DNA from: Planctomycetota bacterium | Lineage (GTDB): Bacteria; Planctomycetota; MHYJ01; WSZJ01 | Direction of reading: 5' to 3' | Assembly: GCA_016190145.1 (NCBI GenBank) | Contig: JACPRD010000135.1 | Coordinates: 28,680 to 92,679 of the forward strand | Length of the DNA stretch: 64,000 bases | Shown: piece after piece, positions 1 to 64,000 of the stretch | How positions within the stretch are numbered: position 1 is the stretch's first letter | Layout: each line of letters begins with the position of its first letter | Notes under the pieces: generated by a model | The model's database searches: none | What the model was told of the DNA's origin: nothing | What the model saw: only the letters and a program-made list of their open reading frames with translations | Position numbers and translations under genes: made by a program

Positions 1-494
1 AGTACCTGCTCGACTGGGAGCCGCGGGGCGAAAAGGGAATCCCGTACTTCCCCACTCCCGACATGTGCTGCGAGATCGTCGACTGGATGGAAATGCTGCA
101 CAACATCGACGACGCGCTCGGGGTGTGCGCCGGCATGGCGTCCTTCTGCCTGAAGCCGCCCTACCACATCAACAACTACCCCCAGCTGATTTCGGCCGCG
201 ACGGGGATGGACGTGGACCGCGACGAGCTCAAGCGGAAAGTGAACCGGAGCCGCAACCTGCACCGCGCGTTCAACAACCGCCGGGGGATGGCGCGGGCCG
301 ACGAGAAGCCGCCCAAGGACCACTGGAAGAACCGCTTCCCCGAGCTCGAGGAAAACCTGCTCACCACCTACTACCGGTACAAGGGCTGGAACGACAACGG
401 CATTCCGACGAGGAAGCGGCTGGAGGAGCTGGATCTGGGGTACGTCGCCGACGACCTCGAAAAGAGAGGGGTCCTGACCAATGGCCACGGTTAA
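1..494 (+). CDS. bamB: Class II benzoyl-CoA reductase W-pterin catalytic subunit (AOR family), 3' part only
   Basis: Frame open from base 3: YLLDWEPRGEKGIPYFPTPDMCCEIVDW..KPPYHINNYP..HWKNRFPELE..YYRYKGWNDNGIPT resembles the BamB C-terminus as I recall it; followed by bamC-I order. Confidence 0.88.
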   Translation, partial: YLLDWEPRGEKGIPYFPTPDMCCEIVDWMEMLHNIDDALGVCAGMASFCLKPPYHINNYPQLISAATGMDVDRDELKRKVNRSRNLHRAFNNRRGMARADEKPPKDHWKNRFPELEENLLTTYYRYKGWNDNGIPTRKRLEELDLGYVADDLEKRGVLTNGHG

Positions 495-1014
495 GAAGCG
501 CATCAGGACGATCAAGGTCGACGCGGACAAGTGCAACGGCTGCCGCGGGTGCGAGGTGATCTGCTCCGCGATCCATGCGCAGCCCAAGTACAGCAGCGTC
601 AACCCGGCGCGGTCGCGCATCCGGGTGATCACGCACCGGCTGCAGGACATCTGGCTGCCGGTGTTCGCGGGCGAGTACGCCCGCTCCGAGTGCGCGGGGC
701 GCGAGGTCTACACGATCGCGGGCAAGCAATACGACGAGTGCGGCTTCTGCCGGGCTTCGTGCCCTTCACGCGGGCTGTTCAAGGAACCCGACTCCGGGCT
801 GCCGCTGAAATGCGACATGTGCGAGGGGGAGGACAGGCCGCAGTGCGTGGAGTGGTGCCTGAGCCACGTCCTCACGTACGAGGAGCGGGAAGAGGAAGTA
901 GAGGAGGAGGCGGAGAAGCTGGAGGACCTGCAGATCGGGCTGGAGGCGCTGGCGGACAAGTTCGGGGTGGAAAAGGTGAAGGATGCGATGGCCCGGCTGA
1001 GCAGGAGCGAGTAG
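481..1014 (+). CDS. bamC: BCR 4Fe-4S subunit
   Basis: CNGCRGCEVIC, NPARSRIRV, CGFCRASC, CDMC..C..C; overlaps bamB stop. Confidence 0.87.
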   Translation: MATVKKRIRTIKVDADKCNGCRGCEVICSAIHAQPKYSSVNPARSRIRVITHRLQDIWLPVFAGEYARSECAGREVYTIAGKQYDECGFCRASCPSRGLFKEPDSGLPLKCDMCEGEDRPQCVEWCLSHVLTYEEREEEVEEEAEKLEDLQIGLEALADKFGVEKVKDAMARLSRSE

Positions 1015-1018
1015 TGAC

Positions 1019-2173
1019 ATGGAAACCAAGGCGCCGGTTCCGGAGATCGTCGACGAGGTGAAGGCGGCCGGCGGGCACACGTACCGGCTCTGCTACCAGT
1101 GCGGGAAGTGCGACGCGGTCTGTCCGTGGAACCGCGTCCGGTCGTTCAGCATGCGCAAGACGATCCGGGAGGCGTCGCTGGGCATCCCCGAGATAGAGAG
1201 CGACGACCTCTGGCGGTGCACGACGTGCGGGACCTGCCCGCAGAAATGTCCGCGGGGGGTCGACCAGATCAAGCTGGGCGTTTCGCTGCGCCGGGTCGCG
1301 ACGAACTACGACGTGCTCGGCGCTTCCGCGGGCGCGATCCGCTCGGCGAGGGGCAACCTCGCGACGCGGGGGAATCCTTTCGGGGAGGAGCGGGCCGCGC
1401 GGACGGGGTCGGCGGAGGGGCTGGCCGTGAAGCCGTTCGCCGAGGGGATGGAGATGCTGTTCTTCGGGTGCTGCTACCTCAGCTACGACGCGAGGCTGAA
1501 GAAGGTCGCGCGGGCGGCGGTCGAGATCCTGAACAGGGCCGGGGTCGACTTCGGCGTCCTGGGCTCCGCGGAGAGCTGCTGCGGCGAGAGCATCCGCAAG
1601 ACGGGCGCGGAGAAGGTGTTCCGGGACCTGGCGCGGGAGAACATCAAGGCGTTCATCGATCGCGGCGTGAAGAAGATCGTCGTCGCTTCGCCCCACTGCT
1701 ACGAGGCGTTCCGGAAGGACTACGCGGAGTTCATGGTGAACTTCGAGGTCCTCCACATTTCGCAGCTCCTGCTCCCCCTTCTCCGGGAAGGGCGGCTCAA
1801 GGTCACGGGCGAGTACCGGAAGAAGGTGACGTACCACGATCCGTGCTACCTGGGCCGGCACAACGGGATCTACGACGAGCCCCGGGAGGTTCTTCGCCAC
1901 ATCCCCGGCCTGGACCTCGTCGAGATGCGCGACACGCGCCAGAACAGCCTGTGCTGCGGCGGCGGGGGCGGCGGCGTGTGGATGGAGACGCCGAAGAAGG
2001 AGCGCTTCTCCAACCTGCGCGTGAAACAGGCTGTGGACGCCGGGGCCGCGGTGCTGGCGACGGCGTGCCCTTACTGCATCACGATGTTCGAAGAAAGCCG
2101 TCTCGGCCTCGAGGCGGAAGGCTCCCTGGAAGTCCGGGACATCACCGAGATCGTTCGCGACGTGACCCACTAA
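1019..2173 (+). CDS. bamD: HdrBC/HdrD-like Fe-S protein with CCG domains
   Basis: CYQCGKCDAVCP, CTTCGTCPQKCP, ESCCG, YHDPCYLGR, CCGGGGG, TACPYC. Confidence 0.87.
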   Translation: METKAPVPEIVDEVKAAGGHTYRLCYQCGKCDAVCPWNRVRSFSMRKTIREASLGIPEIESDDLWRCTTCGTCPQKCPRGVDQIKLGVSLRRVATNYDVLGASAGAIRSARGNLATRGNPFGEERAARTGSAEGLAVKPFAEGMEMLFFGCCYLSYDARLKKVARAAVEILNRAGVDFGVLGSAESCCGESIRKTGAEKVFRDLARENIKAFIDRGVKKIVVASPHCYEAFRKDYAEFMVNFEVLHISQLLLPLLREGRLKVTGEYRKKVTYHDPCYLGRHNGIYDEPREVLRHIPGLDLVEMRDTRQNSLCCGGGGGGVWMETPKKERFSNLRVKQAVDAGAAVLATACPYCITMFEESRLGLEAEGSLEVRDITEIVRDVTH

Positions 2174-2185
2174 AGGACGAGCCCC

Positions 2186-5100
2186 ATGCAGAAGACTCAG
2201 CGCGAAGTCCGCCAGGCAGACGTCATGGTGATCGGCGGCGGGATCAGCGGCATCCAGGCCGCGCTCGACGCGGCCGGCGCCGGCTTCAAGGTCACCCTGG
2301 TCGAGAAGGGACCGAGCCTGGGGGGCCACATGGCGCAGCTCGACAAGACCTTCCCGACGAACGACTGCTCCATCTGAATCCTCGCACCAAAAATGGTGGA
2401 GGTTCTCCGCCATCCGAACATCGAGGTCCTCTCCTACTCGGAAGTCAGCCGGGTGGAGGGATCCGCGGGGGATTTCCGCGTCTCCGTGACCCGCAAGCCG
2501 CGCTACATCGACGAGGACATCTGCACGGGCTGCGGCTCGTGCGTGAAGTACTGCCCCAAGCCGTCGCCCGACCTGTTCAACCGGGAGATCAAGGACGGAA
2601 AGGCCGTGCACATCTACTTCTCCCAGGCCATTCCGCTGGTCGCCTACATCGACGAGAACTGCCTCGAGCTGACCGAGGGCAAGTGCGACATCTGCCGCGG
2701 CGTGTGCCAGAACAAGGCCATCGACTTCCGGCAGACGGCGGAGACCGTGGAGATCCGGGTCGGGGCGATCATCCTGTCCACCGGGATCGCGCCGTTCGAC
2801 CCCGCGGCGGTGGAAGACTACGGCTACAAACGCTTCCCGAACGTGATCACCGGCATGGATTACGAACGCCTCCTCTCCGCGACCGGGCCGTGGCAGGGGC
2901 GCATCCTCCGCGCGTCCGACGGGAAACATCCCGGGAAGATCGCCTGGATCTCCTGCGTCGGTTCCCGGCGCGTCACCGCGGGAGAGCACAGCTACTGCTC
3001 CGGCGTCTGCTGCGCGTACACGCAGAAGCAGGTGATCCTGACGAAGGAGCATGAAGCCGACGCGGAATGCACCGTCTTCCACAACGACATCCGCGCGATG
3101 GGCAAGGACTTCGAGCGGTACTACCAGAGAGCGGCCGAACTCCCCGGCGTCCGCTTTGTCCGGGGCTACCCCGCCATCGCCGGCGAACGCCCCGATACTC
3201 ACAACGTCGTCCTGAGATACGCGACTGCGAACGACGGCGTGAAGGAAGAGGAGTTCGACCTTGTCGTGCTTTCCGTCGGCCTGAGCCCCTCCGCCGATTC
3301 CCGGAAGATCGCCGGCACGCTCGGGCTGGAGCTCAACGCGCACGGGTTCGCGCGGACGAGCTACGCGAATCCCCTCGGGACGTCCCGCGCCGGGATCTTC
3401 GTGAGCGGCGGCCTGCAGGGGCCGATCGACATCCCCGAGTCGGTCTTCGGCGCCAGCGGAGCCGGCGCGCAGGTCGGCGAGCTCCTCGACTACCGGCGGG
3501 GACTCCTGGCCGAAAAGCGCGTCTACCCGCCCGAGACGAACTGCGCCGGGAAGGAGCCGCGGATCGGCGTCTTCGTCTGCCACTGCGGCGAGAACATCGC
3601 CAGCGTCGTGGACACCCGCTCCGTCGTCGAGTACGCCCGCAAGCTGCCCAACGTCGTCCATGCCCAGCAACAGCTCTTCTCGTGCGCCAACAACTCCATC
3701 AACGAAATCCGGGAACTCGCGACGGGAAAGGGGCTCAACCGCGTCGTGATCGCCGCCTGCTCGCCCCGGACCCTCGAAGCCCTCTTCAGGGACACGCTCC
3801 GTGAAGCCGGGCTCAACCCGTACTTCTGCGAGATGGCGAACATCCGCGAGCAGTGCTCCTGGGTCCATTCGAAGCAGAAGGAAGCGGCGACGCAGAAGGC
3901 GAAGGACATCGTCCGGATGTCCGTCGCGCGCGCGGGACACCTGGAGCCGCTTCAGGGATTCGACCTCCCCGTCCACAAGACGACGCTCGTCGTCGGCGGC
4001 GGGATCGCGGGCATGACCTGCGCGCTGGCGCTCGCCCGGCAGGGATATCCCGTGCATCTCGTGGAGAAGTCGAAGGAGCTGGGCGGGATGGCCCGGCGGA
4101 TTCACGCGACGCTCGAGGGCATGGACGTGCAGGCGTACGTGCAGGAACAGGTCGGGGCGATCTACCGGCATCCGCTCGTCCACGTGTCGCACGGCGCGTC
4201 GATCAGGAGCGTGTCCGGCTACGTGGGCAACTTCACGACGGTCGTGGAGGCCGAAGGCCGCACCCGGGAGATCCGCCACGGCGCCGCCGTCATCGCCACG
4301 GGCGCGGACGTCCATCGCCCCGCCGAGTACCTCTACGGAGAAAACGAGCGCGTGCTCACCCACCTCGAGCTGGGCGAGCGCCTCGCGCTGAAGGACGCCG
4401 CCGTCGCCGGCGCCCGGAGCGTCGTCATGATCCAGTGCGTCGGCTGCCGGAACGCCGACCGCAACTACTGCAGCCGCGTGTGCTGCAGCCACGCCGTCAA
4501 GAACGCGCTGAAACTGAAAGAGCTCAACCCGAAAACGTCCGTCACGATCCTCTACAGGGACATGCGCACGTACGGGTTCAAGGAGGACTTCTATCGCGAA
4601 GCGGCGGACAAAGACGTCGCTTTCGCCCGGTACGAGCCGGAAAACAAGCCGCAGGTTGAAGCGGCCGTCAACGAGCAGGGGGAGCCCTGCCTCCGGATCC
4701 GCGTGGCGGATCCCATCCTGGGCTGCCAGCTCGAACTGACCGCCGATCTCGTGTCCCTCGCGGCCGCGGTGATCCCCTCCGCCTCCACACGGGAGATCGC
4801 TTCCCTGTTCAAGCTGCCGCTGAGCCCCGACGGATTCTTCAAGGAAGCCCACGTCAAGCTGCGCCCCGTCGAGTTCGCCACGGAAGGCGTGTACCTGTGC
4901 GGGATGGCCCATTACCCCAAGCACATCGAGGAGACGATCAAGCAGGCGTACGGCGCGGCGGGCCGGGCCATGACGCTCCTCGCCCACGACACCGTCGCGG
5001 CTTCCGGATCCGTGTGCGAAGTCAACGAGCCCGAGTGCGTCACGTGCGGCGCGTGCATCACCGCCTGCGCGTACGGGGCCATCGAATTCCACGAGGGCCC

Positions 5101-5248
5101 GGCCGGTAAGCGCGCCCGCGTGAATCCGATCCTCTGCAAGGGGGACGGGCTCTGCTGCACCAAGTGTCCGACGTCCGCCATCAGGATGAAGCACTTCACA
5201 CAGGAGTCGCTGTTGAGCCAGATCGAGGCGGCCGTCGCGCAGGTTTAG
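2186..5248 (+). CDS. bamE: HdrA-like flavoprotein, predicted selenoprotein (TGA 2375-2377)
   Basis: ORFs 2186-2377 and 2393-5248 are in one frame; [21 protein letters not shown] matches HdrA DCxxC; two Rossmann motifs (GGGISG, GGGIAG) and ferredoxin motifs. Confidence 0.9.
2380..2402 (+). promoter_or_regulatory. Candidate SECIS-like hairpin for bamE
   Basis: cctc-g-cacca-aaaa-tggtg-gagg right after the TGA; the loop lacks the usual G. Confidence 0.45.
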
Positions 5249-5262
5249 AGAGGAGAGGACCG

Positions 5263-6042
5263 ATGATCGCGGGCGTCGAATTCAGGCCGAAAATCCTCGG
5301 GCTCTTCTGCCACTGGTGAGCGTACGGAGCGGCGGACACGGCGGGAGTTTCCCGCCTCCAGTACGAGAGCGAGATCCGGGTCATCCGCGTGATGTGTTCG
5401 GGTCGGGTCGACCTGGACCTGATCCTCAAGGCGTTCGAGGTCGGCCACGACGGGGTGCTGATCGGCGGCTGCATGCTGAACCAGTGCAATTACGTGACGC
5501 AGGGAAACTACGACGCGCTGGGCAACACGTACATCGGCCGAAACCTGCTGGCGCGGATCGGTCTGAATCCCGAGAGGCTGGGCATCGAGTTCATGTCCGG
5601 CGGCGACGGCAAGCGGCTGGCCGACGCCGTCAACGGCTTCTCCGCGAACGTGAAGAAGCTGGGGCCGCTGGGCGAGGCGGAGGGGATCGGGAGGGCGGAG
5701 ATGGGCGAGGCCCTGGCGGCCGTCCGGAGCATGACGCCCTGGCTCAAGCTGGTGGAGCGCGAGAAGCTGCGCGTTCCCGAGCGGACGGAGGAGGGATACC
5801 ACAGGTTTTTCGCGAGCGAGGAAACGATGCGGCTCATGGACGAGTGGATCGGCGGCACCGTGACCATCGGCCGGATCCTGCACCTGCTCCGCCGGAAACC
5901 GCATTCGACGGGCGAGATCGCCGGATTCCTGAAGCTGAGCCCTTCGGAAGTCGCCCGGCACATGAATACCTCGTCCCGTCAGGGCTGGGTCGCGTACGAC
6001 ATCGACTCCCGCCGTTATTCGCTTCCCCTGGGCCAGGAGTAG
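5263..6042 (+). CDS. bamF: MvhD-like 2Fe-2S subunit, predicted selenoprotein (TGA 5317-5319), with C-terminal winged-HTH-like tail
   Basis: GAGGAG RBS, ATG 5263: MIAGVEFRPKILGLFCHW-TGA-AYGAADTAG..IRVMCSGRV, in frame with ORF 5389-6042; MvhD CxWCxY motif. Confidence 0.9.
5340..5356 (+). promoter_or_regulatory. Candidate SECIS hairpin for bamF
   Basis: ggcggga-gtt-tcccgcc; G-starting loop about 28 nt after the TGA. Confidence 0.6.
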
Positions 6043-6045
6043 ACC

Positions 6046-6498
6046 ATGGAAATGAAAACCATCGACGGCATCATCGAGCGTCACCAGGTCGAGCCCAGCG
6101 CGCTCATCCAGATCCTGCTGGAGATCCAGAGGGAGTACCACTGGCTTCCCCAGCCGGCGCTGCACGAGGTCGGCCGCCGGCTGCAGGTGCCGATGTCGCG
6201 CATCCAGCACGTCGCGACCTTCTACAAGGCGTTCAGCATGGTCCCGAAAGGGCGCCACCGGGTGAACATCTGCATGGGGACCGCATGCCACGTGCGCGGC
6301 GCTTCGCGCATCCTGGAGACCGTGCAGGAGCACGCGGGCGTCGGGCCGGGGGAGACGGACCTGGAGCACAAGTTCAGCGTCGAGACGGTCAACTGCATCG
6401 GCTGCTGCGCGCTGGGACCCGTGATCGACGTCAACGGGAAGATCCACGGCAGGTTGACCCGGGCGGAGACGGCTGGAGTGCTGGAGAGGTGCGAGTAG
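6046..6498 (+). CDS. bamG: NuoE-like 2Fe-2S subunit
   Basis: VATFYKAF, CMGTAC, CIGCCALGP. Confidence 0.86.
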   Translation: MEMKTIDGIIERHQVEPSALIQILLEIQREYHWLPQPALHEVGRRLQVPMSRIQHVATFYKAFSMVPKGRHRVNICMGTACHVRGASRILETVQEHAGVGPGETDLEHKFSVETVNCIGCCALGPVIDVNGKIHGRLTRAETAGVLERCE

Positions 6499-6506
6499 GG
6501 GGAACC

Positions 6507-8435
6507 ATGGCGAAATTCCTGACGCCCGAAGATCTGGAGCAGTTCCGGCGGACGCTCCTCTCCCAAAGGGACGCGAAGAAGCCCTGCGTTTCCGTCTGCA
6601 CGGGCACGGCGTGCCTCGCCAACAGCGCCGCCGAAGTCATGGAAGCGGTTTCGAGCGAGACCGCCCGGAAGGGACTTGCGGCGAGCGTGGACGTCAGAAG
6701 CACGGGGTGCCACGGCTTCTGCGAGCGGGGCCCGGTCGTGGTCGTCAACCCCGAGGAGACCTGCTATCTCGGCGTGTCGCCGAAGGACGCGACGGAGATC
6801 CTCTCGCAGACCATCGAGAACGGAAAGGTGGTCGACCGCCTGCTCTACGCGAACCCGGTCACGGGCGAGAAAACCGCCGTCGAGTCGGACATCCCCTTCT
6901 ACAAGGGCCAGACGCGGACTCTGCTTTCGAGCAACCTCCGGATCGACCCGAAGAGCCTGGACGACTACGTGTCGATCGGCGGGTACTCCGCGCTCAGCAA
7001 GGCGCTGTCCCGGCTGACGCCGGAGCAGGTCATCGACACGGTCAAGAAGTCGAAGATCCGCGGCCGGGGCGGCGCGGGTTTTCCGACGGGCATCAAGTGG
7101 GAAGGCTCGCGCCAGGCTCCGGGAGAGATCAAGTACGTGATCGTGAACGCCGACGAAGGCGATCCCGGGGCTTCCATGGACCGGACGCTCATGGAGGGAA
7201 ACCCGCATTCGATTCTCGAGGGGCTGATCATCGGCGGCTACGCCGTCGGCGCGCAGGAAGGATACGTCTACGTCCGGCAGGAGTACCCGCTCGCGGTGGA
7301 GAACATCCTGCTGGCGATCGAGCAGGCCGAGGCGCACGGCCTTCTCGGAAGGAACATCCTCGGTTCCGGATTCGATTTCGCCGTCAAGGTGCACCGCGGC
7401 GGCGGCGCGTTCGTGTGCGGCGAGTCGACGGCGCTGATGACGGCGCTGGAGGGGCGCGCGGGCGAGCCCCGGCCGAAGTACGTCCGCTCCAACGTCCGCG
7501 GCCTCTGGAACCGGCCCAGCGTGCTCAACAACGTCGAGACGTGGGCCAACATCCCGCTGATCGTCAACAACGGCGCCGACTGGTTCACGCGGATCGGGAC
7601 CGAGAACAGCACGGGCACCAAGATCTTCTCGCTCGTCGGCAAGATCGCCCACACCGGCCTCGTCGAGGTCCCGATGGGGATCTCCCTGCGCGACATCATC
7701 TTCAAGATCGGGGGCGGCATCCCCGGCGGGAAGAAATTCAAGGCGGTCCAGACCGGCGGCCCTTCCGGCGGATGCCTCCCGGAAAACCTGCTGGACCTCG
7801 GCGTGGATTTCGACGAGCTGGAAAAGGCCGGCTCCATGATGGGTTCCGGCGGCATGATCGTCATGGACGAGGACACCTGCATGGTGGACGTTGCCCGCTA
7901 CTTCGTTCATTTCCTCACCGACGAGTCCTGCGGCAAGTGCGTCCCCTGCCGCGAGGGCCTCCGGCAGATGGACAGGATCCTGACGCGCATCACCGAGGGT
8001 CAGGGGAAGGAAGGCGACCTCGAGATCCTCGAGGACCTGTCGGTCGTCCTCGAGGAGGCCTCGCTCTGCGCCCTCGGGAAGAGCGCCCCCAACCCGTTCC
8101 GGAGCACCCTTCGCTACTTCCGCCACGAGTACGAGGCGCACATCCGGGAGAAGCGCTGCCCGGCGCTGTTCTGCAAAAAGCTGGTTTCGTTCTACATCGA
8201 GCCCGACAAGTGCCGCGCATGCATGATCTGCATGAAGAAGTGTCCCGTCCACGCCATCGACGGGGCCAAGCGGAAGATCCACATCATCGATCAGAACACC
8301 TGCAACCATTGCGGCACGTGCCTGGAAGTCTGCCCCGCGAGGTTCGACGCGGTGCGGGCGATTTCCGGCCGGCCGGTTCCGCCTCCGATCGCCGAGGAGC
8401 GGAGAATGGTCGCCATCATGGGCAAGGAATCATGA
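6507..8435 (+). CDS. bamH: NuoF-like NADH/FMN-binding subunit
   Basis: ATG 6507; RGRGGAGFPTGIKW, NADEGDPG, CGESTAL, ESCGKCVPCREG, C-terminal 2x4Fe-4S. Confidence 0.88.
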   Translation: MAKFLTPEDLEQFRRTLLSQRDAKKPCVSVCTGTACLANSAAEVMEAVSSETARKGLAASVDVRSTGCHGFCERGPVVVVNPEETCYLGVSPKDATEILSQTIENGKVVDRLLYANPVTGEKTAVESDIPFYKGQTRTLLSSNLRIDPKSLDDYVSIGGYSALSKALSRLTPEQVIDTVKKSKIRGRGGAGFPTGIKWEGSRQAPGEIKYVIVNADEGDPGASMDRTLMEGNPHSILEGLIIGGYAVGAQEGYVYVRQEYPLAVENILLAIEQAEAHGLLGRNILGSGFDFAVKVHRGGGAFVCGESTALMTALEGRAGEPRPKYVRSNVRGLWNRPSVLNNVETWANIPLIVNNGADWFTRIGTENSTGTKIFSLVGKIAHTGLVEVPMGISLRDIIFKIGGGIPGGKKFKAVQTGGPSGGCLPENLLDLGVDFDELEKAGSMMGSGGMIVMDEDTCMVDVARYFVHFLTDESCGKCVPCREGLRQMDRILTRITEGQGKEGDLEILEDLSVVLEEASLCALGKSAPNPFRSTLRYFRHEYEAHIREKRCPALFCKKLVSFYIEPDKCRACMICMKKCPVHAIDGAKRKIHIIDQNTCNHCGTCLEVCPARFDAVRAISGRPVPPPIAEERRMVAIMGKES

Positions 8436-9064
8436 GCACAGTCCACCTGACAATCGACGGAAAGGACGTCGAGGCGGAAGAAGGAACGAGCCTGCTGGCG
8501 GCGGCCCGGAGCGCGGGAATCCCGATTCCGACGCTCTGCCACCACGACAAGCTCGAGGCGCTGGGCGGCTGCCGCCTCTGCATGGTGGAAGTGGAATCCC
8601 GTGGAAAGACGCGGCTCGTCGTCTCCTGCGTCTACACGGTCGAGAAAGGACTGACGGTCCGGACGCGGTCCGCGAAGCTGGAGCGGATCCGCAAGGGCAT
8701 CCTGGAGCTCCTGCTCGCCCACGCGCCGGACTCCCCGCAACTCGCCGAGCTGGCGCGCGAGTACGGCGCAGACCGGAACCGCTACGAGCCGGAATCCTTG
8801 TTCTGCATCCTCTGCGGTCTCTGCGTCCGCTACTGCGCCGAAGTCGTCGGAAAGCACGCGGTAGGTTTCATCGACCGCGGCATCCGCAAGGAGATCAGCT
8901 TCATTCCGGAAATCGCCGCGAAGGAGTGCGACGCCTGCAAGGCCTGCTTCCCGCTCTGCCCGACGTCGTATCTGCAGGCGGCTTACGTGCTGACGGGATC
9001 GCTCGTGTTTCCCGACGGGTGCTCCACTGCATTTCAGTCGTCCAGAGGGCCATCCTCGCCATGA
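8432..9064 (+). CDS. bamI: NuoG N-terminal-like Fe-S subunit
   Basis: ATGA overlap with bamH; IPTLCHH, GGCRLCMVE, CILCGLCVRYC, CDACKACFPLCP. Confidence 0.85.
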   Translation: MSTVHLTIDGKDVEAEEGTSLLAAARSAGIPIPTLCHHDKLEALGGCRLCMVEVESRGKTRLVVSCVYTVEKGLTVRTRSAKLERIRKGILELLLAHAPDSPQLAELAREYGADRNRYEPESLFCILCGLCVRYCAEVVGKHAVGFIDRGIRKEISFIPEIAAKECDACKACFPLCPTSYLQAAYVLTGSLVFPDGCSTAFQSSRGPSSP

Positions 9065-9419
9065 ATGCAGCGCAAGGAAAAGAGGCTCATTCGGAAAACG
9101 CGTACTTCTCGACGCAAGTCCTTGAGCACGCTCATCCTGCCCAACGCCCCCCCAACCTGGTGCAGGGCCGTTGGGGAGGGTGAGCGGGTTTCTCCCCATG
9201 CTCCTGTGAGCGGAGGTATCCCCCCCTCAAGCGAGCTTGCCGGCCAGGAGGCACTCGCGGATACCACACGGGCCCCCCGATGCCAGGTTCCCCCCCCTCG
9301 GGCAGTACGGGTTTCCCGGATGATCCAGAATCATGCGAAGTCTGGCATCGGTCAACTTATTGCTCCCCAGCGCAATCTCCACGAGAAAGGCCTCTGCAGT
9401 CGTGCTAGAACAACGGTCC

Positions 9420-11315
9420 ATGTCAAAGCCCCACTCGCACGATCAGCATGGGTCTCCGGAGGAAGATGCTGCACTGGCCCGCGAGCTTCTTGCCGAGGGG
9501 GATCTGCCGCACGCCATGTTCCACTTGGCCGGGGCGCTCGCCAGCGATCCGGCGAATGTTGAGTGGCTGAAGTTGTTCGATGAAATAGCAGGCGCCAGTC
9601 CGGATCCGCCGTCCCTCATTCCCGACAGTGGGGAGGGATTCTGGCACGGTCTTGCAGCATGCCGCTCACGCCTGCTCTACCGCTCAGGTCGACGGCACGA
9701 TGCCATGAGCCTGATGTTTCAGGTGATTGCCGCATTCCCTGCGCAGGATTATCACGTCTGGGCAGAGGAATGGGCGAAGGCGCCGGGTCAACTCCTGGAC
9801 GCACGACCGGTGTTCACGTTCTTCGGCGGCCTTTCCCAGCGATATTCGGGTGGCGTCGCAACGGCCGATGAACGAGCCGAACTGGAGCGGTTGCTTCCCC
9901 TTGTCGACTTGCTTTGCGAGAAACTCCCCAATGACGTTCTGCTGCAGGCTCACCGCGGCACGCTTCATAGAAAGGCGGGCCACCTTGGTGAGGGTGTTGA
10001 GATCACCGGTCGCGCCTACCGGCAGGGTCCTTCCTGGCAAACCGCGGTTCTCGCCGCCGGCTCTGCGAAGGCCAACGGAGACCGCGTCGCCGCACGCGCA
10101 TACTTCGAAAAGGCGCTTGGTCACGATCCCATGAATCTGTCTGCCCACCTCGACCTCGGGGACATGGCCGCGGAAGAAGGCGATTTCGCTGAAGCGCAGA
10201 AGCGATACGGGAAAGTCCTGGCGAGGGAACCGCACCATCCGTGGGCGGAGCCTTCCGCGGCGTACATCCGTTGGGCGACGGACCGTGACGCGACGTCGCT
10301 TGGGAGGCTCCGCGAACTCGCGAGTCAGCCCGGACCTGCGATGGACCGTGCGGTCGCCCTGATGGCGAATGTGCGGAACAGGACGGTCTTCGAGCGTTTC
10401 TTCTTTCCGCAGGAAGCCACGTTCAACTCCCTCATGCAGCTTGTCGACAGCTACCAGAAACAGGAAAAACCAATTCCGCGCGGGATGGTCTTGAACATCG
10501 GAGTGACTGCCTGCGAGCCACCCAGCGTCCGCCTCGCCGTCCGGCGGACGCTTCCCGATTGCAAGCTGAACATGTCCATCTCGAGCGTTCAGTCCCCGGA
10601 TCCCCGCTTGCCTTCTGGCGACGTCGACTTCCTGCTCTGGAAATTTGAGGGGACGGATCCCAGTCCCGCCGTGCCCGAGGTCGAAGGTCCGGCTCGGTCA
10701 GGTTTGGTTCGCATCGCCGCGTCCGAATTCGGGGTTGGCGATTGGAAGAGGTATTCCCGATCGCTGGTAGCGGAGATGCGTCCCAGCGATCCAGTTCCGG
10801 GAGTCCTCGGTTCCATGGTCCATCCACCCGGAGTCCCCGAAGGCTGCACTCACCCCGAATGGATGTGGATCCTCCGTGTCCAGCTTGCGGGCGCCTTCGT
10901 GCTCGCAGCGCTCGATGACGGGTGGAAGGCTTCGCGCCGGCGCAGCGCCCTCCTCTCGTTAGCCCGAGGCCCCCTCGACTGGACCGTTACTGCCGCGGTT
11001 GTCGCGCTGACGGAAGTCGCGCTTGATTGCCCTGAATCAAGGGAAGAGATCCGGGCTGAATTCGTGCGCATGATCGAACGCCCTCCCGAGCCGGGCTGGA
11101 CTTGCTGGATCCCTGCTCTCATCGAAGGTGCTCTCGAGATTCCCGGCCTCTCACCAGAGGAGAGATCGCGGCACCTGGAGGTGCAGCGGCAGCTGGCAGC
11201 GGCAGATCTCGATCTGAATAATCCGGAATACAGGCGCAAGCTGAAGGAGGCAGCGACTCAGCGCCCGGCAAAGCAGGGTTGCTTCGGCGTCCTACTCGCC
11301 CTTCTGGCTCCTTGA
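9420..11315 (+). CDS. TPR-containing hypothetical protein
   Basis: Long ORF with TPR-like helices (ARAYFEKALGHDP..AHLDLGD); more A/T third positions than neighbours; start uncertain. Confidence 0.65.
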   Translation: MSKPHSHDQHGSPEEDAALARELLAEGDLPHAMFHLAGALASDPANVEWLKLFDEIAGASPDPPSLIPDSGEGFWHGLAACRSRLLYRSGRRHDAMSLMFQVIAAFPAQDYHVWAEEWAKAPGQLLDARPVFTFFGGLSQRYSGGVATADERAELERLLPLVDLLCEKLPNDVLLQAHRGTLHRKAGHLGEGVEITGRAYRQGPSWQTAVLAAGSAKANGDRVAARAYFEKALGHDPMNLSAHLDLGDMAAEEGDFAEAQKRYGKVLAREPHHPWAEPSAAYIRWATDRDATSLGRLRELASQPGPAMDRAVALMANVRNRTVFERFFFPQEATFNSLMQLVDSYQKQEKPIPRGMVLNIGVTACEPPSVRLAVRRTLPDCKLNMSISSVQSPDPRLPSGDVDFLLWKFEGTDPSPAVPEVEGPARSGLVRIAASEFGVGDWKRYSRSLVAEMRPSDPVPGVLGSMVHPPGVPEGCTHPEWMWILRVQLAGAFVLAALDDGWKASRRRSALLSLARGPLDWTVTAAVVALTEVALDCPESREEIRAEFVRMIERPPEPGWTCWIPALIEGALEIPGLSPEERSRHLEVQRQLAAADLDLNNPEYRRKLKEAATQRPAKQGCFGVLLALLAP

Positions 11316-11490
11316 GTATTCCGTGATGACCGAGAAGCCATGCCCGAATCAATGGAGAAATGCTCTGGCTGTTCGTGACGCTCACCCACGCCGCAGAGTT
11401 GGCGAGGAGGCTCCGAGGGCAATCGATCGTGGCCGATGAACTCGGGCGATCACTTCTGTTAAGATGAAGCCGAACTTAGAGGAAATCGCC

Positions 11491-11751
11491 ATGAGTTCCT
11501 TCAACATCGATTGCCCGGACGACCTGCTCATCGCGCTCGGCTCGACGCCGCAGCAGTTTGAGCACGAGGCGCGCATGGCCATGGCGGCCAAGCTTTTCGA
11601 GCTGGGGCGGCTTTCCAGCGGGCAGGCGGCGCGGCTGGCCGGGATGGATCGCGCGAATTTTCTCCTGACGCTCTCGCGATTTGGAGTCGCGGCCATCAAT
11701 CTTGAGGGGCGCGACGTCGACGACGAGCTGGCCTACGGCCGCGGTGAGTGA
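11491..11751 (+). CDS. UPF0175 family antitoxin-like protein
   Basis: KLFELGRLSSGQAARLAGMDRANFL; GAGGA RBS. Confidence 0.85.
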   Translation: MSSFNIDCPDDLLIALGSTPQQFEHEARMAMAAKLFELGRLSSGQAARLAGMDRANFLLTLSRFGVAAINLEGRDVDDELAYGRGE

Positions 11752-12244
11752 GCCCGTCGTCGTCAACACGGGGCCGATTGTCGCGCTGAGCTGTTGCGGG
11801 TGTCTTTCGCTGCTGGCATCGCTTCATGCGCCGGCGATCATCCCCGAGGAAGTCAGCCTGGAAATCCGGCGGCTGGCCGCGAAGCCGGGATTCGCGCACC
11901 TCGCTTCAGGAATTCCGGGGCTTGAACTCCGCTAAGGCACCAGGCCTCCGGGTCCGATTCTCTCCGCATGGTTGGATCCCGGTGAAGCATCGGTCATCGA
12001 ACTCGCCACCGAGCTCGGCATCGGCCTGGTCCTCATCGACGAACGCCGCGGGAGGCTGGCCGCCCGTCGCGCGGGGCTGCGAGTCGGCGGAAGCGTCGGT
12101 GTCCTGCTCCGGGCAAAGACGTTGGGGCTCTTGCCCCTGGTCGGACCCAGAATCGAGGAAATGCGCCGGGCCGGCGTCTGGATCTCGAAGGAGTTGCAGT
12201 CGCGAGTGCTGGCGCAGGCCGGAGAAGGGCCGCAAACGCCGTAG
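11744..12244 (+). pseudogene. DUF3368 (PIN-like) toxin interrupted by in-frame TAA 11933-11935
   Basis: VVVNTGPIVAL..IPEEV..ELR-TAA-GTRPP..LDPGEASVIELA..LIDERRGR..GSVGVLLRAK in one frame. Confidence 0.8.
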
Positions 12245-12455
12245 CACAGCCTCGCCCCGCAAGAGACTGCAGCGCGCCGGCGCGGAGTTGCATGTCGACA
12301 ACGCTCAACAGGGACCGGGGGATAGGACGGGATACGGGGCGTCGACACAGGGGCGTCTCGGCGCTTGAATCACTGCCCACTCCGACAATAGAGTATGCGG
12401 CCAATCGGAGACACAGCCTCCGATTCCCGAGGTCCACTTCCCGAAGGAGCACACC

Positions 12456-13247
12456 ATGCCCGCAAAGACCAAATCCGCGCCGGCCGCGAAGTCGAAGAAA
12501 GCCCCCGCAACGCGCTTGTCGCTGGCCGAGGTAATGGCCACCCTCGAAAAGGCAGGTTCCGAGCAGACGCGGAAGACGTACGCTCGCCACGGCGCCCCGG
12601 AGCCGATGTTCGGCGTGAGCTTCGCGACGCTCAAGACGCTCTACAAGCGCATCGGCGTCGATCACGAGCTGGCGCTGGCCCTCTGGGAAACGGGCAACTT
12701 CGACGCGCGCAACCTGGCGGTGAAGGTCGTCGACCCGGCGCGGATGTCCCCCGCCGACCTCGACCGGTGGGCGAAGGCCCCGACGGCGCGCATGTGCCAC
12801 GGCTACGTCGCCGCCATCGCGTCGGAAGGCCCTCACGCGCGCGCGAAAGCCGACGCGTGGCTCGCCTCGCCGGACGAAGGCCTCCGGAGCGCAGGCTGGC
12901 TCCTGGTCGCCGCGATGGCCAACCGCGACGAATCCACGCCGGATTCCTGGTTCACCGGCCGGCTCGCCGAGATCGAGAAGTCGATCCGCACCGCCCCGAA
13001 CGAGCCGAAGGCGGCGATGAACCAGGCCGTCATCGGCATCGGCTTCCGGAATGCTTCCCTGCGGAAGGCCGCGACCGCTGCCGCGAAACGGATCGGTCCC
13101 GTGGAAGTCGACCACGGCGACACCGCCTGCAAGACCCCGGACGCCGCGGCGTACATCGACAAGGCCTGGGTCCATTCCCTGTCGAAGAAGTTCGAGAGCC
13201 CCGCGGCGCACGAGCGGACGCGCGAGTCCATGCGGACCCGCTGTTGA
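12456..13247 (+). CDS. AlkD-like DNA alkylation repair protein
   Basis: TRKTYARHG..FGVSFATLK..ELALALWETGNFDARNLA..VEVDHGDTACKTPDA. Confidence 0.8.
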   Translation: MPAKTKSAPAAKSKKAPATRLSLAEVMATLEKAGSEQTRKTYARHGAPEPMFGVSFATLKTLYKRIGVDHELALALWETGNFDARNLAVKVVDPARMSPADLDRWAKAPTARMCHGYVAAIASEGPHARAKADAWLASPDEGLRSAGWLLVAAMANRDESTPDSWFTGRLAEIEKSIRTAPNEPKAAMNQAVIGIGFRNASLRKAATAAAKRIGPVEVDHGDTACKTPDAAAYIDKAWVHSLSKKFESPAAHERTRESMRTRC

Positions 13248-13262
13248 GAGAGGCTGTCCGCG

Positions 13263-14732
13263 TCACCTCGGTCCGGGCGTGCTCCCGCCGCCCGCCGGAC
13301 TGGGTCCGCCCCGCCTGGTGTCCGCCGGCGCCCTCGCCGTCCAGATCGTCGCCGTGCCACCCCCCGCTTCGGCGAGAGCCTCGTGCAGCTTGCGGCTGTT
13401 GAAGATCCGGAACCAGGAATTGACGGTGACGCCTTCGCCCTGGTGCAGGAGCTTTCCGTAGAACACGAGGGCCTCGTCGTCGTTGGAGTTGCCGTTCGCG
13501 TAAAGATTGATCGTCTTCTTCGGAATGCGGCTCCAGTTGAAGTACATCGCGACGAGGAACGCGCGGTCGATCGCGGCGCCGCTCGACTCCGCGCCGGTGT
13601 GGTCGCTGGCCTTGTTGAACCAGCGGCGCGCCTTCTTCATGTCGTAAGAAAGCAGCATCTGGCGCGTCGTGAAGGCATTGCCGAAGTCGCGGTAGAGCAC
13701 GAATCCCACGCGCTTGTCCGTGGTCTCGTCCTCCTTCGTCCAGACGTTCTCCATGTCGCCGCGCACGGCGCGCTCCGCGTCCGTCATCGAAAACGTGTCG
13801 TCCACGATGTAGACAGTCTCGCTCCCGCTCTCGTCGCTCTCGAACGCCGGAGGGGAAGGGGTTTCGGCGGAAGTGCCCGCGGCCGGCGCCGCGGGGCGCG
13901 GCGCCTGCGCGAGCTTGAGCGCGCGCGCCGCGAACCGCGCGACGATCGGCTCCTTGTCGCCCGCCGCTCTCCGGAGCGCCGCGATCGCCGGCGCCCCCCC
14001 GAATCGGCCGAGCGAGATGATCGATTCGATCCGCACGTCGAGATCCTCGTCCTTCGCGGTCCTGAGAAGCGCGTCTACCGCCCGCACATCCCCCGCTTCC
14101 CCGAGCGCGCGCGCCGCCGTGCTGCGAACCTGCCAGTCGCCGTCGCCGAGCGCCGCGAGAAGCGCGTCGACGGCTTTCGGGGTCCGCAGCTCCCCTAGCG
14201 CGATCGCCGCGGCCACCTGCGCCATCGCGTCGTCGATCCGGTTGTTGTCGGGATTCAGGATCGGCGAATTCGCGGGATGCGCGCGGTCGAATCCCTTCTT
14301 CAGCGCGTGCGCCAGCGCCTCCTCCGCCGCCGCATTCCCCAGCTTCCGCACGATCGCCACCGCCCGCTTCCGGTACGCCGGCGGCAGGGCCGAGAGCGCG
14401 AGGCGCGCCGCGCAGAGGCCGGCGCTCGAGTTTTCGTGCGCAATGAGGATCTCGATCGCGCGCAGGCGGACCTCCGGATGGCCGTCGGCGCAGGCGATCA
14501 CGACGAGGTCGTTGTCGGCGTCGGGGTCCTGGAGCTTGTCGTAGGCGTCAAGCGCGCGGATGCGCGCCTCTTCATCGGCGACCTGGTAGGGCCGGCGGAC
14601 TTCGAGGATCCGTTTTTCCTGCGCGGGGGGCATCTTCGCAGGGAATTCCGGGAAGCGCGCCGGGAGATTGCGGCCGGCCAAGGCGGGAAGTGCCAGAACG
14701 AGGAAGAGGAGGAGGGGCCGCAGGCTTGTCAT
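13263..14732 (-). CDS. Secreted HEAT-repeat protein with vWA-like C-terminal domain
   Basis: Signal peptide; VRSTAARALGEAGD repeats; YIVDDTFSM (MIDAS-like), VGFVLYRD. Confidence 0.7.
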   Translation of the reverse strand: MTSLRPLLLFLVLALPALAGRNLPARFPEFPAKMPPAQEKRILEVRRPYQVADEEARIRALDAYDKLQDPDADNDLVVIACADGHPEVRLRAIEILIAHENSSAGLCAARLALSALPPAYRKRAVAIVRKLGNAAAEEALAHALKKGFDRAHPANSPILNPDNNRIDDAMAQVAAAIALGELRTPKAVDALLAALGDGDWQVRSTAARALGEAGDVRAVDALLRTAKDEDLDVRIESIISLGRFGGAPAIAALRRAAGDKEPIVARFAARALKLAQAPRPAAPAAGTSAETPSPPAFESDESGSETVYIVDDTFSMTDAERAVRGDMENVWTKEDETTDKRVGFVLYRDFGNAFTTRQMLLSYDMKKARRWFNKASDHTGAESSGAAIDRAFLVAMYFNWSRIPKKTINLYANGNSNDDEALVFYGKLLHQGEGVTVNSWFRIFNSRKLHEALAEAGGGTATIWTARAPADTRRGGPSPAGGGSTPGPR

Positions 14733-14895
14733 GATTCTTGACACTCCCGGTAAACATTCGATTCAGCGAACGCTCAGGACCGCCTTTCAGGCCGGTACGC
14801 GGAGCTGAATTGCAATCGACGTGCCGAGCGCCACGGGAATCCGGCGAAGTAAGACCGCCCATGATGCCGCGAAAGAACGATCCGAAAACTCGCGC

Positions 14896-14924
14896 TTGAT
14901 CCATCATCGAGGATGCCTTAGCCT
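14896..14924 (+). promoter_or_regulatory. Sigma70-type promoter for vapBC, leaderless spacing
   Basis: TTGATC-N17-TAGCCT, 7 nt before ATG 14932. Confidence 0.5.
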
Positions 14925-14931
14925 GATACAC

Positions 14932-15159
14932 ATGAAACGCACAAATCTTGTGCTTAGCGAGGATCTGCTGGAAGAAGCAACCCGCCTTTCCGGAGAGAAG
15001 ACCTATTCGGGCGCGGTCAATATGGCGCTTCGGGAGTTCATCCGGCGCATTCGGGCGCGGCGCATCCTGTCGCTTCAGGGATCCGGGCTCTGGCAAGGCG
15101 ATCTTCCGGCCATGCGATCGGACCGTCCGCGCCGGCGTTCGACGCAGGCGGGCCGGTGA
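14932..15159 (+). CDS. vapB: VapB antitoxin (RHH type)
   Basis: MKRTNLVLSEDLLEEA..AVNMALREFIRR..WQGDL..MRSDR; overlaps toxin start. Confidence 0.85.
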   Translation: MKRTNLVLSEDLLEEATRLSGEKTYSGAVNMALREFIRRIRARRILSLQGSGLWQGDLPAMRSDRPRRRSTQAGR

Positions 15160-15545
15160 TCCTCGTCGACACTTCCGTCTGGATCGAGACTCTGCGGGCG
15201 CGCAATCCGCTCTCGATCGAGTCGGTCCTGGATTTCGATGAAATTGTCACCTGCCTTCCCGTCGTTCAGGAGGTCCTGCAGGGCTTTCGGGACGAAAGTG
15301 CCTTCCGGGTGGCCCGGGATTCTTTCCTGGCTCTGCCCATCGTCGAGTCGCCCATTACGGTCGGGTTGGTCGAGGAGGCCGTGGGCCTCTTTCGGGCCGC
15401 CCGCCGGCAGGGGCTGACCGTCCGATCCTCCGTGGACTGCCTCATCGCCGCATGCGCGCTGCGCCATCAGCTGACCGTGTTCCATCGCGACCGGGATTTC
15501 CCGCTCCTGGCGCGAGTGTCCCCCTTGCAGCAGCGGAGCCTCTGA
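15156..15545 (+). CDS. vapC: VapC PIN toxin
   Basis: MILVDTSVWI, QEVLQG, VDCLIAACA, HRDRDF. Confidence 0.9.
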   Translation: MILVDTSVWIETLRARNPLSIESVLDFDEIVTCLPVVQEVLQGFRDESAFRVARDSFLALPIVESPITVGLVEEAVGLFRAARRQGLTVRSSVDCLIAACALRHQLTVFHRDRDFPLLARVSPLQQRSL

Positions 15546-15614
15546 AACCAAAGTGGCAGCCGGAGACATGCGCGGCGGGGCAACGGGCCGCAATATCCTT
15601 AGAATGTCTCCCGT

Positions 15615-16988
15615 ATGCCTTCCACCGACCGGTCTGCCGCGGCTGCCGAACTCCGAAACCTGCTGGTCGTGCAGGACGACCCGGACGTCCGCGCGGCGTG
15701 GGCTTCCGCGCTGAAGTCTGCGGGCTTCGCGCCACGCATGATGGATTCCGTCGAAGGACTGTGGAAGGCGCTCGCCGAAGGTCGCGACTGGTGCGGGCTC
15801 GTGGTGGACCTCGGTTTCCTTGACTGGAAGGACACGGAGTTCCTCGACCGGCTGCGCGCGGCGGGGCACGTTCTCCCCACGCTCCTGACCGCCTGGGACC
15901 CGGAACTCACGAAATCCAAGTCCGTGATCGCCTACCCGCAGCTCACATTCCGGCAGGCGCCTCTTCATCCGCGCGATCTCATCGCGGCGGTCCGCGCGCT
16001 CCCGGCCCCGAACGGCGCTCCCGCGAAATCGGGGACGCGGAAGACCTCGCGCCGGGCGGAGGGGCCCGCGGCGAGGGCGCCGGGGCGCGCGGCGGCGAAG
16101 GCCCCCGACCCGCTGGTGGCGCAGGTGGTGGCGCTCGAGGCCCGGGCGGCCGCTGCCGAGGCGCGCGCGAGGGAGGCGGAGGCGCGGGCGGAAGCGGCTG
16201 AGGCGCGGGCGGAGGCGGCGGAGGCGATGCGGGACGAGAGCCGGGGGCTTGAGATGGAGCGGGCGCGCGAGATCCAGGCGCGGCTCCTGCCGGAGAAGAT
16301 GCCGAGCCCGGTCGGCTTCGAGATTGCGGCGCAGTATCTGCCCGCGGCGCTGGTGGGCGGCGACTACTACGACGTCCTCGAGCTGCCGGACCGGCGCGTG
16401 GCGATGCTCGTGGCCGACGTTTCGGGCAAAGGGATCAGCTCGGCGATGGTCATGGTGATGGTGCGCACGGTGTTCCACGCGGTGGCGCCATCCGCGCGCA
16501 ACGCGAAGGCGCTGGTCGTGGAGGCCGCCCGGCGGATCTCGCGCGTGCTTCCCGGCGGCGTCTTCGTGTCGCTCGCCGTGGCGATCCTCGACCCGAACAC
16601 CGGCGAGATCTCCGTCGTGAACGCGGGGCACCTCCCGCCCAAGCACTGGTCCGTCCTGGACGGCCTGCCGATCGTGTCGGACCTCGCCGTCTCCGGGGGC
16701 GCGATCGGGCTCGTCAAGGGTCCGAATTTCGAGCGGGCGCTGCACGACTTCACCATCATGCTTCAGCAGGACGAGCAGCTCGTCCTCTACACGGACGGCG
16801 TGAACGAGGCGATGGACGAAAAAAACGACGAGTTCGGAGATCGGAACCTGCGCGTGGCGATCCGGAAGAACGGCGGGTCGAGCGCGGAGGAAATGGCGCT
16901 GGGAATCCTGGACAGCGTGCTGTACCACCGTGGCGACGCGCCGGCGAGCGACGACCTCACGATCCTCGTGGTGCGGCGGATCTGGTGA
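15615..16988 (+). CDS. Degenerate receiver, linker and SpoIIE/PP2C phosphatase
   Basis: VGGDYYD, VADVSGKG, NAGH, LYTDGVNEA, DDLTILVV. Confidence 0.88.
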   Translation: MPSTDRSAAAAELRNLLVVQDDPDVRAAWASALKSAGFAPRMMDSVEGLWKALAEGRDWCGLVVDLGFLDWKDTEFLDRLRAAGHVLPTLLTAWDPELTKSKSVIAYPQLTFRQAPLHPRDLIAAVRALPAPNGAPAKSGTRKTSRRAEGPAARAPGRAAAKAPDPLVAQVVALEARAAAAEARAREAEARAEAAEARAEAAEAMRDESRGLEMERAREIQARLLPEKMPSPVGFEIAAQYLPAALVGGDYYDVLELPDRRVAMLVADVSGKGISSAMVMVMVRTVFHAVAPSARNAKALVVEAARRISRVLPGGVFVSLAVAILDPNTGEISVVNAGHLPPKHWSVLDGLPIVSDLAVSGGAIGLVKGPNFERALHDFTIMLQQDEQLVLYTDGVNEAMDEKNDEFGDRNLRVAIRKNGGSSAEEMALGILDSVLYHRGDAPASDDLTILVVRRIW

Positions 16989-17007
16989 CCCTGCGGGAGG
17001 CCCGTGA

Positions 17008-19920
17008 ATGGCGGCGATCCAGGAAATCAGCTTCGGACTGCTCGCGCTCGACCGCGGCAAGTGCAGCCGCGGCCAGCTCGTGCAGGCTTTCGTCGACTGG
17101 CTGAACGAACGCGACCGCGCCCGCCTCGTGCCCGAAACCCGGGTCGCCGGCCTGGCCGCGCACCTCGCACGCGTCGCGGAACTCCCGGACGCCACGCGGC
17201 ACGAGCTCGAAGCCATCGTCTCCACCGGCGATTCCTGCCCCCCGATCGACGCCGTCACGCGCGCCACCCTGATCGGCCTCCACCCGCCACGCGAAATCGC
17301 CGACTGGCTCCTCGCGTACGAGGGCGGCGCCGGGCCCGAAACCTCGTTCGAGCCGGCGCCTCCGGGAAAACGGTACGAGCTCGGAAGCGAGATCGCGCGC
17401 GGGGGACTCGGGCGCGTCCTCGAGGCCCGCGACCGGGACCTCGACCGCGACATCGCCGTCAAAGTCCTCCTCGAAGGCGCTTCCCGCGAAGTCGTCGAAC
17501 GGTTCGTGCGCGAAGCGCGGATCACGGCGCGGCTGGACCATCCGAACATCGTGCCGGTGCACGATTTCGGCGTGACGGCGGGGGGGCGGAGGTTATTCCT
17601 GTGCATGAAGCGCGTGCAGGGGCGGGATCTGGCGTCGATCCTGCGCGCGATGGCGGGAGGGGACCGGGAGGTCGAGCGAGGCTGGTCGCGCGCGCGCCTG
17701 CTGGGAGTTTTTCAGGGGGTGTGCCAGGGGATGGCGTACGCGCACTCGCAGGGGGTGATTCACCGGGACCTGAAGCCCGCGAACGTGATGATCGGAGACT
17801 ACGGGGAGACGTACGTGGTGGACTGGGGGCTCGCGAAACGGCTCGGGGAGGAGGAGCCGACGCGGGGGGGCGGGCCGCGAAGCCCGCGCGGGTGGGAGGG
17901 CGGCGACACGACGTCGCTGACGCTGGTCGGGCAGGTGATCGGGACTCCGGCGTACATGTCCCCCGAACAGGCGGAGGGCGACCTGGACGCGGTCGACACG
18001 CTGAGCGACCTCTACTCGCTCGGCGCGATTCTCTACGCGATCCTGACGTGGCACACGCCGTTCAAGGCGGGCGGAAGCCGGTCGGTGCTGGCGCTCGTGA
18101 AGGCCGGAGAATTCCGCCCACCCTCGGAAGCCGTGGCCGCGCTGCGCGCACAGGGGGCCCCGGCGCCCGATCCGGTCCCGCCCGGACTGGAGGCCATCTG
18201 CCTGAAGGCCATGGCCCGCTCGAAGAAGGACCGGTATGCGTCGGCGTCGGACCTTCACGACGAACTCCAGCAGTTCCTCGAGGGCGTGAAGGACCGGGAG
18301 AAGCGAACTCGCGAGGCGATCGAGCGGGCGGCGGAGGGGCGGGGGGAACTGGAGCGATACCGGGCGCTGGTGAAGGAGGAGACGGAAACGGCGCCCAGAC
18401 TGCAGGACCGCCTGCTGCGGTACGACGTCGCCGAGGAAGAAAAGAAAGTCTCGTGGACGATGGAGGCGCGGCTGGAGGCGATCGAGGAGGAACGGGTGGA
18501 CGTGTGGGCGCGTGCCTCGCTCGCCTTCGGCCGCGCGCTCGCGGCGGACCCCGACTGCCCCGAGGCCCTGGACGGGCGGTGCGAACTGATCCTGGAGCGG
18601 CTCTACGAGGCGGAAAGGAAGCGGAACCGGCAGGAGGAGATGATCCAGCGCCACGCGCTCGCCCAGGCGGACCGGGACGGCCGGCACGTCCGGCGGCTGG
18701 AAGAGCCGGGGCGGTTGACGGTCCGGACGCTCGCGTTCGACTGCAGCTGCCTGGCTCCCGTCGCGACCCCGGGCTGGAACGTCGAGTTCGATCTGGAGCG
18801 GCTCGTGCCGTTCCGCGCCGGACGGCCGCGGCCGGACGCCGCGCTGCAGGATTCGGACATGCCGGTGCCGGTCATCCGGACGAGGGGCGGTCGCTGGGGG
18901 CACGGGCAGGGGTGCGTCCGGCGCGACGTGCGCGGCGTCGAGGTCCTCCTCGCAAAGTACGAGGAAGTCGGGCGCCGCCTCGTGCCTGTCCGCGAATCGT
19001 CCGCGGGCGTCACGCCGATCGAGAACCTGGTGCTTCCCCCGGGCTCGTGGCGCGTCCTCCTCCGCCCCCCTGCGGAATCGGGACTCGCACCGGTCGCGGT
19101 GCCCGTCGACATGGCACGGGGCGGATCGCGGATCGAGGAGGTGACTCTCTACGCGAACGGCCACATCCCCCCGGGATTCGCCCAGGTCCCCGGCGGCCCC
19201 TTCATCTACGGCGGCGAGCACGCCGGCGGAAACCGCGAGCGGCTCGAGACCACCGAAGACCTCTTCGTCTCCCGATTCGCCACCACCGCGGGCGAGTACA
19301 TCCTCTTCCTTAATGACCTCTGCGCGGGCGGGCGAAGCGAGGAGGCCGCCGCGCGCCAGCCGCGCGACTCGTCGGGGCCGCTCTGGATCTCCGAGGGCGC
19401 CGGCGCCGGCACGCGCTTCAGCCTCCCCGAACCCCCGGTCCCCTCCTGGGGCCGCGCCTGGGAACCGTCATGGCCGGTCTTCTGCGTTTCGTGGGCGGAC
19501 GCGCTCGCCTACGCCGCGTGGCGCTCGCGCCGGGACGGCCGCATCTACCGGCTCGCGCACGAGTGCGAATACGAGAAATTCACCCGGGGCGTGGACGCGC
19601 GGATATTCCCCTTCGGCAACCGCTTCGATCGCTCGTTCGCCCACACGGGGATCAGCGAGTCGGGGATCGCCTCCCCCCGGCCGGTGGGGCATTACCCGAT
19701 CGACGAATCTCCCTACGGCGTGCGCGACACGGCCGGCTGCATCACCGCCTGGTGCCAGTGCGCCGGCTACGGGCCGTTCCGCCGGAGCCGCGCGATCCGG
19801 GGAGGTTCCTGGAGCTTCGGCTGGCAGCGCTGCCGCGTCGCCACGAGAGGCGGGACGGGCAACGGCTCGGTGTCGAACACCATCGGCTTCCGGCTCGTCG
19901 CGTCGCCCGTGGAAGGGTGA
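17008..19920 (+). CDS. Hanks-type Ser/Thr kinase with C-terminal FGE-sulfatase-like domain
   Basis: GGLGRV, IAVK, HRDLKPAN, VDWGLAK, GTPAYMSPEQ; VSWADALAYAAW, ESPYGVRD, RGGSW, IGFRL. Confidence 0.9.
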   Translation: MAAIQEISFGLLALDRGKCSRGQLVQAFVDWLNERDRARLVPETRVAGLAAHLARVAELPDATRHELEAIVSTGDSCPPIDAVTRATLIGLHPPREIADWLLAYEGGAGPETSFEPAPPGKRYELGSEIARGGLGRVLEARDRDLDRDIAVKVLLEGASREVVERFVREARITARLDHPNIVPVHDFGVTAGGRRLFLCMKRVQGRDLASILRAMAGGDREVERGWSRARLLGVFQGVCQGMAYAHSQGVIHRDLKPANVMIGDYGETYVVDWGLAKRLGEEEPTRGGGPRSPRGWEGGDTTSLTLVGQVIGTPAYMSPEQAEGDLDAVDTLSDLYSLGAILYAILTWHTPFKAGGSRSVLALVKAGEFRPPSEAVAALRAQGAPAPDPVPPGLEAICLKAMARSKKDRYASASDLHDELQQFLEGVKDREKRTREAIERAAEGRGELERYRALVKEETETAPRLQDRLLRYDVAEEEKKVSWTMEARLEAIEEERVDVWARASLAFGRALAADPDCPEALDGRCELILERLYEAERKRNRQEEMIQRHALAQADRDGRHVRRLEEPGRLTVRTLAFDCSCLAPVATPGWNVEFDLERLVPFRAGRPRPDAALQDSDMPVPVIRTRGGRWGHGQGCVRRDVRGVEVLLAKYEEVGRRLVPVRESSAGVTPIENLVLPPGSWRVLLRPPAESGLAPVAVPVDMARGGSRIEEVTLYANGHIPPGFAQVPGGPFIYGGEHAGGNRERLETTEDLFVSRFATTAGEYILFLNDLCAGGRSEEAAARQPRDSSGPLWISEGAGAGTRFSLPEPPVPSWGRAWEPSWPVFCVSWADALAYAAWRSRRDGRIYRLAHECEYEKFTRGVDARIFPFGNRFDRSFAHTGISESGIASPRPVGHYPIDESPYGVRDTAGCITAWCQCAGYGPFRRSRAIRGGSWSFGWQRCRVATRGGTGNGSVSNTIGFRLVASPVEG

Positions 19921-20059
19921 GAGCGCGTGAAGAACTCGAGCGACTGCGGCGGTCGGACCTCGCTTCGCTCGCCCCCGTAACGGAACCGAATCCGAATCGT
20001 CCTCCATGACGGAAAGGGCGGCTCCATCCACTAAGATGGCGGCACTTCCGGAGGAAACC

Positions 20060-21142
20060 ATGAAACGCACCCTGGCCTTCGTACTCGCGGCCGCCGTCGC
20101 GGCCATTGCCGAAGACTCGCCGAAAAAGAACCCGCCGGGCGGCAATGCGAAAGAGAAGCTGTTCTCCGGCAGCGTCAACGCGGGAAGCGCTTCGCCCGCG
20201 GGCGCCGAAATCGCGATCGGCTGGTCGTGGACGCTCGACGCGGACAATTTCTCGGCGAAGGAACCGATCGTGGCGGACGCGAAGGGGCGGTTCGAGAAGT
20301 CGATGCCGTGGAAGGACAAGAAGACGTTTCTCGCGGTGGACAAGGCGCACCGGCTGGGCGCGGGGATGGAGATCAAGGAAGGAGATCTGGCGAAGCCGGT
20401 GACGTTCCGGCTGCAGCCGATGGTGCGGGTGAAGGTCAGGGTGACGTGCAAGGAGGCCGGGCTGTCGACGGCGGGAATCGCGGTGGGCGTGAAGCTCGAC
20501 GGGGCGGAGCGGATCGGGACGGGCACGACGAAGGAGGGGGGGCTGACGCTCCTCCTGCCGCCCGGCGGCTACAAGCTGGAGTTCCGGCAGGAGGGCTGGC
20601 AGCCGCGCGAGGCCCGGTTCGTCGTGCCGCCGAACAAGCCCGAGTTCGCCGCGCCCGACGTGGACCTGACACCGTCGCTGCTCGCGATGAAAATGGGGCA
20701 GGAGATGCCCGAGTGGCACATCGCCGACGCGATCGGGCTGCCGAAGGACGCGAAGCTCGCGAGCCTGCGCGGGAAACGCCTCCTGATCCTGTTCTGGCGC
20801 GACGGCTGTCCGTCGTGCCGCGGCTGGGGCATCCCGAACCTGGTCAAATTCCACGACGCCCACGCGGCATGGATGGACCGGCTGCAGATCGTCGCGTTTC
20901 ACAACAAGGACGCAAGCTCTTCGAAAGACCTGCAGGATTTCCTCGGGAAACAGGACGACATGAAATGGAACGTCCTGAGCCTGCCCTTCCCCGTCGTGAT
21001 CGACGCGCCGGGACCGAGCACCGTGGACGAATGGGGGCCGGGGGTGTTCCCGTACATCGTGCTGCTGGACGCCGAGGGGAAGCTGGAGGCGAAGGGGACG
21101 CTGGAGGAGATCGAGAAGCGGCTGGAGCAGGAACTGAAGTAG
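20060..21142 (+). CDS. Secreted TlpA/redoxin-family protein
   Basis: GGAGG RBS, signal peptide, LRGKRLLILFWRDGCPSC, FPYIVLLDAEGK. Confidence 0.78.
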   Translation: MKRTLAFVLAAAVAAIAEDSPKKNPPGGNAKEKLFSGSVNAGSASPAGAEIAIGWSWTLDADNFSAKEPIVADAKGRFEKSMPWKDKKTFLAVDKAHRLGAGMEIKEGDLAKPVTFRLQPMVRVKVRVTCKEAGLSTAGIAVGVKLDGAERIGTGTTKEGGLTLLLPPGGYKLEFRQEGWQPREARFVVPPNKPEFAAPDVDLTPSLLAMKMGQEMPEWHIADAIGLPKDAKLASLRGKRLLILFWRDGCPSCRGWGIPNLVKFHDAHAAWMDRLQIVAFHNKDASSSKDLQDFLGKQDDMKWNVLSLPFPVVIDAPGPSTVDEWGPGVFPYIVLLDAEGKLEAKGTLEEIEKRLEQELK

Positions 21143-21149
21143 AAGCCGG

Positions 21150-22853
21150 CTACTTCCCCACCCTGACCGTCTCGAACGCACGCCGCGCCATCCCGGAGAA
21201 CTTTTCTACGCTCTCGCGCTTCCCTCCCATGAACAGCAGAACCACCTTGCCGCGCTTGATGACCGCGTAGAGGTGGAGGACCACCACCGTGCCGTCGTTC
21301 TTCGCACCTGCGTAGGAGATGCCGACGGCGGGTTCGCCGTCGACGGTGATCTTCTCGGCGTCGCCCTGTTTTTCGACGCCGGGGACGGCGTCGGTGACCT
21401 GTGCGCGGAGCCACGCCATCGCCTTCTTCTCGCGCACCGACTTGAATTCGGTCGGCTGGGAGACGACGGCCGCGAAGAAGTCGCCGGCGTCGACGCCCTT
21501 CGGGGCGAGCGCGAGCGTGGTCGAAACCCCGTCCTTCGCGGGAGTCGCGGTCCATGCCTTCGGCGCTTTCAGGGAAAAGTCCGCCGTCGCGGCCTCCTTC
21601 GTTTCGTCCTGAGCGAACCGCACCGCGAGGAGGATCGCGCGCAGGTCCGCGCCGAACGCGGTGGCCCCTTCCATGGTGCCCAGGGCGATCAGGAAAATCG
21701 CGCGGCCGCTCCGGACGGCGTAGATCGCGTCCGCGCGGACCTGGACGCCGTCGCGGTCGAACGAGCTCGGCACGCGCACCGCGGCGGCTCCGTCGATCTC
21801 GAATTCCTCGATCGCGCCCGCGGAAACGAGTTTCTCCCCCACGAAGGTCGCGACGGCGTCGCGCAGTTCCTTCTCGGCGCCTTCCACCTTGACGCGCGTC
21901 GCCGCGTCGACGTCGAGTCCGATCGCGAGAATCGCGAGCCCCGCGGAAGCGTCGCCGGGAACGAGAGTATGGACCGTGAATCCTTTCGCCGTCTCCGACG
22001 TCGCCTTCCAGCCTTTCGGGAGCCGCACCTCGAACTGCTCCGCCTTGCAGGTCTCCGCGTCTCCCGGGAACTTGCCGGGGCGGCCCTCGAATCTCACGCG
22101 GCCGATGAAGACCCAGGCGGTGCCGTCGGGGAAGATGTCGTAGACCTGGCCGACGAAGCGTTTCTCGACGTGGCCGTCGTCGAAGGCGAGGGTGAGACCG
22201 GTGCCTTTGACGGCGAATTTCCCCATGCGGCCCCTGGCTTCGGCGCCGTAGAACTGCGTGACCTCGCGCTGCACGGATTCGTACGTCTCGACCTGGGTGC
22301 AGGTCGTGCCGGCGCCGGATTCGAGAACGAACGCGCCGTTCGGGTAGAAGGCGAAGCCGCTCCACGCGGTCGTGGTCATGCCGTACGCGCCGCTCGTGAA
22401 CGACGTGGTGCTGTCGAATTTTCCGGCCAGCGGGAACGTGAGCGGATGGATGGGGGTGTAGCGGAGCGCCGAGGCCTCGATGCGCTCGATCCCGCCCTCC
22501 TTGCCGTACCTGACCTTGCCGGTGCCCTTCGAGCCGTCGCGATACGTGAAGTTGAACTTCTCACCGTCGATCGTGTACGTCCCGACACCGTTCTCCTTTT
22601 CCCCCGCGGTCAGTTCGCGACCGTCGAATTCTTCAATCGCGCCCTCCGGCGCCCCCCACATGAGCGTGCCGTCGCTGCGCAGCGTCCACATGCCCGTGCG
22701 CGCGTTCCCCCACATGTCGGTGACCACCGACCAGCCGTAGAAGACTCCGACGGCATGCCCGTCCTTGACCTTCACGGGAGGCGGGGGGTCCTGCTGGGCG
22801 GAAGCGGGGATCGCGCAGGCGAGGGCGAGCGCGGCGAAGCGGAGAGTTCTCAT
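21150..22853 (-). CDS. Secreted beta-rich hypothetical protein
   Basis: Signal peptide (PASA-Q), normal codon usage; two PsbP-like segments near the C-terminus (tentative). Confidence 0.7.
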   Translation of the reverse strand: MRTLRFAALALACAIPASAQQDPPPPVKVKDGHAVGVFYGWSVVTDMWGNARTGMWTLRSDGTLMWGAPEGAIEEFDGRELTAGEKENGVGTYTIDGEKFNFTYRDGSKGTGKVRYGKEGGIERIEASALRYTPIHPLTFPLAGKFDSTTSFTSGAYGMTTTAWSGFAFYPNGAFVLESGAGTTCTQVETYESVQREVTQFYGAEARGRMGKFAVKGTGLTLAFDDGHVEKRFVGQVYDIFPDGTAWVFIGRVRFEGRPGKFPGDAETCKAEQFEVRLPKGWKATSETAKGFTVHTLVPGDASAGLAILAIGLDVDAATRVKVEGAEKELRDAVATFVGEKLVSAGAIEEFEIDGAAAVRVPSSFDRDGVQVRADAIYAVRSGRAIFLIALGTMEGATAFGADLRAILLAVRFAQDETKEAATADFSLKAPKAWTATPAKDGVSTTLALAPKGVDAGDFFAAVVSQPTEFKSVREKKAMAWLRAQVTDAVPGVEKQGDAEKITVDGEPAVGISYAGAKNDGTVVVLHLYAVIKRGKVVLLFMGGKRESVEKFSGMARRAFETVRVGK

Positions 22854-22910
22854 GGTGGGACGATCATAGCGGAGGCGGCGCCGTCCGGCTCATCCAGTAT
22901 CATCGCGGCG

Positions 22911-23705
22911 ATGCGACTCCCGCTCCGACGGCTGCCGGCGGCCTGCTTCGAACGCTACGTCGCGATCGGCGACAGCTCCACCGAGGGGCTCGAGGACGCC
23001 GACGGCGCGGGGGGCTACCGCGGCTGGGCGAACCGGCTGGCGGAACGCATCGCGGAAGCGCAGGGCGGTCTGCTCTATGCGAACCTGGGCGTGCGGGGGC
23101 TGCGCGCCCGGGAGATCCGCGAGGGGCAGCTCGGTCCCGCGCTCGAGATGAAGCCCGACCTCGCGACGGTCTTCGCGGGCTCGAACGACATGCTCGACCG
23201 CGACTTCGACCCGCACGTTCTTCAGGAGGAAGTCGCGCGCATGCAGGGCGCCCTCGTCGCGGCCGGCGCGGTCGTGCTGACGTTCACGCTGCCGGATCTC
23301 ACCGGCGTGATGCCGATCGGCCGCCTCCTGGCGCGCCGCGTGAGGGCGATGAACGATGCGCTCAAGCAGGCCTCGGCCCGCACGGGGGCCCGGCTCGTCG
23401 ACTTCGCCGCCCACCCCGTCGGCTCGGACCCCCGGCTCTGGACCGAAGACCGCTTCCATGTGAATGCCGAAGGCCACGCCCGGATCGCGGCCGCGCTCGC
23501 GCAGGCGCTGGGACTGCCCGGGACCGACGACGCCTGGAGCCGGCCGCTCCCCGGGACCGACGCGCGCGGGCGCCTGAAGCGCTGGTCGGAGACATGCCGG
23601 TGGTTCCGCCGGCACCTGCTCCGCCGCGTCTTGTCCGGCAACCCTCCGTCGGACGCGTTCCTTCCCAAGCGCCCCCGGCTCGAGCCCGTGATTCCGCGCG
23701 GTTGA
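22911..23705 (+). CDS. SGNH/GDSL hydrolase
   Basis: IGDSSTEG, YANLGVRG, GSND, DRFHVNAEGH. Confidence 0.88.
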   Translation: MRLPLRRLPAACFERYVAIGDSSTEGLEDADGAGGYRGWANRLAERIAEAQGGLLYANLGVRGLRAREIREGQLGPALEMKPDLATVFAGSNDMLDRDFDPHVLQEEVARMQGALVAAGAVVLTFTLPDLTGVMPIGRLLARRVRAMNDALKQASARTGARLVDFAAHPVGSDPRLWTEDRFHVNAEGHARIAAALAQALGLPGTDDAWSRPLPGTDARGRLKRWSETCRWFRRHLLRRVLSGNPPSDAFLPKRPRLEPVIPRG

Positions 23706-23853
23706 TTCGAGAGCGCCGGCGGATTTACGATGGGGGTCGGCAGGACACCTGCGACCCGTCCGGGTCGCCCCCGGCCCCTGACGCGATCCGCGCGGGCCGC
23801 GGCGCCGAATGACCCTGCCTCGGACCCATCACCCGCAACTCAGGAGGCCGATC

Positions 23854-24321
23854 ATGAGCGCTCCCATTCCCGATCGCATCGAGAAAACGGCGGTGTTGAA
23901 CGCGCCGCTCGCGCGCGTCTGGCGGGCCATCGCCGACGCGAAGGAATTTGGCCAGTGGTTCGGTGCCGCACTGGAAGGCGCCTTCGTCGAAGGCCAGCGC
24001 ACCCGGGGCCGGATCACCCACCGCGGATACGAGCACCTGATGCTCGAAGTCACCGTGGAACGCGTGGAGCCGCAGCGGCTCCTCTCGTTCCGGTGGCATC
24101 CCTATGCCGTCGACCTGCGGACGGACTATTCCTCCGAGCCCCCCACGCTCGTCGAATTCAGGCTGGAAGAGGCGGGTCGGAACACGACGCTCACGATCGT
24201 GGAATCCGGGTTCGACCGGATCCCCGCCGAGCGCCGCGCCGAAGCCTGGCGGCAGAACGACGAGGGCTGGACAGCGCAGATGAAGGCGATCGCGGAGCAC
24301 GTCGGGCGGCAGGCCGCTTGA
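23854..24321 (+). CDS. SRPBCC (AHSA1/START-like) protein
   Basis: RVWRAIADAKEFGQWFG, LSFRWHP, LTIVESGFD, NDEGW; AGGAGG RBS. Confidence 0.88.
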   Translation: MSAPIPDRIEKTAVLNAPLARVWRAIADAKEFGQWFGAALEGAFVEGQRTRGRITHRGYEHLMLEVTVERVEPQRLLSFRWHPYAVDLRTDYSSEPPTLVEFRLEEAGRNTTLTIVESGFDRIPAERRAEAWRQNDEGWTAQMKAIAEHVGRQAA

Positions 24322-24403
24322 AGAGCGGCCGGGCCCGAGTCTAGGATGCCGCCGGAAGTGTGCTCCGGAGCGCCCCCCTGCCGTCCAGGACACGAGGTCA
24401 GCC

Positions 24404-24910
24404 ATGACCACGAAATCGATCGCTACGTGGGCAAACTGTTGCGCCGGTTTCGACGTCGACCCTCAGGGCAAGCCGACCGGATCCCAATCCGACGGAGGCC
24501 TCGTCGACCTGATCGCCCCGGGAACAGGGCCGGAGGAGTGGGAGGGATTCTGGGCCGCGCTGCGGCGTGGGCCCTTTGTGCTCAGCGCCTATCGGGACGG
24601 TTGTCCCATTCCGATGCCGGAAACGGCCGCCTGGAGCCTTGCCGAAACTCAGACCGCTACCATGCGTGTGACCGTGCGCACCGGCACGGTCAGCGCCGAC
24701 TGCCACTTTTTCGGGGGCGACTTGGAGATGTCCCTCGACCCGCGCGAAGTGTCCAGCGAACAGGCCTTCCAGTCCCTTCTCGCCCTGATGCGGTCGATCG
24801 CGAGCGCGATCAGGCTGCCCGTTCTGGCCGCGCCGGAGAATGGCGGCGTGGCGAGGGCGTTCCTGCGCGTACGGCCGAACGGGCAGGCGGAGTCCCTGCA
24901 GCCGGGATAG
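24404..24910 (+). CDS. Hypothetical protein
   Basis: GAGG RBS; plausible composition (CHFF..MSLDPREV..PEN). Confidence 0.55.
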   Translation: MTTKSIATWANCCAGFDVDPQGKPTGSQSDGGLVDLIAPGTGPEEWEGFWAALRRGPFVLSAYRDGCPIPMPETAAWSLAETQTATMRVTVRTGTVSADCHFFGGDLEMSLDPREVSSEQAFQSLLALMRSIASAIRLPVLAAPENGGVARAFLRVRPNGQAESLQPG

Positions 24911-24984
24911 CGCGAGCCCGATGGACCATTGGAAACCTCGAGCTTGCACCGCCCGCGACCACCTGACGCACCGGCCAATTCCGC

Positions 24985-25815
24985 CTATCGCGGCATCGCG
25001 ACCGGCGTCACCTCCACCTTCGTCTCCGCCCCGTTGCGCATGACCGTGAAGGTGATCGCCTTCCCCGGACGCGCGGGCAGCACACCCTTCGCGTAGTCGA
25101 GAAGGCCCTTCACCTCGACGTCGCCGACCTTCTTGATGAGATCCCCGACCAGCAGACCCGAGGACTTCCCTCCCCCCTTCGGGTGCAGTTGCCCGACCAT
25201 CAGCCCGTCGATCGAGGCCTTCATGTTCGGCATGACCCCGATGAACGGGATTTCCTCGGGCTTGAGCGAAACGAGCGCGGGGAGCTTCTCGGGCTTGCTG
25301 ACGACCTTTGCCGCGACGATCTTCACTTCCCTGAGCGGCGGCATCCCGTCCCGCTCCGTAGCCGCTTCGTCCTCGATCTTCGTCAGCACGTCCAGCCCCT
25401 CGGTCACCTGGCCGAAGACCGTGTACTGGTTGTCGAGGAACGCCGCCTCCGCGAAGCACAGGAAGAACTGGCTTCCCGCGGAGTTCGGCTCGAACGTGCG
25501 AGCCATCGAGAGGGTGCCTTTCACGTGCTTGCGCGCGTTGAACTCGGCGGGCAGGTAGTACCCGGGTCCGCCGCCGCCGGTCCCCTGCGGATCGCCCCCC
25601 TGCGCCATGAATCCCTTCACGATCCGGTGGAACTTCACCCCGTCGTAGAACTTCTTGTCGCAGAGCGACAGGAAACTCACGACCGTATTCGGGGCGTCCT
25701 GCATGTAGAGTTCGATTTTCAGCGTCCCGAAGTTCGTCTCCATCGAGACGACGGGGTTGTCGGCGGCGAAGAGCGGCGTCGCGAGCAGCAGGACGGCGGC
25801 GAGGAGGCGGGGCAT
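24985..25815 (-). CDS. Secreted cyclophilin-type PPIase with C-terminal PDZ domain
   Basis: FYDGVKFHRIVKGFMAQGGDP, GTLSMAR, SAGSQFF, YTVFGQV; GLLVGDLIKKV. Confidence 0.9.
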   Translation of the reverse strand: MPRLLAAVLLLATPLFAADNPVVSMETNFGTLKIELYMQDAPNTVVSFLSLCDKKFYDGVKFHRIVKGFMAQGGDPQGTGGGGPGYYLPAEFNARKHVKGTLSMARTFEPNSAGSQFFLCFAEAAFLDNQYTVFGQVTEGLDVLTKIEDEAATERDGMPPLREVKIVAAKVVSKPEKLPALVSLKPEEIPFIGVMPNMKASIDGLMVGQLHPKGGGKSSGLLVGDLIKKVGDVEVKGLLDYAKGVLPARPGKAITFTVMRNGAETKVEVTPVAMPR

Positions 25816-25854
25816 CGTGGGCTCCTGAATCGGGGTGAAACGGAGCCCGCGACT

Positions 25855-26796
25855 CTAACCTGCCTTGCGGAACAGGTCGAGGAAGCGGTCTTCGTAATCC
25901 TTGAAGACTCCCAGCCGGTCGAGTTCCTGCTTGAGTTCGAAAGACCTGGCCGGGTCCTGCGCGGCCTGGCGGAAGAGGCGCTCGACGCGGGCACGGTCGG
26001 CGTCGGAAGGGCCGGGTTCAGGCTCGTCCGGAGATTCGGGCTCCACGACGTTTTCGCAGTCGTCGGTCCGGACTTCCATGGCGCTCTGGATCTTCGAAAC
26101 GAGTCCGGTGAGCTGCCGGTCGATGTTCTTCTCGTACCGCACCAGTTCCTCGACGTCGACCTCGATGCCGGAGAGCGCCGAGAAGGATTCCAGGACGGTC
26201 CGCGAGGCCTTGGGATAGGGGATCTGGGCGGCCATGGCGGGGATCTCTCCCAGCAGGCCGACGCCGCGCAGGCCGCGCTCGGCGGCCGCGAGCAGGAAGA
26301 CGCCGTTCAGGCCCGAGATGCGCCCGGACTCGAGCGGCGAAATGTCGTGGCGCTTGAGGGCCGCCAGCCCCTCCGCATCCGTCGCGACTCCGACGACGCG
26401 CGACGGACTCGAGGGGAGCATGTCCGTCGCCATCGATGCGAACGTGTACACCTCGCCCACGCCGAGCCGGGCGGCGGTGTCGAGGAGGCGCGCGCAGAAG
26501 GCGGCGCCGCGGCCGGGCGGGGGCTGGGATTCGCCGAGGAACAAGGCGACGTCGCGGCCGTCTTTCGGATTTTTCCAAAGGAAGAGGCGTCCTTGTGGCG
26601 GCGGGGCCTGGGTGACGAGACCGTCCTTCACATCGACTTCCTGCACGTCGAACAGATCGGAGGCCGGAATCGGCGGCACTTCCCGCATCTGAAGCCGGGA
26701 CATCAGGTAGAAGCCGGCATTCAGCGCGACGTGGCCCATGCCGGGCCAGACTGCGATGAGAGTGGTGGTCGCTTTCTGGCGGGTCATGTCTGTCAT
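25855..26796 (-). CDS. PAC2 (proteasome assembly chaperone) family protein
   Basis: AVWPGMGHVA, FLGESQP, GRISGLNGVFL, LLGE..PYPKAS. Confidence 0.8.
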   Translation of the reverse strand: MTDMTRQKATTTLIAVWPGMGHVALNAGFYLMSRLQMREVPPIPASDLFDVQEVDVKDGLVTQAPPPQGRLFLWKNPKDGRDVALFLGESQPPPGRGAAFCARLLDTAARLGVGEVYTFASMATDMLPSSPSRVVGVATDAEGLAALKRHDISPLESGRISGLNGVFLLAAAERGLRGVGLLGEIPAMAAQIPYPKASRTVLESFSALSGIEVDVEELVRYEKNIDRQLTGLVSKIQSAMEVRTDDCENVVEPESPDEPEPGPSDADRARVERLFRQAAQDPARSFELKQELDRLGVFKDYEDRFLDLFRKAG

Positions 26797-27068
26797 GGCA
26801 GTCTTCCTCCTGAAGCGGCCGGGCCCGAAGATCGATCCGGACCGGGTTCGCCGCACCATAGTGCAGATACCGTGCCAGTTCGGAAATTGGAAGAACGGCG
26901 CAGGCGATATCGATTCTTCCTGGAAGTGCCCCCCGGAATCGCCCGAGCCTGCCGGCAGATTTCGGAGTCTGAGAAAAAATCGGTCCGGCCCGCTAAGTCG
27001 TTTGATGTGTGATGCACCGTCTGCCGGCCACGGCAGCCCCGCCAAAAAGCTACACTGCACTTCCCCCC

Positions 27069-27761
27069 ATGCTCAAAGCCGTTACCTTCGACGCCGGCGA
27101 AACCCTCGTCCGCCCCCGCGGCTCCTACGGCGCCGTCTACGAACGCGTCACCGCCACGTTCGGAATGCGCATCCCCGCGCGCATCTTCGACGAGGAAATT
27201 CCGCGCGCCTTCCGGGCGCTCGAATGGCCGCTGCGCACGTCTCCGGAAATCGAGCGGCGGCGCTGGGAAGAAGTGACGCGCAAGGTGCACGAGGCCCTTC
27301 CCGCGGATCTGCCGTTCAAGGAATGGTTCGAGGCGGTCTACCAGGCGTTCGCCGAGCCCGCGGTGTGGGAGCCCCTTCCCGGCGCCGCCGAAACCCTCAG
27401 GGCGCTGCGCGCCATGGGCCTGCGGACCGCGACGATTTCGAACTGGGACGAACGGCTGACCGGCGTGCTCGACGGGCTCGCGCTCGCACCGCTTCTCGAC
27501 GCCACCTTCATCGCGCCCGACGTCGGCTGGCGCAAGCCCGCGAAGGAAATCTTCCTCGCCGCCTGCCGCGCGCTCGGCGCGTTCCCCGACGAGACGCTTC
27601 ACGTCGGCGACTCCCCCGCCGAAGACGTCACCGGCGCGCGCGCCGCAGGCCTCCACGCCGTTCTCTTCCGCCCCTCCGACCCCACCGCCCTGCGCCACCT
27701 CTCTCACCTGTTGCACAGCGCCCCCCTCGTCATGCACACTGGCGCGCTTCCCCGGGAATAG
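27069..27761 (+). CDS. HAD family hydrolase (subfamily IA)
   Basis: FDAGETL, ISNWD, KPAKEIF, HVGDS..DV.GA. Confidence 0.88.
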   Translation: MLKAVTFDAGETLVRPRGSYGAVYERVTATFGMRIPARIFDEEIPRAFRALEWPLRTSPEIERRRWEEVTRKVHEALPADLPFKEWFEAVYQAFAEPAVWEPLPGAAETLRALRAMGLRTATISNWDERLTGVLDGLALAPLLDATFIAPDVGWRKPAKEIFLAACRALGAFPDETLHVGDSPAEDVTGARAAGLHAVLFRPSDPTALRHLSHLLHSAPLVMHTGALPRE

Positions 27762-27811
27762 TCCCGCCTTCCGGCCTGTTCTCAATCCCGCAGGGGATCA
27801 TCGAGGCCTTC

Positions 27812-28210
27812 ATGAAAAAGCTCTTTGTCGTCCCGCTCGCCCTCTCCGCGGCGCTCGCGATTGCCGACCACAAGGACGGCCAGCCCGCCGAGCCCCAGGT
27901 GCTCAAGGGCGAGGTGGTGGCGCTGACGCTGTACCTGACGGAGGAGATGCACGGGGCCGAGGGCGCGACCGAGGCGCTCGCGGCTCTTCGCGGCGGCTCC
28001 CCCGCCGGCCTGCTCGCGGCGGACGGGACGGTGACGCTGATCCTGGTCACGTCGCAGGAGGGGGGCGAGGCGCTCAAGTACGTGGCGCACAATGTCGAAA
28101 TCACGGGGACCATCCACGAACACGGGGGGATGCGCGCGATCGTTCCGAAGTCGGTAGTGGACCTGGGTGCGGTGGAAACGAAGCCCGTGGGCGGGCACGA
28201 ACACAAGTAG
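27812..28210 (+). CDS. Secreted small protein, Cys-less paralogue of next gene
   Basis: Signal peptide; LKGEVV..GGSPAGLLAADG..VEITGTIHEHGGM aligns with 28251-28649. Confidence 0.75.
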   Translation: MKKLFVVPLALSAALAIADHKDGQPAEPQVLKGEVVALTLYLTEEMHGAEGATEALAALRGGSPAGLLAADGTVTLILVTSQEGGEALKYVAHNVEITGTIHEHGGMRAIVPKSVVDLGAVETKPVGGHEHK

Positions 28211-28250
28211 TCGGATCCTGACGTAAGCGAACCTTTGAGGAGGGCAGGGA

Positions 28251-28649
28251 ATGAAGCTGCGTTGCGTGTTGTGCGTGGGGCTGGCGGCGATGCTGGCCGG
28301 GCTGGCGCTGATGGCGCGTGCGGAGGACAAGAAGGAGGAGGTGACGATCAAGGGCGAGGTCGTGGACATGGCGTGCTGGCTCGAGGAGGGGAAGATGGGG
28401 CCGGACCATGCGAAGTGCGCGAAGGGGTGCGTGAGTGGCGGGACGCCGGCGGGGATCGTGACGGAGGACGGGTCGGTGTATCTCGTGGTGGTTCACGGCA
28501 AGGACGGGAAGTCTCCGTTGTCGCACGTGGCGGAGATGGTGGAGGTGAAGGGTCACGTGGTGGAGCGGGGCGGGATCAAGGGGATCGTTGCGACATCGTG
28601 CACGAAGGTCGAGGCCAAGGGTGAGGGTTCGGAAGGATCGCACAAGTAG
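28251..28649 (+). CDS. Secreted small protein with DxxC..HxxCxxxC motif
   Basis: GEVVDMACWLEEGKMGPDHAKCAKGCVSGGTPAG; GAGGAGG RBS. Confidence 0.78.
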   Translation: MKLRCVLCVGLAAMLAGLALMARAEDKKEEVTIKGEVVDMACWLEEGKMGPDHAKCAKGCVSGGTPAGIVTEDGSVYLVVVHGKDGKSPLSHVAEMVEVKGHVVERGGIKGIVATSCTKVEAKGEGSEGSHK

Positions 28650-28669
28650 AAGAACGGCAACCGCGATTC

Positions 28670-28703
28670 GAGGGGCCGGCCGCGAGGCCGGCCTCTTTCG
28701 TTT
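28670..28703 (+). terminator. Probable intrinsic terminator
   Basis: aggggccggcc-GCGA-ggccggcctct followed by ttcgttt. Confidence 0.65.
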
Positions 28704-28726
28704 GGCGATCGGTCGACCGGCCGCCG

Positions 28727-28855
28727 CGTTCGGAGTTCGGAGTTCGGCGCCCGGAGTTTATTGCTGAGAACGGCCTGGGCTTGTTGAATCGGATGCCGGG
28801 CGCATGCTGCAACGCCGAACTCAACGCCGAACGCCGAACTCCGAACGCCGAACGC
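28727..28855. repeat. Palindrome with inverted GTTCGG(A/C) heptamer arms
   Basis: cgttcggagttcggagttcggcg ... aacgccgaactccgaacgccgaacg; inner gcgcccgg/ccgggcgc. Confidence 0.85.
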
Positions 28856-28877
28856 CCGTCGCGCCGTCGATCCCTCG

Positions 28878-30395
28878 ATGACCCCGACCACTCCCGAATC
28901 CGCATCCCGCACGTCGGTCCGCTGGGCGGCCTGGTCGCTCTGCGGCGCGGGCGTCGTCGCCGTGGCCTGGCGCGTGGCCGCGCTCTCGAAGGCGTTCGTG
29001 TGGGGGGACAGGTCCGGCTGGGCCGATCGGCCGATTGCTGAATTCGTCGCGTGGTGGCTCGTCGGCTGGCTGCTCTACGCCGCGGCGCTCCGGCTCGCCA
29101 TGCCGCTCGCACCGCGCCTGCGCGCGCTCGGGATGATCCTCCTCGTGGCCGTCGCGGCGCGCGCCGCCTTCTTCGGCACGAACCCCATCCAGGAAGACGA
29201 CGCCTACCGCTACCTCTGGGACGGCCAGCAGGTGCTCGAAGGCGTCAATCCCTACCGCTACGCGCCCCGCGAAGTCCAGGTCGCCGAGGACCCTTCCCCG
29301 GACCTGCAGAAGCTCCAGAAGGTCCTCGAGGATCCGGCCGCGCGCGACAACTTCCGCAAGATCAACAACACTGTCGTCCCGACGGTCTACCCGCCGCTCA
29401 ACATGGCCGTCTTCGCCGCCTGCCAGAAGGCAGCGCCCTGGAAACTCGACGGCCTGCGCGCCGCGTTCCTGCTCCTCGAGATCGCGACGATCCTCCTCCT
29501 CTGGTTCGCCCTGCGCGCCGCCGGCGCGAACCCCCACTGGGCCGCCGTCTACGCCTGGTGCCCCATGGTCATCAAGGAGATGTCCAACTCTCCCCACCAC
29601 GACGCTCTCGTCGGGGCCATGCTCGCCGCCTTCCTCCTCGCCGCCGTCTGCGAGCGCCCGCGCACCGCCGCCCTCTTCCTCGCCCTCGCCACCGCCGCCA
29701 AGCTCTACCCCATCGCCCTCGCCCCCGTCCTCCTCGCCTGGACCTGGCGCCGCGACCGCCGCGCCGCCCTCGCCGCCGCCGCCGTCCTCGCCGCCACCCT
29801 CGCCGCCCTCTGGGCCCCCTTCTATGAACCCGGCATCTTCCGCGGCACCGGCACCTTCGCCACGGAATGGTCCTCCAACTCCGGCGCCTTCGACCTCCTC
29901 GCCCGCGCCTGCCGCCGCTGGCTCCCCCGCGGCGACCACCCCATGCGATTTCTCGGCGCCCAGGGCCTCCGCGGCGACATCTTCGCCCGCATCGCCGCCG
30001 GTGCCGCCGCCGCCGCCTGGATCGCCTGGGTCGCCACCCGCCCCCGCTTCCCTAAACCCGCCATCGCCCGCCTCGGCCGCCCCTGGGACCTCCCCTTCCG
30101 CTGCTTCCTCGCCCTCGCCCTCCCGTTCGCCATCGCCCCCGCCCAGCACCCCTGGTACTTCGCCGGCATCCTCCCGTTCGTCGCGCTCTTTCCGTATCGC
30201 TCGTGGGTGATGCTCACGGGCCTCCTGGGCCTCTACTATCTGAAGTTCCATTTCCGGTATCACCCGGAGATGGGGGAAGAGGCGGACCGGTTCGCGGAGG
30301 TGCGCGCGCTGGAGTACGCGCCGTTCTACGCCGCGCTCATCTGGGAGGGTGTGAAGGGGTGGCTGGCGTGGCGGAGGGTTCGGGATGGCGCGTAG
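28878..30395 (+). CDS. GT-C fold membrane glycosyltransferase (GT87-like)
   Basis: EDDAYRYLWDG..GVNPYRYAP, TVYPP, YAWCP..E..H.D, KLYP, HPWY; many TM helices. Confidence 0.8.
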   Translation: MTPTTPESASRTSVRWAAWSLCGAGVVAVAWRVAALSKAFVWGDRSGWADRPIAEFVAWWLVGWLLYAAALRLAMPLAPRLRALGMILLVAVAARAAFFGTNPIQEDDAYRYLWDGQQVLEGVNPYRYAPREVQVAEDPSPDLQKLQKVLEDPAARDNFRKINNTVVPTVYPPLNMAVFAACQKAAPWKLDGLRAAFLLLEIATILLLWFALRAAGANPHWAAVYAWCPMVIKEMSNSPHHDALVGAMLAAFLLAAVCERPRTAALFLALATAAKLYPIALAPVLLAWTWRRDRRAALAAAAVLAATLAALWAPFYEPGIFRGTGTFATEWSSNSGAFDLLARACRRWLPRGDHPMRFLGAQGLRGDIFARIAAGAAAAAWIAWVATRPRFPKPAIARLGRPWDLPFRCFLALALPFAIAPAQHPWYFAGILPFVALFPYRSWVMLTGLLGLYYLKFHFRYHPEMGEEADRFAEVRALEYAPFYAALIWEGVKGWLAWRRVRDGA

Positions 30396-31245
30396 GGACC
30401 TGGTGGCGGATCTGCGCGACGTGCGGGTCCGGGTTCGGAAGGAGGCGATCCGGGAGGTAGCGCTGAAGCGTGTCCGGAGCGCGGCGAACGAAGTGGCGCT
30501 GCGGCTGCGGGACGATTCGCCGCGCGTACGCGATCTCGCGTGCTGGGCGCTGGGGACGATGGGAACCCGCGCGCACGCCGCGCGGATCGCGCGTCGGCTG
30601 CGGGATCCCGACGGGTGGACCCGGTGTCACGCCGCGGAGGCGCTCGGGTGGCTGCGCGCCCGGCGGTTCGCGCCGACGATTGCGAGGCTGCTCGCCGACC
30701 ACAACTGGCTGGTTCGGGGCCACGCGGTGCTGGCGCTCGGGGACCTGCGGTCGTTGCGCCACGGGCGGCGGATCGCGGAGATGCTCGACGACCCGCATCC
30801 CGGTGTGCGGGCGCCGGCCGCGATGGCACTCGCGATGCTGGGCCGCCGGCACCGGCTGCCCGAGATCGTCCGGCTGCTCGATTCGCCGCGGAGCCTGACG
30901 GGCGCCGTGACGGCCCTCAATATCCTCAGGGATCATCCGCTCTACCGGAAGTTGCGGTCACGGAGAATACGTGCGGCGCAGGGCGACACGCTCCGGAGTT
31001 TGCTGGCCCGTGCCGGCGTGAGGTTCGGCGCGACACGCGCGGGCCGCAGATGGCTCGGCAGGCCGTTCATGAAGTACCGCGCGGTGGCGGGTTACGACAT
31101 CTACGGGATTCTCTGGGACGTCGCCGCCGACTTCGGGCCGGGCCGCATGGGTTACGTGGTTCGCAAAGGACGATTCGTGATCGCGGACATGGATGAGGCC
31201 GTCGCGGAACTCTCGAGGGACGCCTATTCGAGCCGCTCGATGTAG
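30385..31245 (+). CDS. HEAT-repeat protein, start uncertain
   Basis: Repeats LRDDSPRVRDLACWALG / LADHNWLVRGHAVLALG / LDDPHPGVRAPAAMAL. Confidence 0.7.
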   Translation: MARRDLVADLRDVRVRVRKEAIREVALKRVRSAANEVALRLRDDSPRVRDLACWALGTMGTRAHAARIARRLRDPDGWTRCHAAEALGWLRARRFAPTIARLLADHNWLVRGHAVLALGDLRSLRHGRRIAEMLDDPHPGVRAPAAMALAMLGRRHRLPEIVRLLDSPRSLTGAVTALNILRDHPLYRKLRSRRIRAAQGDTLRSLLARAGVRFGATRAGRRWLGRPFMKYRAVAGYDIYGILWDVAADFGPGRMGYVVRKGRFVIADMDEAVAELSRDAYSSRSM

Positions 31246-32576
31246 GAGATCCACTTCTTCTCGTACTCGTCCAGCTTCCCGTCCGGAAACACCGCCTTCA
31301 CCGCGTCGGCCCACGCGGTCCCCTTCACAATTTCCGCGAACAGCTTCCTGAAATCCTTCCGGAAAGCCTCGTTGTCGCCTCGCAGGGCGTAGTAGACGAC
31401 GGCCCAGGCCTGGGCGTAATGGGCGAGGACGTCGCCCGCTTCCCATTTGTCCCCGTCGCAGCGGAAGAAGTCGCGGAAGGGGACGTGGCGGAGCGCGGTG
31501 ACGACTTCCTTGATGCGTTCGTAGCGCGTGACGAAGTCGCCGCGCGATTTCACGAGGGTGCCGAGGGTGAGGCGGGAGCCGTCCTCGGAGACGTCGCCCT
31601 TGCCGACGAATTCGGCGAGGCCTTCGTTGATCCAGTCGGGGCGCTGGGTGGTGAGGACGTCGAAGAACTGGTGCCAGCCCTCGTGCCAGAAGGTGTCGAG
31701 GGTTTCGGTGCCGATGCCGCAGACCCAGCCGCCGCCCTCGCGGTTGTAGAGCTGGATGTACTTGAAGTTGGGGTCGAAGAACCCGAGGGTGCTTTCGTGC
31801 GTGTCGTCGTCGCCGGCGGCCTTGGCGAAGTCGAGGAACTCCTGCTGGTTGCCGAGGAAAAAGACGCGGCAGACCTTGCCTTTGGGCCACTGGGCCTCGG
31901 TCATGCCGGAGAGCTTCATGTATTCCTTCCGCGTGAGCTCGAGCATGTTGTAGACGTTCACGAGGTCGGCGGAGGGCTTGCAGAGCTGCTCCAGTTTGAA
32001 CTTCTGAACGCCGTCGGCGGGGTTGATCTTCGCGGCCTCGGCCTCGATTTTGTCCATCCCGGCGGCCGTCACGCCCACGTCCGAGATGACCTGGTAGTGG
32101 CCCAGCTTCCCGGTGTACTCCAGCTTCTTCCAGGCGTGCGGCCAGCGTTTCCGGTACGGTCCCTCGATCACCGCCCGCAGCCGCTTCGCGCGGTCGGCAT
32201 AGTCGGGGTCGATGGGCCCGTCGAGCAGCGCGAGGGCCTCTTCCCAGCGCCCGAACTCATGGAGCAGGTTCGCGTAATGGACTCGGAACCAGCAGTCCTT
32301 CTTGAGTTCCACGGCTTTCGCGAACGCCTCGAGCGCCTTCGTGTCCTGCCGCAGGTCCCAGTGGGCGTGGCCCTTGTTGCCCCACCAGACCCACTCGTCG
32401 TCGGGCTTCATCGTGCCTTTCGCGGCTTCGAGGACCGCGAGCGCCTCGGCCGGCTTGTCCTGGTCGATGAGGTCGATGGCCTTGTTGCAGGCTTTGATTC
32501 CCTGAAGCGGCGGGTCCTCCGCGAGGGCGGCGAGGGAGGAGAGGAGCAGGACTGCCGGGAGGAAGAGGCGGATCAT
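31224..32576 (-). CDS. Secreted TPR and DUF1570-like zincin peptidase
   Basis: Signal peptide, TPRs, HEGWHQ (HExxH), WINEGLAEF, YAQAWAVVYY. Confidence 0.8.
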   Translation of the reverse strand: MIRLFLPAVLLLSSLAALAEDPPLQGIKACNKAIDLIDQDKPAEALAVLEAAKGTMKPDDEWVWWGNKGHAHWDLRQDTKALEAFAKAVELKKDCWFRVHYANLLHEFGRWEEALALLDGPIDPDYADRAKRLRAVIEGPYRKRWPHAWKKLEYTGKLGHYQVISDVGVTAAGMDKIEAEAAKINPADGVQKFKLEQLCKPSADLVNVYNMLELTRKEYMKLSGMTEAQWPKGKVCRVFFLGNQQEFLDFAKAAGDDDTHESTLGFFDPNFKYIQLYNREGGGWVCGIGTETLDTFWHEGWHQFFDVLTTQRPDWINEGLAEFVGKGDVSEDGSRLTLGTLVKSRGDFVTRYERIKEVVTALRHVPFRDFFRCDGDKWEAGDVLAHYAQAWAVVYYALRGDNEAFRKDFRKLFAEIVKGTAWADAVKAVFPDGKLDEYEKKWISYIERLE

Positions 32577-32624
32577 GGGCCGCTGAGAGTGTTGCATGTT
32601 GAACGGGGGCGGATCAACCGGCGG

Positions 32625-32655
32625 GTTCGGCGTTCGGCGTTCGGAGTTCGGCGTT
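32625..32655. repeat. GTTCGG(C/A) heptamer x4
   Basis: gttcggc gttcggc gttcgga gttcggc gtt. Confidence 0.9.
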
Positions 32656-32688
32656 GAAGCTTTGCGATGTCGGAATCCGATAACTCGC

Positions 32689-32716
32689 TTGACATCCGTT
32701 AGTCTTGTGATATCAT
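32689..32716 (+). promoter_or_regulatory. Possible sigma70 promoter
   Basis: TTGACA-N16-TATCAT with TG extended -10. Confidence 0.4.
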
Positions 32717-32834
32717 TTGCTGCGGTTGATGCCTGTGATTCCAACTTGTCGCCGGGCGTCCCCTCCCGCAGCGGTCCCGCCGCCCGGCGCAAAACCGCCA
32801 CTCACACGAGGGGACCTCCTGCTATGTTGAGGGT

Positions 32835-33194
32835 ATGCCCATGCTCCAGCCCAACCGCAAAACCGTCGCCGACTACATGGCGCTCCCGGAATTCCCCCGC
32901 GTCGAACTCATCGACAAGGATCGCCTCGAAAAGCTGGTCAACGGCCCCCCCGACCTCGCCATCGAAGTGCTCTCCCCCCCGCACACCGAGCGGGACCGGA
33001 TCGAAAAACGCGATCTCTATTTTGAGTCAGGCGTCGCGGAGTACTGGATCGCCGACCCCGAAACACACACGATCGAAGTTCGCCGAAGAGGCGAAAACGA
33101 CTGGGCGATCCAGGGGGTCTACCCCTGCGCAGAGGAGATTCCCTCGGCCCAGTTGCCGGGCGTCCGCATCCCCGTCGCGGAGATCTTCAGGTAG
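32835..33194 (+). pseudogene. Uma2 (DUF820) endonuclease with apparent in-frame internal deletion
   Basis: DYMALPE..VELID joined directly to KDRLEK..GPPDLAIEVLSP..EYWIADP; the central H..QPD segment is missing. Confidence 0.7.
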
Positions 33195-33280
33195 CCCCGG
33201 TTCCGCGCCCGAGGAGGCACGAATCGCGGCCGCCCGAATCACGGAACGAGAAACGAGGAACGGGACGATCGTCCGCTTCT

Positions 33281-34462
33281 CTAGCGCATCACCCCCCTCG
33301 TCTTCACCTCATGCCCCGGGAACACCGCGGCAAGATTAGCCTGCGCCTGCCGCTTCGACAGCACCTCCGCAAGAACGTCGCGATAGTCGATCGTCACGCG
33401 CAGATCCCCAGGGTCTTCGAGCTGGCCCTCCTCCATCCCCGGCCAGTCCGTCACGACGCGGCCGCCGTTCACCGCCCCGCCCATCACGTACATCACGCTC
33501 GCACGCCCGTGGTCCGTGCCGAACGCCGTGTTTTCGTACGCGCGCCGGCCGAACTCCGTCATCACGACGACCGTCGTGTGCGAGAGGTGGTCGCCCAGGT
33601 CCCGGCGGAACGCCGCCAGACCCGAGGCAAGATCCGACTGCAGCCTGTCGAACTGCACCGCCTGCCCGAAATGCGTGTCCCAGCCCCCCAGGTCCACGCA
33701 CGCCGCCTCGAGCCCCACACCCGCCTTGATCAGCCGCGCGACCGAAAGCAGCGACTCGCCGTACTCCCCTTCCGGATACTTCGCTCCCCCGGCCGGCACG
33801 TACGTCTCGCCGCGCATCCTCTCCAGCGTTCCCAGCACCTCCAGGCTCTGCTTCCCCGCCCGCGACAGGTCCGCGTCCGCCTGCCCGTAGAGCCGGTCGA
33901 GCGCGGCGGACAGCGCCGCCTGCGACGTCGCGTTCCGCCCGAGGTGGAATTCGTCGAACGACTCCAGCGCCATCGCGACGGGCGCGCCGCGAAGAGACTC
34001 CGGCAGCGTCGGCCCGAGCCCGACCGCCATGAGCGGCGTCCGCGCCTCCGCCGGACGCAGCTGCAGGTGCCGCGCCAGCCAGCCGCCCGAAACCCCCGTC
34101 TCGAGCGACACGGCCCGCTCCATCAGGTCCTGCGCCTCAAAATGCGACCGCGTCTGGTCGTCGCTTCCCACCGCGTGCACCACCGCCAGCACTTTCTCGT
34201 CCCACAGCTCCTTCATCGGCGCGAGCGCCGGGTTCAGCGCGAACTTCCCGTCGAGGTTGATCGTCTTCCCGCCCGGCTGGTCCGGCCGCGCGACGCCGAG
34301 CGTCGGGCGCAGCCGGTAGTAGGGTTTCTCGAGGAAGGGCACGACCATGTTCAGCCCGTCGGCGCCGCCGCGGAGGAAAATGCAGACGAGCGTGTCCTTC
34401 GCGGGACGGGCGGCGTTCGTGTCGAACACGACGCGAAGGAAGTTTCTGCGGGTCAGGATCAT
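33281..34462 (-). CDS. DUF1501 protein (DUF1800-associated type)
   Basis: FLRGGADGLN, RSHFEAQD, GGWDTH, MTEFGRR, GTDHG, IDYRDV. Confidence 0.88.
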   Translation of the reverse strand: MILTRRNFLRVVFDTNAARPAKDTLVCIFLRGGADGLNMVVPFLEKPYYRLRPTLGVARPDQPGGKTINLDGKFALNPALAPMKELWDEKVLAVVHAVGSDDQTRSHFEAQDLMERAVSLETGVSGGWLARHLQLRPAEARTPLMAVGLGPTLPESLRGAPVAMALESFDEFHLGRNATSQAALSAALDRLYGQADADLSRAGKQSLEVLGTLERMRGETYVPAGGAKYPEGEYGESLLSVARLIKAGVGLEAACVDLGGWDTHFGQAVQFDRLQSDLASGLAAFRRDLGDHLSHTTVVVMTEFGRRAYENTAFGTDHGRASVMYVMGGAVNGGRVVTDWPGMEEGQLEDPGDLRVTIDYRDVLAEVLSKRQAQANLAAVFPGHEVKTRGVMR

Positions 34463-34463
34463 C

Positions 34464-35963
34464 TCAACACCTCTGAAATCCGGGCGACGCCAGGATCAGG
34501 CCGACGGCTTCCTGCTTCTTGTTCCAGTCGGCGAGCGGCGAAGCGGCCAGGTACGCGGCCACCGCTTCCTTTTCCACCGGAAGCCCCTCCCGGCCCATCA
34601 GGTGTCGAAGGAAGAACGGCGTGGGATCGCCCGCCGGAGCGCCCATGGCCTTCGCGAGTTCGGCGAGCTTGACCGACGTGCCGCCGATCGATCCCGTGAG
34701 GAGGGCGAGGGCGAAGTTCCAGCGCCAGAGAAGGGTTCCGAGCCAGGGCATGGCCTCGTCGGGGTAGCCGTCGGGCGTGGGGTGCTGGAACGGCGCCTGT
34801 CCCATCGCGCCGAGGTAGCGGAGCAGTCCCGGGCTCGCATTCGTGTCGGCGCCCACGGCGCGGAGGGCGGAAACGACGAACCGGAAGGGGCGCTTGAGTT
34901 TCCGGCCTTTGGACGCCTTGAACTCGTCGCTCTTCAGGAGCGCGCGGAGCACGTCCCTGATGTCCCCGTTGCTTCCGGCGAACGCCTGCGCGACCTTTTC
35001 GACGGCCGACTTCGGCGGGTCGTCGCTCACGAACCGCCGGCAGAGCTTCTCCGCGATGTACCGCGCCGTGCTCGCGTGGCCGCAGACGATGTCGAGCACG
35101 CGCTCGAGATCCTGCTCCTTCAGCCCGGCGGGAATCCGGTGGCCGAGCACGGTCTTCTCGCCGTCGTCGTGTTCGCCCGGGTGGAATTCGACCTTCGCCT
35201 TCATCCACTGCCCCTTGTGCCGGCACCCCCATCCGGTGAGGCAGCGCGCCACCTCCATCACGTCCCTCTGCGTGTATCCCCCGCGCACGCCCAGCGTGTG
35301 CAGCTCGAGCAGCTCCCGCGCGTAGTTCTCGTTCGGCTTCTCCTCCGCGCTCGCCTTCTTGTTCTCGCGCCCGTCGAGATAGACCAGCATCGCGGGCGAA
35401 AGGGCGGAGGCGCGCACGAGGTCGCGGAAGCGGCCGAGCGCGTGCCTGCGGATCGTCTCGCGGTCGTCAGGGGTCTTGAGCCAGGCGCACTCGGACTTGC
35501 CGATGTGAATATTGAAGTGATCGGTCCAGAACTCGACCATCACCTCGAACAGCTGCCGCTTCGAGTACACGGCGCGCAGAACCGTGTAGCGCGTGAGGTC
35601 GCGCTCGATCTGCGCCTTCTCGAACTCGTACATGTCGCCCGCGCCGACGCCGATGGAGTCGAATCCGTTCGCGCGCAGGTTGCAGGCGAGGTCGTCGATG
35701 CCGTCGGGGTTCAGCTGCTCCTCGATCCAGCCGTCGGCACCGAGCTTCGAGACGCGCTCGAGATCTCCGGGCCAGGGGCCGAAGGCCGCGCGGTTCAGGA
35801 GATGGAAGCGGTCGTCGGTTTCCGCGCCGGCGGCGATCTGGAACGCGTCGGGGATCCCGCCGCCTCCGAGCCAGTCGCCGAGTTTCGCGCGGACCTTGTC
35901 GCATCCCGCGCCGAGGAGCGCGGCGCCGGCGGCGCCGGCCTTGATGAAGTCGCGGCGGTTCAC
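34464..35963 (-). CDS. DUF1800 protein with Tat/lipoprotein signal
   Basis: GTG start NRRDFIK..LLGAGC; MVEFWTDHFN, PAMLVYLD, NENYARELLELHTLG. Confidence 0.88.
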   Translation of the reverse strand: MNRRDFIKAGAAGAALLGAGCDKVRAKLGDWLGGGGIPDAFQIAAGAETDDRFHLLNRAAFGPWPGDLERVSKLGADGWIEEQLNPDGIDDLACNLRANGFDSIGVGAGDMYEFEKAQIERDLTRYTVLRAVYSKRQLFEVMVEFWTDHFNIHIGKSECAWLKTPDDRETIRRHALGRFRDLVRASALSPAMLVYLDGRENKKASAEEKPNENYARELLELHTLGVRGGYTQRDVMEVARCLTGWGCRHKGQWMKAKVEFHPGEHDDGEKTVLGHRIPAGLKEQDLERVLDIVCGHASTARYIAEKLCRRFVSDDPPKSAVEKVAQAFAGSNGDIRDVLRALLKSDEFKASKGRKLKRPFRFVVSALRAVGADTNASPGLLRYLGAMGQAPFQHPTPDGYPDEAMPWLGTLLWRWNFALALLTGSIGGTSVKLAELAKAMGAPAGDPTPFFLRHLMGREGLPVEKEAVAAYLAASPLADWNKKQEAVGLILASPGFQRC

Positions 35964-36535
35964 CGGTGCGATACCTCTTCGGGACCCGCGACCGCGAAGG
36001 CGGGCTGGGCCACGGGGATGTGCGGCGCGGGCTCGGGCTGCGGCAGGGGCCGCGCGGCGCGGACGGGAATGAGCGAAAGGGCGGCGGCGCCCAGGCCGGT
36101 GACGAGCGCGACGGGATACACGAAGAGCCAGCCGACGAGCGGGAAGACGCATGCGAGCTCGAGGATCACGGCGCCGCGCACCACGGCGCGCCAGGGGCGC
36201 TCGCGGTCCACCGGGCTGGGCGTCGCCCGGCCGATGGCGCCCGCGATGCCGCCGAGCCCGGCGAGGGCCGTCAGTCCGCCCGCCAGCCCGATCACGGCCG
36301 CGAGGAACTTCGCCGCGGGCGCGGGAGCGCTTCCCAGCCCCGCCGCCAGTGCCAGCACGAATCCCGCGGCCGGCAGGCCGGCGAGGAACGTGAGGAAGGG
36401 GTGTTTCGCGACGCGCGCTTCCGCCCTCGAAGCCATCCGGGGGGCGAAGACGCCGAACAGGACGGTGATGCACGGCATGGCGATGAGCACGGCGATGACG
36501 AGGAAGACGATGGCGGACACGTCGCCGAGGGTCAT
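35960..36535 (-). CDS. Membrane protein (about 4 TM)
   Basis: Hydrophobic segments; GTGA overlap with the DUF1800 gene. Confidence 0.72.
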   Translation of the reverse strand: MTLGDVSAIVFLVIAVLIAMPCITVLFGVFAPRMASRAEARVAKHPFLTFLAGLPAAGFVLALAAGLGSAPAPAAKFLAAVIGLAGGLTALAGLGGIAGAIGRATPSPVDRERPWRAVVRGAVILELACVFPLVGWLFVYPVALVTGLGAAALSLIPVRAARPLPQPEPAPHIPVAQPAFAVAGPEEVSHR

Positions 36536-36626
36536 GGGAGGTGGCTCCTGGTTTTCGGGGTCTGAGCGGATATACAGGAGCTGAATTGTCTCGGTTTCAC
36601 GGATCTGGATAGGCCAAGGGAGCGTT

Positions 36627-36663
36627 TTCGGCGTTCGGCGTTCGGCGTTCGGCGTTCGGAGTT
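36627..36663. repeat. GTTCGG(C/A) heptamer x5
   Basis: ttcggc (gttcggc)3 gttcgga gtt. Confidence 0.9.
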
Positions 36664-36679
36664 TGAGCGGCGGGACCGG

Positions 36680-37828
36680 CTAGGGCGGAGGGCGCCGTTT
36701 GAGAAGCATCCCGGCCTGGATGAGGACGCCGGCCGCAACAACCGCGGCCGCGAGCACGTAGCCCGAGGGTGTCCAGCCCGTCCGGTGCTGGATCAACCCT
36801 CCCGTCATGGGAACCACGAAATTGCTCGCGCCGATCACGGCCTCGTGAATCCCCGCCCTCGCACCGCGCGCTTCGTCCGAATGAACCGAATAGTAGATGC
36901 TCGCCGAATAGGACAGCCCGAGGCCGAGTCCCGCGGCGAGCGCGGCGCCGATGGCCACCGGCGTCGGCACTCCGAAACCGATCACGACAAGGGCCGCGGC
37001 GCTGGCGGCCTGCCAGAACAGGAGCGCGCCTGGGCGGTAGCGCCACCCGGACCAGCGCCCGAAGATCCAGAAAGCGGCCGTCTGGGCGAGGAACACGGCG
37101 GCCAGGACGTTGGAATAGTCCTCGGGCGGGCGTCCGAGCGTCGTCACGAGGTCCTCGTACAGGTAGTTGAGCGTCGCGCCGAGTCCGTACGCCGCGAAGT
37201 TGGCGATCCAGGCGGCGCGCAGATAGGCCGCGCGCACGGAGGCCGGCGGACCGTGCTCCTCCACGAGCGGCGCCGCCACCGCCCGATGCCCCGCCGCGCG
37301 CGAGGGCACGACCGCGGCGAGCGCCATCGAGAGCGCGCCGCAGGCGACGAGGATGTCCATATGGAAGCGGTCCCAGGCGAGGCCGCAGACGAAGAAACCG
37401 AGCGTCTTCCCCATGCTCCAGGAGAGCGAGAACTTGCCGAGATTCTTCTCCAGGTCTCCGGGAGCCGACTCGTCCCCCACCAGCGCCTGCAGCCCCGGCC
37501 AGATCAGCGCGTTGGCGATGCCGCCCAGCGGTGCGACCGCATAGATCCACTTCACCGAAGTGGCCCGCCACGCGAGGAAGCAGAATCCGGCGAACATGAG
37601 GAAGCCGATCCGGGCAAGCGTGGTGCGCGAGACGCGATCCGAGAGGCGGCCGGCGAGGAGCGAGGTCACGACGTACGCGAGGCCGCCGGGGATGGCCAGC
37701 GCCCCGAGCTGGGCCGGGGTCGCGCCGGCCTCGAGGCGCGCCCAGACGGGGATGACGCTCCACGCGACAAAAAGCGACAGGTCCTGTCCGAACGACACGA
37801 TGTAGTTGCGCGGGGAGAGGCCGGACAT
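36680..37828 (-). CDS. MFS transporter
   Basis: GRLSDRVSR motif A; about 12 TM helices. Confidence 0.85.
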   Translation of the reverse strand: MSGLSPRNYIVSFGQDLSLFVAWSVIPVWARLEAGATPAQLGALAIPGGLAYVVTSLLAGRLSDRVSRTTLARIGFLMFAGFCFLAWRATSVKWIYAVAPLGGIANALIWPGLQALVGDESAPGDLEKNLGKFSLSWSMGKTLGFFVCGLAWDRFHMDILVACGALSMALAAVVPSRAAGHRAVAAPLVEEHGPPASVRAAYLRAAWIANFAAYGLGATLNYLYEDLVTTLGRPPEDYSNVLAAVFLAQTAAFWIFGRWSGWRYRPGALLFWQAASAAALVVIGFGVPTPVAIGAALAAGLGLGLSYSASIYYSVHSDEARGARAGIHEAVIGASNFVVPMTGGLIQHRTGWTPSGYVLAAAVVAAGVLIQAGMLLKRRPPP

Positions 37829-37930
37829 GGGGGCGCAGTTTATCCGCAGGGGTCGAAAGTGGGGAGCGAAGGGCCCGCGCGCGGGCGTCCCTGTTCCTGG
37901 CCCTGCCCGTCGTGCACCCGGCCTCCGGCC

Positions 37931-38803
37931 TTACGGCGTGACCGGCACGGGCTCCTTGATCCGCACCGCCTGGATCCCGTCCGCGGTCAGATAGATCTCG
38001 ATCCGGTTCTGTTCGACCAGCCGGTCGAGCGCGCGCCGCCTGAGGTCCGGGATTTCCGCCAGGCGCTCGCTGCGCCACCGTGTGACGAAGAAGTGCACCC
38101 CGACGTATCCGCCCGGCATCGCCGCCTGGGCGCGCCGGATTTCCTCGACGCACGCGGTGAGAATGGTCTCCGCTTCGGCACCGGCCGGCAGGGTGATAGG
38201 CTCGCCCGTCGTCGTCACGGCGTGGTGGGCGTCCCACGACTCGCCCGGCGCCCGAGCGAACTGCTCGAGTCCCTCGGCGAGGTTGATGTGATCGAACGCC
38301 GCGCGACGGATGCGCGCGGAAAGCCCGGACGAGCCCCAGCTCGCCACGTAAACCTGCTTCCCGAGAGCGCGCACGCCCTCGACCGCGGGCACGAGATCCG
38401 CATCGCCCGAGATCAGCACCGCCATGTCGAACGCGTTCACAGCCGCCAGGCGCAGCATGTCCGCCGTCATCGTCGTGTCGACTTCCTTCTCCTGGCTGAA
38501 CCGGTTCTGCGCGCCGCACTGCGGGCAGGTCGTGGTGCGCATTTTCTGGGGGAAGCGCTGGACGAAGAAACCGGGCTGGAGGGTGAGCATCTCGAGGAAG
38601 TTGTCGAGCTTGTCCTGCGAGGGACTGCGCTGGGCGAGATCCGCCTCGACGCCCGTGTAGTAGTAGGCGCCCCAGAGGTGGTCGCCGCCGACCGATTTCA
38701 CGATCCACTGGGACAACTTCCGGAAATCGATGTCACGACCGGCCGTCTGGTCCTTCCATCCGGCGTAGAAGTTTTTACCGTCGAAGAAGAGTACGACGCG
38801 CAT
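37931..38803 (-). CDS. NYN-domain (LabA/DUF88) PIN-fold protein
   Basis: FFDGKNF, EKEVD, LISGDADLVPAV; CPQC insert. Confidence 0.88.
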   Translation of the reverse strand: MRVVLFFDGKNFYAGWKDQTAGRDIDFRKLSQWIVKSVGGDHLWGAYYYTGVEADLAQRSPSQDKLDNFLEMLTLQPGFFVQRFPQKMRTTTCPQCGAQNRFSQEKEVDTTMTADMLRLAAVNAFDMAVLISGDADLVPAVEGVRALGKQVYVASWGSSGLSARIRRAAFDHINLAEGLEQFARAPGESWDAHHAVTTTGEPITLPAGAEAETILTACVEEIRRAQAAMPGGYVGVHFFVTRWRSERLAEIPDLRRRALDRLVEQNRIEIYLTADGIQAVRIKEPVPVTP

Positions 38804-39186
38804 CGCTGTTCTCCATATCTTTCGTTTTTTCCGCCTGGTTTCCGGCGGGCCTCAGAATTGAGGACGTGCCGGATGGGCATGGCCGGGGAAATATGACGCG
38901 GATCAGGCTGCATATCAAGAGACTTTTGGCTGTTTTCCTGCACCAGACGAGGATTTTCCGCGTCCGGGCAGGCTTTCCGCGGGAGATCCGCTCCCGCCCG
39001 CCTCCCTCCGGCACCGGTCTTTCGACCGGCAGGAGGGAGAATATCACATCGCAGCACGGGATTCGGACGGATTCCTCGAAATCCGGACTCCGGGAGTCCG
39101 AGAGAGTTCTGGACCGCCCTGCCGCGGGGTACAATCCGCGCCCCGACTCCGCTGGAGGGGCCGGGGATTCACAGGAGACTCCCCCG

Positions 39187-39831
39187 ATGACGCTCCGCCT
39201 TCTCGCCGCCGCCGGTCTCCTCTGCGGCGCCCTCGCGGCCGCGCTCGCGCAACCCGGCCCTCCTCCCCGGGTTCCCCCGGTCCCCGTGGCCGACGCCGGC
39301 GCCGTCGCCGGCCGCCTTACCTTCTCTGCCGTCCGCCCGAAACAGCCCATCGTCGTCTACCTGGAACGCGAGGACGGCGGCGCCGCCGGCGCCATGCCGG
39401 GCCCGCTCACGATCCGGCAGAAGGGCGCACAGTTCACGCCGGCGTTCGCGGTCGCCGTCGCAGGGCAGGAAGTCGTCTTCGAAAACGACGAGGAAAAGGA
39501 AATCGACCACAACGTCTACTCGCTCGGCAGCGAAACGATCGACCTCGGCATCTTCCCGCCCAGGAAGTCGCAGAACCACGTCTTCACGAAACCCGGCGAA
39601 GTTTCCCTCTACTGCAGCGTCCACAAGCTCATGGACGGCAAACTCTTCGTCGCCCCCACCGCCGCATACGCCGTGGCCGACGACGACGGCGCCTTCTCGA
39701 TCGCCGGCATCCCCGCCGGAAACTACACGCTGCGGACCTACCAGAAGGCCAAACGCTTCCGCGAAGCCGAGCTGAAGGTCTCGATCCAGTCCGGAAACAC
39801 CTCCCAGCTGACGGTGGAGATGAAACGATGA
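39187..39831 (+). CDS. Secreted cupredoxin-like protein with C-terminal beta-sandwich
   Basis: QKGAQFTP, DHNVYS, YCSVHKLM (type-1 Cu-like H..C..H..M), FSIAGIPAGNYTL. Confidence 0.75.
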   Translation: MTLRLLAAAGLLCGALAAALAQPGPPPRVPPVPVADAGAVAGRLTFSAVRPKQPIVVYLEREDGGAAGAMPGPLTIRQKGAQFTPAFAVAVAGQEVVFENDEEKEIDHNVYSLGSETIDLGIFPPRKSQNHVFTKPGEVSLYCSVHKLMDGKLFVAPTAAYAVADDDGAFSIAGIPAGNYTLRTYQKAKRFREAELKVSIQSGNTSQLTVEMKR

Positions 39832-40556
39832 AGCGATCCGCGTTCCTTGCCGCGTTGCTCGCGCTCGCTTCCTGCGGCGGCGGCAGCTACGCCCCGCCCG
39901 CGGCGGACCGGGCGCAGGTCCTGGTGAAACTCAGGGCCGCGCCGAAGGAAGGCATCCGCGGCCCGAAGGCCGAGGGCACCGACGCCTACTCCGACAGCGG
40001 CGGCCCGGAACGGGGCAAGCGCTTCCAGCGCGTCGACTACCGCCACCTGGGCGACATCGCCGTGGTCCTCTCGGGCGCGGGCCTGGGCGAAGGCGGCCCG
40101 GCGCCGAAAACCGCTTCGCTCGAACTCTACTCGGACGGCGCTTCGCGCCGCCTGATCCTCATGGGCCCCGGCGGTTCCACCTCGCTGACCATCGTCAACA
40201 GGCGCTCCTCCGCCGTCTCGCTCTTCTGCTGCGGCGACACCGGCGACGGGTTCGACGCCCGGCTCGGGCCGGGCGAGCAGGCGGCGGTCACGCTGTCGAA
40301 GCCGGGCACGTACGAGATGGTGTGCGACGAGGACGAGACGCTGAAGGCGACGATCCTCGTGGCGCCGACATCCTGGGCCGCGCAGGGCGAATCGGGGGAC
40401 GAGGTTTTCTTCGACAACCTGCCTCCCGGGGAGTACGAGGTGGCGGTGATCGCGCCGCGGCTCCCCCGCTGGACGCGCAACGTGAGCGCGGTCGCCGGGA
40501 AGCGCGAGACGGTCGAGGCCGAGGTGAGCGTGAATTCCATGCGCACGGTGAAATAG
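39828..40556 (+). CDS. Lipoprotein, degenerate paralogue of previous gene
   Basis: Lipobox LASC; KPGTYEMVCDEDETLKATILVAPT..FDNLPPGEYEV. Confidence 0.7.
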   Translation: MKRSAFLAALLALASCGGGSYAPPAADRAQVLVKLRAAPKEGIRGPKAEGTDAYSDSGGPERGKRFQRVDYRHLGDIAVVLSGAGLGEGGPAPKTASLELYSDGASRRLILMGPGGSTSLTIVNRRSSAVSLFCCGDTGDGFDARLGPGEQAAVTLSKPGTYEMVCDEDETLKATILVAPTSWAAQGESGDEVFFDNLPPGEYEVAVIAPRLPRWTRNVSAVAGKRETVEAEVSVNSMRTVK

Positions 40557-40560
40557 CCCG

Positions 40561-42648
40561 ATGAGCCTCCGGTACAAGGCACTGGCCGCGGTGCTCGTGC
40601 TGGTCACCGCCGTCACCGGGGGGCTGGTCGTCTACGTCCGCCAGCAGTACGCGGCCGCCGAGGAAGAACGGATCCGGCAGGACCTGGCGAAGGACCGCGA
40701 CCGCGTGCGCGAGAAGTTCGACTCGGTCCGCGACCGGATCCCGACGGTCCTCCAGCTCTCCATCGTGTCCGGAGAACTCGATCCATTCCTCGCCCGGGAG
40801 GCGCAGATCGGAAACAACCTCGATCCGCTCGCGGAAGCCTGGCGCGCCGAGACGGGCTCGGATCTCGCCCTGGCCGCGTACGACACGCTTCAGGCCCGCG
40901 AAAAGAAGGCGAACATCTTCCACAGCGACGACGACCTCGCCGTGGTCGGGATGGCGCCGGAGTCGATTCCGGACGAGGTGAAGCGCCGTCTCGCGGCTTC
41001 GCCCGGCGTCTTCGGGGCGCTCAAGTCCTGCGCTCTGGACGTCCGCACCGTGCTGGAGGTCGTGCCCGCGCTCGACGGTCTCTACCTGATCGTCGCGATC
41101 CCCTTTTTCGAGGACGCGAAAAGGGGCCCCGACCGGTTCCGGCAGCTCGAGCGGCTGCGCGCCCTGCCGGCCCGGACCGCCGCGGAACAGGGGGAGTACG
41201 AGAAGCTCGGCGAAGAGCTCTACCCGGTCGGCGTCGCCGCCGTGGCGATCGAGTTGTCCAGCGCGTGGGCGATGAAGAACCGGGTGGAGGCCGAGAATCC
41301 GATCCAGCAGGTGCTGTTCGACGCAGGCAGGGTGACGGCGACCACGTTTCGCAGCGAGGGGGCCGCGCGGGACGCCCTCGCGGCGGCGGGAGCGGTGGTC
41401 GAGAACCGGACCTTCACGGTATCGCTCTCGGAAAACGGAAAGACCGAGACCTACGTCGGCCTCGCCCAGCACTTCAATGAGGACCTCCCCCACGGCGCCG
41501 CCCGGCCGGGGTTTGTCGCCCTCAAGGCGCGCGACCCCGAGCTGGCGCGCCTCGACCGGCTGCTGGCCGGAGTCACGGTGGGCGGCGTGGCCTACGCGGT
41601 CCTCGGCGCGGTGGCCGCCTACGGTCTGGCGAGCCTCGTCATCCGGAAACTCGCGGTGCTCCAGACGGCCGCCGAGCGGGTCCGCGCCGGCGACTTCAAC
41701 GTGTCGGTCGACATCCGCAGTCGCGACGAGATCGGGGCGCTCGGGACGGCGTTCAACAACATGATCAAGGGTCTCCAGGCGCTCGGGCTCTACACCGACA
41801 CCAGGGTCGCGCGGAACATCCTCGACAACTCGGAGATCATCGGCGGCGCCTCCGCGCGCCACGAGGGCACCGTCCTGTTCACCGATATCAGGAACTTCAC
41901 CGGCATCACCGAGTCCATGGATGCCGGCACGCTGACGGAACAGCTCAACGAGTACTTCACCGCCCTCGGCGACCACGTGAAGAAGGAAGAAGGCTACGTC
42001 GACAAGTTCATCGGCGACGCCGTCATGGCGTTCTGGGGCGAGCCTTTTCTCACGACGAAGGACCACGCGGTCCGCGCGTGCCGCGCCGCCCTTCGCTGTA
42101 TGCAGGCCACCGCCGACCTCCGCCGCTTCTGGAAAGAACGCGGCCGGCCTCTCTTCTACCAGCGCATCGGGGTCGCGACCGGGGAGGTCGTGGTGGGGAA
42201 CATCGGAAGCGCCACCAAGAAGAACTTCACGGTGATCGGCGATTCGGTGAACCTGGCGAACCGGCTGGAGGGGGCGAGCAAGATCTACGGCACGGAGATC
42301 CTGATCGACGAGCGCACGCGCGAGCTCGCGGGCGCGGCGGTCGTCGTGCGGGAGATCGACGAGATCACGGTGCGCGGGAAGCAGAAGCCGGTGCGTGTGT
42401 TCGAGCTTCTCGGGCTTGCGACGGACACGGGCACGCGCGCCCGGCGGATCCTCGACGGCTACGGGCGCGCGCTGGCGAGCTACCGCGCGAACGACCCTGC
42501 GGCGGCGATCGCGGCGCTGTCCGAGCTCGCGAAGACGGATCCCGACGACGGGCCTTCGAAGTGGCTCTGGAGCAAGTGCCAGGACGCGCTGGCCGGCCAG
42601 GGCCCCGCGGCGCCGACGCCCGTGACCCGCTCTTTCGGCGCGGTCTAG
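40561..42648 (+). CDS. Membrane class III adenylate cyclase with periplasmic sensor and HAMP
   Basis: 2 TM, DEIGALGTAFN, FTDIRNFT, DKFIGDAVMAFW, GNIGS..FTVIGDSVNLANRLEG. Confidence 0.9.
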   Translation: MSLRYKALAAVLVLVTAVTGGLVVYVRQQYAAAEEERIRQDLAKDRDRVREKFDSVRDRIPTVLQLSIVSGELDPFLAREAQIGNNLDPLAEAWRAETGSDLALAAYDTLQAREKKANIFHSDDDLAVVGMAPESIPDEVKRRLAASPGVFGALKSCALDVRTVLEVVPALDGLYLIVAIPFFEDAKRGPDRFRQLERLRALPARTAAEQGEYEKLGEELYPVGVAAVAIELSSAWAMKNRVEAENPIQQVLFDAGRVTATTFRSEGAARDALAAAGAVVENRTFTVSLSENGKTETYVGLAQHFNEDLPHGAARPGFVALKARDPELARLDRLLAGVTVGGVAYAVLGAVAAYGLASLVIRKLAVLQTAAERVRAGDFNVSVDIRSRDEIGALGTAFNNMIKGLQALGLYTDTRVARNILDNSEIIGGASARHEGTVLFTDIRNFTGITESMDAGTLTEQLNEYFTALGDHVKKEEGYVDKFIGDAVMAFWGEPFLTTKDHAVRACRAALRCMQATADLRRFWKERGRPLFYQRIGVATGEVVVGNIGSATKKNFTVIGDSVNLANRLEGASKIYGTEILIDERTRELAGAAVVVREIDEITVRGKQKPVRVFELLGLATDTGTRARRILDGYGRALASYRANDPAAAIAALSELAKTDPDDGPSKWLWSKCQDALAGQGPAAPTPVTRSFGAV

Positions 42649-42717
42649 CGAATCCGGATGCGGGAGGTCCGGAATCCCCTTGCCCTTTCCTCCGGTGGCC
42701 GCAAGAATCTCTGCCCC

Positions 42718-43314
42718 ATGTCGATTCACGTCCTTAGCGTCTGCGGCTCGAGCTCGAAGGACAGCCGCACGCGCAGGATCCTCGAGATCGCGGCCGCGGG
42801 GGCCCGCGCGGCCGGCGCGGAAATCGACTTCCTCGACCTGCGCGAAACCGCGCTTCCCATCATGGATCCGGACAGCGCGACGCAGAAGGCGGACCCGACG
42901 GTGAAGCGGGTCCTGGAGACGGCGGCGTGGGCGCAGGGGTTCCTGATCGCGACGCCCGAGTACCACGGAAACCTGTCGGGGGCGCTCAAGAACTGGTTCG
43001 ACTTCCTGTACCCGGAGCTCGCGGGGAAGGTCGCGGGCGTCGTCGCGAGCACGGGCGGAGGCGGCGGCGAAATGTCCATCGTCTCGGCGAAAAACAGCTT
43101 CAACTGGTGCCACGGTTTCACCCTTCCGTTCCACGTCGCGGCCCGGGGGGCGGACTGGGAGGGCGAGACGCTGCGCGACGAGAAGATCGTCGACCGGCTG
43201 GGCCGGCTGGGCCGGGACGTCGTGCGGTACACTCAGGCGATCGCGCCGGCCTGGGAGGCGGCGAAGAAAGAGGGGAAAGGCCCGGAGTCGGGATTCGCGG
43301 GTTTTCACACGTAG
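42718..43314 (+). CDS. NADPH-dependent FMN reductase
   Basis: GSSSKDSRT, ATPEYHGNLSGALKNWFD, GGGGG. Confidence 0.88.
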   Translation: MSIHVLSVCGSSSKDSRTRRILEIAAAGARAAGAEIDFLDLRETALPIMDPDSATQKADPTVKRVLETAAWAQGFLIATPEYHGNLSGALKNWFDFLYPELAGKVAGVVASTGGGGGEMSIVSAKNSFNWCHGFTLPFHVAARGADWEGETLRDEKIVDRLGRLGRDVVRYTQAIAPAWEAAKKEGKGPESGFAGFHT

Positions 43315-43341
43315 TCGGACAACTCTCGGAGGGGAACGGAC

Positions 43342-43950
43342 ATGAGGCGTTTCGGAACAGCGGCGGTGTTGGCGATCGGCGTCGTGCTGGCGGGATGCGG
43401 CGGTGACACGAAGGACGAGGACTGCTGCAAGGAAGGCGCGGCCTGCTGCAAGGAGGGCGCCGATTGCTGCAAGGGCAAGGATGGCGCCGCGGCGAAGGAG
43501 GTCAGGGCAGTCGCGAAGCTGGACGGCCGGGACGGGGCGGCGGTGAAGGGCACGGCGACGTTCGTGGCGAAAGGCGGAAAGGTATGGCTGACCGTCGAGA
43601 TCGAGGGCGCCTCGGCCGGGCCGCACGCGTTCCACATTCACGAGAAGGGGGACTGCAGCTCGGCGGATGCGAAGTCCGCGGGGGGGCACTGGAATCCGAC
43701 GTCGAAGGCGCACGGGAAGTGGGGCGAGGGGGAGTTCCATCTGGGGGACATCGGAAACATCGAGGTAGGTCAGGACGGCAAGGGCAGCCTCAAGGTGGAG
43801 ACCGACCTGTGGACGGTAGGGACGGGCCAGTCGAACGACGTGGTGGGCAAGTCGGTGATCGTCCACGAGGGGGCGGACGATTTCAAGACGCAGCCGACGG
43901 GGAATGCCGGCAAGCGGTTCGGGTGCGGGGTGATTGAGCTGACGAAGTAG
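43342..43950 (+). CDS. sodC: Cu/Zn superoxide dismutase lipoprotein with N-terminal CC repeats
   Basis: LAGC lipobox; HAFHIH, GGHWNP, HLGDIGN, VHEGADD, GNAGKRFGC. Confidence 0.9.
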   Translation: MRRFGTAAVLAIGVVLAGCGGDTKDEDCCKEGAACCKEGADCCKGKDGAAAKEVRAVAKLDGRDGAAVKGTATFVAKGGKVWLTVEIEGASAGPHAFHIHEKGDCSSADAKSAGGHWNPTSKAHGKWGEGEFHLGDIGNIEVGQDGKGSLKVETDLWTVGTGQSNDVVGKSVIVHEGADDFKTQPTGNAGKRFGCGVIELTK

Positions 43951-44015
43951 GGATTCGGACGGCCACGGCTTCGGCCGTGGCCGTTACATTTGCCGAGGTT
44001 ACGGTGCAGCGTCGG

Positions 44016-44181
44016 AGCCATAAGCCATAAGCCATTAGCGGCGCGCTTCGCGCGCCACAAGCAGTCGGAGCGGACTTCAGTGTTCCCGGGCCGCCGGGAG
44101 TCCGGGAACACTGAAGTCCGCCGCGCACCAGGTGGCGCGCGCAGCGCGCCGCTTATAGCTTATGGCTTATGGCTTATGGCT
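44016..44181. repeat. 166-bp palindrome with TAAGCCA/TGGCTTA heptamer arms
   Basis: Perfect 20-bp inner stem 44070-44089/44102-44121, GC-rich middle stem, heptamer outer arms. Confidence 0.9.
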
Positions 44182-44225
44182 GGCATGGAGTTCCCCGGCA
44201 TTCGCCAAATCGCTACCATGCCCCG

Positions 44226-45137
44226 ATGCACTACGACTTCGGCGTGGCGTGGAACTGGGAGCATGACGAGGACCTCGTCGCGGATCTGGGGCGCGCCTGC
44301 GCGGCGCGCGGGATCCGATTCCACTCCGTCACGGAATCCGGGCTGGGAGCAAGCCTGGAGGCCGCGGCGCGCGGGGAGCTGGGCTGGTCCGTGTTGCTCG
44401 ACCGGGCCTGGGAGTCCGACCCCCGCTTCCAGGAACTGAACACCGTCGCCGCCTCGGAGGGGACGCGGATCCTGAATCCGCCGGACCGGGCGTCGGCGAT
44501 GGGGAACAAGGCGGCGATCCACGCGGCGCTGGCGGGAGCGGGGGTCAGCGTGCCGCAACAGATCGACTTCATGCCGTCGGAGTGGAATGCGATTCTCTAC
44601 GAGAGTCACGCGGAGGCCTGGCGGCGGCCGCTCTGGCTCAAGCCGGCCTCGCGCGGCGGCGGTGACGGCGTCGTGCCACTTCCCCGCCTCCCCGACCGCT
44701 TTCCTCTCGGCGCGGACTGGCAGGGGGAGCGGTTCATTCTGCAGGAGGGAATACCTCCGATGAGGCTGGCGGGGCGGGCGGCGTATTTCCGGGTCTTCAC
44801 GGTGCTGGGGCGTGTCTTCCCGCTCTGGTGGGACCCGGCGACGCACCGGTTCGCGCCGCTGTCGGCGGCGGACGAGCGGGAGTACGAGCTGGAGTGTGTC
44901 GCGCACCGCGCGCTCGAGGTCGGCCAGGTGTGCGGGATGGACCTGTTTTCCACGGAAATCTCGGTCCCGTCGCCAGGCGTGGCGAGCGTCATCGATCCGG
45001 TGAACGACCCCGTGGACCTGCGCCGCCAGTCGCGCACCGCGGACGGGGTGCCCGATGCGATCCTTTCGATGATCGTGGATTCCCTGGCGGAGGGGGTGGG
45101 TGGAATAATCCGCACGCACCGGATGTTGGAAAGCTGA
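44226..45137 (+). CDS. ATP-grasp-like protein
   Basis: RILNPP..NKA.IH, WLKPASRGGGDGV, FILQEGI, FSTEI..ID.VND. Confidence 0.72.
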   Translation: MHYDFGVAWNWEHDEDLVADLGRACAARGIRFHSVTESGLGASLEAAARGELGWSVLLDRAWESDPRFQELNTVAASEGTRILNPPDRASAMGNKAAIHAALAGAGVSVPQQIDFMPSEWNAILYESHAEAWRRPLWLKPASRGGGDGVVPLPRLPDRFPLGADWQGERFILQEGIPPMRLAGRAAYFRVFTVLGRVFPLWWDPATHRFAPLSAADEREYELECVAHRALEVGQVCGMDLFSTEISVPSPGVASVIDPVNDPVDLRRQSRTADGVPDAILSMIVDSLAEGVGGIIRTHRMLES

Positions 45138-45154
45138 GAGGAGAAAAAAGCGCG

Positions 45155-45712
45155 GTGAACCGGGCGGATCAGCAGATCTTCGAAAAGATCGCATTCGAGC
45201 ACGTGGACCGTCTCTTCGGGACGGCCCTCAAGCTCACGCGCAACTCCGCGGAGGCGGAAGACCTCGTGCAGGAAACGTTCACGCGCGCCTTTCAGCATTT
45301 CGACCAGTTCGAACAGGGCACCAACTTCAAGGCCTGGATCTTCCGGATCCTCGTCAACACGTACATCAACGGATACCGGCGCAAGGAACGCGCGCCGGTG
45401 CTCGTGGATTTCACGGAGATGGAGCCCGTCTACGAAGAGGCGGCGCAGGAGACGTCGTTCCTGAACCAGCCGGCGGAGAGTCTGTACGACCTGCTGGACG
45501 ACGAAGTGAAACAGGCTCTGGAGAGGCTGCCGGAGGAGTACCGGATGGTGCTGCTGCTGGCCTCGGTCGAGGGCTTTTCGTACGAGGAGATCGCGAAGAT
45601 GGTGGGATGTCCGATCGGGACGGTGATGAGCCGGCTGTTCCGCGCGCGCGCGCTGATGAGGAAGTCGCTCGTCGAATACGCGCGGGAGCGGGGCCTGAGG
45701 GAAAAGAAATGA
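45155..45712 (+). CDS. ECF sigma factor, SigH/SigR-like
   Basis: GAGGAG RBS, GTG start; EAEDLVQETF..GTNFKAWIFRILVNTYIN; SYEEIA..PIGTVMSRLFRAR. Confidence 0.92.
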   Translation: MNRADQQIFEKIAFEHVDRLFGTALKLTRNSAEAEDLVQETFTRAFQHFDQFEQGTNFKAWIFRILVNTYINGYRRKERAPVLVDFTEMEPVYEEAAQETSFLNQPAESLYDLLDDEVKQALERLPEEYRMVLLLASVEGFSYEEIAKMVGCPIGTVMSRLFRARALMRKSLVEYARERGLREKK

Positions 45713-46500
45713 ACTGCTCCGAGGCCCGCAAGCTGGTGCATCTTTTCGTGGACGGCGCGCTGGACCCGCGCGCGAACGTGGACGTGCTCGCGCACCTGAA
45801 CATGTGCGCGGCGTGCTCCGCGCGGTTCGAGGACGCGAAGAAATTCGAGGAGTTCCTGCGGTCGAAGCTCCGACACGACGAGACTCCCGCGGGGGTGCGG
45901 ATCCGGCTGGAGTCGGGGATCGCGCGGCTCTCGCAGCCCTGGCCGGCGCGGATGGCATGGAGGCTCAAGCGGCACCCGATGGCGGCGATGAGCGGGGTCG
46001 CGGCGGTGCTCGCGATTTCGCTCGTGGGCTGGCAGACCTGCGGCGTGCTGTTCACCTGCCCCTACGTGCGCGCGAGCGCGGACCACTACCTGCGCATCGC
46101 CGCGGGCGAACTCCCGATGACGGTTCCGGGCTCCGCGGCGACGCTGGCGGGAAGCGTGCCGGTGAGGAAATTCGACGGGCTGGAGCATTCTGGACGCGGC
46201 GTCTTCGCGCTGTCCGACAACCTGCGCGACGCCGTCGGGGACGCGTACCGCATGACGCACTGCCCCACCGGGTCGCGGTGCGTGGTCCTGTTCTCCGTGA
46301 GCCTGCCCGGCGTCGACATCGGAAACCACGACTGCGTGGAGATGCACGGGCGCAAGTTCACGCGCTGGGAGTACGATGGCTGCCGCCTCGTCTGCTGGAA
46401 GGACGAGAAGAACGGCCTCTACTGCATCATGGTGTGCAAGAAACAGGAGATGGAAGACGACGCGCTCCTGAACATCGCTTCTTTGGCGGCCACCGAATGA
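45709..46500 (+). CDS. zf-HC2 anti-sigma factor, one TM, Cys-rich C-terminal domain
   Basis: MNCSE..HLNMCAAC; TM; nine Cys after the TM; ATGA overlap with sigma. Confidence 0.88.
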   Translation: MNCSEARKLVHLFVDGALDPRANVDVLAHLNMCAACSARFEDAKKFEEFLRSKLRHDETPAGVRIRLESGIARLSQPWPARMAWRLKRHPMAAMSGVAAVLAISLVGWQTCGVLFTCPYVRASADHYLRIAAGELPMTVPGSAATLAGSVPVRKFDGLEHSGRGVFALSDNLRDAVGDAYRMTHCPTGSRCVVLFSVSLPGVDIGNHDCVEMHGRKFTRWEYDGCRLVCWKDEKNGLYCIMVCKKQEMEDDALLNIASLAATE

Positions 46501-46910
46501 AAACGACGATCCTGGCCGCGGTCCTGATGGTCGCGGGCTGCGCCGAGCAGGGCGGCACGGGCGCGAGCGGAGCCTGGCGGACGGACTACGCGGGCGCGCT
46601 GGCGGAAGCGAAGTCGGCGGGGAAGCCGGTCCTGCTGGACTTCCACGCCGACTGGTGAGGCGGCTGCGTGCAGCTCGCGGGGCAGTTGGCCTCGGCTGAT
46701 TTTGAGGAGCTGGCGAAGGGATTCGTGCTGGTGAAGGTCGACCTGACGGACCGGTCCGAGAACAATCCCAACCGCCCGATCGCGGCGCAGTATTCGGTGC
46801 GCTCGATCCCGGACATCCGGATCCTGTCGGCGGAGGGAAAGGAAATCTCCAACCCGGGTTCGACGAAGTCCGCGGTCATGGAAGCGATGAAGAAGGCGCT
46901 CGGCAAGTAG
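46497..46910 (+). CDS. Thioredoxin-fold lipoprotein, predicted selenoprotein (UxxC; TGA 46656-46658)
   Basis: MKTTILAAVLMVAGC..GKPVLLDFHADW-TGA-GGC..FVLVKVD..YSVRSIP (cis-Pro region); both halves in frame; ATGA overlap with anti-sigma. Confidence 0.88.
46671..46698 (+). promoter_or_regulatory. Candidate SECIS hairpin
   Basis: cagc-tcg-cggggc-AGTTG-gcctcg-gctg; loop about 26 nt after the TGA with G at loop position 2. Confidence 0.6.
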
Positions 46911-46949
46911 GCCGGGCGCGCCCGGGCGTTTTCGGCGATGCTTGAGGCC

Positions 46950-48362
46950 ATGAAGACCACTCTCGCGCTCGGAATCGGGTTCTTCCTGTCCTCCCTGCTC
47001 CCGTGCTCGGCCGAGCTTTCCGCCGCGGCCTCGGCGGTCGACATCACGCCGGATCCGGCCGCGGGCCCCGTCTGGATCGCGGGCTTCGGCCTCGGGCGGC
47101 GCGCGACGGGCGTCCACGACCCGATCATGAGCCGCGCCCTCCTGGTTTCCGACGGGAAGACCACCGTCGGCCTGGTCGCGCTCGACCTGGTGGGGCTCAT
47201 GCGCCCGCACGTCGAGCGGATCCGGAAGGAGGCGGGCGGAGCCGTGGACTTCCTCGTCGTCGCCTCCACGCACAACCACGAGGGCCCGGACACCATGGGT
47301 CTCTGGGGGGAATCGCCGTTCGTGTCGGGGATCGACGCGGCGTACGTCGAGCGGCTGGTAGGCGCGGTTTCGGCGCAGGTCGAAACGCTCGCGCAGCATC
47401 TCCGGCCCGTGACGCTGCGCGCGGTCCAGCTCCAGGCGCCGACGGCGGATTACGTCGCCGACTCCCGCGACCCCCTCGTGATCGACGACACGCTCTCCGC
47501 TCTCCAGCTCGCCGCCGCCGACGGCCGCGCGGTCGCGACCGTCGTCAACTGGGCGAATCATCCCGAGACGCTCTGGAGCCGGAACACCCTGCTCTCCGCG
47601 GACTACCCGGGCGCGCTCTGCAGGCGCCTCGAAGAGCGCTTCGGCGGAACCGGTGTTTTCTTTTCGGGAGCCCTCGGCGGAATGATGACTCCCGACCACC
47701 GGAAGGACGAGAAGGGCGAAGAGATGCACACTTTCGAAGAGGCCGAAAGGATCGGGCGGGGCATCGCGGACCTCGCCGCCGACGCCCTCGCGAAGGCCCC
47801 CGCGGAGCCGGCGCCCGCGCTCTCATTCCGCTCGAAGGACGTCCTCATCGCCTGCACCAACCGCCGCTTCCACCTTGCCATGGGCCTGAAGCTCCTCGCG
47901 CGCGGCACTTTCACGAAGTCCGGCGACGCGTTCGGGGGGAAGATCTCGCCGAAGAACGTGCCGTACGTGAAGACCGAGGTCGGCCTCATCGCCCTCGGCC
48001 CCGTCTCCCTCGCCCTCGTCCCCGGTGAACTCTTCCCCGAACTCGCGGTCGGCGGCTACGACGGCTCGAAATCTTTCGGGCGGCCGGTGGTGAAGAAGGA
48101 CAACCCGAACCCGCCGGATCTGTCGAAGGCGCCGAAGGGTCCGTACCTGAGGGATCTGATGGCGTCGCGGGTGGAGATGATCGTGGGGCTGGCGAACGAC
48201 GAGATCGGGTACATCGTGCCCGAGTACGATTTCCAGGCGAACCTGAAGTCGGCGACGATGGAGCCGCAGCCTGAGGGGGACCACTACGAGGAGACGAACT
48301 CGCTGGGGAAGAAGGCGGCGTCGAAGGTGATGGGGGCGCTGGAAGGGCTTCTGAGGGACTGA
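46950..48362 (+). CDS. Secreted neutral/alkaline ceramidase-like protein
   Basis: GVHDPIMSRA, STHNHEGPD, NWANHPE, SADYPG, PGELFPE, NDEIGYI, HYEETNS. Confidence 0.78.
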   Translation: MKTTLALGIGFFLSSLLPCSAELSAAASAVDITPDPAAGPVWIAGFGLGRRATGVHDPIMSRALLVSDGKTTVGLVALDLVGLMRPHVERIRKEAGGAVDFLVVASTHNHEGPDTMGLWGESPFVSGIDAAYVERLVGAVSAQVETLAQHLRPVTLRAVQLQAPTADYVADSRDPLVIDDTLSALQLAAADGRAVATVVNWANHPETLWSRNTLLSADYPGALCRRLEERFGGTGVFFSGALGGMMTPDHRKDEKGEEMHTFEEAERIGRGIADLAADALAKAPAEPAPALSFRSKDVLIACTNRRFHLAMGLKLLARGTFTKSGDAFGGKISPKNVPYVKTEVGLIALGPVSLALVPGELFPELAVGGYDGSKSFGRPVVKKDNPNPPDLSKAPKGPYLRDLMASRVEMIVGLANDEIGYIVPEYDFQANLKSATMEPQPEGDHYEETNSLGKKAASKVMGALEGLLRD

Positions 48363-48366
48363 ACTA

Positions 48367-48612
48367 CTAAGTAGAAACGCAGAATGATTCATCCTGAAAC
48401 GGCTCAGGAGGAGGAGAAGGAGGAGGCGGCGGAGGAGGAGGAACGGCATCGGTCGGGAGGCCTCCTCCTTCTCCTCCTCCTTCTCCTCCTGAGTCGTTCC
48501 GCGGGCGCAGGAGGAAGATCGAGCGGCCTCGCCCTCGCGAGAATGATTCGTCCTGCTCCTCGGCCCGAACCCGTTCGTGGCCCCGGGTGATTCTTTCTGC
48601 GTTTCTACTTAG
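48367..48612. mobile_element. MITE-like element with perfect 18-bp terminal inverted repeats
   Basis: ctaagtagaaacgcagaa (48367-48384) / ttctgcgtttctacttag (48595-48612); internal GAG/CTC-rich inverted repeat; no clear target duplication. Confidence 0.55.
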
Positions 48613-48731
48613 CTTCGGAAATCGTCGCGCCGCGCGACGATGTGGCGGCGGTGGACGGTCGCGACTGGCCACGAAAAGGCTTAGCGCGGCACAGCCGCAA
48701 CCAAACTCGCGCGCATTGAAATGGGACGCCC

Positions 48732-48885
48732 TATCCCTTTTCACCCCTTTCTATCCGCGACCACGCCGTTCGTATCCTCCTTTATCCCATGGGTGATCTG
48801 CGCTGTGCGCCCGGAAAGATTAGAAAGACGATTGAACATCGATACGACAGGCGAGGTCACTGATGAAAAAGGGTGAAAACGGATA
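48732..48885. repeat. Imperfect 24-bp inverted repeat, ATCC/GGAT family
   Basis: tatcccttttcacccctttctatc vs gatgaaaaagggtgaaaacggata (20/24). Confidence 0.6.
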
Positions 48886-49160
48886 CGTCCTTGTCCGCAG
48901 CCGATTCCCTCGGAAGAACTCGAAAAACTGCTTCGAAAAACAAGTTTGTGATCGATTGTGTACATAGAGGATCCGCAAATCCTCGTCACCGGCCTGCACC
49001 GCGCGTCGAGGGACGAGGAAACGGGGGCCGTTTTCGACTGCGCTCGAGGAACGACTGAGGAGGAGAAGGAGGAGGAGGTCGTCCCACCCGCCTGCCGGCC
49101 GATGGAGCATCCCGGACCGATTTTCTCTCAAACTCCGAGCAAATTCATACAATCCCCGGC

Positions 49161-49982
49161 ATGAGAACGCTCTGGCTCATGCTGATGTGCGCCGCCCTCG
49201 GGCGCGCCGAGGATCCGCCGGCCTACGACATCACGGACATCGTCCAGAAGATCCGGAGCGGGACGCCGGCGGAGTGCGTGGAGGCGGTGGCGAAGCTGCC
49301 GCCGGGCAAGGAGGAGCGGGCCGCGGGGCCGATCGCGACGCGGCTCAAGGCCGAGACGGACGGGCAGGTCCGCGCGGCGCTCCGGGACGCGCTCGTCGCG
49401 TACAAGCCGGAGGCGATCGCGCGGGCGCTCAAGGGGCCGCTGGAAGGCAAGGACACGACCGACGAATTCCGGACGATGGCGCTCGAGATCCTCGCCGCCT
49501 GCAAAATCCCCGCGGCGGTCGACCTCGTGGTGGCGATCGCGTTCAAGTCGGAGATGAAGGCGATGCGCGACGCCGCGCAGAAGCAACTCGTCGACTACGG
49601 GGACCTGGCCGTCGCGGACACGGCCGCTTACGTCCGCGCTCCGGACCAGAAGATCGCCAACGAGGCGGTCGCCGTGCTCAAAACGATCGACACCGAGCCC
49701 GCGGCGAAGCAACTCGTCCATTTCCTGGTCATCGGCAGCGAGAAGGAGATCCTGCGCATCGTCGGGATCACGAACGCGACGCGCGAGGAGGTCATCAAGG
49801 CGCTGATCGAAATGGGAGACGAGGCCGCGCCCGCGCTGCTCGGGGGGCTCGACAGCAACCAGCATCAGCAGTGGTGCTCCTACGTCCTGCAGAAGATCAG
49901 CGGCGAGTTCCACACGCAGAAGGACAAGGCGGGGTGGATGGGGTGGTGGAAGCGGCGGCTTGCTGAGAAGGCCGGACGGTAG
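49161..49982 (+). CDS. Secreted HEAT-repeat protein
   Basis: Signal peptide, helical repeats, LQKISG..WMGWW tail. Confidence 0.75.
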   Translation: MRTLWLMLMCAALGRAEDPPAYDITDIVQKIRSGTPAECVEAVAKLPPGKEERAAGPIATRLKAETDGQVRAALRDALVAYKPEAIARALKGPLEGKDTTDEFRTMALEILAACKIPAAVDLVVAIAFKSEMKAMRDAAQKQLVDYGDLAVADTAAYVRAPDQKIANEAVAVLKTIDTEPAAKQLVHFLVIGSEKEILRIVGITNATREEVIKALIEMGDEAAPALLGGLDSNQHQQWCSYVLQKISGEFHTQKDKAGWMGWWKRRLAEKAGR

Positions 49983-49987
49983 GGCGG

Positions 49988-50084
49988 GTTCGGAGTTCGG
50001 AGTTCGGAGTTCGGCGTTGGTTCGGAGTTCCCACGCGTCTGTCCGCGCACCGGGCCCGCGATCGCGGCGGTTCCAACGCCGAAC
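49988..50084. repeat. GTTCGG(A/C) heptamer array with inverted partner
   Basis: (gttcgga)3 then gttcggcgttgg pairing with ccaacgccgaac at 50073-50084; between convergent genes. Confidence 0.85.
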
Positions 50085-50096
50085 GGGTCGGTGGGC

Positions 50097-52097
50097 TCAG
50101 AACTTTGATTCCGCGGTCGATGCCCTCGACTGCACCTCGGCGTCGGCGCTGAACTTCGTTTTGATCGCACCCAGGTCGGCTTTCAGCTTCGCTTCCTTGA
50201 AGCCCGGCAGCGCGTCCACGATCAGGAGCGCGGCTTTTTTCCGGGTGAGTTCGGGGTCGTAGCCGGTGCTGAACTTCGGCAGGTCCGTCGCGAGCAGGAC
50301 TTTCTTGATCGCGACCGTCGAGACCACCGTCCAGACGTGCGATTCACCGAGGGCGCTCATCGCCGCGACGTACGCGGCGTTGGCGGCCTGGAAGTTCTCC
50401 CAGTCGGAAATCTCGAGCTTCTTCAACTCCTTGTCGAACTCCTTCCCGAGCGCCTCGAGCGCCGAGGCGATCGCAATCGCGTCCTTCTTCTCGCCCGCCG
50501 TCGCGAGCGAGTCCGCGGCGGCCTTCCGCACCTTGAGCGACTTGTCCGAGAGCGCCTTCGCGAGCGCCCCCGACGAGGCCGGGTCCTTGAACACTCCCAG
50601 CACACGCGCGGACTGGACCTTCGCGTCCTCGCTCTGGTTCGGGGTCTGGAGGATTTTCGAGAGCGACGGAAGCGCCGCCTTGTCCTTGAGCTCGATCAGC
50701 CGGTTCGCGGCCCGCTCGCCCAGCGATCCGCCCGTCTCGATGTCCCCGACCAGCTTCGCCACCTCGTTCCCGCCCGCATCTGCCGCGCGCACCGGGAAAT
50801 AGAGTGCCTCGTCCGGCCACAGCGGCTCCGCGAAACTCGGCCGGCTCCCGTGCACCGGCTCCGGCCCCTTCGAGCCGCGCTTCATCTGGTGGTGCCGCTT
50901 GAAGAACGCCAGCGTGTCGTCGATCACCTCCTGCGGCCACCCGTGCTTCGCGTTCACGTACTCGGTGTACACGAAGTCCGCCTTCTGCTTCTGCAGCACC
51001 CCCGCGGCCCCGCGGTCGTCACTGCACCCCACCTGCGGGTCGTCGCTCGAATGGTAGATGTACATCCCCGTCCCCGTCTGGTGCGCCTTCATCGCGTTGC
51101 CCCCGCCGCTTCCCGCCGCCGGCGCGAACGCCGCGAACCGGTCCGCGTACGCGGGACCGTAGGACCACGTCCCCATCCCTCCGCGCGAGTGGCCGATCAG
51201 ATAAACCCGGTTCATGTCGACGTTGAACAGGAGCTCGGCCTCGGCGATGAACGAGGTGAAGTAGTCGTCGGGGTGTCCGGTCCACGGAAGGGGCTCGCAG
51301 GTGGGGCAGACGACGATGCAGCCCCATTTCGGGGCCTCGAGCAGGAAATGGCCGACGAAGTCCTTGCCGTTGCCGATGCCGCCGAGGCCGTTCACGGCGC
51401 CGTGCAGCCCGACGATGAGCGGGTATGCGCGGTGCGGGTCGTAGTCGTCGGGGACCCAGATCGTGTAGCGGCCCGTGACCTTGCGCGCGTTGTACGTGAG
51501 GCGCACGTCCTCCTGTTTTCCCTTAGGCTGCTGGAGCGAGCGGGCGACGCGGTCGAAGTACGACTGGGGAAGAGTCACGCCGAAGGCGGTCTTCCACTCC
51601 TCGTATTTCGCCTTGCGCGCGGCGGGATCGAGCCCGGCGTAGTCCTTGGCCTGCGCACGGAGGTCGGAGTTGTGAAGCGGGCTGCCTTTGATGAGCCTGT
51701 CGGCGTCGGCGCCGACGATCTTGCGAGCTTCGGCATTCTGGGGATCGTTCACGAGGACCAACAGAGCCTCCTCGCGCGCCTCGACCGCAAACCCGTTGTC
51801 CGTGCAGAGTTTCAGGAGGGCGGCGTGGTCGGGTCGCGCGGTGTTGGATTCGCGCCAGTAGCGGACGAGAGGCGGCTCAGGCGTGATTTCGACCTTCGCG
51901 ACCTGTCCCTTGTCGAATTTCTTCACCCCCCAGGTCATGGCGGTCATGGCGGAGTTGTAGGTGTTGATGACGACTTCGGTGTCGGTGTTGGAGGTGACTT
52001 TTCCCTCGATGACGGTGCGGTCCCTGAGGGTGACGGAGTCCGCCCGTGCCGAACCTGCGACGAGTCCGAACAGGAGAATCCCTGCCGCGAACCTCAT
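50097..52097 (-). CDS. Secreted alpha/beta hydrolase with HEAT repeats, paralogue 1
   Basis: YPLIVGLHG, RVYLIGHSRGG, HSSDD, KHGW; C-terminal HEAT; GGAGG RBS. Confidence 0.82.
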   Translation of the reverse strand: MRFAAGILLFGLVAGSARADSVTLRDRTVIEGKVTSNTDTEVVINTYNSAMTAMTWGVKKFDKGQVAKVEITPEPPLVRYWRESNTARPDHAALLKLCTDNGFAVEAREEALLVLVNDPQNAEARKIVGADADRLIKGSPLHNSDLRAQAKDYAGLDPAARKAKYEEWKTAFGVTLPQSYFDRVARSLQQPKGKQEDVRLTYNARKVTGRYTIWVPDDYDPHRAYPLIVGLHGAVNGLGGIGNGKDFVGHFLLEAPKWGCIVVCPTCEPLPWTGHPDDYFTSFIAEAELLFNVDMNRVYLIGHSRGGMGTWSYGPAYADRFAAFAPAAGSGGGNAMKAHQTGTGMYIYHSSDDPQVGCSDDRGAAGVLQKQKADFVYTEYVNAKHGWPQEVIDDTLAFFKRHHQMKRGSKGPEPVHGSRPSFAEPLWPDEALYFPVRAADAGGNEVAKLVGDIETGGSLGERAANRLIELKDKAALPSLSKILQTPNQSEDAKVQSARVLGVFKDPASSGALAKALSDKSLKVRKAAADSLATAGEKKDAIAIASALEALGKEFDKELKKLEISDWENFQAANAAYVAAMSALGESHVWTVVSTVAIKKVLLATDLPKFSTGYDPELTRKKAALLIVDALPGFKEAKLKADLGAIKTKFSADAEVQSRASTAESKF

Positions 52098-52115
52098 TTC
52101 CCACCTCCGATCGAC

Positions 52116-52274
52116 ATCCGCTTTCATCCGCTTTTATCCTTTTCCCAGGCCTTGCCTATCGACGTTTATCAGTCCTTTTTCATGAAAGAGAAAGAGGAGC
52201 AACAGCGGATAAAGGCCGGATGAATGGAGGATAGAAAAGGCCTGGGAAAAGGATAAAGGAGGATGAAAGCGGAT
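52116..52274. repeat. 159-bp element with 38-bp inverted arms
   Basis: 52116-52153 vs 52237-52274, 36/38 complementary; 10-bp ATCCGCTTTY internal units. Confidence 0.88.
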
Positions 52275-52309
52275 TGGGTTTTCTCCCCGTCCACCGCCCG
52301 CCCGCCTCA

Positions 52310-52330
52310 ATTCAACATTCACCATTCAAA
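52310..52330. repeat. ATTCA(A/C)(C/A) heptamer x3
   Basis: attcaac attcacc attcaaa. Confidence 0.65.
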
Positions 52331-52345
52331 ACTGACTTTTCCCTC

Positions 52346-54361
52346 CTACCCCCCCAGCCCCTTCTCCGCCTCGTCCGCCAGCGCGTTGATCCCCTCGTCG
52401 TCGAACCTGTCCCGGATCCCCTGCACCACACCCTTCAGCCTCGCGTCCTTCAGCCCCGGCAGCGCCTTCAGGATCCGCACCGCCGCCGCCTTCCGCGCGG
52501 GCTCCGGGTCGATGAACGAACTCCCCGATTTTGCCTGCGTCAGCAGGATCTTCACCACCGCCACGTCCGCCACCGGCTGCCACGTCCGCGCGTCGCCGGC
52601 CGCCGAAAGCGCTTCCACGAACGCCGCGTTCAGCGCGTGGAGCTGAGCCCACGCCTCGTCCGGAATCCATTTCTCCGCGATCTTGTCGAACTCCTGCCCC
52701 AGCACGAGAAGCGCCGAGGCGATTGCGACCGCGTCCTTCTCCTCCGCGATCCGCGCGAGCGACTCCACGGCCGCGATCCGTACTTTGTACTCGGGGTCGG
52801 ACTGCGCCTTGAGCGCCGCGGCGACGGCGAGGGGATCCCGGACCGCGCGGAGCGCCCGGGCCGCCTCGATCCGCGCCTCGTCGCACGCGCCTTTCACGTC
52901 CGTCGCGATGCGCGCGAGCGGTGCGACCGCGTGCTTGTCCTGCATCGCGATCAGGCGGTCCGCCGCCTTCTCCGCGAGCGTGCCCCCCAGCAGCACCTCG
53001 CCCAGCAGGTCGTCCAGCGTCTGCTTTGCCCCCGCCGGCCGCGGCGGAAAATACCGCTCCTCCTCGGGCCAGAGCGGCTCCGCGAAACTCGGCCGCGTCC
53101 CGTGAACGACCACCGGGCCGTCCTTCCCCTTCTCCATCCGGTGGTGCCGCTTGAAGTAAACGAACGTGTCCGCGATCACCGCCTGCGGCCATCCGTGCTG
53201 CTGGTCCTTCCACTCCGTGTACACGAAGTCGACCTTCGCGTCCCGCAGCTTCTTCGCCGCCGCCCGGTCCGATTCGCAGCTCGCGATGTTGTCGTCGCTC
53301 GAATGGTAGATGTACATCCCCGTCCCCTGCGCCGCCGCTTCCAGAAGATCCGAATTCCCCGGCCCCGACGCCGCCGGCGCGAACGCCGCGAACCGCGCCG
53401 CGTACTTCGCGCCGAAGTGGTACGTCCCGCGCCCGCCCATCGAGTGGCCGATCACGTACACGCGATTCATGTCGATGTTGTAGAGCAGCATCGCCTCGTC
53501 CACGACCGACAGGACGAACGCGTCCCCCTTCGCCGTCCACGGCCGCGGATCCGCCGTCGGCGAGACGATGATCACGTCCCAGCGCTGGGTCTCGGCGTAG
53601 GTGAAATGCCGGATGAAGTCGCGCCCGTTGCCGATCCCGCCCAGGCCGTTCCACGTGCCATGAAGCGCCAGCACGAGCGGGTACGAGCGGTGCGGGTCGT
53701 AACTTTTCGGCACCCACACCGTGTAGCGCCCGCTCGCCTTCTGCGTGTTGTAGGTGAGCCGGACGTCCTCGGTGACGACGCCGCGGGGAAGCGGGTCGGA
53801 CCGTGCGGCGCGGTCGAAGTACTGCCGTGGAAGGGTCACGCCGAAGTCCTTCTTCAGGCGCGCGTACGCCGCCCCGCGCGCGGCGGGCTCGAGCGAGGCC
53901 CAGTCCTTCGTGGCGGCACGCAGATCGGGATTGTGAAGCGGACTGGACTTCTGCATCGCCTCTACGCCGTCGCCCCACGCCGCGCGCGCCTCGGCGTCGT
54001 CGGGCTTCCGCGAGAGGACCTCGGCGGCCTGCTCGCGCGCTTCGACTTCGAACTTGTTCTCCACGCAGAACCGCATGAGCTTCTCGTTGAACTCGCCGGG
54101 GTCGTTCATGCGCTGCCAGTAGGTGCGAAGGGGGTCTTCGGGGACGATTTCGACTTTCTCGATGATCTTGCGTTCGAAGGTCTTTACCCCCCACGTCATC
54201 TCCTTCATGGTGGAGTTGAAGGTGTTGATGGTGACGTCGGTCTCCGAGGTCGCGGTGATCTTGCCGTCGTGGGTGACACCGGTGACGAGCGTGATGGAGT
54301 CCGCGAGGGCTGCGAGAGCGGCGAGGGCAATGGCGCAGGTCGCGAGGAGGGCCGGGCGCAT
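52346..54361 (-). CDS. Secreted alpha/beta hydrolase with HEAT repeats, paralogue 2
   Basis: YPLVLALHG, RVYVIGHSMGG, HSSDD, QHGW; collinear with paralogue 1. Confidence 0.82.
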   Translation of the reverse strand: MRPALLATCAIALAALAALADSITLVTGVTHDGKITATSETDVTINTFNSTMKEMTWGVKTFERKIIEKVEIVPEDPLRTYWQRMNDPGEFNEKLMRFCVENKFEVEAREQAAEVLSRKPDDAEARAAWGDGVEAMQKSSPLHNPDLRAATKDWASLEPAARGAAYARLKKDFGVTLPRQYFDRAARSDPLPRGVVTEDVRLTYNTQKASGRYTVWVPKSYDPHRSYPLVLALHGTWNGLGGIGNGRDFIRHFTYAETQRWDVIIVSPTADPRPWTAKGDAFVLSVVDEAMLLYNIDMNRVYVIGHSMGGRGTYHFGAKYAARFAAFAPAASGPGNSDLLEAAAQGTGMYIYHSSDDNIASCESDRAAAKKLRDAKVDFVYTEWKDQQHGWPQAVIADTFVYFKRHHRMEKGKDGPVVVHGTRPSFAEPLWPEEERYFPPRPAGAKQTLDDLLGEVLLGGTLAEKAADRLIAMQDKHAVAPLARIATDVKGACDEARIEAARALRAVRDPLAVAAALKAQSDPEYKVRIAAVESLARIAEEKDAVAIASALLVLGQEFDKIAEKWIPDEAWAQLHALNAAFVEALSAAGDARTWQPVADVAVVKILLTQAKSGSSFIDPEPARKAAAVRILKALPGLKDARLKGVVQGIRDRFDDEGINALADEAEKGLGG

Positions 54362-54435
54362 GGGGCCTCCGAGGTGGCGCAGGGAGTCCGGCTACTCTAC
54401 CCTTCCGGGCGGCCCGGCTCCAGCAGAACGGAGCT

Positions 54436-55086
54436 TCAGGGAATCGGTGTGATGCGCGCGCCGTCGGCGATGAAGAGGTTTTCGGAGAGAGGGTAATCGG
54501 ATTCGAAATGCTGTTCGCGCACGATAGGGCGGGCGCGCGCGAGGAGGCGCGGCTCGGCGCGCAGGAAGGTGACGGAATCGCGGTTGGGGAGTCCGACGGC
54601 GACGGGCCTTCCAAGGATGGCGAAGATCTTCTCCATGAATTCGGGGACGAGGACGGCGCCGGCCTGGGCGGGAAACCAGTGGCGGAAGCGGACGACGGCG
54701 TCGTTCACGACGTCGAGCGGGCGGTCCATGAGGAGGTCGCGGAGGTTGGCGAGGGCCGGAGGCATCGGGTCCGCGCCGGAGGGGAGGCGGCGGCGGATGT
54801 CTTCCTCGGAGAGCACGCGCATCTCGGGGCGGCCGATGAGGGAAGCGGGAGCGCCGGGGCGCGGGAGGGCGAGCCACGCGGTCGGGGCCTCGATTTCGCG
54901 CTGGACGAGGACCGCCTCGATGCCGTCCGTGACGGCGGCGGACCAGATGTCGGGCCCGGGCGCCAGCCGGGCTTCCGCCACCCACGAAGCCGATTTCAGG
55001 ATGGGCAGGACTCCCTTGAGCCCCTGCCGCCGGAGAAATGCCGAATCCGGGCGGCGCATCGTGTCCGGCGCCATTTCAGAAATCAC
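54436..55086 (-). CDS. Hypothetical protein, DUF1444-like C-terminus
   Basis: VLVPEF..VAVGLPNRD..YPLSENLF. Confidence 0.55.
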   Translation of the reverse strand: MISEMAPDTMRRPDSAFLRRQGLKGVLPILKSASWVAEARLAPGPDIWSAAVTDGIEAVLVQREIEAPTAWLALPRPGAPASLIGRPEMRVLSEEDIRRRLPSGADPMPPALANLRDLLMDRPLDVVNDAVVRFRHWFPAQAGAVLVPEFMEKIFAILGRPVAVGLPNRDSVTFLRAEPRLLARARPIVREQHFESDYPLSENLFIADGARITPIP

Positions 55087-55108
55087 TGGAGACTCCCCTT
55101 TCCGCCGA

Positions 55109-56566
55109 TCAGGCGAGGAACTTCACGACGGCCACCGCCAGGTACACGGCGCCGAACACCTTGACGGCTCCGGCCATGACCCACGCGACGAGCGCGAGCA
55201 GCAGGTCGAGATCGTAGACCTTGCTGAGCGCGACGAGCTCCATGAAGAGCGCCCACCCGAGGATCCCGTACTGGGCGATCGGCTGCATCGAGAGCGGGAG
55301 GAGCAGCACTCCAAGCTGGAGAAAATTGGCGAGCCCGGTGATATACCCGAGAGTGACGAGCATGAGCAGGAAGCCGCCGCCGCCCCCGAGGACGCGGGCG
55401 ACGAGCGTGTAGATCGCCGAGCCGAGCAGGAGGACGAGCAGGCTCGCGACCACCGTCCCGACCGTTCCGGCGGCGGCGGTGAGAGGTTTCTTCCGTTCGG
55501 AAATCGAGAATCCATGCGCGCGGCAGAAATCCTCCATGTTTTCGCGCCGGTCATGGAGAACCAGCAGACCCCATCCCGGCTTGTGGGCCCAGGTCGCGTG
55601 CGCGACCCCGCGCTGGGCCCCATGACGCCCGGGAGCCGTCCCGGGAGGCATGGAGACCTCGAAGATCCACGAGGAAGCGCCCTCGCGGGTCGCGGTCAGT
55701 TCGCCGGCGTAAACGCCCGCCTCTTCCGACTCCTCCAGCCGGGTCCATTCCCCCGCGGGGCCGTTGCCGTGGCTCACGGTGTGGGCGACGCGAAGACCGT
55801 CGGAGATGGGCGCGTCGAGCCCGGGCTCGGAGAGACGGATGCGCACGCGAAACGGCATCCCGGCTTCGATTTCGCCGAGGGGCTCTTCGACTTTCCACGC
55901 GAACGGCCGTGCTCCCTGCTCCGTGACCCAGCCCGCGGGGAGGACGGCGTCCATGTGCATGACGCGCTCGATTTCCTGCGAATCCCGCAGTTCCTCGGCG
56001 CGGCGCCGCGGATCGCCGAGCGCGAACGTCGCGATGGCCAGTGCCGCGAAGGAGACGGCGTAAAAGACGGCGGCCTTGGCGAGGAGGTCCTGGCGGGCGA
56101 AGAGCGAGGTGAAGGACTCCATGGTAGAGAGGGGATGGAAGACGGTGCGGAAGGTGAGATTCCAGAAACCGATCTCCGGGTCTACGTCGGGTTCGTGGGT
56201 GCGGGGGTGGCGGGAATGAAAGGGCTGGTCGGTGGAGGCGGCGGCGAGGGGCTGTCCGGTGAGGAGGGAGATGCCGCAGCGCGTGCAGACGATGGTTCCG
56301 GGTTCGTAAACGGTACCGCAGCCGGCGCAGGGGGGGGCGGAGCCCGAGCGAGGGGTGGGGTGGGGATCGGCGAAATCGAGGGAGGAGTCGTCGCAGAGTT
56401 TTCGGAAGAGTTCTTCGCTGTCGAGGACGGAGTCTGCGGGGGTCGAGGCGAGGGCGAGGGCGGGGACACGCACGGGTTTCCGGCAGGCGGGGCAGTGGCC
56501 GCGGGCGCCGGCGCGGGAGTCGGGAGCGGAGATGGTGCGGCCGCAGGGGCAGGAGAATGAGATCAT
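55109..56566 (-). CDS. Zn-ribbon and Yip1-like membrane protein with a soluble insert
   Basis: CPCG..CPAC, CAGC..CTRC; TVFHPLST then TM helices. Confidence 0.68.
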   Translation of the reverse strand: MISFSCPCGRTISAPDSRAGARGHCPACRKPVRVPALALASTPADSVLDSEELFRKLCDDSSLDFADPHPTPRSGSAPPCAGCGTVYEPGTIVCTRCGISLLTGQPLAAASTDQPFHSRHPRTHEPDVDPEIGFWNLTFRTVFHPLSTMESFTSLFARQDLLAKAAVFYAVSFAALAIATFALGDPRRRAEELRDSQEIERVMHMDAVLPAGWVTEQGARPFAWKVEEPLGEIEAGMPFRVRIRLSEPGLDAPISDGLRVAHTVSHGNGPAGEWTRLEESEEAGVYAGELTATREGASSWIFEVSMPPGTAPGRHGAQRGVAHATWAHKPGWGLLVLHDRRENMEDFCRAHGFSISERKKPLTAAAGTVGTVVASLLVLLLGSAIYTLVARVLGGGGGFLLMLVTLGYITGLANFLQLGVLLLPLSMQPIAQYGILGWALFMELVALSKVYDLDLLLALVAWVMAGAVKVFGAVYLAVAVVKFLA

Positions 56567-56609
56567 CGAAGGGTCTCCGGTTTGAATTTCTGTAATACAG
56601 GCATTTATA

Positions 56610-56637
56610 AGTGTATGACATAAACTCATCCCGTCAA
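56610..56637 (-). promoter_or_regulatory. Possible sigma70 promoter in AT-rich gap
   Basis: Minus strand TTGACG-N16-TACACT upstream of ATG 56566. Confidence 0.45.
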
Positions 56638-56725
56638 GTGGGAACTCGAGATTTATTGTAATTCGTTAATGATGCCGCAAGTCAAGCATGAGCAATGACT
56701 TGAGACGCTGAATTCCGGCGGTTCT

Positions 56726-57076
56726 CTAGGGAAGCGCTTCCGATTCCCCGGAATGCAGCTTGATCTCGCCGCGCAAGACACGCGCGTGGTCCTCGAGCTT
56801 CCGCTTCGCCGCGTCGAAGGAATCCCGGACGACGGTGGTCACGTCCTCGCCCGCCTTGTGATTGATCACGATGTCGTTGCCGGGGACGCCGAGCGTGATC
56901 TTCAGCCGGTACTTCCCTCCCGTCTTGTGGTGCTTGCCCGGCCCCTCCACCACCACGCGGATGCTGACGAGGCGGGGATAGAAATGCTCCAGTTTCGCCG
57001 CGCGTTCCCGGATGTGTTCGTCGATTTCGGCGGAGAGCTCGATGTCGCGGTAGGAAATATCGAAGGGGATGGGCAT
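56726..57076 (-). CDS. hpf: HPF/RaiA ribosome-associated protein
   Basis: ISYRDIELSAEIDEHIRERAAKLEHFY..VRDSFDAAKRKL; GGAG RBS. Confidence 0.85.
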   Translation of the reverse strand: MPIPFDISYRDIELSAEIDEHIRERAAKLEHFYPRLVSIRVVVEGPGKHHKTGGKYRLKITLGVPGNDIVINHKAGEDVTTVVRDSFDAAKRKLEDHARVLRGEIKLHSGESEALP

Positions 57077-57349
57077 GGTGGCGGCTCCAGGATTCCGAGG
57101 TTGTGTTGCAATTGCGGGGCGCAAATCAGGTGCCCCCGGTCGACAGGGGGCGGGTGCCTCCGGGCAATATACGGGAAATTGGGCGCACGGGAGCTTCGGT
57201 TCCGTTCCGCCCGAACGCGCCGGATGCAAGCCCTTCGAGATCAAGATGTTAGAAATTCCCCAATCGGACGCAAATTCCCGCAACTCACTTCCCAGCCAGG
57301 GGTTCATAATCCGGATCTAAACCATCCTTTTTGTCCCCATGGGGGCCCC

Positions 57350-59044
57350 ATGAAACGCAGCACCGCCTTCACCCTCGCCTCGACCGTCCTGCTCGGAACC
57401 GCCGCCGCCCTCCTCGCGCCGCGATCGATCACCGCGGAACCCGGAAAACCCGGCAGGAAAACCCCGGCGCCCGAGGTCAGCGTCAGCGAACAGCTCGACC
57501 GCCTCATCGAGCAGGAATGGCAGAAACAGAATCTCCAGCCGAGCGAGATGTCCGACGACGCGGAATTCCTGCGCCGCGTGACGCTCGACATCACCGGTCA
57601 GATCCCGACGGCGGAAGCCGCCCGGGCCTTCCTCATGAGCAACGAGTCCGACAAGCGCCGCCGCAAGATCGACGAGCTCCTCGAAAGCCCCCTCTACGCC
57701 GAGCACTGGTCCTTCCTCTGGATGCAGCGCCTCCTCGGCGGCACCAAAGTCCTCCAGAACCCCGCCGCGGGCACCACCGCCCGGCAGTGGTTCCGCGAGG
57801 CGTTCGCTTCCAATATGCCTTACAAGCAGTTCGTGAACGAAATCGTCGGCGCGGAAGGCGACAGCCAGTCGAACGGCGCCGCAGCCTGGGTCGTCTCGCT
57901 TCAGGACTCCGAGGCCGCCGGCATGGCCAGCAGCGCGACGCGCAACTTCCTCGGCATCCAGATCCACTGCGCGCAGTGCCACGATTCCAAGGTCAACGAC
58001 TGGAAACAGAAGGACTTCTGGGGCGTCGCCGCCTTCTTCGCCCGCACGCGCGTCCGCCGGATCATCGATCCCGAGACGAAGATGCCCACGGGCGTCTTCG
58101 AGATCATGGACCTGCCGCGCGGCGAAGTCGCGATTCCGGACACGAATCCCCCGCAGATCATCGAGCCGAAGTACCTCGAGGGAGGCATCCTGTTCCGTCC
58201 CGGCGGCAAGCCCCAGGTCAAGGAGTTCAAGCCGAAGAACAACCCGGACCGGAAGTTCCTCGCCGGGCCGGCCGATGGCGTCGAGCGGCGCAAGGAATTC
58301 GCGAAGTGGCTGACGGCGGACGAGAACAAGTGGTTCGCGAAGGCCGCGGTGAACTGGTACTGGGGGCATTTCCTCGGCGCGGGATTCGTCGAGCCGGTGG
58401 AAGACCTCGATCCGAACAATCCGGCCGCGGTACCCGCCGCGTTCGACGCCCTGGTGAAGGACTTCAGGGACAACGGGTACGACATCAAGCGGACGATCCG
58501 CATCATCTGCAACACGCGCGCTTACCAGCTCTCGAGCAAGCCGACCGCCACGAACGCGAAGGACGAGCGCTTCTACTCGCACGGCAAGCTCACGCACCTG
58601 ACGCCTGACCAGACCTTCTATTCGCTCATGGGCGTGACCGGAATCGAGAACGCGCTGGCGCGCGGCATGGACCGCGACCGGGTCGAGCAGCTCAAGCAGC
58701 GGTTCCTCGCGGGGTTCGTGTTCCTCTTCGGCAACGACGAGGGCGAGGCGGGCGACGCGTTCAACGGCACGATCCCGCAGGCGCTCCTTCTCATGAACAA
58801 CGTCCAGATCCAGAACGGGCTCAAGGTCGCGCCGGCGACCACGCTCGGGAAGATCCTTCAGAAGTACGACAGCACGGAAGGGCGTCTCGACGAGATGTAC
58901 CTGACCGTGCTGGGCCGCTTCCCCACCGACACCGAGAAGAAGTACTTCGCGAGCGTGATAGCGAAGTACCAGAACTCGAAGCTGATTTACGAGGACATTT
59001 ACTGGGCGCTCGTGAACTCTGCGGAGTTCCAGTTCAACCATTGA
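57350..59044 (+). CDS. DUF1549/DUF1553 (PSD1) protein
   Basis: DAEFLRRVTLDITGQIP, FLGIQIHCAQCHD, FVEPVED, RAYQLSS, IPQALLLMN, WALVNSAEFQFNH. Confidence 0.9.
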   Translation: MKRSTAFTLASTVLLGTAAALLAPRSITAEPGKPGRKTPAPEVSVSEQLDRLIEQEWQKQNLQPSEMSDDAEFLRRVTLDITGQIPTAEAARAFLMSNESDKRRRKIDELLESPLYAEHWSFLWMQRLLGGTKVLQNPAAGTTARQWFREAFASNMPYKQFVNEIVGAEGDSQSNGAAAWVVSLQDSEAAGMASSATRNFLGIQIHCAQCHDSKVNDWKQKDFWGVAAFFARTRVRRIIDPETKMPTGVFEIMDLPRGEVAIPDTNPPQIIEPKYLEGGILFRPGGKPQVKEFKPKNNPDRKFLAGPADGVERRKEFAKWLTADENKWFAKAAVNWYWGHFLGAGFVEPVEDLDPNNPAAVPAAFDALVKDFRDNGYDIKRTIRIICNTRAYQLSSKPTATNAKDERFYSHGKLTHLTPDQTFYSLMGVTGIENALARGMDRDRVEQLKQRFLAGFVFLFGNDEGEAGDAFNGTIPQALLLMNNVQIQNGLKVAPATTLGKILQKYDSTEGRLDEMYLTVLGRFPTDTEKKYFASVIAKYQNSKLIYEDIYWALVNSAEFQFNH

Positions 59045-59098
59045 GCCGGGCCGGGCAAGTCCTTTCGGAGTTACGGAGGCCGTTCTCGGCTCGGCTCA

Positions 59099-59176
59099 CC
59101 CTGAGCGAGCCCGAAGGGCGAGTCGAAGGGTAACGAGGCACGAGACACGAGGCACGAGGCACGAGGCACGAGGCAC
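59099..59176. repeat. REP-like CCCTGAGC..GTCGAAGGG motif followed by ACGAGGC heptamer x6
   Basis: ccctgagcgagcccgaagggcgagtcgaaggg; acgaggc acgagac (acgaggc)4. Confidence 0.82.
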
Positions 59177-59204
59177 CCCACCCACGACAAATCGGGAGCG
59201 AACG

Positions 59205-60590
59205 ATGGAACCGCGCAACTGCGACTGCCACGACCAGAAGCCCGACATCCTGCCCGGCCCGATGGACCGGCGCGACTTCTTCAAGCTCGGGATCGGGGGC
59301 GCGCTCTCGCTCGCGCTCGCCAGCCGGATGACGTCGTCGCTCTTCGCGGACGAAAAGAACAGGTACGACAAGCCTCCGGTGCAGGTCACGCCGAAGGCGA
59401 AGTCGGTGATCCTGCTGTGGATGGACGGCGGGCCGAGCCAGATGGACACGTTCGACCCGAAGTCGGGGGCGAACGGCGGGACGCTGAAGAGGATCAAGAC
59501 GAAGATCGGAGGGTGCGATTTCACGGAGCCCCTCGGTCCGCTGGCCGACGTCTCGGACCGGCTGGCGGTGATCCGGTCGCTGAACTCGAAGGAAGGCAAC
59601 CACCAGAGGGCGCGGTACCTGCTGCACACCGGGTATCCTCCGACGGGCACGCTTAAGCACCCGTCGACGGGAGCGATCGTCTCGCTCAAGAAGCAGAACC
59701 CGGATCTCGACCTGCCGCATTTCGTCTCGATCAACAACCCGTCCTTCGGCGCCGGCTTCCTGGGCGTCTCCTACGGTCCGTTCGTGGTGCAGGACCCCTC
59801 GCGGCCGCCGGACAACGTGGCCTACGCTGCGGGCGTCGACGCGGAGAGGTTCGACCGGCGGATGAAGCTGCTCGAGAAGGCCGACGGGGCGTTCGCGGCA
59901 TCGCGCGGCGGCGTCATGACGGAGGGGAAGGACGCGATCTACGAGAAGAGCGTCAAGCTGATGCGTTCGCCGATGCTCAAGGCATTCGACATCGCGGACG
60001 AGCCGGATTCCGTGAAGAAGGCCTACGGAATCGGCGACGGCGTCGCGGCGCTGAAGGAAGGCAAGAACCCGCAGCGCGCCGCGCAGCAGAGCGACCGGTT
60101 CGGCGCGGGCGCGATCATGGCGCGGCGCCTCGTCGAAGTCGGCGTCCCGTTCGTCGAAGTCACGCTGGGCGGTTGGGACACGCACCAGGACAATTTCACG
60201 CGCGTCCCCGAGCTCTGCGGCTCGCTCGCGCCCGCCATGGCGGCGCTGATCGCCGACCTCGAGGAGCGCAACCTGCTCGAGTCCACTCTCGTCCTCTGCA
60301 TGGGCGAGTTCGGCCGTTCCCCGCGCATCAACCCCAACGACGGCCGCGACCACTTCCCCAACTGCTTCTCCGCCGTCATGGCGGGCGGCGGCGTGCGGGG
60401 CGGGCAGGTCATCGGCAAGACGGCGGACGACGGCATGTCCGTGGTTGACCGCCCCTGCGGCGTGCCCGACCTCATCGCCACCATCTGCACCGCGATGGGC
60501 ATCGACCACACGGAGTGGTTCCAGACGCCGGTCGGCAGGCCCATCCAGATCGCGAATAAGGGGACGGTGATTGAGGGGTTGCTCGGGTAA
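59205..60590 (+). CDS. DUF1501 protein with Tat signal (planctomycete type)
   Basis: DRRDFFK, WMDGGPSQMDTFDPK, GGWDTH, GEFGRSPRIN, GRDH. Confidence 0.9.
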   Translation: MEPRNCDCHDQKPDILPGPMDRRDFFKLGIGGALSLALASRMTSSLFADEKNRYDKPPVQVTPKAKSVILLWMDGGPSQMDTFDPKSGANGGTLKRIKTKIGGCDFTEPLGPLADVSDRLAVIRSLNSKEGNHQRARYLLHTGYPPTGTLKHPSTGAIVSLKKQNPDLDLPHFVSINNPSFGAGFLGVSYGPFVVQDPSRPPDNVAYAAGVDAERFDRRMKLLEKADGAFAASRGGVMTEGKDAIYEKSVKLMRSPMLKAFDIADEPDSVKKAYGIGDGVAALKEGKNPQRAAQQSDRFGAGAIMARRLVEVGVPFVEVTLGGWDTHQDNFTRVPELCGSLAPAMAALIADLEERNLLESTLVLCMGEFGRSPRINPNDGRDHFPNCFSAVMAGGGVRGGQVIGKTADDGMSVVDRPCGVPDLIATICTAMGIDHTEWFQTPVGRPIQIANKGTVIEGLLG

Positions 60591-60752
60591 CGGCACGTTC
60601 GGCGTTCGGCGTTCGGCGTTCGGCGTTGGCAAGTTAGCAGGAATCCAGTCAGGCCTGGTCGCCACGGCCCAGCACCACTTCAACCCCGCAAGTCCGCCGA
60701 AACGACGGCCTGCGAAGGCGTGAACTCCGAACTCCGAACTCCGAACGCGCCG
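60591..60752. repeat. Palindrome with inverted GTTCGGC / GAACTCC heptamer arms
   Basis: cggcac(gttcggc)4 ... (gaactcc)3 gaacgcgccg around a unique core of about 94 bp. Confidence 0.88.
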
Positions 60753-60769
60753 GTGCCTATAATGCCCGC

Positions 60770-62731
60770 ATGCCTCGAACGCAACTCGCCATCTTCGCAG
60801 CCGTGATCCTCGCGGCCGCGGGACTCGCCTTCCTCGCTTCCCGCTCCCTCGAATCGCAGCGCATTCTGCTCGAGCAGGCGGCGGCGGAGACGGAGCGGAG
60901 AAGCGCGCTCGCGGCGGCGGAGGCCTGGGAGCGGAAACTGGACGAGGTCGCGGCCCCCTTCCTCGCTCCCATCCCCGACGCTCCCGGCGTGGCGGGCGTG
61001 ACGGCGGCGCTGGTCGCGCTGGAAGGGAATCCGGCGGTGGCGGCGGCGTTCGCGTTCGACCGGTCCGGGCGGCTTGCGTGGCCTCCGGCGGGGATGACGG
61101 GACCGGTTTTCGTCGAGGCCCCGCCTGCGGACGCGGAGGGGCGCGGGCGGCTCCGGGCGGCGTACCGGCAGGAGTTCGTCGGGAAGGATCCCGGGGGCGC
61201 GCTGGCGGTCTACGCGGCCGTCGGCGACGGCGCGTACGGCCGGACGCTCCGCGTCGAGGCCAAAATGCAGGAGGCCGCCCTGGCCGCGAAAGGCCTCGAC
61301 CGCCCGCGCGCCATCGCGGCGTACGCCGCGGTCCTCGACATGTGGCGCTTCGCCGAGCCTGAAACCCGCATCGTCGCGTGGGCGGAACGCGCGCGGCTGC
61401 TGCGGGAGTCGGGGTGGCCGGAGGCGGAGGACGCGCTGCTGCGGTTTGCGGAGACGGCCTGGGGCGGGGATCCGTCGTTCTTCGGGGATGCCGCCGGCGC
61501 GGCGCGCGAGCGGGCGCTGGCGGGGCTGGCGGGGGTGGCGCGGCCGGAGGCGGGGACGCGGCGGCGGGAGGCGGAGCTGGGGCGGGCGAAGCGGATTCGG
61601 GGGCAGGACGCGGCGCGGGAGATGGCGGCGGGGGTCGTGCCGGCGCTCGCGCACGGTCCCGAGCCGCCGCGATTTGCGGCTCTCGGCGGAGGGCTGCTGG
61701 CCGCGTGGCGCACGGGGCGGAACGGGCTGACATTCGGCGCCGTGCTGCGCGTCCCCGCGCTCGCCCTCGCGGGGCCCGGGGCGCTCGTCGCGGGCCGGGA
61801 CACCTGGGCCGGCGCCCTCTCCCCCGGCGGCGCGTCGGCCGCACTGCGCGGGGCTTCGGGGCTCGCCGCCGCCCTCCCCCCCACCGGCGAGGCCGCCGCG
61901 GGGATCCGCCGGCAGCGCCTCCTCTACCTCGCCGGACTCCTCGTCCTGCTCGCGGCGCTTGCCAGCGGGCTGTTCCTTTCGTTCCGCGCGGTGCGGCGCG
62001 AGGGGGAGCTGGCGAAGCTGAAGAGCGACTTCGTGGCGAACGTATCGCACGAGCTGAAGACGCCGCTCGCGCTGGTGCGGATGTATGCGGAGACGCTGGC
62101 GCTGGGGCGGGTGACGGAGGAGGGGCAGAAAAAGGAATATACGGAAGTGATCCTGCGCGAATCCGAGAGGCTGTCGGCGATGATCGAGCGGATCCTCGAC
62201 TTCGCGCGGATCGAGAAGGGCGAGCGAGCATACGATCGGCGGCCGGGGGATCTGGCGGCGGCCGCGAGGTCCGCGGCGGAGGCGTTCGCGAAGCAGTCGG
62301 GCGTGCCGGTGGCGATCGACGCGCCGCGACCGGTGCTGACGGCGTTCGACGCGGACGGCGTCGCGCTGGCCGTCCGCAACCTTCTGGAAAACGCGGCCAA
62401 GTACAGCAACGGCACTCCGGGCATCGAACTCGCGGCGCGGATCGCCGGCGGGCACGCGGTGCTTGCGGTCGCCGACCGCGGGATCGGCATCCGGCCGGAC
62501 GAGCGCGCGCGGATTTTCGAGCGGTTCTACCGGTCCGCCGACTCGCGGGCGCGCAAGGTCAAGGGGACGGGGCTCGGGCTGGCGCTGGTGGCGCACGTGA
62601 TGGAAGGGCACGGCGGGCGGGCGCGGTGCGAAGCGCGCGATGGCGGCGGGACCGTGTTCGTGCTGGAATTTCCGGTCACGCGCGGGCGAGGAGACAGGAG
62701 ACTGGAGACAGGAGACAGGAGTCAGGGGTGA
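60770..62731 (+). CDS. Membrane sensor histidine kinase
   Basis: FVANVSHELKTPL, NLLENAAKY, DRGIGI, FERFYR, GTGLGL; 2 TM. Confidence 0.92.
   Translation: MPRTQLAIFAAVILAAAGLAFLASRSLESQRILLEQAAAETERRSALAAAEAWERKLDEVAAPFLAPIPDAPGVAGVTAALVALEGNPAVAAAFAFDRSGRLAWPPAGMTGPVFVEAPPADAEGRGRLRAAYRQEFVGKDPGGALAVYAAVGDGAYGRTLRVEAKMQEAALAAKGLDRPRAIAAYAAVLDMWRFAEPETRIVAWAERARLLRESGWPEAEDALLRFAETAWGGDPSFFGDAAGAARERALAGLAGVARPEAGTRRREAELGRAKRIRGQDAAREMAAGVVPALAHGPEPPRFAALGGGLLAAWRTGRNGLTFGAVLRVPALALAGPGALVAGRDTWAGALSPGGASAALRGASGLAAALPPTGEAAAGIRRQRLLYLAGLLVLLAALASGLFLSFRAVRREGELAKLKSDFVANVSHELKTPLALVRMYAETLALGRVTEEGQKKEYTEVILRESERLSAMIERILDFARIEKGERAYDRRPGDLAAAARSAAEAFAKQSGVPVAIDAPRPVLTAFDADGVALAVRNLLENAAKYSNGTPGIELAARIAGGHAVLAVADRGIGIRPDERARIFERFYRSADSRARKVKGTGLGLALVAHVMEGHGGRARCEARDGGGTVFVLEFPVTRGRGDRRLETGDRSQG
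62690..62731 (+). repeat. GGAGACA heptamer x6 forming the kinase 3' end
   Basis: ggagaca ggagact ggagaca ggagaca ggagtca ggggTGA. Confidence 0.85.
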
Positions 62732-62799
62732 GGAAGGGGCTCTTTTGAAGGGGGTGCGGGCGCGCCACTGGCGCGCCCGCCGGTGAGAAACGAAAAACC

Positions 62800-63486
62800 A
62801 TGCCAAGCACGATCCTGGTCGTCGAAGACGAGGCCGACCTGCTCCGCGGGTTGAGGGACAACCTCGCGTACGAGGGATACCGGGTCCTGACGGCGGGGGA
62901 CGGGGAAAAGGGGCTTGCGCTCGCGATCAAGGAGCGGCCGGACCTGGTCATCCTCGACTGGATGATGCCGGGGATGGACGGGCTCACCGTCTGCCGCGAG
63001 TTGCGGGCGAGAGGCCACATGGTCCCCGTCGTGTTCCTGACCGCGCGGGGACAGGAAGTCGACCGCGTTCTCGGGCTCGAAATGGGCGCCGACGACTACA
63101 TCACGAAACCCTTCTCAATCCGGGAACTGGCCGCGCGCCTCAAGGCGATCCTGCGGCGCGCCGCAGGCATGGCCGCGCGCCCTGAGAAGTTCACCATCGG
63201 CGACCTCGAGGTCGACGCTTCCTCGTTCAAGGCCCGCCGCGGAAAAAAATCGATCGATCTGGGCCGGTACGAGGCGGAGCTCCTCCGCGTGCTGGCGCAG
63301 CGCAAGGGCCAGGTCGTCTCGCGCAGCGACATCCTGAACGAGGTGTGGGGAGTCGACGCCTATCCGACCGACCGCACGGTGGACAACTACATCGTGAAGC
63401 TCCGCCAGAAGATCGAGCGCGACCCCAAAAAGCCGCGCATGCTCCTGACCGTGCACGGGGCGGGGTACAAACTCGTGGATCCGTGA
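62800..63486 (+). CDS. OmpR-family response regulator
   Basis: VVEDE, LDWMMPGMDG, GADDYITKPF, RTVDNYIVKLRQK, TVHGAGY. Confidence 0.93.
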   Translation: MPSTILVVEDEADLLRGLRDNLAYEGYRVLTAGDGEKGLALAIKERPDLVILDWMMPGMDGLTVCRELRARGHMVPVVFLTARGQEVDRVLGLEMGADDYITKPFSIRELAARLKAILRRAAGMAARPEKFTIGDLEVDASSFKARRGKKSIDLGRYEAELLRVLAQRKGQVVSRSDILNEVWGVDAYPTDRTVDNYIVKLRQKIERDPKKPRMLLTVHGAGYKLVDP

Positions 63487-63512
63487 AAAAGTGCGCCGCC
63501 GGATGCCCGACA

Positions 63513-63544
63513 AATTCACAATTCAAAATTCACAATCCAAAATT
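63513..63544. repeat. AATTCA(C/A) heptamer x4
   Basis: aattcac aattcaa aattcac aatccaa aatt. Confidence 0.82.
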
Positions 63545-63687
63545 GCCTTTGCACCCCCCCGGAACAGATTCCCTTCATGATGACAACTCTCTACATTTCT
63601 AAGCCCCTCCGTGACACTCCCTCCGGCCCTTCGTCGTAGAGTTCCCGCGTCGGGGGGAAGTGAACCTCACCCACACGGAGACGCGAC

Positions 63688-64000
63688 ATGAAAACGACGC
63701 TGAGCCTGATCCTGGCGGCCCTCGCCGCCGCCATTCCCGCATGGGCCGAAGAAAGCGCCGGCGAGGCCTACGCCCGCGCGGTGACGAAGGAGAACGCGGA
63801 GCGCGATCCGGAGGGCGCGATGGCCATCTACCGGAACATTCTCAAGCAGTGGCGGGCCGAGGAGGAGGTCGCGGCGAAGGCCCAGTTCCGGATCGGCGAA
63901 TGCCTCGAGAAAACGGGCGATCTCCAGGGCGCGCGGACGGCGTACGACGCGGTGCTGCGCGACTTCCCCAACCAGGTCGCCGTGGTCGAGAAGGCCCGCG
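63688..64000 (+). CDS. Secreted TPR protein, truncated by window end
   Basis: GGAG RBS; MKTTLSLILAALAAAIPAWAE..AKAQFRIGECLEKTGD..AYDAVLRDFP. Confidence 0.75.
   Translation, partial: MKTTLSLILAALAAAIPAWAEESAGEAYARAVTKENAERDPEGAMAIYRNILKQWRAEEEVAAKAQFRIGECLEKTGDLQGARTAYDAVLRDFPNQVAVVEKAR

Follow-up and report, generated by a model that had tools for sequence, protein, structure and literature searches.

A probably horizontally acquired class II benzoyl-CoA reductase operon with eight subunit genes in a groundwater planctomycete

The locus raises the question of whether a planctomycete genome carries a complete class II benzoyl-CoA reductase (BCR) operon of its own, how the operon came to be there and what it does in this host. 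The window, i.e. the whole 64,000-nucleotide stretch of DNA analysed, corresponds to C103:28680-92679 of genome G000, and the original prediction, made from these letters, suggested either an anaerobic aromatic-degrading organism or an old transfer. The reading preferred here, with a probability of about 0.7, is that of an intact class II BCR operon for eight subunits, encoding an enzyme that needs tungsten and selenium but no ATP, which was horizontally acquired by a groundwater planctomycete and would feed a non-canonical lower pathway. It is very probable that the locus is a real class II BCR operon and belongs to this planctomycete; the odds that the host uses it to degrade aromatic acids are a little better than even.

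According to profile searches and the translations, positions 1-9064 of the window contain the last 163 codons of bamB followed by bamC to bamI, so that the gene order and identities first proposed, from a partial bamB to bamI, were confirmed. The features of this part are:

1..494, + strand, bamB, 3′ part: C-terminal 163 aa (AFOR_C) of the tungsten-pterin catalytic subunit
481..1014, + strand, bamC: polyferredoxin of 177 aa with 12 Cys; Fer4 family matches
1019..2173, + strand, bamD: HdrD-like protein with two CCG domains (121.7 bits), Fer4_8 (2x[4Fe-4S]) and two CxxCxxCxxxC motifs
2186..5248, + strand, bamE: fused, domain-permuted double HdrA of 1020 aa (HdrA2, 830 bits) with one selenocysteine codon
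5263..6042, + strand, bamF: MvhD/FlpD-like adaptor extended at the C-terminus by about 120 aa (HTH_5 match), with Sec19
6046..6498, + strand, bamG: NuoE/HoxE-like [2Fe-2S] subunit (2Fe-2S_thioredx, 163.5 bits; HoxE and NuoE family matches)
6507..8435, + strand, bamH: NuoF-like FMN/NADH subunit with C-terminal 2x[4Fe-4S] (Complex1_51K, SLBB, NADH_4Fe-4S, Fer4; nuoF_fam, 477.6 bits)
8432..9064, + strand, bamI: NuoG N-terminus-like protein with [2Fe-2S] and two [4Fe-4S] motifs (Fer2_4, 71.5 bits; two CxxCxxCxxxC)

The full operon (C103:25456-37743) consists of a TetR gene, a radical-SAM/SPASM gene that lies between TetR and bamB and is translationally coupled, and bamBCDEFGHI. The bam genes are tightly spaced, start and stop codons overlapping, bamC overlaps the end of bamB, the start codon of bamH is the ATG at 6507, and all eight frames are open with the exception of two conserved TGA codons. 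The operon was described as GC-rich like the host genes, which holds, the GC content being 0.66 over positions 1-8000 and 0.63-0.74 in the rest of the window. Its codon usage is indistinguishable from that of 17 host genes of the window (RSCU r = 0.963, compared with r = 0.971 between two halves of the host genes).

The complete bamB (C103:27203-29173) starts 1,476 bases 5′ of the window and codes for a 656-aa protein with AFOR_N and AFOR_C domains. The protein aligns over its full length (residues 1-654) with Geobacter metallireducens BamB (PDB 4z3w_A) at 1001 bits, the next family being AOR (1aor_A, 212 bits). Trees of 117 and 66 rows both place it inside the BamB group, split off from the AOR outgroups by a branch of support 100, and it lies in an 82-row clade with named aromatic degraders, e.g. 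NaphS2 and Desulfosarcina cetonica. Judging by sequence, BamB belongs to the BCR clade, as supposed beforehand, and the operon is indeed of the class II BCR type; benzoyl-CoA reductase activity and the substrate are predicted on the same grounds.

BamB keeps C322, E251, E257 and H260 as well as C299/C302/C306/C535, with Cys322 located in the motif MMKCFSK and invariant in a 12-sequence alignment. The review PMC12096430 gives Cys322 as a protein ligand of W that every BamB and YdhV shares and other AORs lack, assigns the proton path in BamB to Glu251 and His260, and lists Glu251, His255, Glu257 and His260 as Zn/proton-relay residues; it calls four Zn ligands, His255 among them, invariant. Position 255 is Thr in the present protein, with His at 254 instead; the corresponding motif, MVHTDEKWH, is the same in 41 of 117 tree rows, and the Geobacter-type KVHDEKWH occurs in two of 117. 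BamC is 56-75% identical to the gene next after bamB at other loci and would carry three [4Fe-4S] clusters, a count deduced from the number of Cys residues.

In BamE, three separate stretches align to the HdrA structures 8rvu and 5odc in a permuted order, a fused and permuted HdrA layout which has been described in a preprint (10.64898/2026.04.10.717634). Residues 6-137 of BamF align to MvhD chains, and for BamF of G. metallireducens the same preprint describes Sec19 together with a winged HTH. BamI shows 62-75% identity across 18 loci with all eight genes.

The two in-frame TGA codons, in bamE and bamF, were missed in the earlier reading of this sequence. They and the candidate structures downstream are:

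2375..2377, + strand, in-frame TGA in bamE: residue 64, read-through giving the motif TNDCSIU
2393..2413, + strand, SECIS-like hairpin in bamE: 9-bp stem, GUU loop, its start 18 nt downstream of the T of the TGA
5317..5319, + strand, in-frame TGA in bamF: residue 19, read-through giving FCHWU
5341..5355, + strand, possible (weak) SECIS hairpin after the bamF TGA, from the fold

Both codons are read here as probable selenocysteine codons at positions usual for the family: U occupies the same place of BamE in 24 bamB-linked loci (motif CS[MI]U-IL[AS]PK), and the BamF site is C.WU in 25 bamB-linked loci and C.WC in one. The fold of 2375-2434 has an energy of -20 kcal/mol (z = -3.37, with one of 200 shuffles equally good), and that of 5317-5376 has an energy at chance level (-20.5 kcal/mol, z = -0.74, with 46 of 200 equally good). 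The host possesses most of the selenocysteine machinery, including tRNA-Sec (C12:1841-1933), the adjoining selA (547 bits) and selD (361 bits); for selB, the search of G000 (85% complete) came up empty, while all seven same-genus genomes score above cut-off.

If electron flow is as in the homologous G. metallireducens complex, BamGH would accept electrons from NADH and reduced ferredoxin, which would then pass via BamI and the selenocysteine adaptor BamF to the bifurcating FAD of BamE. Low-potential electrons from BamE would reach the W-pterin of BamB through BamC and reduce benzoyl-CoA to cyclohexa-1,5-diene-1-carbonyl-CoA, and the high-potential electrons would exit through BamD. Benzoyl-CoA may come from either of two enzymes of the benzoate-CoA ligase family (TIGR02262, a subfamily model which does not fix the substrate, cut-off 375 bits; C47:15210-16736, 623 bits, and C31:9776-11293, 525 bits). 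The product would enter a host-encoded non-canonical lower pathway, putatively the Oah/SDR/Dch/Had-like cluster at C106:12028-15766, which lies near a class I BCR-like cluster.

It is in this lower pathway that the idea of an anaerobic aromatic-degrading organism did not find the expected genes, as the best matches in the genome lie below the cut-offs of the canonical families: 195-205 bits against 464 for BamA/Oah (TIGR03200), 172 against 292 for Dch (TIGR03189) and 242 against 339 for Had (TIGR03201), although at 85% completeness such results carry little weight either way. The suggested search of the genome for bamA, bamQ and bamR gave no canonical copies. The BamA profile scored 537-719 bits in five of five reference BamB carriers and had no match in same-genus G002, G003 and G004 or same-order G008-G010. 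The TIGR03189 and TIGR03201 sub-cut-off genes are both in the C106 cluster. The Oah-like gene of that cluster, the nearest solved relatives of which are MenB-type enzymes, is present in seven of seven congeners, all without BamB, and is not tied to the bam operon. The bcrCBAD-like cluster nearby (C106:29021-33099) has four adjacent genes: the best family matches of its two large subunits are BcrB and BcrC, and its two ATPase genes match TIGR00241 (acyl-CoA dehydratase activase domain) best and BcrA and BcrD next. The scores are below the equivalog cut-offs (BcrB 332 vs 487, BcrC 310 vs 421, BcrA 196 vs 578, BcrD 162 vs 313), and the BcrB-like gene is kept in all seven congeners.

The host is represented by a Planctomycetota MAG from groundwater (85% complete, 217 contigs). 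The genes which were the basis for the planctomycete-like assignment are all present in the window, and those relevant to the host context are:

9333-11315, TPR protein (Pfam), in the right remainder of the variable stretch (9065-12510)
11464-11751, UPF0175 gene (Pfam), in the same remainder
12456-13247, DNA_alkylation gene, where host synteny starts again (Pfam and tblastx against same-genus G004 and G003)
31224-32801, DUF1570 gene (Pfam)
33281-34462 and 59205-60590, DUF1501 genes (Pfam)
43342-43950, SodC (Pfam)
56753-59044, DUF1549/DUF1553 (PSCyt2 and PSD1; Pfam)

The right remainder also contains one further ORF with no family given. For a host gene from the flanks, the closest matches with a named source are 'Planctomycetota bacterium', at 79% identity, and 'Candidatus Brocadiae bacterium', at 73%, in agreement with a planctomycete rather than a member of Desulfobacterota as the host. 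SodC had been taken as a hint of oxygen exposure, which is plausible given that the genome also codes for heme-copper oxidase subunit I.

The operon lies within a variable stretch of about 34 kb on a single 113-kb contig, and same-genus genomes are syntenic with it on both flanks; in G004, the genes matching C103:6389-7245 and C103:41192-41926 are about 250 bp apart (tblastx). None of the seven same-genus genomes has BamB. An exact contig of 4501 bp from run X1 covers the hydrolase, TetR and radical-SAM genes and continues into bamB, and a 1667-bp contig bridges the junction between bamI and the TPR gene; these contigs come from a different assembler, possibly from the source samples, and the X1 contigs have similar depths (10.8-18.4). 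The BamB of the window is nested in a 33-row clade (SH-aLRT 100) of mostly Desulfobacterota sequences, and a topology uniting it with the phylum's other BamBs in one clade is rejected by the AU test (p = 3e-52). Taken together, the flank synteny, the absence from the seven congeners, the bridged junctions and the tree nesting indicate that the operon was horizontally acquired, probably as a compact unit of TetR, radical-SAM and bamBCDEFGHI, and that the contig is not chimeric. An assembly or binning artefact in which bam genes of a Desulfobacterota population became joined to planctomycete DNA might be suspected in a MAG of 217 contigs, the more so as the nearest named cultured carriers among the matches listed are Desulfobacterota, but besides the synteny and the bridging contigs the host-type codon usage speaks against it, as does the GC3 of BamB, 0.935 compared with 0.48-0.64 in loci L031, L033 and L045, titled Desulfobacterota or 'delta proteobacterium', and in L149; such an artefact is highly improbable. 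Of the 'old transfer' proposed at the outset, the transfer stands; as to its age, the host-like codon usage points one way and the absence from all seven congeners the other.

The same absence, the position in a variable stretch amid kinase and TPR genes, the lack of canonical BamA, Dch and Had matches and the missing selB would also fit a passenger operon which is not wired into a complete host pathway and is intact but silent or being lost. This is unlikely in view of the eight open frames, the packed genes and the existence of relatives whose BamB is 88-93% identical, two of which carry planctomycete MAG names; moreover, since the codon usage is fully host-like, it argues for long residence under selection. 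Somewhat less probable still is that the enzyme acts on another aryl-CoA substrate (a substituted benzoyl-CoA analogue) or mainly oxidizes dienoyl-CoA to benzoyl-CoA in alicyclic-acid metabolism. The class II BCR reaction is reversible, many genomes have several BamB paralogues (at least 569 relatives among 603 pattern-matched stretches, and two paralogues in G299), the lower-pathway genes are non-canonical, and an acyl-CoA dehydrogenase of the C31 cluster weakly resembles cyclohexane-1-carbonyl-CoA dehydrogenase (191 bits vs cut-off 650). Against this stand the grouping of BamB with NaphS2 and Desulfosarcina cetonica and the retention of C322 and of E251 and H260, the residues which PMC12096430 names on the substrate side.

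Within the preferred reading of an acquired class II operon with a non-canonical lower pathway, a bolder version is conceivable but doubtful: the lineage may degrade aromatic acids anaerobically with no BamA, using an order-conserved Oah/Dch/Had-like cluster, and choose between its class I-like and acquired class II reductases, alongside heme-copper oxidase and SodC, by the energy or oxygen regime, with the radical-SAM/SPASM protein as a new maturation or accessory factor.

The operon is not unique within the phylum, as 18 of 401 sampled genomes have a BamB-clade gene. Of 171 bamB loci, 18 have the full set of eight genes; the five closest (L138, L137, L157, L034 and L139, from uncultured bacteria, L034 being titled an Acidobacteriota MAG) are among them and show the same order. 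The identities to these five are 83% for BamB, 68-73% for BamC, 66-69% for BamD, 70-72% for BamE, 57-66% for BamF, 62-68% for BamG, 66-74% for BamH and 68-75% for BamI. A TetR gene is located upstream in L138, L034 and L137, as in the present operon, whereas the radical-SAM gene is absent from all five, and their bamB GC3 ranges from 0.64 to 0.92 (0.935 here). Other same-phylum BamBs share 61-67% identity with that of the window and lie elsewhere in the tree, with the order TetR, bamB, bamC, bamD in seven of ten loci fetched; in G009 (same order) and G071, a short ferredoxin domain comes after bamBCDEF, and bamGHI are absent from the vicinity. Unlike G000, 15 of the 18 genomes with BamB in the phylum have canonical BamA above the cut-off.

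The BamD, BamE and BamF proteins match the HdrD, HdrA and MvhD families of HdrABC-MvhAGD, and BamG, BamH and BamI match NuoE, NuoF and the N-terminus of NuoG, as in NuoEFG/HydABC. In contrast to these modules, those of the bam operon share one operon with an AOR-family tungsten subunit and are accompanied by neither hydrogenase nor Nuo membrane subunits, and BamE is double the length of HdrA with permuted domains. The characterized counterpart is the G. metallireducens complex, Bam[(BC)2DEFGHI]2 (PDB 4Z3W-4Z40 for BamBC), which has the eight subunits in the same order and shares the 12 Cys of BamC, the fused permuted BamE and a BamF with MvhD, HTH and Sec19. The planctomycete locus differs from it in the host phylum, in His254 and Thr255 instead of His255 in BamB, in the radical-SAM/SPASM gene between TetR and bamB, in the lack of canonical bamA, bamQ or bamR matches in the genome, and in C61-x-x-U64 of BamE, which may correspond, by position only, to the Cys59-Cys62 pair of the preprint (10.64898/2026.04.10.717634). 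Rather than a new kind of system, the locus represents a known oxygen-sensitive tungsten/selenium enzyme extended to an unexpected host.

The operon is located on a 113,289-bp contig (C103, of which the window covers positions 28680-92679) of the planctomycete metagenome-assembled genome G000, which comprises 5.35 Mb in 217 contigs with 68% GC, 85% completeness and 1.3% contamination. Scans of the reading frames against Pfam and NCBIfam revealed eight bam-type ORFs in series on the forward strand of window positions 1-9064, the first of which is completed by the contig sequence 5' of the window. The genes, in order, are:

L001:13457-14119 (fetched locus), 5' of the radical-SAM gene: TetR gene
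L001:14116-15207 (C103:26115-27206), 5' of bamB: radical-SAM/SPASM gene
C103:27203-29173: full BamB, 656 aa, read from the contig 5' of the window
First in window 1-9064, + strand: AOR-family protein, C-terminal 163 residues
Second in 1-9064, + strand: small ferredoxin
Third in 1-9064, + strand: HdrD-like CCG protein
Fourth in 1-9064, + strand: very long HdrA-like flavoprotein
Fifth in 1-9064, + strand: MvhD/FlpD protein
Sixth to eighth in 1-9064, + strand: NuoE-like, NuoF-like and NuoG-N-terminus-like proteins

With the starts refined, the whole operon (TetR, the radical-SAM gene and bamB, C, D, E, F, G, H and I) occupies C103:25456-37743, and ATGA stop/start overlaps join TetR, the radical-SAM gene and bamB. 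Promoter and terminator scans 5' of TetR and 3' of bamI gave no usable signal.

The original prediction of a class II (ATP-independent, tungsten) benzoyl-CoA reductase (BCR) operon is supported both by the eight genes in order and by BamB itself, whose alignment with the crystallised Geobacter metallireducens BamB covers the full length at 1001 bits, compared with no more than 212 bits for ordinary aldehyde oxidoreductases (AOR). By homology, the operon is thus assigned to class II BCR rather than to an AOR that happens to adjoin Hdr- and Nuo-like genes. According to the accessible text of PMC12096430, the family is marked by Cys322 as the tungsten ligand and by Glu251, His255, Glu257 and His260 as zinc and proton-relay residues, with His260 and Glu251 acting as proton donors at the ring. 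The protein described here keeps C322, E251, E257 and H260, while position 255 is Thr with His at 254; since 41 of the 117 sequences in the tree set have this motif, it is probably a widespread variant and not a flaw in the enzyme. All eight bam genes are present in 18 of the 171 fetched bamB-containing loci, and the five closest eight-gene loci have an identical gene order with 57-83% identity per subunit.

The radical-SAM/SPASM gene between TetR and bamB carries a CxxxCxxC motif near its start. Only one of the 171 bamB loci (L035) has a homologue 5' of bamB, with 38% identity, and none was found in the five congeners searched, in a search run without a positive control. Its Atlas matches are generic clusters only, mostly viral. 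This coupled gene and the putative non-canonical lower pathway described below are loose ends worth following.

In-frame TGA codons account for the seeming truncation of bamE and bamF at the N-terminus. Reading through them gives TNDCSIU in BamE, with U as residue 64, and FCHWU in BamF, with U as residue 19. Among 81 related loci scanned, the BamE position is occupied by U in 24, within a BamE-type context, and by Cys in five, but there in the HdrA-like context CSMC-IESPKF; the BamF position is U in 25 loci and Cys in one. In bamE, a 9-bp stem capped by a GUU loop begins 18 nt past the first TGA base (z = -3.37); the hairpin after the bamF TGA was no better than shuffles (z = -0.74). The genome possesses tRNA-Sec with selA directly adjoining it, both located right where contig C12 begins (C12:1-1933), as well as selD (C181:15734-16657), which carries its own in-frame TGA, so that SelD is probably itself a selenoprotein. 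The selB gene was not found in the 85% complete assembly; in a search of G000 and 20 relatives it exceeds the cut-off in 19 of the 21, all seven same-genus congeners among them, and an assembly gap is the likeliest explanation. The case illustrates neatly that a selenoprotein operon could spread only into hosts already decoding UGA as Sec.

The rest of the window contains the following genes:

Rest of window: PSCyt2 and PSD1 (DUF1549/DUF1553), two DUF1501 genes, DUF1800, DUF1570
Rest of window: Ser/Thr kinases, FGE-sulfatase domain, SodC
Window 43342-43950: the SodC, a periplasmic-type Cu/Zn superoxide dismutase
Window 59205-60590: one DUF1501 protein

The top relatives of this DUF1501 protein are 95% and 83% identical to it, and it shares 79% identity with a protein from 'Planctomycetota bacterium' and 73% with one from 'Candidatus Brocadiae bacterium'. 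Because of these named relatives and the gene content of the window, the host, foreseen as planctomycete-like, is identified by homology as a planctomycete, with its class suggested only by the submitter's label. A heme-copper oxidase subunit I is encoded elsewhere in the genome (C183:2154-3602, 498 bits), so SodC and a heme-copper oxidase share the genome with an oxygen-sensitive tungsten enzyme.

Contig C103 was compared by TBLASTX with two genomes of the same genus, G003 and G004. In G004, matches to C103:240-7245 are followed, after a gap of about 250 bp, by a match to C103:41192-41926 (window 12513-13247), and the synteny runs on to window position ~35300 in G004 and ~53000 in G003. As the flanking matches are only ~250 bp apart in G004, that site lacks ~34 kb of C103 (roughly 7250-41190). 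This variable stretch includes kinase and TPR genes, a hydrolase, the bam unit, a TPR gene and a UPF0175 gene. It was found in four metagenome DNA runs (X1-X4) from one groundwater study, which may include the source sample and are therefore not independent of the assembly, although the assembler differs. An exact 4501-bp run contig extends from the hydrolase through TetR and the radical-SAM gene into bamB, an exact 1667-bp one crosses the junction between bamI and the TPR gene, and depths are alike across all long pieces (10.8-18.4 in X1). In codon usage the operon matches host genes, and bamB has a GC3 of 0.935. The chimeric contig that had been named as a possible refutation is thus set aside by two-sided synteny, both junctions bridged by exact contigs and like depths: the contig is not chimeric, and the operon was horizontally acquired.

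No tRNA genes are present on C103, and no integrase or transposase family was detected among the ORFs scanned in the variable stretch. A DNA search with a 20-kb stretch against five congeners was dominated by a multi-copy TPR gene, leaving only the DNA_alkylation anchor useful. The TPR_12-rich gene at L111:427-1800 (C103:21926-23300) is a member of a very large family occurring in many copies, with 51-98 DNA matches per genome at 64-86% identity in five same-genus genomes. The UPF0175 gene, which is antitoxin-like, occupies the right-hand edge of the variable stretch (window 11464-11751), and a separate PIN-domain gene is found further along (window 15156-15545).

BamB was not found in any of the seven congeners, while G009, from the same order, holds a copy with 64% identity. 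The nearest BamB proteins, 93, 92, 89 and 88% identical, are encoded on short metagenome contigs, and the 88% relative as well as one with 85% carry NCBI names as planctomycete MAGs; named Desulfobacterota come next at ~80% (Syntrophobacter, Desulfocarbo, Desulfomonile and Syntrophorhabdus). A metagenome scan for close BamB kin, in which the best full-length match had 83% identity and one 2.7-kb fragment 93%, added no planctomycete context.

A FastTree phylogeny was built from 117 rows, namely 78 of 80 genome-contig loci, 31 of 120 listed database matches, G009, six AOR outgroups and the window protein; L053 and L056, with extracted proteins shorter than 550 aa, were dropped. BamB from the window falls into a starred five-row clade within an 82-row clade dominated by Desulfobacterota. 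In a quick IQ-TREE tree of 66 hand-picked rows, including G009 and ten other BamBs of the phylum, it is placed in a 33-row clade with a support of 100, and the remaining BamBs from the phylum take other positions in the tree. Both trees nest it among BamB sequences. The root hangs on a very long outgroup branch and is not to be trusted. An AU test, for a group named after the tree had been seen, rejects a grouping of the window's BamB with all these other BamBs of the phylum (delta lnL 610, p = 3e-52). The transfer that the original prediction had suggested agrees with this position, with the lack of BamB in the congeners and with the ~34 kb absent in G004. Our reading is that the operon probably entered this planctomycete lineage from a donor that was Desulfobacterota-like or an intermediary, separately from the other acquisitions in the phylum.

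Canonical Oah/BamA, Dch and Had, the lower-pathway enzymes following ring reduction, were not found in the 85% complete genome by profile search, which as a control detected BamA at 537-719 bits in all five BamB-carrying Desulfobacterota. The genome contains these related clusters:

C106:12028-15766 (L029): Oah-like crotonase, SDR, Dch-like crotonase and Had-like Zn-ADH in a row
C106:29021-33099 (L030:9021-13099), - strand: class I BCR-like four-gene cluster, ~13 kb from the Oah-like cluster
C31:1947-11293 (L231): benzoate-CoA ligase family gene and neighbours

The bamA that had been proposed as worth searching for was not found in canonical form, the best Oah-like protein being the C106 crotonase, for which Oah is the best family at 205 bits against an equivalog cut-off of 464. 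It was rejected as BamA on this score, on its retention in 7/7 congeners without BamB (it is kept in 4/4 same-order genomes too, with or without BamB), on its nearest solved structures, which are MenB enzymes, and on its Atlas label of a generic enoyl-CoA hydratase. The Dch-like crotonase (172 bits) and the Zn-ADH, for which Had is the best family (242 bits), are also below their equivalog cut-offs. In the four-gene cluster, the best families for the large subunits are BcrC and BcrB, and the two ATPase genes match best the acyl-CoA dehydratase activase domain model, followed by BcrA and BcrD, all under the cut-offs; these genes are followed by an SDR and a thiolase pair, and a BbsA-like gene is also there. 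The BcrB-like and Oah-like genes are kept on shared contigs in 7/7 congeners, and in G009 the BcrB-like gene and bamB are on one contig.

Two benzoate-CoA ligase family genes exceed the subfamily cut-off, the C31 type being present in all seven congeners and the C47 type only in G000 and G005. Neighbours of the former include creatininase-like, SDR and Rid-family genes, an acyl-CoA dehydrogenase, an OYE/BaiCD-like Fe-S flavoenzyme and an enoyl-CoA hydratase over the cut-off (NF006107, 365 bits). Together these genes may form a cluster for aryl or alicyclic acids. Our proposal is that the genus already possesses a class I-like aryl-CoA route which depends on ATP and leads into a lower pathway of divergent type, and that G000 would have added the ATP-independent class II enzyme, a scenario which is coherent but unproven, the C106 genes being not tied to BamB and below every equivalog threshold.

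Planctomycetota are noted more for their use of polysaccharides and for anammox. Of 401 genomes sampled evenly across the phylum, 18, from 17 of 288 genera, contain a BamB-clade gene (E <= 1e-150), and 101 contain canonical BamA/Oah (TIGR03200 over the cut-off), with BamA matches at E <= 1e-80 in 87 of the 288 genera. Cross-reading both tables, 15 of the 18 BamB carriers possess BamA, the exceptions being G000, G009 and G100. As BamA carriers far outnumber those of BamB, many of them may use another ring reductase. Two further loci, G009:C37 (L233) and G071:C26 (L234), contain bamBCDEF with no bamGHI nearby and a short 2x[4Fe-4S] domain alone in their place; of the two, only G071 has a TetR match 5' of bamB. 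The operon is thus one of a scattered set and not a singleton. Such frequencies of BamB and BamA suggest that the phylum harbours a reservoir of anaerobic metabolism of aromatic rings that has gone largely unreported, which bears on aquifer carbon turnover and natural attenuation, as well as on the reading of bamA and bamB marker-gene surveys.

In PMC12096430, class II BCR is linked to Desulfobacterota living as strict anaerobes and to a small number of Firmicutes, and classes I and II occur together in two Desulfobacterota MAGs according to PMC11704145. No class II BCR in Planctomycetota was found by full-text searches of the literature, subscription journals and supplements aside, nor was such an assignment found in the available portions of PMC11704145, PMC8329499 and PMC5852087. 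Here, an intact Se-dependent eight-gene class II BCR sits securely in a groundwater Planctomycetota chromosome, a new member of an already established enzyme system whose host is out of the ordinary. The likeness to the complex of G. metallireducens, which a preprint describes (10.64898/2026.04.10.717634), extends to several subunits. BamC, with 12 Cys, fits the description given there. In a PDB search BamE matches HdrA structures in three blocks of permuted order, and the Geobacter BamE is a fused HdrA dimer with a domain permutation. Residues 6-137 of BamF are MvhD-like and lead into an extension, ~120 residues long, in which an HTH match lies, resembling the Geobacter BamF, which is more than 100 residues longer than MvhD, has a winged HTH and carries Sec19, at exactly the same position as U19 in the protein described here.
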